DNA of 59,415 bases, counting the filler, from Sphacelaria rigidula (lineage: Eukaryota): the NCBI GenBank assembly GCA_964200075.2. It is 6 parts of 6 records of this genome, joined end to end, with 100 filler letters (N's around TTAATTAATTAA, not from the genome) between each part and the next. Parts side by side here need not be neighbours in the genome. Positions count along the whole stretch, not along the records: positions 9,921 to 19,740 come from CAXNAA020007692.1; 5 more parts are not named here. One strand, 5' to 3'. Below, piece by piece: positions 1 through 59,415 of the stretch; positions within the stretch are counted from its first letter, which is position 1, and each line of letters starts with the position of its first letter. Under the pieces are notes generated by a model that worked only from the letters and a program-made list of their open reading frames with translations, had not been told where the DNA came from and made no database searches. The position numbers and the translations under genes are program-made.

Positions 1-618
1 TAGTGTTAGTGGGGGCGATGGATGAACCCATCAACAGATACAGGTGAGCAGTGGTGAGCAGTAGACCCAGCTTGTCCAGAACGTGTTTTGTTCCAGAATC
101 GGCTGAAAGGCATCTATTTGAGCTCTGGAAACGCACACTGAGCCGAAGGAGCACTTTGCACCCCCCTCGCCCGAGGTTTCTCAGTATGTCTTCGTCATGG
201 TCAGGGTCAGGGTTAGCGTTCGAGGTATGTAGGAGGCACCTCATTATTCGCGTCAACCATTTTTTCCGACCAGGTGGTAAAGAGGCCTCGAAAAACAAGG
301 CAGAAACACAAACCCAGCCCCGACGGAAACCCATGAAACGAACTCATTATGAACATGGCTGGCCCCTGCAGCATTGCTCCGGGTCAAAAGGCCGGGGGGA
401 AAAGCACACACGCCGACACACAAAACAAGCAAGACAGCTGTGAGAGCAAAGTACGGCTCGGCTATTTCGGAGCCACACTAGATAGGCATGAGCTTTCACC
501 CAACTGCCCTACGGAAGCAAGAAGCAAACACCGCTATATATGAATGCCGAGACTTGAGGAGAGAACAAAAGCAAATGAGAAAGAGCGAGATAATGGAAGG
601 GACATCAGAAAAGAATAA

Positions 619-2773
619 GGGCAATGGCCTGGGAAACGTATACCTTCTCGTCTTTTGCCCAAGAAAGGTACGAAAAATCGCCAGAAACGCGAAAACAGCC
701 AAACACGCCAGTTTGACCGTTTTCGCTCCGAATTATTCACGCACATCATTCGAGGGGGGCAGTGGCACCCGAGCCTCGAAACAAAACGAGGAAAAAAAAC
801 ATGTCACTCGAGGGATATGGCCACTCGAAAACGGACGTTTCGCCTCCAGAAACCGCTTACATTTCGTAGGCCAGATTTCGCCCAGTTATACCTGAGCTAG
901 GAAGCATTTTTCAATCGTACCTCATCTGGGCCACCGACCGACCGAGAACGTACCGGTGCTAGGCCATTGCTCTCTACACTGTGCCTGATGCGGCACATGG
1001 CGCGCAGGGGAGTCTACGCGACAACTTCAACCATGGCACCCACACATTCGGCTCTTTTCCCGCTCATTTGCCGTTCACGGATGCCACAACGACCACGCTC
1101 CTTTCTCCCGGGACATGGTTCCCGAGTCTCTCCGCACCGACACGGTAACTGGACTCACAACTCACAGCGCGTCGGTTTTTTGTGATCCCGAGGGTTGTGG
1201 AGCACCGTACCGTTGCGATCTAGGGGCTGATGTCAGGGTCAATTATGCTCTTCCGTCACCAACGAATGGTTGTCGCATCATCGATGGTTGGTTCAAGCAA
1301 CGGATACAGTATTGCCCATCACGCATATAGAAATGGGAACAGAACAGTAATCGTGTTCAGCACTACAGTACAGAGTAACGTGCGCCCAACGAAAACACTC
1401 GCGGAACACACCAATCAGTTCTGTCGGAACCGTGCATAGTAATCACCAACGGCCAGAGAGAAGCTCGGATTGTGTCCGCCACAGATGTGCAAATGACTGA
1501 AAGCTGCAAAGAAAAACAGGACCACTGTACAGTTTAGTATTTCGTTTGATTAGACCTTGTCAGATCACAGTGCTACATGAATTTGAAGACAGGCACTGAT
1601 TTGCCGATTACCACGATGTGTCGTAGTAGTAGGCTAGTTCACTGGAGTCGGGCTACAAATGTTCGTGGTTGACAAAGTTTTCAAGTATCGCTACCCCTAC
1701 CCCTACCCCCAACCAAGACTTCAACCCAACGCAAACCGAGAACCCTCAGGCAAGGGCGGTACATGGCAGTCCCTCGGCAAAGTGCGGCTTTTCCAGACCC
1801 CAGATCGACTTCTGTGGCGTCGATTTCAACGAAAACGCGTTTTGCGCAAGCGAGGAGCACAGGGGACTGCCAGCCGTACTAAAGATCTAAATCTCGTTGC
1901 ACGCACTCTAATCAAGTAATATCAACCATGGACATTTGTAGCCTAACGCTGGTTAACTCTACTGGCAAAACTCGCGATATATCGTCAGCTAGAACGAGCT
2001 GAAGTAAAGTGAGCATCTCAGGCGGCCCGGCCGCTACTACGTTATAGTAGTAGCGAAGAAGGAGGGAAGAAGATGGGTGTCGCCATGTTCGGGTTAATTG
2101 AACATTTGGAACTACTCCCAAGGACGATTCACGCGGGCTCGGCGGGGTGTGCGTGCGTTCAGCGACTATTGAGGGCGGAGGCTCTCGCTGTCGTGGGTGC
2201 TGGAAAGCACTCGCAAGAGGCTAAACTCGTTTTAAAATAACTTGACCCTGACATCAGCTCCGAGATCGCAACGGTACGGTGTTCCACAACCCCCGGGATC
2301 ACAAAAAACCGACGCGCTGTGAGTTGTGAGTCGTGTGAGCCGAATGTGTGGGCGCCATGGTTGAAGTCGGCGCGTAGACTCCCTTGCGCGCCATGTGCCG
2401 CATCAGGCACAGTGTAGAGAGCGGTGGCCTAGCACAGGTACGTTCTCCGTCGATCGGTGACCCAGATGAGGCACCATTGAAAAATGCTTCCTAGCTCAGG
2501 TACAACTGGGTGAAAAGTGGCCTACAAAAGGTAGGCGGTTTCTCGCGGCGAAACGTCCGTTTTCGCATGGTCATATCTCTCGAGTAACATGTTTTTTTTC
2601 CCGCTTTGTTTCGAGGCTCGGGTGCCACTGCCCCCCCCCCAAATGATGTGCGTTAATGTTTCGGGGCGAAAACGGTCAAAACGACGTGTTTGGCTGTTTT
2701 CGCGTTTCTGGCGACTTTTCGCACCCTTCTTAGGCAAAAAACAAGAAGGTATACGTTTTCCAGGCCACTGTCC
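619..2773. mobile_element. Non-autonomous long-TIR (Mutator/foldback-like) DNA transposon
   Basis: 619-1241 is the diverged reverse complement of 2241-2773 (left arm has ~100 extra bp). Termini GGGCAATGGCC...GGCCACTGTCC; flanks aaagaataa (610-618) and gaagaatta (2774-2782) match 7/9, a candidate 9-bp TSD. No transposase ORF inside. Confidence 0.75.
1632..1962. mobile_element. MITE nested in the long-TIR element
   Basis: Imperfect ~40-bp TIRs (tagttcactggagtcgggctacaaatgttcgtggttga / tcaaccatggacatttgtagcctaacgctggttaactc). It interrupts a sequence that is uninterrupted at ~10060-10230. Boundaries approximate, TSD not resolved. Confidence 0.65.
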
Positions 2774-4414
2774 GAAGAATTAACGGGCGGAAGCTATGGA
2801 AGCCGAGGGAAAAAGTAAACGAGGGTGGAAGACAGGGGTAGAGATCAGTTTCCATGTTAACCCCACCTACCTCCCTTGCTTATCCCCAGTCGGGTGTACG
2901 GTGCTCTCCATGAATAGCGAATGACCACCTCCGGTGTATCGTGGCTCTTATCCGTCTTGTGATTCTGGTACAGCGAGGGATGGAGCGGAAGCTCTCTCTT
3001 TTGGATCAGGAGTACGAGGCTACTACATGCGATTCTCCTTTTGAGAGGGATGAGAGGACATGGGTGCGACATGTGCCCATAATCAACGTTCAATGTGCTG
3101 GAGGAATTCCAAGCAAATCGTCGGTTTTGTGGTGCGGTTCTCCAATTTTGTATCACTACACGGCAATGTTGCCGATTCTGGGAGAAACGCGAGGGTGTGT
3201 CATTCATGCCTAGACTAACACCCGCCGCCCCGAAAACTTGATGAGCCACAAGCTGGTGTGCACAAGCAGCATAAAAAATGCCACGTTATCTGTTTTCAAC
3301 ATCTGCGAGCAGCTCGCATACGCTGCAGCACATCTACTTGATGTTGACAAGACGGACACGTTGCCTTGGCCGTATCCGCGCCGTGAGAAGCTGGTTCGAT
3401 GGAGAAGGACCAACGAAGCTGACTGAACTACATTCGTCTATTCAATCACCAATCGCAATTTCCATTCCACCATCTAAAACGTGGCTACAGGGCACATCGC
3501 TCCCTCCCCCAGTCACAACCGCACGCACACCTCCTAAAACACAGTGAGCGATTGTACGCCAACATCTAATGAAGATGTTCGCAGTGGTCGCGGCAGTGTG
3601 TGCTATTACCGTGCTGTGAGATTGAATTGTGCCGTTGTGGCTTACTGTTGACTCGAGATAGTTCAACATGCAGGGGGGGATTCAACTGTTTAGTTACTCC
3701 ACTTTATAAATGCTTTGGTGTCAAGCGGGGAAATGAAGATGAGCGAATGCCCAGTTGTTAATATTCCAGATCTGGAGAAGGTTGCGCATACCCCGTGGTC
3801 GCGCAAGTTACGAGCAAACGATCCTGCATGTGTCTTGATTGTACAGGCAAAAATCATATAATGCGCACATGACGATGAAATTCCTCTTCATAACCTGAAC
3901 ATGGAGTAACCATGAGATCAATGGAATATTTTTAGCCGAAAATTCAAGTGCTTCGCTTTTTTCCTCGTGGCTTTCACAAGTTACAATGTGAAATTTCAGA
4001 CGCGCATACCCAATCAATTCCAATGTCATGACTGCTTGCTGTTCATTTATTACTCTTGTCTTAAATTTCCTGATGTCCCAAAATGTTTCAACTGTTGTGG
4101 AACATATTGTATCGTGATCGCTTCGTTTAAGAGAGGATTCTTTCCGAAATCTGATATTTTTCATTCTGCATATACCGCAAGGTGTGCGTGAGTTCCAAGT
4201 CATGACTCTTGCACGTCATCGACTACCTACCGTTTATGTGACACTTCCATCATTCCCCTCAGGTGAACCGGCATGAAGTGCTCCACACTGACAAGCATCA
4301 CGCGGCACGATATGAGCAGAAGTGGAAAACTGCACACCCTGGACAATAGACGGCGTCGGTTGCAATGACACACGCCCTGGACACTAGACGGCATCTATTG
4401 CAACAGCAGTAGAA

Positions 4415-7400
4415 TCTGCCGCAGTAGATGCCAATGTTCTCGTTTGTTATGGCCATCGATCGACAAGTTTCTCTTTCTCTTGTCGTTGGCAGTGTCTATT
4501 GATAGACCCTTTTCCCACACGATTGCCCGGGCAGCAGTCTATTGTGGCCCTACACCTCAAGCTATTGCCTCCAACCGAATATATCGATCAATAGCTACCC
4601 AAATCCATTGACGAAGGAAATAGCTATCGATGGACTGTGCGTCATATTTATTGATGACGGCGATGGCTATTGATAGATTGTGTACCACATCTGTCGATGA
4701 CGGTAATCGCTATTGATGGATCGCGTACAAAATCTAGTTATGGCGGCAATGGCTATCGATGGATACTTACCTGAATCTAGTGTGGAATACGATGCCTACC
4801 GACGGATACTCTGTCGTCTGTTTCCAAACTTACATTCCAACATGGTATGTATAAAGCATACTATACTCTATTCAAGTACGGTAGAGAAGCCACTGGTGAA
4901 CATGCAGTGGGTATATATACTTGTATTACTTTAAAAAATATGACGCCACGATTCTGAACATCTGGGAAGGTTGTATGTTGCATAATGATGGGAATTCGCA
5001 TTATGTGTCACCAAACGTTTGCGAGATTGGTGGTGTGGTGTTGGCACTCATGGTTGTCTCTCTTATGGACATGAGTGTTCATAGTACTCCTGTGCGTGGG
5101 TGAATTGTGCTTATACCCTGGGCAATAGACTATGTAAGAGAACACTGCCGCCGCAATAGCCCCGAAAAAATGTTTTTCCATGTTCATTTTTAGTAATAAT
5201 CGACGGTCATCACTGTCTATCGGTAGCTGTTGTAGGCGACAACAGATTCGGGACTAGGGACAGAATGTATCATTGCTGTGATAATGGAGTGGCCAAGTTG
5301 TCTATCGATAGACTGATGCCACTTGTTGCAATAGGCTCTGAAATGCGGCCACTACTGTCTCCTACAAACCACAGGATCTACAACGCGGCCACCGATACAT
5401 TTTGTTGGCCATAAGACTATCTAAATGACGCCCACCAACAACGTCTATTGCTGGTCACAATAGCATCTCAAGCTTGGCCACCAATGCCTATCGCTGGTCA
5501 CAATGCGATCTGAATCGCGGCCACCAATGTCTATTGCTGGTCACAATAGGAGCTGAATGGCGTCGATCAATAGCTATGTATGAACATTTTTCGGTGGATG
5601 TTTCCAATATATTCCACACAGACAGTTGCATGTTCATGGGTGAGGGATATTGCCGTTGATGCCACAAGACAACAGCAGTGAGTAATATATACATCAAACC
5701 CTATCGTTTGCGTCACTGGCTATCGATAGATGCTCCCTAGAACAATCAATTGTTGACGGCAATGATTACTGATAAATACCTCAAAATCCATTGTTGGCGG
5801 CAGAGACTTTACCGATAGACTGCTCACCGAGTGTAATGATGACGGCAAAAGGCTACCGATAGACCGCTTACCAAATCTATTGATGAAGGCTTTTGCTATC
5901 GAAAGACGGCTCACCAAATCTACTGATTACGGCAATGGCTCATCAATATATGCATATCGGAATCTATTGCGGTATACGGCGTCCATCGATGGCCGGTAAT
6001 CTTAATCTAGTGTAAATGCCATAGACTATTTTGATCAACTCTAGCAACACCCATCGTCTCTTGCAATGCATATCAATATATGTGCGTCACCACCTGCCGT
6101 GTTCGGCAATTTATGTGGATAGTTTCTCCAGCGTCTACTACTGAAGCAATAGACTCTTATTGTGTCCGTTGTCCAGAGTGTGCGATGGCAACATAACCTG
6201 CCGCAATAGACGCCAAAATTGTCGTCGGTAATGACTATCGGTCAATAGGTTTCTCTTGTCTATCATCTATCGATAGACCCCTTTCTCACACTATTGCTCG
6301 GGCAGCAGTCCATTGTGACCCTGCATCGAAAGCTACTGCCTCAGACCGAATAAATCGATTTATAGCTTTCAAAATAAATGGATGACGGCAATGACTACCG
6401 GTAGACTGTGCCAAATCGATTGACGACGACAACGGCTATTGATAGATTATGTACCATATTTGTTGATGACGGCAACAGCTCTTGATTGACTGTATACGAA
6501 AACTATTAAAATCGGCAACGGTTATCGATAAGTTGCCTACAAAATATGTTGACGATGGTGAAGGAAATCGACAGATACATACCAGAATGTACTGTGGTAC
6601 ACGATGTCTACCGATAGGTATCCTCTGCCGTCTATTGCCACACCTACAACGCAGCGTAGTACTGAATAAAGTATATACTCTATTGAAGCACGGTGAGAGA
6701 GATCGCAATTGAATACGCGGTGGGTATATGATGATATTACTTGTGAAATATGACGTCACAACTCGACGATTTCGCAACGGTTGTATGTTGCAGGAGTCCG
6801 CGACAGGTGGGGATGAAAGTTTACGGTTTTTCTTCTGAGTGTGGTGTTGTTACTCACGGTTCTTCCTCTCATGGACAAGAACGCTCAGAGTACTCCCGTG
6901 TGTTGGTGAGATGTGCTTTAATCCTGGACAACGGCCTGTTGTAATGGAACATTGCTGCCATAATAACCCCGAAAATATGACTGTCAATGCCCATGGTCAG
7001 CCACAATCGACGGGCATCACTGTCTATCGATAGCTCTTGTAGGCAACAATAGATGCGCGACAAGGGACAGAAAGTATCGTTGCCACGACAGTAGAGCGGC
7101 CAAGTCTCGATACGTGCTTTTTCTTGCACTAGGGTTTGAACAGCGGCCCCCAAAGTTTATTGCCCATCACAGTAGGATCTGCATGCGGCCACTAATGCAT
7201 ATTGCTGGTCACAATAAAATCGGAATTGTGACCACCAATACATATTACTGACCACGACAGGATCTGAATTGCGCCCACCAACGTCTACCGCTGGTCACAA
7301 TACGATCCGAACAGCTGCCACCGACATATTGCTGGCCACAATAGGAGTTGAATGTTGTCGATCAGTAGCTATTGATACACATTTTTCCGTGGATGTTTCC

Positions 7401-7795
7401 ATCCACCTCAAGAGCTATTGCCAGCTACCGCATCAGGTGATTACGTGTCAGTGTGTTGAGATTAGTGCCGTTGATGCCGTAAGACCACTGCGGAGAGCAA
7501 TGCATATCAATTTGAAACCCACCGTTGGCGCCATGGGGTATCGATGTATGCTGCCTTATGTGTTCATTATTGACGGCAATGGCTACCGATCAACATTCCC
7601 AAGTCTACTCTGGGTAGCGAAGGTTATCGATAGATGGCTCACCAAATGTACTGATGGCGGCAACGGCTATCGATAAATAGCTTACTAATCTATCGATCAC
7701 GGCCATGACTATCCCAGAACCTGTTGCGGTATACAATGTCCATTGATGGCCAGTGATCGCGATCTATTGTAACTGTACTAGGCTATTGATGGACG
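4415..7795. repeat. Higher-order tandem repeat: two ~1.78-kb units built from 42-43-bp subrepeats
   Basis: 4415-6198 aligns by eye with 6199-7795 (e.g. gatagaccc..cacac.attgc.cgggcagcagtc at ~4500 and ~6272). Internal arrays of aatctattgatgacggcaatggctatcgatag-like units and of ggccaccaatgtctattgctggtcacaatagga-like units. Confidence 0.8.
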
Positions 7796-8094
7796 CTTGC
7801 ATGCTCGTTCGTCGCCTGCAATATATATATATATATATTGTATTTCACCATCTGTTGCGTTCGACAATATATATATATATATACACGGATATCAAAGATC
7901 TTCGGGGTGCACGAGGGCGCAGCGATTATCGTAAGGGGGCGTTCACGCGATTTATGCTGGAAATAGTGTGCAAGTTCCTCCGCGCCCGCGTCGGGGGATG
8001 ACTGTCCGGGCGAATACCAATGCTAGGGGCCCGGTGTGCGGATTCGTGCTGCTTTGTGTATGGGTGTACAACCTGCGTTCGCGACCGCTCGCTT

Positions 8095-8982
8095 CAGCAT
8101 TTCGGTGTGCGCTGAATATACGAATGAGAGGCACTCACGATGTGATGAATTCGGCTGAGCAGATACGGGCTAGAATGCTGCCTGCGCATCCCCGCGGAAA
8201 AACTGGTAAGTTCCTCCTGCCTGCTAGGGGTCCAACGCGCCGATTCGTTGCGCGTTACTGCCCGTGCCCTCCCTCAACCGCCCGCTTCATCATTCCAATG
8301 TGCGCTGATCCGAGGGCAAACTCTAGAGATGAACTCCTTCCCCACGCCCCCGAATTTGAGTTCAAGTCTATTTCTTCACAACGCGTCCATCACACCGTAC
8401 AGTGTATGCCACTATCACCAATGGAATAGAGCGGGTGTCCGCGTGGGGGGACGCTAAAATAGAGCGGATATCCGCGTGAGGAAACGGGCCCTGTAAGCCG
8501 AGGACGGTACGGTACGGTACGGTGATGGTTTGCACAGCACAACTCTGAGTACAGTAAAACATCCGGGCAGAACTCGTTTCGTGTTTCTCGTTGGTGGTGC
8601 AGTGTGTTGAGGTGAGCTTGAACCTTGGCAAATCCGTTTTGTTTCCCGTCAGGTGATGCCCTATATCAACCACATGGCAAAAACATCAGAGACGGTTTAC
8701 GTCGGCGGGGACGCGAACGGGAAAATGTGCGAACACCATCGCAGCTGACCCGCTCCCTTCGTCATTTCGGTGTGCGCTGAATATATGAGTTAGCTGAGCA
8801 GATACGCACACAAGATAGGGATTCATTCGGCTGAGAGCAGATACGCGCTGAAATGCTGCCCGCGCGTCCCCGCGGTAAAACCAGAAAATTCCTAGCGCGA
8901 GGGGTCCAACACGTGGATTCGTTGCGCGTTGCTGCCCTTACACTCGCTGGACTCCTCGCTTCATTATTTCAATATGCGCTGA
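8095..8982 (+). repeat. Direct repeat pair (~215 bp) at ~8095-8310 and ~8762-8982
   Basis: Both copies share catttcggtgtgcgctgaatata...ttcggctgag..cagatacg...ccccgcgg...ggggtccaac...gattcgttgcgcgtt...tgcgctga. Confidence 0.7.
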
Positions 8983-9204
8983 CTGACAGAAGGGACACGC
9001 AGTGAAAAGCTGCCCTCACGTTCCCGCGGAAAAAACTGAAAATTCCGCGAGGCTGTTTCAGCATCGCTTAACCGATTATTATTGAACAGAACATGTATCA
9101 GATCTTATATTCACGTATAGAGCGGGTGCACCTAAATTTAAAGCGACGGCGCATGTTGCGATTATGTAAGCTTGAGAGGGCACTTCTTTATTGCTATCTA
9201 CCAC

Positions 9205-9455
9205 AGGCACCGTAGGTAAGGTAGGTACCCGGTATCGGTATTTGGGACATCTCATACCCTACCGATACCGACCCAATCCGGTATTTTCGAATGCCATACC
9301 TACGATACCTGCGATACCAGAGTATTTCAAGATACCAGTGCTACCCGCCCAATCCGGTATTTTGAAATGTCATACCTACGATACCTACGATACCACGGTA
9401 TGGGATACCCCGGTAAATACCGGGGGTACCCCCGGTATTTACCGATCGCGATACA
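9205..9455. repeat. MITE-like repeat rich in GATACC/GGTATC motifs with a perfect 34-bp palindrome
   Basis: Many gatacc/ggtatc motifs in both orientations; cggtaaataccgggggtacccccggtatttaccg (9411-9444) is its own reverse complement. Confidence 0.55.
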
Positions 9456-9820
9456 CTTCCCACGATGCAACAGCTGGTGCCAATGCACGCTGAGGCCAGG
9501 AGCTGTCGGAGCAGGCACATCTTGTTTTCACAAGTAGTTAATACCCAGATTCCCCCTGATTTTCGTGTTTGAATCAATTCGAATGACTATTCCAATGTTG
9601 TCTGATGTTTTTGGTGTGTGGGTATAAATATTAGATAATCATTTGGAGATATAAATTGTTCCATGTCGGAGATGAGCGTCATACGCAATAATATTCCACG
9701 TGCAAGCAAACAAGGAGAAAAAGAACGGAAATGAGGGGGGGGGGGGGGGGGGGGGGGGGTGGGGGGGGGGGCTTGAATATACAAAGAGGGGGGGGGGGGA
9801 ACGAAGGGTGGAAATGGATA

Positions 9821-9920
9821 NNNNNNNNNNNNNNNNNNNNNNNNNNNNNNNNNNNNNNNNNNNNTTAATTAATTAANNNNNNNNNNNNNNNNNNNNNNNN
9901 NNNNNNNNNNNNNNNNNNNN
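9821..9920. other. Artificial contig linker (N44-TTAATTAATTAA-N44)
   Basis: The same 100-nt spacer with an all-frame stop core recurs at 19741-19840, 29661-29760, 39580-39679 and 49498-49597. Confidence 0.97.
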
Positions 9921-10344
9921 ACAACCACAACTAGTGCAACACAATCACTTGCGGCCGCAGCACAACCGACTGTAACCGTAAATGCGATTTCAGCCGTTTT
10001 TTTTCTCCTGATTCCGCCGCACATGCCACCCTCAACTCTCTACTCTTCGCAGCTGACTGCAGTTTGGTATTTCGTTTGATGGAAACTTCTCAGATCGTAG
10101 TGCTACGTGAAGTGAAAGATGCGCGTTGATTTGCAGATTACCACGATGTGTCACAGTAGGGACAACTCGCGATGGATCGTCAGTTAGAACCGGCTGAAGG
10201 AAAGTCCGCTTCTCAGGCGGCCCAGCCTGTACCCAATAGTCGCACACATTTTATCATACTGCCCGCCATGGGCAGCTGAAGAGCGTGATATAGCCGGATT
10301 GGTGTGTAAGGCCATAGTGCTAGCGCAAAGTTATGAATCTCGAG

Positions 10345-11705
10345 CCCAATTTTTACCTAATCTCTGCATCCTTTAAATCATTGTAACCATCATCGGCTCG
10401 GAAATCTGATGATAAAAACATATTTCAAAACGGTTACTACGGGGGTCGTATTATACCCGAAACAGTGATGTTTCGGTCATGTCGGGTGTTGGCGTCGTCT
10501 AATTTCTACTAATGATGCGCACTGAAAGACCCGGGGAGCCTCGTGACAGTGTCCCGTATATCTGTTGTAGAGCTCAGATTGCTTTCAAACTCGGCACTTC
10601 CGTAGGTATTGATGCTCAAAATGGAAAAAAAAGGTATTCTTGACAATGTATCATGGTTTCTCCGTTATCTACCGGCTTCCGCGAGTCCCAGTATGAAGAC
10701 CCCCGGAGGGCGGTACAGAATGCCCCAAAAGAAAAATAATGGAATAATGCGTCCTGGGATAGTCTAAGGAACACATGTACGAAGTTTGGAGGAGAAACTC
10801 CAAAACCTCGTACAGTTTTTCTTGCATTGACGTCAAATTCACCCAAAAATACGTTCAGATACTAAAACCAAGTAGCTAGGAGTTACACGTTTCAAGCTAA
10901 CGTCCTCCACAGACGCGCAAACCTTCACGCTGTTATTAGTACTTAGATCCTGAACTTTTGCAAAAGTATGCAGTATCATTACGCAACTTTCTACGGATGA
11001 GTTTTTTTTTCACTTTTGGAGTTTTTCACCGTTTTTCGGGGGTCCGACAAGGCCCAAGTCATTTCTTAAAATAGTCTCCATTCTGGGACCCCAAAAAACC
11101 GGCACTACGATATTTTTTCGCGCACGATTTGTCGCTGCATAACCCGAGGGAGGGTCCCACAAAATTTCGTGGCAAAACTGGATCAACGGATGCTTAAATG
11201 TTCGTGTTCAGGTCAAAGAAGGCCCAAAAACCCCGTTAATAGTGTGCGGTTTTACCAGCACAAAAGCGAAAAACCTCACGCCGTTTCAAGAAGTTGGACC
11301 CTGAACTTTTGCACAGCCGTTCTATGGGTGATTACGTAACTTTGGACGAACGAAAATTTTCCCCCCGTTTTACGGGGGTCCGATTGGATCCATGTTTTCC
11401 CGAAAACTGGGACCCCCGACAACGGTGGGAAAATTCTAAAAGTAAGAAAAATCTCGTTCTTCGAAAGTTGCGTAATGGCCCATACATAACATCTGTGCAA
11501 AAATTCAGGGTCTAACTCCTTGAAACGGCGTGAGGTTTCGCCGATGAGTGTTTTTTGGGTGATGGGCGTGAGCCAGCTCGTACCACGGTTTGGGGTATAA
11601 TTCGATCCCATAGTAACAGTTTTCACTTATGTTTTTCCCGTTAGATTCCTGAGCTGATGGCGGATACTGCGATTTGAAGCATGTTGAGAGTGTGAAATAA
11701 TTGGG
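10345..11705. mobile_element. Foldback-like element with ~125-bp terminal inverted repeats and an internal 276-bp hairpin
   Basis: 10345-10470 is the diverged reverse complement of 11582-11705. Internal inverted repeat 11266-11541 (gcgaaaaacctcacgccgtttcaag...cttgaaacggcgtgaggtttcgc). A further diverged arm copy lies at ~10915-11100. Confidence 0.6.
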
Positions 11706-11817
11706 TAACAAATGTGTACATATTTATATATATATATTGCTGCCACGATATCCCCAGCTCGCACACATACCCAACGTGTGTTCCCGAAGACCCGAAAAAG
11801 TGCGGTATACGACGTAC

Positions 11818-11990
11818 AAAGGGACTGCTGAATCCCTCTAGCGATAAAAAATAAAGGCAAGCACCGCAGAAGAAAGGTGAGGTACATTTTTTTTTTTCCA
11901 GTGTTGACCTTCCTCCTGTGTGACCCCTGCTGGTGCGCCCACATATAGGTGTAGACCGGTGTCCCGAACAGATGAGACGATAACACACAC
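11818..11990 (-). repeat. Dispersed interspersed repeat fragment (retroposon-like)
   Basis: Minus strand ...gcaccagcaggggtcacacaggaggaaggtcaac...ttcttctgcggtgcttgccttt...ggattcagcagtccc resembles, from memory and unverified, an abundant brown-algal repeat. Single copy in this window. Confidence 0.35.
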
Positions 11991-12581
11991 AACTATCGAC
12001 ATGTATCGAAAACTCACCGACCTGACTATATGAAGGATACTAGACCGCGTCTTATAGAGACAAAAACAGAAAAGGGGAACGAAAAAAGCGTCCGAAAGCA
12101 GCACATCTTGATTGGTCGCGCTGGGCGGTCCATGATTTGCAGCGACTAATCGACATGCCGCTTTTAAACGCTAGTATCGGTCTGGTGAGACACAGCCTTA
12201 TTGGATACAAGCAGAGGACACTCGCACAAGTTGCAGTGGCAGAAGTGCCGCAGAATAAAACAGAAACTACGGGTAGGTCAGAAGCAATCTTGCGATGCTG
12301 GAGACACACCGTGTAACCCAGATCCTTTTATATCTCCAACGCTCGAAATTTGCGGTGCCCAGAACTCGATAGACCAAGGAAAACACCCTATGGATCAGTA
12401 GACATGGAACCGCGTAGCTCTGTGAGGATAGGGATAACGACCAAATTGTAAACCGCTGTTTGCTTTTTCCCCATCCTTGGTCCTCGTACTGTGTAATCCC
12501 TGACACCTATTGCGAGGCACTCCCTCTCCCGTGATTTCATGTGCACCATCATACTCGTGGTCTTCCCGGCGTCTCCCTCAC

Positions 12582-14590
12582 CTGTTTCAGCTGTGATGGC
12601 TTGATCTCCCGCCCGGTTTTTCATCATGTACGCGCCACCGATCACCTTGCCCTTCTTATCGCGGATGCTCTTGCTCTTGTACATGTTGATCCGGTTGATT
12701 GTTGCCTGTGAGGTAAAAACCAAGGTTTTATCATCAGAAAATTTGGGGGCGGCGACGACGAAAAGGTGGATGCGGAACACGACAGTTGAGAGTGCGGGGT
12801 GTGACGAAAACAAGCGGCGAAATTGACCGGCGGACATTGAAGGTTGAGGGGCGACACGATATCCAGCTGGTAACGGTGCCGGAAACGCTCGAATAAAAGG
12901 ATATGCAGGCTGTTCGACCATTCTGATTTCAAATTGTTTTGGTTTCCTTCGCGATGATTGAGGTGACGAAGCACACGGCCTGTGATATCGGTGGACAGAC
13001 AACAATCCCAAGATATATATATATATATATATGGATTTCGATAGAGCAGGTTCTTGAGCGATAACATGAGATGGCAAAATCATACTGCCGTTAGGTATAG
13101 GGGTGGTCGGCGGACCGGCAGATCATGATCGGCTCCCGCGCATTTCGACGTGATACACCAAATGCGGCGTTCCGAGCAACACTGACGGATCGCAACTGTT
13201 TGCTGCATGGCGGCAATTTCGAAGTTGCATGAGGATGGGGATATTTTCCTGTGCTTGGGAACGTGAGGTACGAGCTGTACCTCGACGTATTTCGTCACAA
13301 CTTGCTACTACTGCCCACTACAATCGTCGAAGCAAATATGGTGTCACGTGCCGGGGAGGGAGAGTGGGCAATTTGATCGCTCCGTTATTCTTGGAAACTG
13401 CTCTGAGAGCCTTCTAAAACCTAAACATCGCACGGTCTAATCTCACGACTAATCAAGTCCACACTCACATGTTTCAACACAACACTCAGTAGTACAGTGA
13501 CTCAACGTCCAGCACCAGCTAGAGTGCCGCAGCGCCTTGTTCGTTTTACGGCAGACGAAACAGCCCATACACCATGAAGTTTCCAACAGTGTGCACACAG
13601 CTCTGTGTGCCGACGAACACTATCTTGTACAGAGACGAACACAACCACAATATCGCAGCTCAGGCAATCCAAAGCTATTTGCAATGAGTCAACACACGAC
13701 AGTACAATGGCAGCTCCAGGAAATAAGCCAGCACATAAGAGAGGGCATATATGTGTGTGTGTCGCGGTAGAGAGAAACAGGACATGTCGCATGTTTTCGT
13801 CCTTCGCCCGATTTTGAGCAGGTCCTCAATTTTGGGCGAGTGCCGAGGTTGAGCGCTCGGCCATAATCGCGCTTATTTTAATCCACATTGAGTCATCCCA
13901 ATTCGTGTGTGGGAGGTCTGGCTTGTGTCGCGGGCGCCCCCTACTTTAATCTGGTAGGGTGCTCTCCAGGTACATTGTAAACATGTTCGGATTGCTCAGC
14001 ACAGCAGTAAGGAAAATGTCCAGATATACATAATACGAGGCAAGTCGCACCCCCGCAACAGCAACAGTGGCGCAGACGAAGGAGCGCATCCAATGAAACT
14101 GTCCTATTTCTTGCTATAAAACTCGCCCATCGTAGTCACATCGAACAACAAACCATACCCAGGCCCTTTTCACATGTAAAATATTTTGCATCCCACCATG
14201 CGTGAATGACGGGGTATACCACCCGGGTGGTGAATAAAGGTTGTCAACCTTGCTCGATTTTCTACTGCGTTCGAGAAGTGCACACCGCCGATCGTACCCC
14301 TGACAAGCTCTCGTCAAAATGTGTGTCAACAGACGGGTAAACTCATAGAGTGCACAGCCTCGTGTCTCTACAGACAATCTAGGTTGAAAAGACTCAATGA
14401 GCCAAGTGGGTCGCTCGCGCACTGTTCCAACATCAAGTCCGTCAAGATGGGGAATGATCGCATGAAAACACACCTTGTCGCGAAGCGAGCCGCCATTCGC
14501 CCGAATGCCATCCGTACTACGGTGGGGGTTCGCCGAGGAGTTGGACTTGGTCTTCATGTTGAAACCCTTGTGCTTCGGTTTTGGCGGCAT
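12582..14590 (-). CDS. NOG2: Nucleolar GTP-binding protein 2 (NOG2/GNL2/NGP1 family), first two exons only
   Basis: Exon 1 14590-14474 (MPPKPKHKGFNMKTKSNSSANPHRSTDGIRANGGSLRDK|gt) and exon 2 12705-12582 (ag|ATINRINMYKSKSIRDKKGKVIGGAYMMKNRAGDQAITAET-G|gt) join in phase. SSxNPxR...LRDKATIxRxxMY...RDxKGKxI is the characteristic NOG2 N-terminus. Downstream exons not confidently found before the contig end. Confidence 0.88.
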
Positions 14591-17339
14591 GATGGCTATT
14601 GCAGTGTTACCCAAGCACTCTGGGTGTCCTGTTTGTTGCTCAGCTGACCACCGGATTCGTTACAGAGTGTGAGTGGAGCTGGCAATGGCTGTCGAGCGCC
14701 CCAGCCAAACTAACCCGGCGGTATCGTGACAGCGTTCACAACCGGAGATACTCCAAAAAATTGACTAATACTCCACGCCTGCTCTTGTTTCTTCACCAGT
14801 CCAGACAAACAATTACTTCACCGAGCACTCCAGTAGCTTGCCTGTTGCGTTGGGCTCGACGTGGTGGGATGGATCATCCGGAGTCAACGCGGTTTGACAA
14901 ATCGTGACGTTCAGACCCGCAGCCCTTCGTGCTGATAAGATTCTCCCTGTATACGGAATTCAAGTCATAAGAAGATACATGCAATGATACCTGAGATACC
15001 CAAAGATAACAAAGTTTTATAAGAGTCACGCATGATGTCACATAATACAAAATGAACACCTTGTGAATACTGATACAGTACTGTGAAAAATGGATAATAG
15101 TCTGCAGATATCGTCATACCCGAGAAACTATGCTTAAATGTGTCATCACTCACTCCGCTTCTGTCTTGCCCGGTCGGTACAAAAGTCTTTGATCAAGTTG
15201 TCAGCTTGCGTGCACTACGTTCCCGGCGATAAGGTGGGTAAAATACACTACCATTATGGTTCTGTGGGTAATAGAGATTGGGTTAACTAGTTAAAACAGA
15301 TCTTCGTTACGATTCGCAGCACTACTACACACTTGTGCGGTGCACCTTGACAATGAGACCCTCCTTCAGCCCTTAGCTGCGCGCTGTCCTCACTTGGACT
15401 GACCACCGTGCGAGGCCGACGCCGATGCACGCCACTACCCGGAGGAACAAAGAGGGGAAGGCCTGACCGAACGTGCGCATTGCTAGCGTACGGCGAAGTG
15501 CACCCATTGCTTCACGTGTACCTATATGTATATTGCCGGGGACAGATCTGCTTTTTGTTCACTGCGGCCAACAGGCGTTTCCTCCCGCATCACACCCCCA
15601 AAAGACCGTACCACTTCGTAGTCTCTACAACAGTAGTATAGAACGAGCAATAAGCCAGAGCTCCCCGCTGTACGAACACTGACTGCTGAGAGCAAGGGGA
15701 TTGCTGGATACCCTCTGCAGCAGTCGATCGTGACTTCGGGTTCGATCGGCGACGTTAATAACCCTCGAAGCTCTAGTAACTGGTTCTGATCAATGGAGCT
15801 GCAGCTGTAGCAATGGAACCGACACGGCTTGTGCGTGAGGTCCGAAAACAGACCAATCGTCGTACAGCACATTTGACTCCACCCTACATAACGCCTGTGC
15901 TATGAAGCGACCATCGCGTCCTGAACGCATCCGCTCCCGGCCCGTACAGAGCTCACAAACGTGACGGGTACATCGCATCTGTGCAGTACAGTGCAGTGTA
16001 GTACCGCGTGATGTGTAGTAGAATCTCGATTTGTGGGAACAGTGGCGGGTATCTCACTGTCCTGTGCAGGAACGCTCAGGATCTCTTTCCGTTGGGGTGA
16101 TCACGTGAGGGCGACAGTTGTTGGAACTCGACAACATCTACGACGCAGTGGTTGTCAAAACTAACTTGGAAGAAATGACATTCCCTGAAGCGCCGAAATG
16201 TCAGAAGGGAAGGTCAAGCGGCCTGTGCTTCTCCACTGCTTTTGTAGGTCTGATGAGAGATGATTTGCGTTTCACATCATGAAGAGAAAATAGACGCAGT
16301 GTCTACGCATTCACCAACCCTTCCATGACTTCCATGACACCCCCTTCCCCGAGAGTGTTTTAATTCAAGGATCGATTTCACTAGTCTCTCACCACTCACC
16401 ACTCAGTACAGTACTGCGCCAAAACTACGAAGAAAAATAAATAAATATTATCAGACTGCCCGCACTATATTCGCGAATGCTCGCACTTAGCCCACATACT
16501 AAATCATTCCATTTGTGAGGGAAACTTTCTATGTTCATTTCTCAATCATGGCTGACCTCAATCCCGTGCAACTTGGTCCACAAGACAGGCAAAGCGACAA
16601 CAGTATTTGCAGCGGAGAACAGTTCCTTTCGGCCAGCGAGCAAATTAAACAGCCGGTTTTGGGCAATACCATCAATACGCCCTCTAAACGGCTGCCTCGC
16701 AGCCCAGATTTTGTGCACTGTGAGTGAACGCATTTGTGTACATGGTGCACTCACTTCCAAATCATGAGCAGCTGAGAGGATGCAGTGCTGGCAGACATTA
16801 ATACTGGCACACCCTCTGAAAAATGATGATCCGTAGAAACCTCGTTCTGGTATCGCCTGTAGAGATGCTCGGCGCCGAAGGCCGGGTCCTACGCGCGCTG
16901 TAGTCGCTGCAAGGCGCTGAAGCTTCGGTCATGTATCATGCAAACCACGAGCAACAAGCCCACGTGTCTGGTTCTGGGGTTGGGAGTTGCAGCAGTGCAC
17001 GACGGGATGAAGAAGGCTCAGGTTTGGTTCCGATAAATGTTTTTCATTTTGTATTTTGGGGCAGGACTGTACTTTATCCCTTATCCTATGGGGAGGGGGG
17101 GGAAATTACGTTAGTTCAGTCCGGTATTTTTTCATTCGCTTCGCTCCGGTCCCGCGCAACTCTCGTGAAGAAAAGGGTGTAGATGACGCCAAGCCCTATT
17201 GAGAAGATGAACTTATTTCAACATGTAATATGTAAAGCTATGTAAGAAAAATGACGAAGCAGAGCGGGTGTGGACGATGAACAAATGTGGATATAAAAAA
17301 CCGGAACTGAGAAATAGATGCACTACGGTTGTAAAGAGT

Positions 17340-17980
17340 ATACCACTGTGCTATTTTTTCCCCATACGAAAATGAACGTCCCGAAACTCCACACGACGCG
17401 TTCCGACACGTGTATACAGAATCCCATTCACACTACCATAGGAATTGTTTTTCACACCTCCATTCACGTTTGCAGACATTTCGACACCTGCATACACCCA
17501 GTTCGTCGATGTATTACCTCACCGAGCATTCTTTGTCCCCTCTGGTTTCGAGTGCAGGTCGAGCGAATGTCGATAAGGAGGCGTTGGCAAAATGCTATGC
17601 TCTCGTGTGTAGTTACATAGTCATATACTGTACACTCAGTTCGTCGGCACATTTCGTAGGGTTATGATCCAAGCATTCCCCTCCCTCCAGTTTCGAGCGA
17701 CGGTTGGGCGATTGTCGAGGAAGAGACGTGCAAAATGCTCCGCACTTTTGCGTCCACACACACACATACTCCACACAGTATAACCTACAGATACAGCCGT
17801 TCCACTCACATAACCATATATTTTTTTCCCTGCACGGAAACGAGCGTTCCGACACGTGCATCCACACCTGCACGTTACCTTGCTGAGCAATCTTTGCCCC
17901 CTTCCCTTTTCGAGTAAAGGTTGTGCGAATGTCGATAAGGAGGCGTTGGTAAAATGCTGCGATCTCGTGCGTCGTTACGA
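17340..17980 (+). repeat. Degenerate direct repeat array
   Basis: Motif tttcgag...gcgaatgtcgataaggaggcgttgg.aaaatgct...tcgtg.gt.gttac at ~17545-17617 and ~17908-17978, a diverged copy at ~17690-17755, and gcgttccgacacgtg at ~17398 and ~17844. Confidence 0.7.
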
Positions 17981-17999
17981 TTTCACGTATTTCGTGTAC

Positions 18000-18932
18000 A
18001 ATCGACATGTACGATGGGCCCAAACAAAAGAGGCTGGCATCGAGGTGTGGAGAAAATCGCGTAGAATATAGGGGGGAGGGGTGGAAGAAGAGAGGGGGGG
18101 AGAAAGGAGGAAATTAATTGCTGGAAAATGAAACTCACTGCTCACTTTGCGGTGTTGCTCGCGCTTCAAACATCAGGCATGAGCTGGCGGGTCTTTCCAG
18201 GTTTCGCCGAAATATTTCAGGCCGTGTGGCCGCGGTACATTCCACTTTGACGCCGTCGACGAATGCATGGTCCTTGTTGTGCTCTAGAAGGTAGAGGCCC
18301 TGCGAGTACATCCTCTGCGAAAGATAGTGGGGCAGGAAGCGATAATGCGCTTCACTATCGCTTTATGTCCCACTGTCTTCTGCAGGGGACGTGCTCGCAG
18401 GGCCTCTACCTTCTAGAGCAGAACAAGGACCACGCATTCGTCGACGGCGTCAAAGTGGGATGCACCGGGGTCATAACCTCATGACTCAGTGCATTCCACC
18501 TTGATAGTGTTGACAGAAGAATAATCCTTGTTGTGCTCTAGAAGGTAGAGGCCCTGCAAGCACGTCCTCTGCGGAAGATGGTGGGACACAGAGCGATAAT
18601 GTGCTTCACTATCGCTTCATGTCCCACTATCTTCCGCAGAGTACGTGCTCGCAGGGCCTCCACCTTCTGCGGCACAATAAGGATGATTCTCTTGTAAACA
18701 CCATCAAGATGGAATGCTCCGGGGTCATGGGGCCGGGGGATGTTGTAGCGAACACCCAGAAAGGCCCTCCCGCTGATGCCCGGAGTTCGAAGCGGGAGCG
18801 ATAACGCAAAGTGAGCAACGAGTTTCCTTTTTCAGCGAGTCATTTCCTCCGTCTTCCTCCTATATTCTACCTTTTGTTCCCCATACCCCCGTGTTTTCCT
18901 TTTTTTGCTCGGGCCCATCATGGATGTTGATT
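18000..18932. repeat. Nested palindrome: outer inverted arms enclosing two tandem ~250-bp hairpins
   Basis: Outer arms ~18000-18225 and ~18729-18932; hairpin 1 ~18225-18474; hairpin 2 ~18481-18728; both apices read gcgataatg(c/t)gcttcactatcgc; period ~254 bp. Confidence 0.9.
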
Positions 18933-19149
18933 GGCAAATGCTGCACCTTCGTGCGTCGGATGTAAACTTATATTCTTGATGGTGTACTGTCACGTTTGCC
19001 CCCTCCGAAGCAAGTGGTGAAGTTATCAGACTCGATCAAGCATGAAATCCTAGTCATACTGGATTGTGACTTGAATCCGCGTTCACAGCTGCCTCTATTA
19101 ACCCGAGCTTAATTTTGTGCACGGCAGCGCACAACTGACCATGGATATT

Positions 19150-19520
19150 TCCAAGGCTGTGCTCTGTAGGGTATGGGTATGTTCCGTACGGTAAGATTCT
19201 TCACACAACCTACAGAACTATCGGGCACCGGTGTGCAAGACTACGTGAAGTTACAGAACCTTCCGTGTAGTGTATGAAGGTTGCACAGAAAACTAAACCT
19301 GCAACCGTTTATTTTCACGGGTGTATGCCCGCGCCCCGGGTAAGTTTTGTTTTTGTACAGAACTTACAGAAGTATAGGGCAAGGGTAAAGTAGGCTTACA
19401 GAACTCACATAACCGTCGGGCATCGGAATGGAAGTCTTCGGGGCGTCGCAGAACTATCGGTCGGGGGTATGAAAGTCTTACGGAAGTCACAGAACTGTCG
19501 AGTACGGGAAATACCCCGCG
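19150..19520 (+). repeat. Dispersed repeat with ACAGAAC(T) subunits
   Basis: Recurrent acagaact/acagaacc/cagaagt motifs interleaved with gggtatg-like motifs at ~30-45 bp spacing. Confidence 0.55.
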
Positions 19521-19535
19521 TATACAAGAAAAGTA

Positions 19536-19740
19536 GGGAAATGGCCTAGAAAAGGTATACCTTGTCGTTTGTTGCCTAGGAAAGGTACGAAAAACGGCCA
19601 GAATCGCGAAAACAGCCAAAAACGCCATTGCGACCGTTTTCGCTCCGGATTTTTCACGCACATCGTTCGGGGAGGCCATTGACACCCGCGTCTCGAAGAA
19701 AAACGGATAAAAAACATGTTACTCGAGAGATATGGCCACG
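19536..19740 (+). mobile_element. Terminus of another copy of the long-TIR element family of 619-2773 (cut by contig end)
   Basis: gggaaatggcctagaaaaggtatacctt...gaccgttttcgctccg...acatgttactcgagagatatggccac aligns with 619-824 and starts at the same GGG. Confidence 0.8.
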
Positions 19741-20122
19741 NNNNNNNNNNNNNNNNNNNNNNNNNNNNNNNNNNNNNNNNNNNNTTAATTAATTAANNNN
19801 NNNNNNNNNNNNNNNNNNNNNNNNNNNNNNNNNNNNNNNNTCTACTGTCTGGAGTGCTGTTCAAAGAAATGCTCTAAAGAGCCTGCTCACCGGAGACTGA
19901 AAAACGCTAGATAGGAAGATCCAAAAAAAGACAACCTCGTATCCTTCCACTATCCTAGTATCGAGGTACGAGCCTCTTGGGAACCACGTCTATCTTGCCA
20001 TCTGTGCCTTACCCTTGTCCATTTATCTTCGTGTGCATACCATCAGCAGTTTTTTATATCTTCACGCCAGGGTATGTATACTGGCCTACGATCAGCAACT
20101 CCTGTCTTCCCCACTTGCATTC

Positions 20123-20427
20123 ATGATGGGACACCCATGAGGCAGTGTATAAGCCGTGGCTGTCTCTGGGAGTGGCGATAACAGAAAATAACCAACTGAT
20201 TGCCGGCTGTCATCCCAATGCAAGATAATCAGTATGCTTCGGGCCCAACACTCTGAGCGGGATGCAGCTCACCCTTCATGCGAGTCGTTCAACACACCAC
20301 GGTGCTGTGCGCTTGGCGATTGACTGCGAGCCTGGTCCGGCGAAAACCTGGCGTGCTCTGTCCCGGCTTTGTAGGGATGTGGTCAATGATCTCATGACGA
20401 TGGCATGTAAGATCATGAGCACACCCT
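20123..20427. mobile_element. ~305-bp insertion within the LINE RT, flanked by a degenerate 13-bp direct repeat
   Basis: cccacttgcattc (20110-20122) and cccaccttcattc (20428-20440) match 11/13; RT homology resumes on both sides. Confidence 0.55.
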
Positions 20428-20642
20428 CCCACCTTCATTCGAACTCTACCGGGTATTTCTTCTCTTCGTGACATATAAATTCAGCGCAATTGTGTACGTG
20501 TGATGTCACTCTTCGTTTCTCAGGCTGTTCTAGCGCTTGCTCTATTTGTTTCTGCAATCCTTCTGATGCTGTCAGTACCTCCACAAAATCATCCGCTGAC
20601 ATCAATATCGATACCGTATCTTCCCCCACCCTGACTCTCTAC

Positions 20643-20819
20643 CCACGACTCTTGTTCTCGTAAAACTGTTGGATGCCGTATCCCTGGAGCTATGGAAGAA
20701 ACGTTATGAGCGCCGGAATGTTGAAGGTGTCTCTATTAGGAGTAGGGACGGTGCTCCATCTCAAAAGGGACGCGTGATCAACGGTCAAACGACTAAGGCA
20801 AGCAACAAATGAGTACGCC
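20643..20819. mobile_element. Short retroposon-like insertion with perfect 20-bp TSD
   Basis: cccccaccctgactctctac at 20623-20642 and 20820-20839; related inverted copies at ~49437-49497 and ~49880-49995. Confidence 0.8.
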
Positions 20820-23659
20820 CCCCCACCCTGACTCTCTACTTTGTTGCCTTTACTGCTATCATCATGTCATAGATGGAATGCTTTGAATATAGTGGGTGAT
20901 AATGCACACCCTTGTGCAACTCCCTGGAAAATATCGACATATTTGGATAGTTGCTCGTCTAGCATCATCGCACTTATGCGCATTTTGTAATATTTTTCCC
21001 TGTCCTCCAGATCTTTCCTCTGGTTCCAGTTCCCCACATATCTTTCCATAGCCAATTTCTCCATATTATATCATAGGCCTTATGTACATATAGAAAGAAA
21101 TCGTACGTTGTTAGCCGCGTGTCTTTCTCACCTTGAATTAATCTTACTTGACATGTACACACGGTCTACGCATCTACGGTTTGGCCTAAAACGTGCGTAC
21201 CCTTCGTTTTTTCTCTTCCTTCTCCGTAATAGCAACGTTCTCTCTCCATAATTCAGAATCTTACTGCACGTTTTCCCTCGATTCGGGGTTAGCCTTATCT
21301 CCTTCCTCAAAAAAGGTTTATTGCTACTTTTTTTGTCCACCTTTTGGGCCTGCACTCGTTTCCCCAGATCCAATTATACCGTATAACCATCATGGTAATC
21401 ATTCTGTCTGCCCCATGCTTCATAAACTCATTTACTATCTCGTGTGCCCCTGCTGCCTCTCTTCTCCTGGTTTTAGTTACATACTTTTGCCCCTCTTGTG
21501 GAATTTCCATGCCCTTCTCTTGAACCACCATCTTCCCCTTTTAAAACCTTCACAGTTGCCTCTGCCCAAGAGTTTCGTTACTTCTCGGAGTTCGCGTCCG
21601 AGCTCTTGCTAGCTCTTGGTGTTGCCAGTTTCCGGCGGTGCTCTGCTAGTAATCCTCTCTTCCCCTTCAAACTATCAACCATTTCACCATTCTGTGCCCC
21701 GGTGTAGGTATTTTCTTGTCTGCCTCTCCTCCCCTGTTCTCCCCAGTATCCCTTTAATCTCTACACACGTGCTTCATCTCGGCCCCAATGTCTTCTTTAC
21801 TCCCTACCACTCCAACAATACCAACTTGGGGATTGTGTCCCCAGCACCATCTGTCTATTTTCTCTATGTACAACGACTCTAGCACTTTCAAGCGCTAAGG
21901 AACAATGCTACGAAAGTGAGCAGGGTTGTTTTTCACCGTGTTTGGTCCAAAACATATTTGTTTTCGGATCTGGTGTGACGACTGGGCAGAATCCAAAAGG
22001 AAAGCTTTGTGAAAATATCCACGAAAACGATCGGGATTGGCTAACCCTTTCTTACTACACACAACTCAGTTGGGGATTTTTATAACTTCTCGCATACTAT
22101 TCCCCCCTAGCACGTGAATGTGCTGATATAGAGTCCACATTTAGTGGGGAATTGAATAGGTGGTTCTCAGGATAAAATGACCAAGTTCGTGTTCTCGGGG
22201 TGGTACAGAGTAAAAACCTTGTTTATCGGTAGGGTGTTTTTGACCGTCATTGGTTCAAAATACATTTTCTCGACTCTAGCGTAGGGAATACGTGGAGCTT
22301 CAAATAATCAATTATTTGTATTTGCTCGCGAGCCAGAACTTGGAGCTGTGTAGCCGCAGGACCCCCGAGATCCGATCAACCCGTGAGGTATTCAATATTG
22401 AGTGCAGAAAATATCTTCTTTTGAGAATGTGAAGCGGATGCTACTATCTCTCGATCTCCAACCTTCGGCATTAATCGTTCAATGTGATGAGCGGTGGCGC
22501 GCGAAAAAGCTGTTGAAAATCACCGACTACATAATTCAAAATTCGCCAAGTTTGGCGGGTGACCACCGTATCGCCTTTCATAGTGGACACGATGAGGGGC
22601 CCGTCTAACTATAACCAAGCTAAAATTCATGAGACAGAGTATATCTTTTGTGGACGAAGGCGGATAGGCCCCGCCTTTAATTTAAATGCAAGCCTCCCTG
22701 ACCTTTCTACTCTTGCGTAAGGAATGATGGTGCAAATACAAGGTATCCCTCTTTGGACCATTGCCTTCGCAGGTACTGTACAGCCTAGACAGCGGCAATA
22801 TTATCAAAGCCGACTTTCGATACAAGCATCATTTTCAACCTATTGAGCGCTGGGCCTTGTTTCGGTACAATTTTCGGCTGGCAGTCCCCTCGGATGTATC
22901 CGTCCATGTTGTTGTTGTTGAACTAAGGACAGTAAAAACAGTACAACACTGCTTGGATAGTAGGATGTAAAATGACAGTTTAGCGTGGGGTAGTACAGCC
23001 TTATACGGACAACAGGTATTGTCACCGCCGTGCATGCAGGGATGCGACGGAGATGAGTGATGATGGCCCTACAACCGCTGGCCAGAGGCCATTGCTTGCT
23101 TGTGTTTACTAATACTAGGGCGATGTCTTACACGAAGCGTGGAAAGTGAACCACTGAGGGTTGCCATCGAAGAATACAAGAGAAGACACCGCGCGATGTT
23201 TCCCGTCATCTTTCTCATCCAGTCGAAATTGCACTGGGGAGTGGGGACCGTCATAAAGTACTCTCACACAAGCCCCTGGCTGCACACACGGCAAACGTGT
23301 GTTGGACGCACGTGGCACAAATTTGCAAATGTGCTCGATTCCTCCGTAACCGCGGGAGCTGCCAAACCGACTCATACAAAAAGCAAGTGAAAGGGTGATC
23401 TGGATCCATCTTGGTTCGAGCACACTTCCATGTCACCCCTGTAACAGTCCTTTCCATAACTTCGGAGATCCGGATACCTCACACGCGTAATATGGATTGA
23501 AACTTTTTTCAAGATATCGTAAGAAGGCAGTAGTGACTGGTTGTTTGCCGAAAACATACGTTCTTCGTCACGATTGTTAGGCGAATTCTTCCATATGGTT
23601 GGAGCACACGCATACCTGTATATTAGAGCTTCACCCAAGGGTCTGTCGAGCGATATTTT

Positions 23660-24895
23660 CCCGCAAAGATTATATCCACCTACATAGGTGGATCCTTATT
23701 TCCACCGTAACCTTTCATCATGACCGATCCCGCATTGTTTTTTTTAATTTGGGAGCCCACATTTTTCCAATCAGCTGCCCGCTACGGATGTGTGCAAACA
23801 AACTGGGTTCGGGTAACGAGCAGAACCAGAGCCAAGTTTTAGAATTCGAGTGCGCCACTTCTACAAACCCGCTACAAGCGCTTCCCTCTGATACGATGGC
23901 AACACAAAAGCACAAGACATTTCTTCAATGAACTTTGTTAGGAGCAGGGCCTCCCGTCCAAAAACCAACTAAAAAAATGCGTGTGAGCACGCCACGCTGG
24001 GCAAAAAGTGCACCTGAATGTCTTGCCTTCATCAATCTATCGATCCTAACTTTGAGAGTCTCTCGATGATGAACATCTGGGCCGAAATGGCAACCCCCAA
24101 CCATCCTTCCACTCTGGACGTCCATTAAAATGATTACACAATTCAAAGGAAACGGCAAGTACGTAGCAGACAAGACGAAATAAATGAGTGTATACAGCAG
24201 AGACAAAACATAAAGAGGACCGACGGAGTATCGAAGTCCAGCCAGCACGAGTCAACGTCGAGCACGACGGAAAACACCGACTTCGATATTTCATCATCCG
24301 GTGGTGCCGTGGATGAGATTTTTTTTCTCGAGATGATGGGCATAATACATTCTATACGATGTAGACTTCACGGTATAAAAGTAGTACAGTCAGTGCCAGG
24401 GTGTTGCAGCAAGCAAGAGTATTCACAATACAGACCGTGGATTTTGCGAGCAGTACGACATTACAACTATAGGCTCTGCTTCGCAAACACGGCACAGCTG
24501 TAGTCTGTACTTGTTATCTTGTACTACTCCAGGTCCGAGTACAGGCTGTACTCTGCCAGGTTACAAGCACGGGCTGTACTCGCGAGCACAGTAGGTAGCT
24601 GTGCTTTACCAATACAGTACAGTACTATACCGTCTTCACTGTAGGGTTCGAGGTCACATGCAGCTGCACATCCATGGCAGTGGATGCAGATGCAGAAGAT
24701 AGGACTACTGACTACTGCCTGCACTGCGGTACTACGCGTGAAGGCTTCAGTTTGTTTGCACACATCCGTAACGGGCAGCTGATAAAAAAAATGTGGGCTC
24801 CCGAATAAAAAAAACACAACGCGGGATCGGTCATGATAAAAGGTTACGGTGGAAATAAGGATCCACCTATATAGGTGGATATATTTTTTGCGATA
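23660..24895. repeat. Inverted repeat pair (~145 bp) at ~23660-23806 and ~24748-24895
   Basis: atatccacctacataggtggatccttatttccaccgtaacc...gatgtgtgcaaacaaactg and its reverse complement; each arm contains the near-palindrome atccaccta(c/t)ataggtggat. Confidence 0.85.
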
Positions 24896-25981
24896 TTTTC
24901 CGGACACGGAGGTCTCATCCCCCCCCTTCTCGGAAAACATTTTTTTTTTAATTGTCGTGATTTTTGACATTTTTTTTTGTGATTTTTTCTTGAATTTTTT
25001 GTTGAAATTGTTGGAAAAATTGATTAACAAACACTGACAAAAACCGAAAATTCTGGCGGGCTTTGAGAGGTTCGTATATTTACTTCTGCTCCTTACCCGC
25101 CCTGTCCCAATGATGTTGGATGACGGCAACGCTGACAGATATCTTTGTATACACGAGCGCACGGTAGCGACAGCCTGTAGCCAAAGTAGCAACGTTTTTT
25201 GCCAATTTTTCCCGTACTGCTTGTGGTAAATAGTGGAGGCACACGACACGGAACATGATCCCATAAATGTAATAATGGTAGGTGATGAGCTTGGAGGGGC
25301 GGTGTGTGCGTCATCTCAGCGGTCTCCAGGCCAAGAGTCTCTGTACACGGCAGCTGACTGCATCCGCCAACGCCTCGGCAATAAAAAAGGGGACAGCAGG
25401 CTGGGTGTCCCACCCTCCCCTTTAAAAGCTCGAATTTTCGATCTTGGGGCCTATGTGCCCCGAAATATATTTTTGACAGACCCTCGCTTAACCACTGTTG
25501 TAGTCTCCTTCTCTGCTCCTCCTTTTCCCCATCTTTTTCTCTGTATGTGTTCTTCCCTACCGATGTATGCATGTATGCCAGAGTAGTGTGGTGTCTCGTT
25601 TCATTGTGCGTTGTGTTCGTCTATGAATGAGAGTGTTCACCCTCGGGTTCATACTAAAAATATTGCGGTCACGGTAGACGAGGCGCAATCTTTTCCTACG
25701 GCCTTTTGTTCTCCACGACTGGGTATGAGGGTGCTTCTGCGCAAGACCTTTTCCCACCAAAACCACATCCCAGAGGCCGGCCATTTTTGTTTTGTTTTTC
25801 CTCCTCTCTTTCTCCCTTTTTTTTTTCTTAGTATACTCTGCTGTTCTGTTTAACCTTTTCTGTTTCTTTTTTCTTTTTCAGCGAGTGTTTCAGTATTGTT
25901 CTGTTTTGGATACTCCCGTCATGTGATCACGGCTCGAGGGTCAGTCAAAGTACGACAATCAATCGATCAATCAAACAGTAC

Positions 25982-27250
25982 CTGAGAAGCATGGGCATGT
26001 GCGTCTACGAAGCCCGGAATGATGAGCTTTCCCCGAAAGTCTGCCACTTCTACTCCCCCTGCCATCAGGTCAGCCACCATACCCTCGGATCCATCGTCGT
26101 TCATGTCGTAAACAGCGGAAATCGCGCCGTCTTCGTCCACCACGATTGCTGCATCCAGCAAAATCTAACGCAGGAGAGCGGGTGAGTGGGTGCCCAGGTG
26201 GCAAGTCGATGAAAAGTACAGTCAGTATTGAGAGACGGTACAGCTGGAACTACAACGTGACGTCACAAGGAACGCTCATGATTTGGTGCTGACAAACAGT
26301 GCAGTGCCGTACCGACAACAGTGGAGACGGAGACAGTGCAGCGGAGTGCATCGCAGACAGTATAGCCAGTAGAGGTTACAGGTCATACAATACCCATCAA
26401 CAACCGCGAACAGCACCATCTCCTATGATGCTTTAATAATCTTCCTTATTGCACAGCCTGATAGATTCTTGTTGGTTCGATTTTGTCCACGACAACGGTG
26501 CTCATATCAACTCTAGCCTCAGGCTCATAGCTGTTTAATCATCAGTGGTAACATGTCTCACTGTAGATATTTCGATCGAGCTGCTCAACAGAAGGTGCCG
26601 ACTCCAGCGTCTCGAGAGCGCGGAGTTCGCCAGCCATGTCAGGGTGATACGGTGGCGACTTCAAATCTTCATCACTTTCAGGGTGGGTATGCTTTAGATT
26701 CGGCAGTGGCTACAATACGGTTCCTGGCCGTATGCTTTCAGGTTAGCAATGCCGTTCGAGAGCTCAGTTGAGCCCACCACGGTACAGGTTGTACACATGT
26801 ACAGGAGGCAGTGGAGGAGCTAAAAGTGTGCGCAGTACTCACACAGACGGACGGTGGTTGTAAGATCTCCTCAGGAACAGCGTTTCCCACACACAAAAAC
26901 ACTTGGCGAACGAGATGCCAGTGTTGCGGTCGCATGCACGAGTCAGTCATCGAAGCTGTGCATTAAATGACTACACATTAGAACAGCCTTTGCTTCTACT
27001 ACACTGTGACTCGTCAACGGCATTGTCGAACGCCAGGCGTCAGTTGCGTACTGATCAGTCTGTAGCCAAGAGATAACAAGACGACTTGGACAGGTTCAAG
27101 TCCTCTCAACTCCAAAACACGGAACAAAATCACCAAATCCACGACACCTCTTCCACTGACCTGGACATTGCCCAAAGCAATGGAGTGTACCATAGTACCA
27201 CGGTATACGCAACCAGTGGAAACATCCAGGGATGCCGAGGACTGAGACAT
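25982..27250 (-). CDS. GDA: Guanine deaminase (amidohydrolase superfamily), first two exons only
   Basis: Exon 1 27250-27161 (MSQSSASLDVSTGCVYRGTMVHSIALGNVQ|gt) and exon 2 26164-25982 (ag|ILLDAAIVVDEDG...DFRGKLIIPGFVDAHAHASQ|gt) are both phase 0. GTxVHS and PGFVDxHxHAxQ are guanine deaminase signatures. Later exons not found in this contig. Confidence 0.85.
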
Positions 27251-28533
27251 AGCTGGCTTGCCGCGATTGCTTCCGGATCCAACAGCGCAGATGATGAAGT
27301 TCAGACACCCGAAGAGTACTCACAACCCACAGGACAGGACAGTATGGTCACAGCAACAGTACAGTAGAACTGGAGAAGGGGACGGTGATACAATGGTTTT
27401 GAATAGCCTTGCAATCTTCCTCCTGTCCCCAGACTTATCAATTTTCGAGATCAAAGTGATGGTGGGGGCTCCTATCGTGTGATCTGCGGTGTCTCAAGAA
27501 CGAGACTATCTTCAAGGTGTCTTCCGTTGTAGCCTAATGAAAACCACAGCGCTGGGTCGGCACCCATCAAACGAAATGGGCTGGATTATGATCATTTCAA
27601 TTGTCTTGAAAAATGGTTGATTGATAGATTGATGGTGAGAGAAAATGATATTTGTTTTTGTAAAAGGCACCATACCGCAAGCACTGCGATGTCTATCTTG
27701 CCATTTCATTTGATTGACTGATAGCCAACTACCGTATAGATTACGTGGTTGAGCACTCAAACGATTGGAGTGGCGACAGAACTCTAGACAGAGAAAGACT
27801 GAAGGGGAAAATGGAGTATGACTACATTGAGCATCCACAGATATAAGGGAGAAAAGAGGAGGATGGCAGCACGATCCGTACGCAAGTCGTACGCGGCAAT
27901 ATCCGGATTTGCTCCCTGTATTGTACGCCTATCAAGTTCCTGACCGCCAGCGTGAGTTATCCCTTGAATCGGGATTATTTTCACTCGCAAATTATCATGA
28001 CTGACTGCAAGACCCAAACGATCCCACCCTGGCGGATAAAGGGTTAATTTCTGGAAGACGTGGTTTGTGGCCGTGGGGAGCGCTGACCTGGATGCATCCC
28101 GCTTTGAATGGGGTGTAAAAGACGGTACAATACATTGATTGTTCTACTGTAATGTACATGTTGTGCTGATATATATTTTCCTTGACAACACTTGCCCCGC
28201 GAGCGGATTCGTGTGCTGATTATCCGGAGGCTCGGCTAGACTGCCTCGCGGCCCTCATGTGGGACAGGCGCCTCGAGCGCTCGCGAGCTTTGCTCAAGGC
28301 AGAAGGGGTTTCGCCCACTAAACCCCTTATCAACTTGGCACACACACAAACACACACACACACACACAAACTTATGCGGCGCAATCTCCGCAATCATCTG
28401 TTTCGCATGTGCCCGTTCGGTGGATCCACAACAGCTGGTGTCACGAATAGGTCAAGCCAGGAGGCGATGGTGTTCCTCAGGAGAGCCTCTGTTGGTTTAC
28501 AACTCTCGCTCATTGTGGGATCCTCGCAGTGTT

Positions 28534-29267
28534 ATGGCTACTTCTTCTGTGTATGCCGGCGCAGAAGTGCGATCATCCATGTACGCTCAGCTGCTGAATC
28601 GCCCGCCGCCTTACCGCGTTCGAGTTTACAATGATGAGCTCTATCGACAAATGCTCCAGCATCAGCTGCAGGACGGAGCTGCCCCGTTTGGCGTGCCGAG
28701 CTCTCCCACCGGAGGCAGATCGATCAAGTCTAAGTGAGATAAGATGCATTTTAAACCGTTTCGTGTCACTGTTTTGTAAGCTGGGGCTTCAATAACGTTT
28801 TGAATGCCAGCGCATGTAGACGAGACTACTACACGATTGTATCGAAGCGTCTCCCGGGTGCGGTAGTCTGTCTCAGTTTCGCCGCGTTTCGCTCAAGTGC
28901 GCTTGTGTGACGGAGACCAGGTTCACCCTGATGCTGACTGCGACCTAGATGTTGGGAATCAATGGACGAAGAAAACGGACATACTAGAAGCCCGATGCCC
29001 GTGCCTCCGCACCTATCGATATTGTCGCCACGCGTTGTGTGCTCTGTACCGTACTGCGTAGACCATCACGTCCTTCGTTGCAACGACGATCGGAATTGAG
29101 GGTACAGGCTGGGGAAGAAGCAAAGAGAAAGCGACGCAAAGAGCAGTACATGAAGAAACTTTTTCAGCAGGAGCAATTACAGGAGAGACTTTTGAAAGAG
29201 CACGCGGCGGAACAGGCTTCGCGCAAGGAGCGGGACTTTTTGTTACTCCACGAAGAGGTCTTGGAAG
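28534..29267 (+). CDS. Hypothetical protein with charged coiled-coil segment, first two exons
   Basis: Exon 1 28534-28733 (MATSSVYAGAEVRSSMYAQLLNRPPPYRVRVYNDELYRQMLQHQ...|gtgag) and exon 2 29062-29267 (ag|...EEAKRKRRKEQYMKKLFQQEQLQERLLKEHAAEQASRKERDFLLLHEEVLE-G|gtaat) have compatible phases. Runs off the contig. Confidence 0.65.
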
Positions 29268-31143
29268 GTAATACAGTACTCAGTTTCCGGGATACGATCG
29301 AACCCTTCGGTTACCCATATGCCATATTTCTGGAGTTTTCTACTACGGGAGTGCCGCGAATCTTTGAAAAGGCTATGCGTACAGTAGGTTTAAGTCCACC
29401 CTAGGCAAACGTGAGTGGTTAGCACGAAGTTATTGACGTTGATCTTATTTTGATTTGATTGTCGCACTTCAAATGACCACCCATGGGTCCAGCCGTGGTC
29501 GCATGATGGACGTTATACTAGACAAAAACTCCAAGCCGATGGGCGCGCAGCATCATTTTGCCATGGAGTCATCCTACGATAGGGGGGGGGGGGAATTTGG
29601 TTGCACGAAAAACGAGGCCCATAAGTGGGTCAGCCAACCTTCCCCACTTGCGTTCCGCTTNNNNNNNNNNNNNNNNNNNNNNNNNNNNNNNNNNNNNNNN
29701 NNNNTTAATTAATTAANNNNNNNNNNNNNNNNNNNNNNNNNNNNNNNNNNNNNNNNNNNNCTATCTTGATCCTCCCCCCCCCCCCCCCCCCCTCTTTCTC
29801 TCTTGAGATTTATTTTGGTGGCATGTATGTACGAATGTGCGGACTGTTGTTTGGGGATAGCTACAGTAGCTCCGCAGGTGGTAGTTGAAGCAAAAAGCTC
29901 TTTCATGGGCAAACTTATTGGCAAGAACGATCTCATGCGTTGGAGCACCCAGCAGCTGCTCAGTGTGCTCGGCTTTGCCATGATGATTTCGCATGTACTG
30001 TGGATTGTTCTTCATCAAGCCACCCACTTTTCTGGGGGGGGGGGGGGGGCTCCTCACTCTCCCGCACACCCCCGCCATGAAACGGCTAAGGCGGGCGGGG
30101 GGCGCCGCAGTGTTGTTCGTTTTTGGGGGGTCAANNNNNNNNNNCTTCTTGTTCTCTGTGTTCTCCTTATGTTTTTGCGTGTTATGTTGCCCCTCCTCCT
30201 CCCAGCCCCTCGGTGGGGGGGGGGGGGGGGGGGGGGGGCTCCTCACTCTACCGTACAGCACCGCCATGAAACAGCTAAGTCGGGCGAGGGTCGCCGCAGT
30301 GTTGTTCGTTTTTGAGGGGTCAACAAAAGTCGACGTGGAGTAAAAAAGCTTTTGACATTCCGTGGGCCATGCATGACCAAGCAAAATCAGTAGAGTACAG
30401 GGCGAAGCGATTTACCTGCCGCTGCTTCATCAAATGCGCTACTGTAGCTTGAAGGCGTTGGTTGCGGTGTCCGGGTGTGTCTCGCGGTCGCTTTGCGGCG
30501 ACCACGGAACGACGTCGGTGTTTTCGTCGGAGAAGAGCACCCCGTGTCTGAAATTTAATTAAGGATTGAGGGCGGGAGAGTGTTTCTTCTGTTTTTGTAT
30601 TTCTTAGAATTCTCCGGGTTCGAGTTCGGCATCGATTTTTTTTGTCAACCTTTGGCAGTAGGGTGGATCATCGGGATCCTCCTGAATTCATTGTTCAAGT
30701 GAATTTGATGGAGGTTCAACAAATGATAGACCGTGGTGGTCGAAGGACAAACTTGCTTTTTGAAGCTGATCCGCCGAAGGCGGTGCTACACATACAACAT
30801 ACATGCATGACACTCAAGTGCCATGCTGTTGGTGGTTGTTTCAATGTCCCCATGTTTTGACTGCTTTGGTGACGAAATATAACTATGCCAGCCGGTAACG
30901 GTCCCTAAAAAAAACGACGGTTTGCTTGGCAAAATATTACCGTCATGTTCCCGAAGAAAAAAGAAAGAATGAAGAAAAACAAAAAATTAATCGCGTAGAA
31001 TACAACATATATATATATGTATATATTAGCGTGTTTTGTCATGCCTCCTCTCAAGGGTTATTCGTGTTGTGTCGTACGTTGTCGTCCTGTCTTGTGTGTA
31101 ATCTCGTCCACAGGAGGAAAAGTTGGGCAAGCAAAAAGTGATA

Positions 31144-31303
31144 GAGATAACCAAGGACATGACACTGGGACCGCTCGACGCCTTCAAGAAAAAAATGGGG
31201 TGGGGATAAAACAAGCCGTCCGAAGAGATGACCAAAGACACGACACTGGGACCGCTCGACGCCTCAAAGAGGAAAATGAGATCGGGATAAACTAGCCGTC
31301 CAA
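31144..31303 (+). repeat. Tandem duplication, ~80-bp unit x2
   Basis: gagat(a/g)accaa.gaca(t/c)gacactgggaccgctcgacgcct...gggataaa...agccgtcc occurs twice. Confidence 0.8.
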
Positions 31304-32232
31304 ACGCACCCCCGCCGATGGCGGGTGGCCATCGGGGCTCTTCGGCTGGCATGCCGACGAGGGTGTTTCCTCGGTCGTTGAATATGACCTGGGTTGCAAG
31401 GAGGGGAAAGGGGGGGAGAGGAGGAGGTAGGTACTTGGCCTTTTGTCCTTTATGGGAGTGGGAGGGGGGGGGTTCCACAGTCCAGAACCGGGGTTCTATC
31501 GTGTTGAGCACGAGGCTGTGGAATGAAGGGAAGGGTTTGTCGTAGGTTGAAAAAAATATGTTTTAGACACCCACACCACTTGTAGAGAGGCTTAGAGGTT
31601 TGTGCGGGGGCCGATGCTGTGTGATGGTGGTTGTTCCCGCACCCGTTGAGACGAGGTGAAAATATTTGTTTGTTTTTTTCTTACGGGACTACCGTATTTT
31701 TGCTCATGTCTTGAGAAGCGACTGCTGGGGGAGGGCGGGGGGGGGGGAATTAGCCATCGCCGTCGGCACCGCCTTGTGTTCCATGGCTTCTTTTCTCGAG
31801 ATGTGGAGAAGAGAGCATGGAATGATTTACCTTGCATTTTTTCTTGGTTTTTCTCCCGTTCCTTGTCATTCTGTACTGTGATTTCCTTCATGGAAGCGAT
31901 CAAGTTCGAAGCAGGAATGACCGAGGAGCGATGGGTTCTTCTTGCGTTGATGTACGCATGGGACACAAATGGTACGATATCGTAACGTGTCATGCGTGTG
32001 GGGTAACAAACGTGAGTTCGCGATATGGTCTTTATTTAATTATCCGAGTAAAACGTAACTTTTACGCGTACAGGGCACGCCACACGTGCGTGCACGCATG
32101 GTTCCCGTCACACTAGACCGACTGTACAGCCTCACGGCCGAACGCGCTGTTCGAATCGCACAGATGCTCGAGGCATGTCGTCGGTTGGATAGGTGCTACG
32201 AGCCCATCATTGGTTCATGACAGGTGCACGAA

Positions 32233-32440
32233 TGTTGGATGCTGCTGAGCAATATCCAAAACAAAGGAAACGAGTGTGGCTCAAACAAACCAAGTATCTT
32301 CATGACCGGTAAACGACTGTTGGATGCTGTTGAGTAATTTCCAGAAGAAAAGTGTGGCTCAAACAGACCAAGTATCACCATGACCAGTAAACGACTGTTG
32401 GGTGCTGTTGAGCAATGTGCAGCAACACACTAAACGACTG
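32233..32440 (+). repeat. Tandem repeat, ~80-bp unit x2.5
   Basis: tgttggatgctg.tgag.aat...agtgtggctcaaaca.accaagtatc..catgacc.gtaaacgac repeated. Confidence 0.8.
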
Positions 32441-32914
32441 TAACTCAACTTGGCCAAGTACATCACCCCCACGCTATCGCCCCATTTCACAACTACTATG
32501 ATCGTTGAGGGCCGCCGCTTGGTCGCAACTACCCCCAAGCGAGATACACCATCACACCAGGGATGTTGGTCCTATAGGTGAGCATACTGCAGGTTTTCCC
32601 CGAGAAAAACACAGAAGACTTGACGAGATGAATCAGCACATGCAGATTACGATGACACCGTGACGAGCGCCCTCCACCCTGCCCTTACTCCCTTCGCCTG
32701 GGTCCTGGCCACGTTCCGCGTGTACCCTCTCCAGCTACCTCGACACGATCCAGCATATCCCAATCCCACCTTCTCCTACGCCCCCGCTCGGCTCAACCAT
32801 ATTTCAAATTCCCTGCTCGTTGGGTCGAACAGCTGCACAAGTAGTCACTCTTGTACTGGTGTCTATGTACACGGGAACCCCGTCTTCCTCTTCTCTCGCT
32901 CATAGCACCCCGAG

Positions 32915-35900
32915 CTATCGCAGGGCGTCTGGTGTTCCCCGCGCTTCGGCCGTTATCCTGGATTCACCGTCACCCTCATTCCTCTCTTGTCTCTCCTTGT
33001 CCTCCCTTCTAATTTCCTCATTTTTCTTCTTAGCTTGCAGTTTCCTGCGGTATCTCCGCACCTCTTGCGCGAATCCCCACAGCAAGGGGAACGCAAGGGG
33101 TCCCAGGAAGGGCATATACACCGCCACCAGATGATCCTCTGGGAAATACAGTTGCGGGATCATTGTAGGGTCGAAGTAGGCGGCCTCAGCTCGCTGCAGT
33201 GATTCTCGAGCCCATCTTAGCGCCCGCCTCGCACCATCGTCGTACAGCGCCCGCCGCCCAACGCTCAGCCCTTCGCCGCCTCCGACCCCGCTACTACGAC
33301 CCACCGGGCTTGCCGCGTCCTCCGGTGATGGAATGTGTGTTTGCCGTGCAGTGGCGGAGCCGGCAGCGGCCGGAGTAGTATCACCGCGGCTATGATCTCC
33401 CGATGCTCCTGCTGTCCCCGGCGTCGTTGCTGCTGTTACGCTTGTCGACTGGCCAGATATTACCGTCGCGTCTGTCCTTCGGAGGGCAGCAAGTGCCGCA
33501 CTCACATCGTCTGCGATCTTGTTACTAATTTCCATCTCGGAGCTGGATTCCACCAGCGCCGCGAGGGACCGCAGGGTATCCGCCGCGGCGCGGCGGTGAT
33601 GAGCGAGTCTTGCGCGCACCAATGCGTCTACTTCCCACTCGGTTGCCCCGTCCTGCGGGGACGGAAGAAACACCAACGACACCGTTGTAGGAGGCGGATC
33701 TTGAGAGACTGAGCACAACTGACAAGTACTAGTGATCTTCCCTGCACCACCGGGGGACTCGCTAGCAGAAGTTACTCTCTCCTTCATGTCCCCGTCACCC
33801 TGGTCGCTGATTTTTGTTGGATCGTGCCCGTCCTCACCACTGTCAAGGCCGTCTGCGAAAGATATCCGAGGCCAAGGAGCTTGGGTCGGCCGGTCGGCGG
33901 GCCGCGGGAGCCCGATGATGCGCCGCAGTTGCGCTGCGTGTGCACCCAACGCTCTCCGAATGCGCTCTGGGTTCACCACGTCCACCGAGGAATCTACAGC
34001 AGAGGTTGCGTCCTTCGGCGTTGACGATGTTGCCGACGTCTTTCTAAAACCGTTGATCACCGACACCCCGCCGAACCCTGGTACCTCGTATGCCTCCGCG
34101 GCAGGCTGTTTCGAGCTTCCTGCGCCAACCCACTCTTCCATGAAAACTAAAGGAGAGTATGCAGAAGAGGGACAGAAAACCATGAAATTGACGGGGACTT
34201 GCCCGTGCGGGGAAGACGTCGTTCGGTGATTAATGTCAGTAACGTTGACGGCGCCTTCTCCACTTACTATGCTGTTTCCATCGGTTGGTGCTGCTCCCCA
34301 TGGATCGTCGAGATCAAGAATTGAGAAATCGTTTACACCTAGGAAGCCTTTCAAATCCTGCGGAGAGTAGTACCACCGTCGGCTGCGCGGATGTTGTCGA
34401 GGCGGGAACCGTGATAGCTTTGCGTAGGCAACCTCCTGAGACTAGAAGTTGCAGTTGCGAAAGGAGACAGGGGTGGAAGGTGAATGGGCAGGGGGGGAGT
34501 TGTCGCATGAAGCTTGTCGGATGAGAATAGAGCAGAATGGTGCAGAGGCCGGGTAGACGGGAGGAACGAGTAGGTTTTCAGATTAGGGATAAGTGGGGCG
34601 TCGTACAAGGGTCGTCGATGTTCTGGGGATTTCACTGATAAAACGGAGACGTAATGTCAGCACGGCACGCCCCGTTTCAGATCAGATTTAGGGTTGTTAC
34701 CACGGAGCTCACGCCCCTAGGCGCCTTTCCAACACATACAAATTGGTGGGTCTGTACCGTCGTATACTCAATATTATAGTTAGCACGCTGACAGTGCAGC
34801 GTATAACACACATGAGTCGCCACTGGCATTCTACTCGCACCAGTGGCTAACATCATATGCTATGAGCTGCATCGCCACTTCCTAACTCGTATTGCATCGT
34901 GTTCACCTGCACAGCAAAGCTCGCCACCGGATTAAGCTTTGTTAGAAGCGGCCTTAGATATCTCCTCGACGCGCTTGCGAAGTCCCATGTGCATTGCCTA
35001 ACGGCGGGATCCTCGCTCATTAACGAGAAATTCAGGCGGTACGCCTGCCCCAGCCTTGCGTGAACATCCCCAGGCGACACGGGCGATCGCAAAACATGCG
35101 CCATAATGATCTCCGCTAGCGACTGTACCACCGCCAGAGCGGCCGCCGCCGCCGCCGCACGCGCCGCGACCCCCAGAGCATCTCTCACAGGTCCTCCTCG
35201 TCCTGAGGACGCCGTTCCCGCCGTTGTTTCAGGTTTTTTCACGTCCGATGGTGCCCGCGAGGATCTTTGCGTCACCTTGTTCTCGTTGGTAATTGTGGCG
35301 GCGGGAGTTAATTTCACGTCGGTTGGGTTATATGACATGTGTGGGTCGTTTCCCGCGTCGTTGCCGTCGTGACTGCAGGAGCACCCGCAGCCGAGGCCTA
35401 GATAGCCATGCCTGTGCTTGCCCATGATGAATACGGGGGACTGCCCCGATGCGCCACCCCCCGAGCAGCCGACAAAGAACGTATATCTTGTAGTGGGAGT
35501 AAAAGACGCCGACGGCTCTGCCGTCAAGGGCACAGCGGACGCTGATCTTCGGCCGTTGTCGGTCACAGAGAGGGCGGCTTTCGTTGGCTTGGCTCCGGCG
35601 TGTTGGTATTGTTTGTGGTAGGGTATTAGTAGATCGACGAGCCACTCATCAAGAGCTTCGGGTTGGCTAACAGGAGGCTCTAGTGCTGCAGCCGACGGCA
35701 CGGTATAGACGTAGCGAAGGTCGACATCTCGGACGAAGAAGAGGGGTTGCTCTGGGTCTTGTTCATTCGTGCTGGAACCGTGTGAGGAACCTGCCCGCGC
35801 GCCTGCCTGCTTCTGCTGGTTCCTTCTGTCGAGTTGCTCAGCCGATAGAAACACATCCCGAACCAGAGATGGGTCGGATTGCATGGCGTCTAGAATTGAT

Positions 35901-36139
35901 GCGCAGGATGGACAGTCTACTCCACTGCTACTTGCTACTACCCCCGCCGTGCGGGTGTTGCGCAGCACGACAAGATCGATGTCTACCGGTACTGCTGAAG
36001 GCAGTGTAGAGCTCAAATTGGCCATGACCTTCAGAGGCAGGGGGGCACGGCTCACCACCCCAAGGCGCCATGCTACCAACACGCTGATGAGCGAGAAGAC
36101 CAGAAAGCACGTGTGGGCTACTAATCGTGTCCCAGCCAT
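32915..36139 (-). CDS. PIGS: GPI transamidase subunit PIG-S (Gpi17 family), complete, 2 exons, ~919 aa
   Basis: Exon 1 36139-34907 (N-terminal TM helix then RAPLP; YRLNFSLMSEDP...WDF...YLRPLL...FAVQ|gt) and exon 2 34441-32915 (ag|SQEVAYA...EVPGFGGVSVIN...QLRRIIGLP...EWEVDAL...TLRSLAALV...AYFDPTMIPQLYFPEDHLVAVYMPFLGPLAFPLL, stop). Phase-0 junction; C-terminal signature typical of PIG-S. Confidence 0.9.
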
Positions 36140-37684
36140 CGACAGGCTCTCGGTAGCTCTACCGCCCCTCTCACCACGCCCATGGAGATCAAGCACAAGT
36201 CCATGTTTTCGGTGTGTACATAAGTTATTTTCAGACCCCCGGTCCGGAGATATGGATACCTCCAAAAACGTTTTTTTCTTCTCCACATTTGTTTTTCGAG
36301 CAGAGCCGTTCGGCAAGTAACTGAATAACTTGATTACAAAAATGATTTACCTTGTGCGTCAAAACCTCATAAAGAACCATGGAGAACTATTCAGACGAAG
36401 CACACGAACATACATCATTGGTATGTCCGAGCGATCGAAGGTATCGAACAGGCAGTACAAGAAGAGACAACACATCAAAACATCTACCCCAGCAAACTTC
36501 AGGTGGAAATATACAAATATACCTCTCTGCACTATGACCGACATCAGAAGTTTATATCGTATCGTGCCACGCATACATCATGATCTTGAGGTAGATGAAC
36601 GTCGAGATGTGGAACGTTCCGCAAAGCACTGCTACACGTTTCACCATCAAGCCATAGGCGCTATATCGAGTTCTATCCGATGGCAACGCGCCCGCCTCTC
36701 CCTGAAGGCTGGGAGGAGCGAAGAGATCCTCAGGTGTGAAGTTGATACCATTCCTGGTACATTTTGTCTTCTAGTCCCAAGAGCTCCTGTGCCTTGACTA
36801 CGATGCTTTGCTGTACGGTACGGCGGTTTCAATAGTAAAAACAAGTCGGAAAGTTTTCGGCTTTTTTTTGCGTCCCACGGGTTGCCCCAAAAGTTGAATC
36901 GCCTGACGAGCAGACTCACGCGAGAGGAGTACTGACTACTGCGGGTGTCTCGATGGGTGTGATAGATGCAAATTGCGACACTAGGCTATGATTTTCTGCA
37001 CTGCTGTATTCGATAACTTCCGTGAACAGAAAAATGCTGCCTCCTTTCCTGGCTTTCCGGTTCAGTCAGTTTTGACCTATGGTTGGTGAACTTTGCTTGC
37101 GTTGGGCACTGGATGTTGCACTCTGTCCTCCGGACACTGGCAGCTGGGCTGTCTCTGCAGCAGTGAACAGCATTATCGTGCGGACAGCAAACCTGTGTGC
37201 TGCGCTACTACCGTACCATACTGCTGTACTGCTTGTACAAGCTCGATCGAAGGTTTCAGCGCTTTGCATCTCGGTGCTTGAAATGTACTGCTTACTAACC
37301 AACAGCGGAGTCTATCGTCTACAATGATAACGTCGACAGATGTCGTTCTGTGCAGTCCAGTCCAGTATAACAAAGCCCTAGATTGACCATGTGTCCAACA
37401 GTATTGTGCGAAGATGTCGCACCATCTGGAAGGCCATCTGGAATTGTTGTGGAACCTTCGACTACGCCTACCTGAAACCCACTCCCTTGAACACCAGTAG
37501 GTATAGAAGTAACATTCAATATTCCGACCCCGACTTTTCCCGCAGACTCTCTCATGACAGCTGGAAACCCTTCCCCTCCTCTAGTCAGCAGTATGGAAAA
37601 CATCACAGCTCCTAGTTGTGTGAAGAATATTGTGTCGACCCCGTGCGTTCCTTCATCGCTACCTCTTATTGTACACATACTTGA

Positions 37685-37887
37685 CCCTTTGACCGCGAGG
37701 GTTGGTCACATGCTGAATCGCCATCAATTTTCACTGGAGAAGGGTATTCATGGTCCAGATGGACTGCCCTCGCGGTCTAGGGGTTAACCCTTTGACCGGG
37801 AGGGTAGGTCACCTGCGGAATCGACATCAATTTCACTTGAAAAAGTACGCGTGATCCAGATGGACTACCCGCATCGCGGTCTAAGGG
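37685..37887. mobile_element. Two head-to-tail ~100-bp piggyBac-like MITEs sharing a TTAA
   Basis: Units 37685-37783 and 37788-37887, each CCCTTTGACCG...CGCGGTCTA(G/A)GGG; flanks ttga / TTAA / ctaa. Confidence 0.75.
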
Positions 37888-37962
37888 CTAAGTTTTCACC
37901 GGTACCACGCCACGATGTGCCGAGGTGTCATGTCATGCCGTTGCACCGAAGCTACAGATTAG

Positions 37963-38416
37963 ACCAATTTTTATGGCAATCACCAACCTCGATTTTTTCA
38001 ATTTTTTCGAGAATCGGGTGAAAAAAATCGGGGAGCGGATTTCATGGACATCGATTTGGACCAAATCGGGGGCGAAAAAATCGGGGAGTCACGATCTCGG
38101 AACGGTTGGAAAAATCGGGGGATATCGTTCCGAGATCGTGACTCCCCTCGATTTTTTTGCTCTGTATTACCCCAGGGTACCAAGGTACGACACTGCACTC
38201 GGAGGATTGTTCACCGCCTGCCTGCTCTTCGGCTTCATGCACGAGTACACAGTACCACACTCATGCAGAAAATGACCGTCTGTGTACAGAACTGTTTCAC
38301 AAATCTGTGATACTGTACTGTTGTCTGTACCATGAAACGATCCCCCCGACTTTGAGTTCGCGAATTTGAGTTCCCCCGTCCCCAAAAAATCGACATTCGT
38401 TGCCATTAAAGTTGGT
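37963..38416. mobile_element. MITE with 17-bp TIRs, 3-bp TSD (TAG) and internal hairpin
   Basis: accaatttttatggcaa...ttgccattaaagttggt with TAG on both sides; repeated aaaatcgggg motifs; internal inverted repeat at ~38075-38158. Confidence 0.7.
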
Positions 38417-39060
38417 TAGGAGCGATAATTCGATCATTCCACCCGTGCATCATGCATCATCGTATCATGTGCCGAGGTGTGTCATCATCATTATTGACCA
38501 ACGGGGCCATTTGCAAGTAATGATCATCATGACAAAAGAATAAGCAATATGCTCGTCGCCGTAGATGGATCCTCTAGACCTCCGCCCGCCCTTTAACCAG
38601 ACACCCGGCCGAAATGGATCCCCCGTAGGAGCACGGAAAGTTCGCAAAACTCAACTCATTTCCTGGAAAAAATACTACAGTCACAATTGAAAAAATACTA
38701 CAGTCATAAGTGTAGGAGCAAGGAGTACTTGCTCGGTATGCTTTCATGGAGGGTGGTGCTCGTGAGCAAGCAATAGCCAAGCATCGGAGTTACCAGGGTT
38801 GAATCTCAGCCCCCATAATTGTTCCGAAATGAGTTATGACGTTCACCAAGGGCTTGACGGATTTTCTCCCTGTAGCATTGCCGCCGCGGCCGGGTGGTCC
38901 AAGGTTATAACTGACACCATCGATGAAACGAGTATGAGGAAAATGCGGATTTGCTTCCCCCCCCAGATGCGCTCGGGATTTTTCTTCACAGTATCTGATT
39001 TCCGTCTTTGAAAAGCGTGAGGGCGTGAGAAGCAAGATAGAGTTCGTATTGACTGAGTTT

Positions 39061-39265
39061 CAAGGGTAGGTCGAGTAGAGTATACTCAATTGCGGGGTAT
39101 TTTGAAAGTCGTACTTGAAGTACACATATTGGGGGTAAAATTTCAGGAATCGCCTCCCAGCTATTTTTTGGGTACGACTCCCAACACTCTACCCTAACTT
39201 GAGTACCCCAAGTACATCTTTCAAAATACCCCGCAATCGAGTATACTCTACTCGACCTACCCTTG
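39061..39265. mobile_element. hAT-type MITE with perfect 8-bp TSD
   Basis: caagggtaggtcgagtagagtatactc...gagtatactctactcgacctacccttg with ~60-bp TIRs; ctgagttt at 39053-39060 and 39266-39273. Confidence 0.88.
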
Positions 39266-39922
39266 CTGAGTTTGTTCGACGAGCGTCGACGCGGTGCGGG
39301 AGTGCTGATAGTCATGATCCAATCCGCAAGACCGAAATGCAAGCTATGTACCGGGGGAGAGATGATGGGTTGATCCCTTGTGACCGCGGACCCGTCCCGA
39401 GAATAAGGTGTGCGTTTCAGAGTAGATCCAACTCCAAGTATTTGCCGTATAATGGGCCTGCAAACTGCAGAATCGCTTCTCGGTTGGCCCAGCTCGTACG
39501 AAAGATCCGTATGAGACCGATTGAACTACAGGAGACCTACTTGTACTGGAATCAGTCCCCGCGTGTGACCTCTCCGACTNNNNNNNNNNNNNNNNNNNNN
39601 NNNNNNNNNNNNNNNNNNNNNNNTTAATTAATTAANNNNNNNNNNNNNNNNNNNNNNNNNNNNNNNNNNNNNNNNNNNNATAACACAGCTCCGGCAAAGC
39701 ATACACTGCATGGGCTACCGTGAGAATGGCGTCGCTGGATATCCATTCGTATCTCGACAAGATCTTTCTTGGGAGATAACACAACGTGACCCGAGCCACA
39801 GCACAAAAAGTGGCGCAAGTGCCAGCCGTACAACCAGCTATGGTAATTTTCGACTCAAAGCAACACAACTACTTTCGCTGTCAGGCTTTTCGTGGCCAAT
39901 AAAGTGTAGAGGTCAGCAGTAC

Positions 39923-42900
39923 CTCTTGTGGGACGGGGTCGCTCCAGAAGGCTACGCCAAAGCGTGGCTCTCGAAGCGGGGTCTCCTCGGGTTTCTTCGC
40001 TAGGGGGTGGCATTCCTCCTCATCCTCATCCTCATCCTCATCCTCATCCTCATCACTGCCGTAATCATCATAATCGTCGCAATCGTCGTCATCATCGTCA
40101 TTATCCTCGTCTTCGTCCTCGTCGTCGCCGTCATGCATATCATCACCATCTGCAATCAATGCGTCAAATACATACCACAAAAGAACAAAGAATCAAAAGA
40201 ATCAAAGATCAAACGGCGGAAAATCTCCCCTTTTTCTGGGGCACACCTCGAGTGTGATACTATCCTTCTATTCAACGTGATAGTACTGGACAGCTAGAAT
40301 TTCGATGACGACTACCACTTCATGCCAAACCGTATGGACAACAATAACCTATGAAGAAATCGAGTGTACAAATGAGAGCTGAGAAAACTCACCACATGCA
40401 CAGATGGACGACCTTCGACCTCTTGCTATGAAATTGGGAGTACGACCATGGCGAAAAACAAGTCATAAGCTCACGTAGAACGATATACCCTTGCCAAAGT
40501 GGCGCTAAGTTTCCAGCGCAACAGAATACAACGGAACCGACTTACGAAAGAGATAAATAGGGGGGCATGCATAAACTATTTCGCATCGTGTGGGAAATAT
40601 ATATCGTGAACACCTTTGACGTCAACTACCGCGACACTACTACTACTACTACTACTACTACTGCTACTGCTACTGCTGCTGCTGCTGCTGCTGCTACTGC
40701 TATACTACCACCACTACAGCAACAAAAATAACAACGACAGCGAGGACAAAAGAGAAATTGATGTCGACAATCACCGAAAGCACCAAAGCGTCACCCCGGC
40801 GTTACCTCCCCTAGCCTTCAATGCAGCGGCGGCGGTGTCGCCCACCGCCCTTCCAAATAGGCTTGACTGGAGGTCGTACCGAGCAGAAGACGGAGAAAGC
40901 TCTCCCAGCAACTCCTGAATGCACAACAAAAAACGTACAAGATAGTAACGGATTTGGAAACAATGCGCCGATCGTCAAGATGCCGCGTGAAGCGAGGAGG
41001 AGGAACGCCAGCAACGCTCGCGGGTGGCGGACAATAACGCCCCCAAGCTGCGATATGAGAAAAACACAAGGGGTGAGGACATAGAACCACGACCGAACAG
41101 GAAGCGATAAAAGTACCAAAATCCCCTGCCATGACCACCAATCGTCGTACCCCTCATACATCGCATATGAGAGTCGCGTGAACCTGTTTACTTGGAGGCT
41201 ATTGACGAAATGGAAACATAACATAACGTGCCAGCGTGTGTGGCCAAACTCCTAACCACACGTTGACTACACCGATCCATTTGCGTGTATGCAGGGCATA
41301 CCATTTGCAACGCTAGCCTGTCTGTTGCATGCGTTCGGGACCCATGGCTAGCAGTAAGCTGCTTGGACGGTGACTCCCCATGCGTGTGTGCCTATCAGCC
41401 TGAATAGCCGTGTGAGTCCATACACCTTACCTTCTAAGCTCTGGTCAATCATGTACGCGTACGTTCGTCACCTCTATAAGGGCAGGGTCCCAGTCCTCCA
41501 TGAGATAGGGGCCATTGAGAATGTGCTTGTCTTCGTAACGCGAGACCGGTAGCATCTGCTCTGCCAGCTGTTCCACGCACTCCGCAGGTTCGCTCTCCTC
41601 TTGGAATCTGATACAAGCAAGGCACACGAAAGAACGAGAAATAAACACACTCTCGACAAGAAGGAATTAAAAAAAGTGATTCCTGTACAAGGCACAAAGT
41701 GGTTTGGGTGATTTGAACAAGAGCAAAAATCGGAAAACGCGGGAGGAAAACGGACACAGGCAAAACAGACGAAGAAGCGGTATCGCTGTTTTTCCCTTCG
41801 AAAGCCGCCAAGTACGTGGTTGAACTTCGCTGTTGATCCGGAATCACCCTCGAAAAACAGGGAGTGGAACTATAGGAGTCCTTACGACCCGTACCCTACC
41901 ACTTGAAGATTATTACTTCGAAAGACGCACTCGTCCGGTTGGTCAATGAGACAGCAAAAAAAAACCCAACAAACAGGACGCATCAATCTCGTCACGGCTC
42001 CTGTTGGAAAAATGAAGGGATATCCCTCCTTATACCCTTGTCTGCGTCGCGTTTGGGATAGTCCCTTGTAGGAGCAACGTCACACAAGCCCCTGACCTGT
42101 AGTACACAAAAGACGTTCAACCATGCGTAGAACCCCCCCCTACAATTAACAGATCCTCCACCCAAGAGTGTGACAACCAACAAGGCTGCGCCGCTGGCAT
42201 GTGGCTAATTGCTCGTTTGCTTGCCTGTACTGCAGATCGGCGACATCCCGGATCTCTCGGAACACCCACTCCTGCGGACCCTCCGTCCTCAGCATGCCTA
42301 TATACCGGAACAGTACTTCCATGATGTCCGGCCAGTGCCGTACCCCAGCCTGTACACGCTCATCGGTGATTTTGTTGTGCACGCGGAATGTATCAAATAC
42401 AACACAACGTAAAACCAACACAACGGGCAAGCTCAACCGAAGCGTATTAGAGGAACACGGAGTCCCACGAATTGCCCGACTCGACGACGCGATGCACGAC
42501 AGCCCTTCTCGGCATACAGCTGTAGCAATACACCACCGCGCAAACGACGGGCGCGGGTTGCTCAATGTTCCGTTTCGTCGAAACACTTGAAATGGGCAGG
42601 CCGCGGTACGCCTGTGAAAGCTACGCACGTCGCGCACTCTCACCCCAGCATGCACCCACGCAACAAGGGGTGGGCATAACGTCGACAGGTCGCGGGAATC
42701 AACAGACGTACCACAAAATGCACCGGAAGTACAACCTCAATAAAGTAGCGTACACGCTTAAAATTGGCCGACAGACACAAAACGAGTGAGGCAACACATG
42801 GACGACCACGCACATAGGGCAACATACACGTAGAAACGCAAAAAACGCCACGCGTGTTTTAGCACCGACTAAACTGCAGTGCCGTCACGACATCACCGCT

Positions 42901-45900
42901 ACCTTGGTTAGGCTGATGGTGACGCTGAACATGGCGCAACAGGAAGAACTGCTGGAGCCCAGGCCGTCCACGCCCGCAGATATTCCCGTGGCCCAACGCC
43001 TGGAACGGAGAGCGCTCAGCACGCTCCCTTCCCCCTCGTGCCCTACCAAGTGCCCGATGTAATCCGTCGGTTTCTTCTTGTACAGGCTATAATCGAGACA
43101 GAAGAGCAAGACAATTATCACCGATCAAAAACATACGCAACGGAGAACGAAATGAGGAGACGTGAGCAATGAAGATGCAACACGAGTAGACCGCCGTTTT
43201 CAAGGGGATGTGACAACAGGACTACTTGCAGCTGTGTTCCGTAAAGAGGTGATTTGTTGGAGTGACAGCAGACAAGACGAGGGTAAACAAAAAGAGCATC
43301 CGTGATCTTAGCCTGCACCAGGCGAAGACGGCCACTCATTCAACATTGGCAGTGCCCATCAAACAATCTTTCGCACCCTTCGTCCATACAATTTCCATTA
43401 GCGGTACTTTCTTGTAGGTCAAACGATCTCCCGTGGCCTTTGTCAAAACACTCATCATCTCCATATTGACAGTACTTCCGCATACCATTACGCTCAATAA
43501 TATCCGATGCCGTTCGTCGAATAGTCATATGATCAGTGCTTCATGTTTCCGCGGTGTATTCCTGCACGCAACAGCCCCCCCACACACAAGCATACCTCAG
43601 CTGCTCCCTCAGCTGCCACGTCACATGCAAGCGGTGGAAGTCCTTCACCGGCTGTACCCTAAATACCCTACCCAGCGAGTCTTCAGCAAACGGTAGTCCA
43701 GTCGCAGCCACCGTCGCTGCCTCGGCCGGCAGCCCACCAGCCTCACCACCTCCTCCGGCCTCCGTCCCCGGCGCCACAGACGAGAAACTTTCGAGCACCA
43801 TCTTCTCCAGCTCGTCCAAAGTATGCCCGCCGAGAACGACGAGCTGCATGGCCGGAGCGCGGTAGTGTTTGTCGTGGAAGCGCACGAGCTCCTGTCGTAC
43901 GTCCACTTTCTTCGAAAAAGGCACATCTCGTAGGGACCACAGATTGCCCCAGCAGAATTTACTAAATGGGTGACCTATAGGACGCATGTGCAGAGTATGT
44001 TGCACGAAGCATGATTTTTGGTCGCAGGCATGAGTCGGTGAGAGATTATTTCCGGACGGGATAGTATTGGGCAGACAGCGCGAAAGTGAAGGGGGAAGGT
44101 GAAGGAGTTGGGGTGTAACCTGTTTGAGCTGTGTTTTGTCCCCGAGCGAGGTGAATATTAGACGATCATCAGAGTACATGCCAGGTAATTTCGTGGGTTC
44201 CTGCGAGAAAAATCAAGAGCCAGAGTGGTTGTCGTGTCATTATCAAGTACTTGGAACACTCTCACTCAACTTCCGAGTGGTTTGATACTCTTGCCAAAAA
44301 TCCCTGGTTGGGCGAGGAGGTGTCCTGCTGCACTTAAACTTTGCTCGACCGTGACCTCACCGCGGCCCCTACCGGAGTCTCTAATGAACTTGCGCTAAGC
44401 GTGCCGTGCAATATTGTGATTTGAGCTATCCAACAGAAAATGTGCTCGAAGAGGATGCGTGATCAACCACATGCATGATCATGAGTACACCCGCCCCCCC
44501 CCCCCCCCCCGACCACCACCACCACCTCACTCCCCAGCGCCGCAAGGACAAGTTCGTGCCAGTTACCTCGCTTGGAGGTGTGACACCACAGCTCCTGCAG
44601 CCGGCACATGTCGCTGTTTTTGGACAGACAAAACTCGCTTTCGATGCTCTGCAGCTCGCGATCGCTGCTCTCGGCCTTCATCAACGGCCTCACGAAAAAC
44701 TGCGCGAAAATGTCCAAGGCCTGCATGCATCCCACACCACACGTTGAGTATGAGTCCGTAGACAAAAACAAAACATTTTCATATCGGGGAGAGCGGTTGG
44801 ATGCTGCGATTCATAACCCCGTGAAAATAATCACAGGTTACGAGCGCTCCGAGCAAGCATCATGCAATCATGCGCACGATGAAAATGAGCCGCCAGCTGG
44901 TAGGTGTATTTGTTTGGCATGTCATACGTACAACGCCCCACTTGGAGCAACATTGACTTTAGGGTACACTTTGGGACGGCAAGTCACGGAATTACAGAGC
45001 AGGTCTGGGTTTTCGATACTTTGCTCAAATCTAGGCAATGGCACGATTACCGATGCAGAATAAGCGTTACATCATACACACGCATTATCGTCCACAACGA
45101 GTATGACGGAGTTTATTCTACGCAGTTTTGGCAACGTGATTAACCGACATGGTGAGCCGATACGAACATCAGTGTACTCCACACAGCCACCCGTCGGCCG
45201 ACGTTCATGCCCAACAATATTTTCCTCTTTGTTGCACTGCTGGACAGCCAGCGCCCATCTTCGCACGTGAACAAAATACTCCCGCGTCTATTGTGACGAT
45301 CACACAACCAGGTTGTAGGCTGAACAAAACGTAGTGCCAGGCTTTGGGGGGAGGTGCTACATACTACCGCTCACACTCATGCACGCACCTTCTCAAGGTG
45401 GTCCGGAAGCACGTCGAAGTGATATAGCGTGTACTCGCTCTCCGTGAAGGCGTTGCTAGAACCCCCCATCTGAGAAATGAACGAGTCATACTCGTTTTCG
45501 TCGGGATACTTGGCCGACCCCATGAAGAGCATGTGTTCCAGGTAGTGAGCTAAGCCCTGTGTTTGTTATTTTGTTGTTTTCGGAACATCGCCAAAAAATG
45601 GAGTGCCCACAAGTGAGCTGGGCACTACAGGGGGAGTCCATCGCACGATATCCCGACAACCGTGTGTTCGGCTGTGCGTAGTGGCAGCGAGACGAACTGA
45701 ACATGGCAGCTATAGCTTGTCGAACGGGCGTTGTAGTTCGCGAGTAAATTGCGTGTTCATATGACGAATGGGTATTCTTCCGAGAGGGTTTCAGACAACC
45801 TCCAGGGACATGGTGAGCACACCAACCATGCTTGGCACAAAAGCGGACTGATGAGGAAAGCTCAACGCTGCTTGCGACCGTACAGTACGTGTTTTTAGCA

Positions 45901-46747
45901 ATTCTGCTGCGAATCGTCCCGGTAATTGGGCCGCATCCGCGGGATCAACAGCAACAGCCAGCACTGTTGACTGTGCTCCGTTTACACAGAGCTCACGGGT
46001 CCGTGATGAACCATGTGGTACCTGAGCAGCATTGAAAGCTTCGTAACAACCTTTGTAGCTTGTAACGAGGCGCTGTTGAAGCGATCGCGGAATATGAACG
46101 GGTTTTTGCTGACCTGGCAGTGCTCCGGATCCGACAGGCTTCCTACACCCACGGCCATCGCGGCGGCCGCCTTCTTTAGGCCCTCCGGTTCCTCGCGCTC
46201 ACCATCTTCGTCTTCTCCATCCTCTTCGTCGCCTTCGTCCTGCAGAGACAGTAGTACAGCAACTATCACCGGCTATTAGGTCCGCGGAGGAGAGCAAAGC
46301 GATGTAGCCCTCAACAACGGCCGCAACGACAACAATTACAACAACCGTCACCATCACCACCACTACGAGCAAACAAAAATTGCCACCCTTGATGGTATAC
46401 TGGTAATAGTACTAGTAATAGAATAGTAGTAGCAGTAGTACTGGTATTACTACCACCACTACTTCTACTATTCTACTACTTCTACCTCTGCTACTAATAA
46501 CAATAGTACTAGTGGTACAATAGTAGCAGTAGTGCTAGCATTACAACCACCACTACTTCTACCATTCACCCCTTCTTACTGCTGCTGCTACTACTACTCA
46601 TAGTACTAATAGTATAATAGTAGCAGTAGTGCTAGTATTACAACCGCCACTACTTCTACTATTCTACTACTTCTACTTCTGCTACTACTACTCATAGTAC
46701 TATTAGTAGAATAGTAGCAGTAGTGCTGGTATAACTGCCACCACTAA

Positions 46748-46836
<89 letters not shown>

Positions 46837-47479
46837 GTAACCACCATCGCAATAATGCCATGATCATTACCATCATTACACTGATAACCATCGTCATCAT
46901 AATGTCACTCATCAATACAACGAGCGCACCTTCTGATCGTCGTCCTCAATGCCAGAGCTCCCTCTCTTACCCGCCTTGGCCTTTGACGGCCAACTGAGCA
47001 TCAATTCGGCAACACCATCGAGATCAGAAAACAGAAATAGACCCACGCAAGTAAAGATCAACGTACAAAACCTTAAAGCTCATCAAAACATCAAAACATC
47101 ACTTGCTGAAAGTGCTGCTCCTGCTGATGGACGAATAAGTTGTATGACAACATCCAGTTGATCAGCGTAGCCATAATGATTCCTTGATGTTGTGCAGGAT
47201 ATAATCAAACGGGCGGCAAACCCAAGCTATGCCGTTCTGTTGCACAGACTGTTGACGCTGCAAATACTGCATACAACCCTGAGACAGACAGTACGAGGTA
47301 CCGCGATCGGATACAGTGTATAGATGTTTGCTCCACTTTACGGGCTCCTCTTCTCACCTTCCAGCAGCAGGAGGGTCGTGAACCAGTAGCGCGCGTAGGC
47401 CATTCGGCAGGCGAATGAGTCTGTAGCTCTTCTTGTCCGAGTCAGCCTTCGTAGAGTCTACATGTGCAAGAATCTCAAC
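39923..47479 (-). CDS. M16A zinc metallopeptidase (insulysin/nardilysin-like), N-terminal half, 11 exons
   Basis: Phase-consistent exons 47479-47358, 46993-46930, 46239-46114, 45556-45389, 44720-44567, 43974-43596, 43086-42903, 42349-42225, 41607-41472, 40914-40806, 40149-39923. Motifs [41 protein letters not shown] (HxxEH), [42 protein letters not shown]. Start exon not resolved; C-terminal half lies off the contig. Confidence 0.93.
40635..40712 (+). repeat. (CTA)n(CTG)n microsatellite in intron
   Basis: Seen directly. Confidence 0.9.
46400..46915 (+). repeat. Low-complexity (TAG/CTA/TAA)n tract with ~100-bp higher-order units, intronic
   Basis: Recurrent tagtagcagtagtgct...accactacttctac units followed by pure (cta)n(taa)n. 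Confidence 0.85.
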
Positions 47480-49436
47480 CTACAAGAGCGGTACCGGCGC
47501 ATGATCCACATGAAGATTGTGTGGGAGAAGTTGCCACAAAAGTCAGTCAGGTGACAGGAAGGAGCGAAGGTGAGGGTAAGGGTTAAGGTCGTCAGTGCCC
47601 AAAGGTATTATCTGTTGGAATCAGGAGAGAGGGGTATGATGCGGCCGAGCTCCTCCCGCAAATGTACTGGCATGCAGCTTGGTGTGTACCATGGTATTGT
47701 GCAGCTGTATACTGTTTGCGATGTGCGTGCGTCTTCAGACCGTGCGGCGAATGTGCGGATGCTCTTCAGGAATAGAGTCCAGCAATTTCAAGTCAACAAT
47801 CTCCCTGTGCAGACGGCTGCACCCCGTTCTGTAGAACGCCTCCAGCACGAAACAGCGTATCCGTCCTTTCATCCCCCAGTTAGCGCTGGACATGACACAT
47901 TGCGGGAAAACATAAGCCAGGAATAATCTTGAACAGCTGTACTGTTGAAGCACGCGAGCACCTGAGGCTCCGCAAGAACTGTCGGGGGACCCTGTCTCAG
48001 CCACTAGGGAGCTTCATGAGACCGTTGCACACTCAAGTAAGTGCAAAGGCATGGACAAAGTCGCAGTGAGTACGGTACAGTCCTGTACCATACCGCACAT
48101 CACAGTTTTACGCATTTGTACAGTAATGCACTCTCCGTCAACTATTATGTGCAACCGGTGATGCTTGGTATCGAAAATATGGGCAATGTTTCCTGTTCCG
48201 CGATGACCCGCTTTGGCCAGCAATACGCACAGTAGGTGGATCAGAAGGCTGCAGATCGCTTATGCCATCGTCATGGGTTGGTATGGCTCACAGCTCACGC
48301 AGTGCAGCCCACCCCTACAGCAAGGCATGGGTGGAGTAGGGCCCCCTGCATGAATTTCAATTTCCTTTATTTGATTTGATTCTTTTGATCGAGGTCCACG
48401 GTTGCAAGTGGCAGACGGTTCAAGGCAAACAAGCCAACGTAAAAGCATAGACAAGTGAGATACGCACGAATCTTCTTGTGCGAAACAAGTCATGCGGTGT
48501 TAGCTGCAGAGTACACCCTTCCACATGTACACGGTACATTAAAATCCATTCAAGTGGATTATGAATCCGCGGAATGCCAACCGGAGTTCGGCGCATGGAT
48601 AATGAGAGCTAGCTGGAGCTGGATTCCTCATCGAGAAACAAAGTAGAAGCAACACTCTACTGTTGCACGATGTACGTCCAGATGTTCGTGGGGACGCAGA
48701 GAATCTCTACTGACAACTTCCTACGTCATCCGAAACGTTACTTTTCGTTGTCGTTGCGGGCCCACGCCAACGGCTCGACGTGGCCTTGAATAGTCAGTGC
48801 GGTAGTCAGGACGGGATACGCACTAACGGTGCTCAGTTTCGTGGGAAAATGGCAACGTACACTAATCCGACGTGCGATTTTGGATTGACGTTGCCGTGTT
48901 GACATGAGTAGCTGTAGCTGTCAGCGGAAAACGACATCCGAACAAGTATCAGGCAGAGGCTGGAACTCGGACCAAGTGCTGATTGCTCTTGGGCCACGCT
49001 CTGAGTCCAACCTTCGAGGCGAAAAAAGAATACATGGAGCATGTCGGACTCGTTTCGTGCAAGTCAAGAGTCCATTCTCACGCGCGTGTGGCTCACGACG
49101 AGGATTTCCACGAATCAACGTCCGGACGGGAGGAGAGATCGCATCCCACTCCACACGGAGAAACCGCCTGCATTTGAGGATATGCAGTATAGCGCAAATA
49201 GCTTTCATCACGCCAGATAATACCGAATGACAAAGACGAGTCTCCCCCCTCAATATTCAAAAGTTGCCACAAGCGGTGGGTGTAGGTTTGTGCGTAGGTG
49301 CGGGAGCGCGAAACTTCCGTCTCTAAAACCTGAGAAAAAAAATGAAGTACACAGCTACGGCCACGCCTTCAAAAATTTGCTGAGGTGAACATGTCACACT
49401 ATGTATTTGGGGGAGGAGGAGGGGGGAGGGGGGAAG

Positions 49437-49497
49437 GGGCGTACTCATTTGTTACTTGCCTTAGTCGTGTGACCATTGACCACGCATCCCTTTCGAG
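49437..49497. repeat. Copy of the 20643-20819 short element (cut by contig end)
   Basis: ggggcgtactcatttgttacttgccttagtcgtgtgaccattgaccacgcatcccttt is the near reverse complement of ~20762-20821. Confidence 0.8.
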
Positions 49498-49879
49498 NNN
49501 NNNNNNNNNNNNNNNNNNNNNNNNNNNNNNNNNNNNNNNNNTTAATTAATTAANNNNNNNNNNNNNNNNNNNNNNNNNNNNNNNNNNNNNNNNNNNNTTC
49601 TCATCCTCAATCAATAGCACCATCCTCAATATAGATGATTGGCTGTTTGTAGCACGTGCGCAAATGCCCGACTAACTTGAAAAACCGATCGGGGATAAAT
49701 TCAGTTGTCTTTAATTTGCATGTCATGCATCTACGGTACAAAATTCATGTGCATATATACTGTACACGCATCTCAAAAGTTATCGATATGAAACAGCAGA
49801 CGGATAGGAACAAGAATTTTACGATGCAAATAGAACCAAAACCGAGAGGAAACGGCATCAAAAACAGGGGGGGGGGGGG

Positions 49880-49995
49880 CTCATCTGTTGCGTGCCTTAG
49901 CCGTGTGACCGCTGACCACGCATCCCCTTCAAGACGGAGCACCATTCCTACAGCTAGTAGAGACACCTCGGTGCTCATTACGCTTTTCCCATACA
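49880..49995. repeat. Copy of the 20643-20819 short element
   Basis: ctcatctgttgcgtgccttagccgtgtgaccgctgaccacgcatcccc...ggagcacc...tagagacacc...gctcat.acg follows a G14 tract. Confidence 0.75.
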
Positions 49996-51036
49996 TTTCA
50001 CAATAGCCGTTTACATATATATATATCCCCGTCTTGTTTTGCCTTCTGTGGCCACCATCTATATCCTAGTATAGGCATCATTTCCCCCCTTCTGTCTAAT
50101 GCATCAACAATTTCACACCACCTTCGTTCACTTCCCGCACTTCCCCCTCTAGCACGTCCCGTTCCTCCTTGTGTAGTTCACATTCTGCCACTATATGATT
50201 TCTGCTCTATATTGCTTTGCCACAGGGGCAAATCTGTCGATCTACTTCTTCCTCCCCTCGACTGGGAGGGGGTACTCAAGATCTTGCATGCCATGTCATA
50301 CGACCATTGACATCGCATCCCTACAAAGTCAGGACGGAGCACGCCGGCTCTTCGTCGGACCAGATTCGCAATCAGTCACCGAGCGCGGAGCGCCGTGGTG
50401 TGTTCGGCGAGTCGCATGAAGGGTGAGCTGCATCCTACTAAGATTCTTCGGCCCGAAGCGTACTTATTACTTTGCATATGGATGGCAGCCTCCAATGAGT
50501 TGCTTCATTCTCTGGTTTTGCCACTTCCGGAGACAGCCGTGGATTACAAACTGCCTGATGGGTGTCTCACCATTTAAACACTACGTAGGACGATCATCCT
50601 CTTTGCGCGGAGTTGAGGTTCTCCAACCACGTATAACATGGTCTAGCTCTACCACCATCACTGTTACCGCAAGAAAAACTCATTCGCGCACAAAATCGGT
50701 AACCTGGTTGCCTAACTTACGCAGTGAGTGGTGTGTTTTACAGCGTCATCGCCAACCGACGCCAACCCCATAGTGGATCCGCCCCTACGAAGCTGGGACG
50801 GAGCACGCCGGGTTTTCGCCGGACCAGGGAGGTGGGGGAGGGCGGGAACAAAGCACATGCACAAAAAATGATAGACAAAGCAGAGGCGAAAGTATAAATA
50901 AAGTTAAAGATAAAATAAGAACCGAATCCAAAACCAAGACCAAAGGGGAACTTCTGTAAACAAACGCAAGAACTTGCTGGTGTGTAACCGGAAATCATGA
51001 CTACATTTATACTGACGCTAGGCTTCTACCTCACCC

Positions 51037-54000
51037 TCAAGGGCCAAGACTGTCTCCAGTAGCCTCTTGCGTCCCCCTTAATGCCAACCGGTAGCGTTGT
51101 ACTCTGGTCGAGATTGCGATGTGAGAGGTCATCGAGATGATCTTCTTCGTGGATCCGAGAGGAACCACTCTCTGGGGTATTGTCTGCCTTCCTCTTGGTC
51201 TCTCACCACGGTGGTGGCTACCTAGTCGAGTAGTCCGTCCCAGGACGACCATAGCCTTTCACCGCTAGGGTGACGAGTTCGAAGCTACACTGGTCGAAGG
51301 ATACACTGTCTTGACTCACATAGTGTGCGCTCTCGAGCGCCTGTAGAACTGTCGGTGGAACCGTTTACGCGTTGAAGATGTCCCGCCGGGCCTTCGGCGT
51401 GTGTAAAACCGTTCAGGAGACCCTCTCGTAATTTCTTGCGGTTGCAGACGTCTCAAGTTCTCTCCGTCAGGACGACTATGCCCATCCGGCGATCCCTATC
51501 TACCGTGAAGGGGTTCCGTATCCCACCGTCATCTCAAATCCCAGCCGCTTCAAGAGCGCCGCGAGTGCGTGGATCAGCGGCTGATGTTGGTTGACCGGAG
51601 CCCCGCGCTGTCGCAGACGTATGTGTGGTGGGTGGTGACATCCATCGCGCCGCATGATGGGACACATTGTGGCTAAATATGGCACGATGCCGAAGAATCT
51701 ATCCTCCATGAGCACGTATTCTGGTGGCGGGGTCGTCCTAGCGGCGTCTGATGGTTGCGCTCTCTGTAACTCGAGCGCCCGATTTCCCCATTTGCTGCGG
51801 TGTCGAACTTATGCCTCCAAGGCCGTTTCGACTCTTCCAAACGGGTCGTCCGGGTCATATAGTCGGCCAACCATACAGTAAGGTGTCCATCTGTAAAAAC
51901 AGGATCGCTGCGTTAGCCTTGTAAATAAAGTGGCCCTCATTGCCCTGCAGGTGGCGGAAAATAGCACCAAGGGATCTTAACCACCGAGTAGGGTGATCTT
52001 CGGTGCTGGTAGTGTTCCATCAGTATTTTTCCCCCGTGGGCCCACGTGATCAGCCCTGGTGGCAATGCTGCCGCCTGCTGTTCGGCTCTCACCTGGCGTT
52101 GGCTGGCCGGAGCCCGGAGAGTCCTTCCCAGTGAATGTACTGTTGGAACACTGGGGGGGTTGGTCCTCACCTGCTCCCTCTGTGGGTCAACAAATCTACG
52201 ATGATCAGCGCTAGCGCGCCATAAAAGCTCTCCACAGTCGCGATCTCGCGCCTGTTTACGGCTAAGGCGAGGTCTAATCCCCCGGAACCGGTAGTTATCG
52301 TAGCCTGAAGCCATCGATGGGGAGGACGTTACACACGTTCGGAGGGGAAGCTGCCATCCGAGAAGGTTTGTTCGTCCGCGGTTTGCAGCCGTTGTGATGT
52401 TATCCAACATCCGCGGTCCCTCATGCTCGTCCCGCATGCAGGCCAGCTACGATAGGTCGGCGTCTACCACACGTGCAAAGAAGCAGGTGTTCAACGCCTT
52501 GGATTTCGTGTTGACGAGCTCAGCCGCTTGTCCATCGGGCATTAACGCTGGTAGGTGAGCTCTTTTCATTAGTTTCCTTCTCCTCGACGTTTCGTACTGC
52601 GTGTTGCTGGACGACCTCGTCCGATCCGACCGTCGTACCCCCCCCCGGCCTTCCACCTCCCTCAAGCCCACCAATGCCAACGCCACTATCTCCTGCTCTG
52701 TGAAGACGTAGTTCCGCCGTGATACCACCTTTATTTGGGCGTTTTTGATTTTTACGTCAATGTGAGTCAGCTCCTTCATCACGTCGGCAACGACTTCAGC
52801 GTGATGGCTGGAAGATCGCGCTTCATCATGAGTACACCTTTGACGCGGACCAGCATCTCCGCCCCCAGAGGTTCAAACTGAGTACACGAGTTGCGCAGGA
52901 TCGATCCGACTGGAACGTAGAAGAGGACGGGTCCCAGCCCGTCGTCTTGTCGAATCCCCACGTTACAGGAACGTTTTCGTCGTTCTCCGGTGTCCATCTG
53001 GAGAGCGATATCCGCTGGCGCCTCCCCATAGCACTGAACTACGAATAGCGTCAACCTCGGGACGCGGTCGGCTCTTTCTCCCAGAGCTGCCTTCCTTTGA
53101 CAGAATTGAAGGCATCGGTGCAGTCAAGGGCGACTAGCCAGTGCCTTACCCGACTGTGCGCTTTAGCGCGCAGACCCATGATCTTTGCCCCACCGGACAC
53201 CGTCACGCCGAATCGTCGATCTGAAAAACCCATGTCCAAAACTCGCCGAGTCCCGGTGGTATAACTGGTAAAAGCGGCATTTATTAGGACGGAAGATTGC
53301 GGGTTCGCATTCCGGTAGATACGAGATGTTTTCTGAGAAATATATTATTTTTACCTTGGCGGAGTGAGTAGCAAAGAATTGCGACGAGAGTCGAAGCGGC
53401 GCCGGAATGCTAATCCAATACCTATTACCAAAATGTAGGGCGTGTACCAGGGGAGTGGCGAGTTGATCCCTTGAGACTATCGACTCGTTTCGACGAAGGG
53501 GGGTGTTCTCAAGTATTCCAAAAACATATGGTATGCATTTCCTAATCGGCCCGGACATCAAAACGCCGCATGATTCCTCCCACGGAGATCGGGCGATACT
53601 TCTTACCGAGCGCGGTGAGGCTGCTCTGCAGGAACAGCGCCTAGAACTCTGTCGAGAAGGTGTCAAACCGCACTCTGACGCGCCACTAAAGGGGGTCGGT
53701 GACCTCGACCGAAGTCTTCCTTGCCGTCCGCAGTGTTCAGGAAACGTTGCAGGTGTGGGAAATACAACCCATCGTTCCCACCACGGACAGCATATTCCGC
53801 TGTTTCATGATGCAATGAGTGTGGCGGGGTGGTAGTCAGCACACTCCCCGTTCGTAGCGGTTATTTCTTGCTTGCCTCTACCGCCGCCGTCGCTACTGCT
53901 GTCACGTCTGTTTGATCGTCTTGCCCAAAGTTTCCGCGGAATTTCCCGAGTATGTCCTCATTAGCTGGCGCCAGGCCTTCCTCTACCAATGCCCGAACCG

Positions 54001-56300
54001 CGTCGGAGATGCCACATTTTTGACGGTAGGCTGCCGCCGCCTTCAGGTAACGGATCAACCGGCGACGTACACTGCCCGCTGCCGGCCGTGAGAGGGCCGT
54101 CGCCCGCTCTGTCTAGGCCAAGAGCCACGAGAGCACGCCATTAAGGTTTCTTCTCTCTTCTGAAAGGAAGCGGTCTTTCGGGCAAACCTCTCGCCCGTCA
54201 ACAGTAGTACAGCTGCCCGTGTGTGGCTCAGTTTTGCCGGGCGTAGCTGCTCGGTTGGGGACTCTGCCCCCGGGGCCGCTGCTTCCGGCCTCACAAGTGA
54301 GGCAGTCCACGCAATATAGGTAGAGTCGTCCCAACGGGTACTGGAGGCAGTGTTCCACTTCGACGACTGTCGCGAACTTCTGTTTGAGGCTGGTGATGAA
54401 GAGTTGTTTGAGGGAAATCGTCCTGTAAAGGCAATTCTGGTCCCATGAGAAGAAGCGGCCGCGAGCCTGATCGGTCCAACCTCGGAACCGTCACCGGGGC
54501 GTACTCTGCAAGTGTCTTGACCCTCGAGCGGCTGTTTGAATCTGATATGATGTACTCCAAGGCCGGCTGGAGGTCATGCCTCGTTCTAGAGTTTGTGCTG
54601 GGGCGACAGAGCGGGTCTGGTTCCGGAAAGCGGTCCAGAATGTTGAGTGCACATCCCCTGTGGATGGCATGCGTACACGGTAAAGCTAAATGGCCCGAGC
54701 TCCTCGCATTGCTTACATTGCACAATTAGCGCACCGAGCTTGGTGGACGATTGCAAGGCCAGCCTCGAAGACTCGCTGCCTCTCGCACCGGCTGTGCCTC
54801 TCCTGTATCCTCGGCTATCGGGGCTTCTAGCTTCGCACCCCCGACCGGCGGTGCCGGGGTGTGGCTGAGATATTTGTACCCGGCGGGTGCTATCCAATTC
54901 CAGTTCTCTCACGGGGATACAAAATCCTCGTCGGCCCCGTCCACTTGCACCCCTTCCGCCCCGCTTCGGCGCGTCCTCCTTCCCCGCGGCCTACAGCTGG
55001 GCGACTAGCCTACCCTCTGTCGCTACACCCTCTGCGTCCATTGTCCCTGCGGCCAAGTATGGCACCGCCGTCGTGAAACTCCCTTCCAGTCGAGATCTCT
55101 CCCCTTGTTGTTTCTCTGACTGTACCACCGCCTCTATCTGCGATAGCACATTCCCTTCTCCCTCCACTACCATCTCACCTACCGATGGTGTATCATCGTC
55201 GCCGGTATTATCGACTTTGGCACCTCCACCATGACTCTCGTCGGTGACGGAAATTTTTTCACAGTTGGAAATGATTCTTCCGTCTCCTCTCTTGTGCCAG
55301 CCGACTTCATCGTCTCTTCCATTCCAACATGCGGGGTCAGAGCAGCCTCCAGCATCTTGAACGTCGGCTCCCCCAAGTTCGTGTGCCCTTCCGCCCACGG
55401 CCCTGTTACCATTTTCGGCCCCGCCGCGGCTGGCGGCGCGCCCTTTATGAAGCCTGCTGCGGCCAGTATAACCATTCGACGTGACCAACGTTTTTAGTTT
55501 CGAGAGTAGCGTCGGCGTCTTCACCTCCTGCGCTGCTGCCGCCGTCGGGGCGTGCACCCCGACCGATTTCGGTGTCTTCAACCGCTGCACGCCACCCCTC
55601 CGGATTACTCGGCTCTCCAACGGTGGTCACGCTTCCTCCAGCCGCCCTTCCTTTGATCCACCGTCGCCTCCGTCGGCACCGTCGCTGCGGCGGTTTCCCC
55701 CGGTGTGCCCTGCTGTTGCTCTGCCAACAACGACGCCGCCTCTGCCCACGAAGGCACATCCATCCTCCCCCGTGTACAGCTTCCCCCCGGCTGCTGCCCT
55801 TCCTCTAGAAGCCGGTAGTACCGGCGACTCCTTCAACGCCCCTCCGTCTCTTTGATCCGCCGTTGCTGTTGCCGACGCCGTCATTGCTGTGGCCTCCTCC
55901 GGGTCCGAAACTATTGCCTTCATCTCTTCTACCCCAGCTACTGGCCGTCTCGGGCTGTTACCGTGTGGGGCGCCGATGCCTTCGGCCTGATCTCTTCTCA
56001 CGACTCCACTATCGTCTCCGCCCTCGCTCGATCTAGAATCAACCGCGTCGTTCCGATCCTCGGTAGCGATGCCACCTCCATCACCGCCTGTTCCCTGGCT
56101 CTCGAAGTATTATTTGCTGCCCGAGCTTTCCATCCTTATCGGCGTTACCTTCCCCCCTGTCATGACCTCTGTTTTTGCTCCGGTCGCTGTCCTCACACTG
56201 GTCACCGTTGCCTACATCGGCAGCAATGTCGGTGTTTGACCGCAGCCCTCGAACCCGAACCCCCTCACCTTTCAGCTGCCCTTTCTACCGTTTCCCAGAA
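51037..56300 (-). mobile_element. Decayed CRE-clade-like non-LTR retrotransposon (RT plus restriction-like endonuclease)
   Basis: Frameshifted motifs in order: G/A/E-rich N-terminus, RING-like segment, RRFGVTVSGG, LVALDCTDAFNSV, GIRQDDGLGPVLF, HQPLIHALAALLKRLG, RRMGIVV, LVTLAVKGYGRPG, IISMTSHIAISTRVQRY. These match the QxGVG.xGG / D..NAFN / QQGDPLGP / ExxG / ..IS.. pattern of CRE-type elements. 5' boundary approximate. Confidence 0.8.
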
Positions 56301-57387
56301 ATTGATAGCGCCACCGCACGTCTCCGCTTGAACTTCGAGAATCCCAGTCGGTCCTTGACGTCGGGAAGCGGTGGTATTTACGCCATCGCCCCCCTGAATT
56401 ACCCCTCCCATCGGCAACGCATTCCTCAATCTCAGCCCGCTGGGTTATTTCTTGGAAGGGTACCTCTGTGAAAACGTTACGAGTCCTCTACGGACACGCG
56501 TGATAATATACCCGTTCTATATGGTAGTATCCGCATCACCCTCCTCTTTAATGAGCCTCTTCGTGGGTCGTTGGTGAGAAGAGGTGTGTAGAGGTGAAAG
56601 TCTTGACCAGCAGGCGATGAGGATTCTCACGTACTTTTTTCCACATGCCACTTGTGCGTGTTGGTTTATCGAGATGAAAATCCCCAAAGTAGACTTCGCG
56701 CGAGCTTATGGACTCTCATTCTTAGCCACAAACCAGTTTTTTCATTCCCCACCAGATTTATGAGTTTATCGTTGCTCGCTTGACTTCGAGGGAGTCTCGT
56801 TCTTTGACGGGTAGATCGGGGCCGGGATTCGAGCATGGGGCCTTCTGCTCATCAAACATCCAGAGTTAGCTCATGATGGAGTCAACGTGAGAAGGTGACG
56901 AGTCCTCTACGGACAGTAACGAGAACCCACCTGTTATTAAAGAGAACCCACCTGTTATGTGTGCTATCAATAGTATCCACACCTCGCTTCCTACAAAAAC
57001 GACCGTCGAATTTTTCTTGAAGTTCAGACCGAAGTGTTTTCCACGTGCAACCCTTTCATCATGATCGTCATTGTTACCTTCTGACGATGGAAAGCTCAGA
57101 ATTGGCTTTTGGGAATTGCAAAAACGTGGAGCTGTTCCAATTTCCAAGTTGGTTGTTGTCTCAGGCTATTCCAGATTCGGCATCAGATGTCTGTGACAGA
57201 AAACACTCTCGTTTTTTCGGAATACTTTTCAAAAAGCAAGCAGAACTTCTCGAAAAACTGCTCAAACCATGATCCCATTGTATGGAGTAAAGGGTACTAC
57301 ACTGAACACAAGATAGTTCTGCAGTGGTGTATGGAGTACAGAGTACTACACTGAACACAAGACAACACAGCAGCTCTCGTCTATGCG

Positions 57388-57455
57388 CGGGCGGGTTTGT
57401 ACAAGTGGCACTCTCAAATTCAAAAACTTGGCTTTCGTTCTCTTGTTTCAGTAGC
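57388..57455 (-). repeat. Dispersed repeat shared with ~23810-23877
   Basis: gcgggtttgtacaagtggcactctcaaattcaaaaacttggct is the near reverse complement of agccaagttttagaattcgagtgcgccacttctacaaacccgc. Confidence 0.7.
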
Positions 57456-57742
57456 CCCGCGTGGGAGACACACTCCACGCGCACAGCTCCCACAGAGAGA
57501 TGCGCACAGCTACATCTCCCAGAACTTCGCCGAGTAAGCAAGCATGGACCCATCGGCGGGTAGTACGTACCCAGCGCTGTCCAGCACGGTGGCTATCACT
57601 CGCAAGGTGCGTGGGTGTTCTCGCACGGTCGAAACGCGGGCCGTCTACGATCAAGAGCAGCAGTAGCAGTAGCAGCATCGGCGCAGTTGATTCAGACCCT
57701 CCCCCAGCCACGTACATTTACTGGCAATAAATATGATGCTGA

Positions 57743-57743
<1 letters not shown>

Positions 57744-57782
<39 letters not shown>
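57744..57782 (+). repeat. (CTG)n microsatellite
   Basis: Seen directly. Confidence 0.9.
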
Positions 57783-57783
<1 letters not shown>

Positions 57784-58127
57784 CTCGTGCGGACAGTCCA
57801 CGGCACTTGACAGCCCCCCGCATACACACAAGATTTAGAGGAACTATTGTGATATTTTGCTGGCGTCGCGTCAGCGGCCCGGAAATCCCCCCCCAGAGCG
57901 GAAAACACCTTATTTTAGTACATTTGGGTCATTTGCGAGTCAGCATCACGCTCGAACGCGAAGACCAAGCTAGGCGACGTAGCTTGGGTGTGTGGGAAGC
58001 GCGTGCAAGAAACCGCAGTCCAATCCCCCGCTTCGGTGTCGAGTTGTAAGCGTTGCGCGATTGACACTTTTGGGTTGAGGATCAGTAGCGTCTTTCGAGG
58101 TCGAAGATGGAAAATTAAAAAAAATCG

Positions 58128-58722
58128 GTGCGCATACTTCTTTTCCTCCCGCAAGCAAGTTGTGACACCATGCACTTTGGTTGCGTGCCCCCAGGCGTTG
58201 CTTTGTTCTGTGCGGCTGTGCATAAAGGGCAATTTCGCCTTTCAACGGCGAGTATCCTTTGAAGTGTTGAATTACAGAGGGAGAGGTGACAGAAGAAAGA
58301 CAAACGTGGCGGCTGCTAAATGTGAGGGCTCCAGTGCAGAAGCCAAGGCGTCGAGAGCGATTTTAGCACGAGTATGTGCGTTACATCTGCTGGCAACCGC
58401 GGTCATGTATTTAGTCACTGTCTGCATATACTATGAATAGTATCAGAATGAGATGCAAACTATCCGATGTTTGACAAGCTTCGTTTGGGGCTGCGTGTGT
58501 TTTTTCTTGCGGCGAGCAGTGTGTGACGGATGACATTTCACTTTGTGGCATGCCACCAGGTACTGCTTCGTTCTGTACGACTGTGCACAAAGGGCAACTT
58601 GGCCTTTCAACAGCGAGTACCCTTCATGTATTGGGTTGCAGAGAGCGAGGTCACACATGAACTTCGGTTGTTGTGTCTGAGGGCTCCAGCGGAGAAGCCA
58701 AGGCGCGAAGAGTGATTTTGAT
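58128..58722 (+). repeat. Direct repeat pair (~235 bp, ~360-bp period)
   Basis: ctgtgca(t/c)aaagggcaa(t/c)tt.gcctttcaac.gcgagta and tgagggctccag...agaagccaaggcg occur in both ~58128-58365 and ~58490-58722. Confidence 0.75.
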
Positions 58723-59415
58723 TTCAGACTGCGCACCATTTATGCCTAGGTCCGCAGAGCCACGATGTTCAAAGTGACTGCCTGTACTCTGTACATACTG
58801 AGAATTGGGAAAAATTGACGTTGAAGATGTTGATCTGGACAGAGAGAACCAGACCGTGCCCAAGCGACTGACAAGATGGGATTCCTCCCACTCATGCCAT
58901 GACCATGACCCCATGGGGCCCATGAGAAATTCACTCTCCGATCCCGCGGTCATAGCTGTGTGTAGGACATGCAGCGCGTAGCCGATCCGCACAGCGTGAA
59001 CCTCTTGATCGTCAAAATCATCAGCATCGTTCTCATAGTTTTCGGATGCGCGACGCTGCTGCTCATGATCTCCAAATTTCCGTACTTTCTCGTTCTAGCA
59101 CTATGTCAGGCACGCCTTTCACTGCAGTTACTTTGGTGTGTAGCGGCCACAACAGCTGCAGTTCGTGCTCTTCTTTTGTTATCTTCGCAATGACGGTAAA
59201 CGTGGGGTGGCAGCTCGGAGCGTGTGCTTCCCGACTGGCACAGACAAAGGCAGGACACTCGCTAGTGCAACAAGATTGTCCATCTACTGATGTGGAACGA
59301 GCTTTCCGAAGGAACAAAATCACGGTTAGGACAAATCATGAAAATCACCAAATTCACGATTTCTTCGGCCTGATTGCCCAAAAAGGGGAAAAAAGTTGAT
59401 CGCTGGTCCAAGGGG

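Follow-up and report, generated by a model that had tools for sequence, protein, structure and literature searches.

A nested inverted repeat of 935 bases, non-coding and composed of two tandem hairpins inside a pair of outer arms, is present in the 59,415-nt stretch of Sphacelaria rigidula DNA analysed here (GCA_964200075.2; 6 parts of 6 records joined by filler, hereafter the window), in the part derived from CAXNAA020007692.1 (positions 9,921-19,740). Its components follow each other in the order A (17999-18226), H1 (18227-18473), 6 nt, H2 (18481-18727) and A' (18729-18933), as compiled in Table 1. In one short patch of the arms the two hairpins differ from each other, yet complementarity is retained within each. 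On balance we lean, with a little more than an even chance, towards an old inverted repeat of foldback type, its central palindrome duplicated in tandem, with a short patch that was rewritten on one arm and then mirrored by template switching or hairpin heteroduplex repair, followed by neutral decay.

The architecture proposed in an earlier note on this DNA, A-[B-loop-B']-[B-loop-B']-A', is borne out by the inverted and direct matches at the locus. The arms of H1 (18227-18347 / 18353-18473) are 87% complementary (blastn, 85.0% over 247 nt) and those of H2 (18491-18601 / 18607-18717) 84% (80.2% over 257 nt), and the two hairpins are direct repeats of each other, matching at 79% over 240 nt with a period of 254 (TRF, 1.8 copies). 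The loops lie in the same direct orientation, as had been noted: the six loop-side columns agree at 5/6 between 1L and 2L and at 6/6 between 1R and 2R, against 3/6 across arms. Around the hairpins, the outer arms are 77% complementary (18096-18202 / 18754-18860), the terminal inverted repeats (17999-18029 / 18903-18933) are 81% complementary with the arms running on inward, and the full inverted match (18106-18850) amounts to 74.6% over 748 nt. Inverted outer arms had been expected from 18000 with a length of ~200 bp; they are present, but begin at 17999 and measure 228 nt on the left and 205 nt on the right, and a purine-rich stretch of ~25 nt occurs in the left arm only. Their global alignment contains 151 paired positions with 30 transition and 19 transversion mismatches. 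The view that the locus arose in its entirety as a single inverted duplication with its centre at 18477 is not supported by the direct loops and the site patterns (xyyx 1 versus xyxy 3), though loop flipping could hide it. A second apparent nested palindrome, at 46400-46800, is a TAC/GTA low-complexity repeat and unrelated.

Table 1. Coordinates of the nested inverted repeat and of the short matches flanking it.
Feature	Positions	Strand	Evidence and remarks
Outer left arm (A)	17999-18226	n/a	Inverted matches; holds terminal inverted repeat 17999-18029 and the purine-rich ~25 nt
Hairpin 1 left arm (1L)	18227-18347		Inverted match and arm alignment
Variable patch of 1L	18246-18270		Arm columns 21-45; 32-nt segment of the earlier note is 18242-18273
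Hairpin 1 loop	18348-18352		Centre 18350
Hairpin 1 right arm (1R)	18353-18473		Variable patch 18430-18454
Spacer between hairpin units	18475-18480		6 nt; read directly
Hairpin 2 left arm (2L)	18481-18601		Variable patch 18500-18524; 1-nt deletion near outer end
Hairpin 2 loop	18602-18606		Centre 18604; orientation same as loop 1
Hairpin 2 right arm (2R)	18607-18727		Variable patch 18684-18708
Outer right arm (A')	18729-18933		Contains terminal inverted repeat 18903-18933
23-nt motif	17952-17974	+	Direct copy at 18936-18958; flanks the element on both sides
12-mer	18974-18985	+	Reverse complement of 18698-18709 in the 2R patch; ~265 nt apart

An open frame leading away from the loop is preserved in all four arms. 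Nevertheless, an origin of the arms as a captured gene fragment was rejected: a search of 1.84 billion representative proteins with the 75-aa arm ORF gave 0 hits, the same ORF has no Pfam match, the 96-aa ORF across H2 has no words in common with any database protein, and the variable columns are distributed over the codon positions without bias (17/14/17). The locus is not detectably a gene and is without coding capacity of its own. More broadly, Pfam domains were absent from the 111 ORFs of at least 80 aa scanned in 1-32 kb, which are those of the 232 listed ORFs that fall in that range. A tRNA search found none, and Rfam at gathering score gave 0 matches in the whole 59-kb window.

The hairpin-specific differences are strongly clustered. 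Nine columns differ between the hairpins and match within each, and all nine are confined to 25 nt within the 124 columns of the arm alignment, a tightness reached by 0/200000 random placements. Within a 29-column segment around this patch, which lies ~20 bp above the hairpin base, they make up 9/16 variable columns, compared with 0/32 elsewhere (Fisher p = 6.8e-6), or 9/29 of all columns compared with 0/95 outside. When independent decay of the four arms was simulated, at least nine such sites appeared in 0/100000 runs at a per-arm change of 0.07, likewise at 0.10, and in 28/100000 runs at 0.13. The clustering and the simulation agree with the earlier view that plain duplication followed by independent decay does not give this pattern, and the hand counts over 32 nt on which that view was based were reproduced exactly (1L-1R 31/32, 2L-2R 26/32, 1L-2L 20/32, 1R-2R 18/32).

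Complementarity in the 29-column segment is 28/29 in H1 and 23/29 in H2. Although this makes the patch the best-paired part of H1, the difference from the rest is not significant (mismatches 1/29 versus 10/71 in the scaffold, p = 0.17), and the same comparison in H2 gives 6/29 versus 11/71 (p = 0.56); pairing in the patch is not better than in the scaffold. Since the H1 and H2 segments still match in register at 15-17/29, they are diverged homologues rather than unrelated payloads that were exchanged, at a Jukes-Cantor distance of 0.60-0.77. The H1 patch contains 4 CpGs, none of which is retained in either H2 arm. CpG decay was rejected as the sole cause of the patch, however, because H2 keeps 7/8 scaffold CpGs (p = 0.0014), 5/9 sites are not CpG, and the ratio of observed to expected CpG across the window is 0.98.

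Outside the patch, the four arms are equidistant. The loop-proximal scaffold is alike in all of them, as the earlier note had it, with 60-63/71 matches in each of the six pairs and Jukes-Cantor distances of 0.12-0.17; its variable sites comprise 17 single-arm changes, 1 xyyx and 1 multi-state site, with xxyy and xyxy both at 0. This star-like scaffold, together with the 0/95 hairpin-specific columns outside, indicates that the patch appeared in a burst with nothing else changing, not by stepwise compensatory change. Such a burst fits one or two templated DNA events, and it does not fit stepwise compensatory evolution of an RNA stem or long-running intra-hairpin conversion. The suggestion that ongoing intra-hairpin conversion keeps the arms alike is not upheld, as no conversion later than the burst is visible in the scaffold. 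A palindrome younger than A/A' that diverged gradually likewise does not fit the distances, which are 0.12-0.17 in the scaffold and 0.60-0.77 in the variable segment against 0.30 in the outer arms, the latter being about twice as diverged as the hairpin arms. It should be added that a constrained scaffold could also yield zero hairpin-specific scaffold sites.

The later changes carry no RNA-strand signature. Of the 34 later stem mismatches, 14 are G:U-compatible on the + strand and 13 on the - strand (p = 1), the remaining 7 being transversions, and with the outer arms included the G:U-compatible mismatches number 32 (+) versus 25 (-) (p = 0.43); there is no strand bias. The earlier note held that foldback DNA and a small-RNA cassette could not be told apart from the sequence. 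This now stands in part only: the foldback alternative with template switching is favoured because of the burst pattern, the lack of strand bias and the homology of the variable segments in register, and a small-RNA cassette would be the less likely of the two.

We infer the order of events, the patch mechanism and its polarity as follows. A palindrome A-B-loop-B'-A' would have been in place first, and its central hairpin (about 248 nt plus the 6-nt spacer) would then have been duplicated in tandem while the arms were still all but free of mismatches. Close to that time, ~25 nt lying 20 bp above the hairpin base may have been rewritten in one arm of one hairpin by an ectopic or error-prone templated event, and the new patch may have been mirrored to the partner arm by an intra-hairpin template switch or hairpin-heteroduplex repair. 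Thereafter, each of the four arms would have undergone neutral decay of about 4-8%, independently of the others, with more in the older outer arms. H1 is probably ancestral, because 6/9 changes run from GC to AT. This model needs two rare events close in time. Replication template switching can, according to the cases treated in PMC8794818, yield multi-base 'compensatory' stem changes in one event.

Copying of the patch from elsewhere in the window was also considered. No 21-mer of any variable segment has a match elsewhere in the 59 kb, antisense or target-like, at up to 4 mismatches. No donor was identified in the 59 kb; the 12-mer in the right flank (Table 1) is the sole exact 12-mer match there, with 0.8 expected by chance, and 8/300 shuffles score as high as its flank alignment. 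We therefore retain it as a weak lead, a candidate template-switch donor within chance expectation.

Published template-switch mutations by which stems are created or repaired (Monttinen and Loytynoja 2022, PMC8794818; Loytynoja and Goldman 2017, PMC5453318) offer a close likeness, since nearby changes are the exact reverse complement of the opposite arm with the surroundings unchanged. The same footprint is seen here, each of the 9 hairpin-specific changes having its mirror image on the partner arm; the event itself would be a reconstruction from two hairpins. The published cases are mostly of 6 bp to tens of bp and come from RNA genes and human variation, whereas the present one would involve 9-10 mirrored changes in a 120-bp DNA palindrome, with a first step that has no identified template.

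Among mobile elements, the class that we take to be nearest is that of non-autonomous DNA elements with long inverted repeats, such as foldback transposons and fully palindromic MITEs. As in these, the element is non-coding, is built almost entirely from inverted arms with internal repeats, and lies among other repeats, its arms having decayed to 75-87%. It differs in that no target-site duplication, no second copy in 59 kb and no associated transposase were found, and in that the central palindrome is tandemly duplicated. Membership of a mobile foldback or MITE family is thus putative, neither the element nor the H unit having a second copy within the 59 kb. Large palindromes, such as those of sex chromosomes, undergo arm-to-arm gene conversion that is continuing and arm-wide. 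They resemble the present locus in that the arms of one palindrome share changes absent from the neighbouring palindrome; here, however, the sharing is confined to one 25-nt patch, and conversion has left no trace in the scaffold afterwards.

It is also conceivable, but in our judgement unlikely, that the locus is transcribed into one branched precursor with a two-hairpin cluster of miRNA-like or hpRNA type, in which the patch is the small-RNA duplex and the hairpins are paralogues with a kept scaffold and diverged guides. The whole element folds on either strand into two long hairpins carried by an outer stem (-637 and -603 kcal/mol; z about -36 on both strands, 20 shuffles each), and on the + strand H1 and H2 fold at -216.3 and -172.0 kcal/mol. 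With stems of ~120 pairs, the intramolecular duplex has the length of at least 100 bp that characterizes an hpRNA or inverted-repeat siRNA locus, and both the complementarity of the patch and its height above the base are compatible with a processed small-RNA duplex. In miRNA paralogues, however, the mature region is the conserved part, and the conservation pattern here is the reverse. Moreover, the scaffold was identical in the four arms when the patch already differed at nine or more sites, which selection on point mutations would not produce, and the later mismatches lack a G:U preference on either strand. In addition to the lack of any 21-mer match elsewhere in the 59 kb, no known RNA family could be assigned: under permissive settings, 17500-19500 gave only 12 sub-threshold Rfam hits (16.5-40 bits versus cut-offs of 53-97), spread over both strands and 10 unrelated miRNA models and reflecting a generic hairpin only.

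Comparison with described small-RNA loci is similarly divided. Brown algae, to which the window is related by the named relatives of two of its genes, possess Dicer and Argonaute, miRNA foldbacks with a mean length of 170 nt and numerous extended hairpins from which small RNAs arise, according to the surveys in PMC4513859 and PMC5381526. Their miRNA loci are likewise long foldbacks from genomic hairpins, but those surveys portray them as rarely clustered, mostly intronic, and accepted only if simple, free of additional loops and not extended (PMC5381526); the present ~120-bp stems are not simple hairpins, branching as they do from an outer stem of ~200 bp, in a stretch without a recognisable gene. 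Tandem hairpin siRNA loci occur in flies, and hp-CG4068, with 20 tandem hairpins (PMC12697358), shares with our locus the long near-perfect inverted repeats in direct tandem, readable as one precursor. These known examples are animal, and the tandem copies treated in that account are either near-identical throughout or unrelated hairpins, a constant scaffold with one variable segment not being described there. If the foldback were transcribed, Dicer would act on its 120-bp duplexes and siRNAs would arise as by-products, so that a designed 'payload' is not required.

A second unfavoured alternative, which we consider improbable, is that H is a fully palindromic mobile element of ~248 bp with the ends ATGAC...GTCAT, and that H1 and H2 are two family members joined by double insertion or recombination inside the older A/A'; on this view, the two source copies belonged to different subfamilies and passed the difference in the patch on to H1 and H2. 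An 18-nt terminus is common to three of the four hairpin ends (1R-2R, 16/18), the units are only 6 nt apart with a spacer that has no match in the sequence following H2, and the twofold divergence of the outer arms would follow if A/A' predates H. The formation of tandem transposon dimers by double insertion is among the events described in PMC5932611. Against this, the 59 kb contain no other H copy, and an unambiguous target-site duplication is absent, the candidate 'AT' being palindromic itself and within the inverted ends. A mirrored patch event would still be needed in one source lineage, which moves the puzzle and does not solve it, and it is contrived to have two palindromes both insert precisely at the midpoint of a third.

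Much less probable is a natural 'constant scaffold, variable guide' hairpin cassette, present or past, in a relative of the brown algae, in which two tandem precursors carry different, internally complementary duplexes of ~25 nt and new guides are written into both arms by templated copying. The shared scaffold would consist of the ~20-bp lower stem, the long upper stem and the loop, and the mirrored patch would be the trace of guide installation, not an accident. Plant-type base-to-loop dicing would cut at the position of the ~25-nt duplex. An assembly artefact, that is, alleles or collapsed repeats misplaced in tandem or a chimeric fold-back read, is barely credible even though palindromes provoke library and read artefacts and the window is joined from ~9.8-kb blocks with N/stop-codon linkers, its source not being a finished chromosome: mutual differences among the four arms amount to 11-26%, and the outer arms have 25% in addition to indels, whereas artefacts yield identical or near-identical copies, no N lies between the hairpin units, and the nearest linker, at 19741, is given as 1.8 kb or more from the element.

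If the preferred reading, that of a foldback repeat altered at the DNA level, is true, the locus would be a clean natural caution for the inference of RNA structure. About ten mirrored stem changes would have arisen without selection for pairing, and 'covariation' between paralogous hairpins in a palindrome would not be evidence of a functional RNA. The locus is also a record of a nested palindrome, duplicated in part, which has persisted for long enough to reach 15-25% decay. Should the small-RNA reading hold instead, this would be a small-RNA locus of an unusual type, in a lineage with an independent origin of miRNAs.

Collections without eukaryotic genomes gave nothing, a pattern scan of bacterial and archaeal contigs returning 0 matches, as expected, and blastn against plasmids no match. 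At the boundaries 17999/18933 no direct repeat abuts the element; a decay of ~20% could have erased a short target-site duplication. The 23-nt motif found in direct orientation on both sides lies 25 nt before the element and 2 nt after it, with a local alignment score of 29 that 0/500 shuffles reach, and it belongs to a local repeat of 80-104 nt (17514-17616 / 17875-17978). Further inverted repeats are present in the window, and a dispersed repeat with long TIRs has a terminus 600 nt away from the element.

The nested architecture claimed in the earlier note, i.e. two hairpins (H1 and H2) in direct tandem within outer inverted arms (A and A'), was recovered both by reading 17700-19300 and by the repeat scan. 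H2 reaches 18481-18727 once a 1-nt deletion is permitted. Tandem Repeats Finder describes H1/H2 as 1.8 copies with a period of 254 and 81% matches. When the element region was compared with the whole window by blastn, H1 matched its own inverse at 85.0% over 247 nt and H2 at 80.2% over 257 nt, while H1 and H2 matched each other in direct orientation at 79.2% over 240 nt, and the complete inverted match of the element was 74.6% over 748 nt. Either strand is predicted to fold into two long hairpins on an outer stem, at -637.0 and -603.1 kcal/mol (20 shuffles each, z = -36.5 and -36.9).

Table. Coordinates of the nested repeat, its surroundings and the other features of the window
Feature	Position	Strand	Remark
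Outer inverted arms A / A'	17999-18226 / 18729-18933		termini 81% complementary, inner 107 nt 77% (direct reading and repeat scan)
H1 arms	18227-18347 / 18353-18473		87% complementary
Spacer between H1 and H2	18475-18480		6 nt
H2 arms	18491-18601 / 18607-18717		84% complementary
Local repeat, 80-104 nt	17514-17616 / 17875-17978		spacing 362 nt; just left of the element
41-nt tandem repeats	19367-19495		repeat scan
Dispersed long-TIR repeat	619-1242 / 2242-2773		inverted arms of ~620 nt, 1-kb spacer; block 1
PIG-S (GPI transamidase subunit), two ORFs	32915-34183, 34853-36139	-	Pfam
Peptidase_M16_C exon	43541-44179	-	Pfam
Joining linkers, 100 nt	9821-9920, 19741-19840, 29661-29760, 39580-39679, 49498-49597		44 N + 12-nt six-frame-stop motif + 44 N

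The four arms (1L and 1R of H1, 2L and 2R of H2) were cut symmetrically about the loop centres, 18350 and 18604, and compared without gaps over 124 columns. Of these, 76 are invariant, 30 are changed in a single arm (1L 5, 1R 6, 2L 9, 2R 10) and 5 are multi-state; the side-specific class (xyxy) has 3 columns, which sit by the loop and at the outer end, the xyyx class has 1, and 9 are hairpin-specific (xxyy), namely arm columns 21, 26, 28, 29, 32, 36, 39, 41 and 45. Equally tight clustering of nine sites was seen in none of 200000 random placements, and hairpin-specific columns make up 9/16 of the variable columns in the variable window that holds this patch, but 0/32 elsewhere (Fisher p = 6.8e-6). 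When H1 and H2 were compared by pairs, 9 of the 120 pairs had both partners changed, each of them within columns 20-44, and shifting the partner arm by 1-3 columns lowered this number to 1-3; the shuffle control for the pair counting (3/500) is weak with two sequences. In simulations where four arms shared an ancestor and each decayed on its own, at least 9 such sites appeared in 0/100000 runs at a per-arm change of 0.07, 0/100000 at 0.10 and 28/100000 at 0.13. The hand counts made previously over 32 nt (31/32 and 26/32 within the hairpins, 20/32 and 18/32 between them) are exact on recount, and the accompanying claim that plain duplication with independent decay cannot give this pattern is borne out by the clustering, the Fisher test and the simulation. 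The hairpin-specific pattern is therefore real, and the decay model is rejected.

The age of the patch can be judged against the scaffold, i.e. the arm columns outside the variable window. Over 71 scaffold columns, all six arm pairs agree at 60-63/71 (Jukes-Cantor 0.12-0.17), and none of the 71 is hairpin-specific or side-specific. In the variable window the distance between the hairpins is 0.60-0.77 (lower 95% bounds 0.28-0.37), above the outer-arm distance of 0.30 (49 mismatches in 200 aligned columns). Since the scaffolds are equidistant, the hairpins already differed at no fewer than 9 of 29 variable-window columns at the last time that all four scaffolds were the same, and each hairpin was by then internally complementary. 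The patch is thus older than the structure that holds it, so gradual divergence is not its origin; at least 18 point substitutions on two arms, with 0 in 190 neighbouring positions, are also unlike selection on single mutations. Judging from the sequence, the patch appears to have been written in one burst, by copying, and the scaffold bears no sign of arm-to-arm or hairpin-to-hairpin conversion after it.

From H1 to H2 the nine changes read T>C, C>T, C>G, C>T, C>T, G>A, T>A, C>A and G>A, and GC-to-AT changes account for six of them, a weak hint that the older state of the patch is the one retained in H1. All 4 CpGs of the H1 patch are lost in both H2 arms, whereas 7/8 scaffold CpGs are kept in H2 (p = 0.0014); as the observed/expected CpG ratio of the window overall is 0.98, general CpG decay is rejected as the sole cause of the patch. 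The variable windows of H1 and H2 agree in register at 15-17/29 columns (for 16/29, binomial p = 0.0005 against 25% chance identity), which argues that they are diverged homologues rather than unrelated payloads. A 12-mer of the 2R patch, spanning four hairpin-specific sites and one 2R-private change, has its exact reverse complement at 18974-18985, ~265 nt away. It fits the trace of a template switch, yet 0.8 exact 12-mer matches are expected by chance in 59 kb and the flank alignment score was reached in 8/300 shuffles, and we treat it as a lead only.

On balance, we lean towards regarding the locus as an old foldback-type inverted repeat with a duplicated central palindrome and a mirrored patch. 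Reasoning from the observed anatomy and statistics, we infer an order of events in which the central palindrome would have been duplicated in tandem while nearly perfect, and a short patch then replaced on one arm. Either a template switch within the hairpin or repair of a hairpin heteroduplex may have carried the mirror image of the patch to the partner arm, heteroduplex repair being naturally limited to the sole mismatched stretch, and neutral decay of all four arms would have followed. Template switching is described, in the portion of PMC8794818 consulted, as yielding multi-base "compensatory" stem changes in a single event. If transcribed, this locus would give siRNAs, as any long inverted repeat would; in Ectocarpus, according to PMC4513859 and PMC5381526, small RNAs arise from many extended hairpins, and transposons have the highest small-RNA coverage, rRNA, tRNA and snoRNA reads aside. 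The locus would belong to a kind already known, of which this instance is new; a limited literature search, covering its sources in part, returned no description of a tandem hairpin with a constant scaffold and a variable window.

A cluster of small RNAs with a variable duplex seems improbable. A one-strand transcript selected for pairing should show later mismatches skewed to G:U on its own strand. Of the 34 stem mismatches in H1 and H2 together, 14 are G:U-compatible on the plus strand, 13 on the minus strand (p = 1) and 7 are transversions, and with the outer arms included the split is 32 vs 25 (p = 0.43). Pairing in the patch is not significantly better than in the scaffold in either hairpin (mismatches 1/29 vs 10/71 in H1, p = 0.17; 6/29 vs 11/71 in H2, p = 0.56). 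Rfam gave 0 matches at gathering score; a permissive search of 17500-19500 gave 12 matches on both strands to 10 unrelated miRNA models (16.5-40 bits; cut-offs 53-97), as any long hairpin would. None of the 21-mers in the four variable windows is found again in the 59 kb at ≤4 mismatches. The earlier note had left small-RNA cassette and foldback DNA side by side. This interpretation is partly supported and sharpened towards the DNA level: the burst-written patch and the lack of G:U strand bias favour foldback DNA with template switching, but the homogenising conversion that the note allowed for has left no later mark on the scaffold.

That two palindromic mobile units were joined as a dimer is similarly improbable. 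Apart from a local repeat of 71 nt to the left of the element, blastn found no further matches to it in the 59 kb, and a 33-nt scaffold motif occurs 3 times at ≤3 mismatches, all within the element (0 expected). It is very unlikely that this arrangement, with private changes in each of its arms, is an assembly artefact. A coding origin of the arms is rejected. Although a frame is open from the loop outward in 4/4 arms, the 75-aa arm ORF has 0 relatives among 1.84 billion representative proteins and 0 Pfam matches, the 96-aa frame across H2 has 0 word triplets in common with a 5.8-billion protein set, and codon positions 1, 2 and 3 carry 17, 14 and 17 of the variable columns; the open frame is accidental.

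The window consists of ~9.8-kb blocks, and adjacent blocks may not adjoin in the genome. Besides the linkers there is one gap of 10 N, at 30135-30144. The block carrying the element (9921-19740) is rich in repeats around it. The motif of the local repeat has copies at 17590, 17733, 17952 and 18936, and a 23-nt piece of it flanks the element left and right in the same orientation, the right copy immediately adjoining (score matched in 0/500 shuffles); this piece may represent a target region that is repeated, or else the trace of a rearrangement. A third terminus of the long-TIR repeat, whose copies are 80-84% identical, lies at 19535-19739, ~600 nt right of the element, and is ended by the block boundary. 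Between the two, 19213-19495 is a short degenerate tandem array of four ~47-nt unit copies, three spaced 41 nt, with 64-74% identity to the reference copy.

The recognisable genes, PIG-S and Peptidase_M16_C, are all in other blocks, and no Pfam domain was found in the 111 ORFs of at least 80 aa within 1-32 kb (of 232 listed for the window). The ~670-nt gap between the PIG-S ORFs is presumably an intron. The named relatives are only brown algae: Laminaria and Hapterophycus at 44% (23 matches in that search) and, in the other search, Discosporangium at 50% (2 matches); further relatives reach 56-64% identity. These relatives make a stramenopile close to the brown algae the probable source.

Twenty inverted-repeat pairs are on the list for the window; 5 of these are artefacts of the linkers, and this element accounts for 4. 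The candidate second nested palindrome at 46400-46840 is a TAC/GTA-type low-complexity repeat and was rejected. Isolated hairpin-forming inverted repeats are frequent in this sequence, e.g. a group with 51-65-nt arms at 10977-11538 and a pair at 39061-39134 / 39192-39265 (74-nt arms at 88%, 57-nt loop). An inverted repeat at 23662-23805 / 24748-24892 (arms of ~144 nt, 91-93% complementary, spacer ~940 nt), overlaps a 246-aa ATG ORF (24524-25264, minus strand) with no Pfam match, and may be a transposon remnant.
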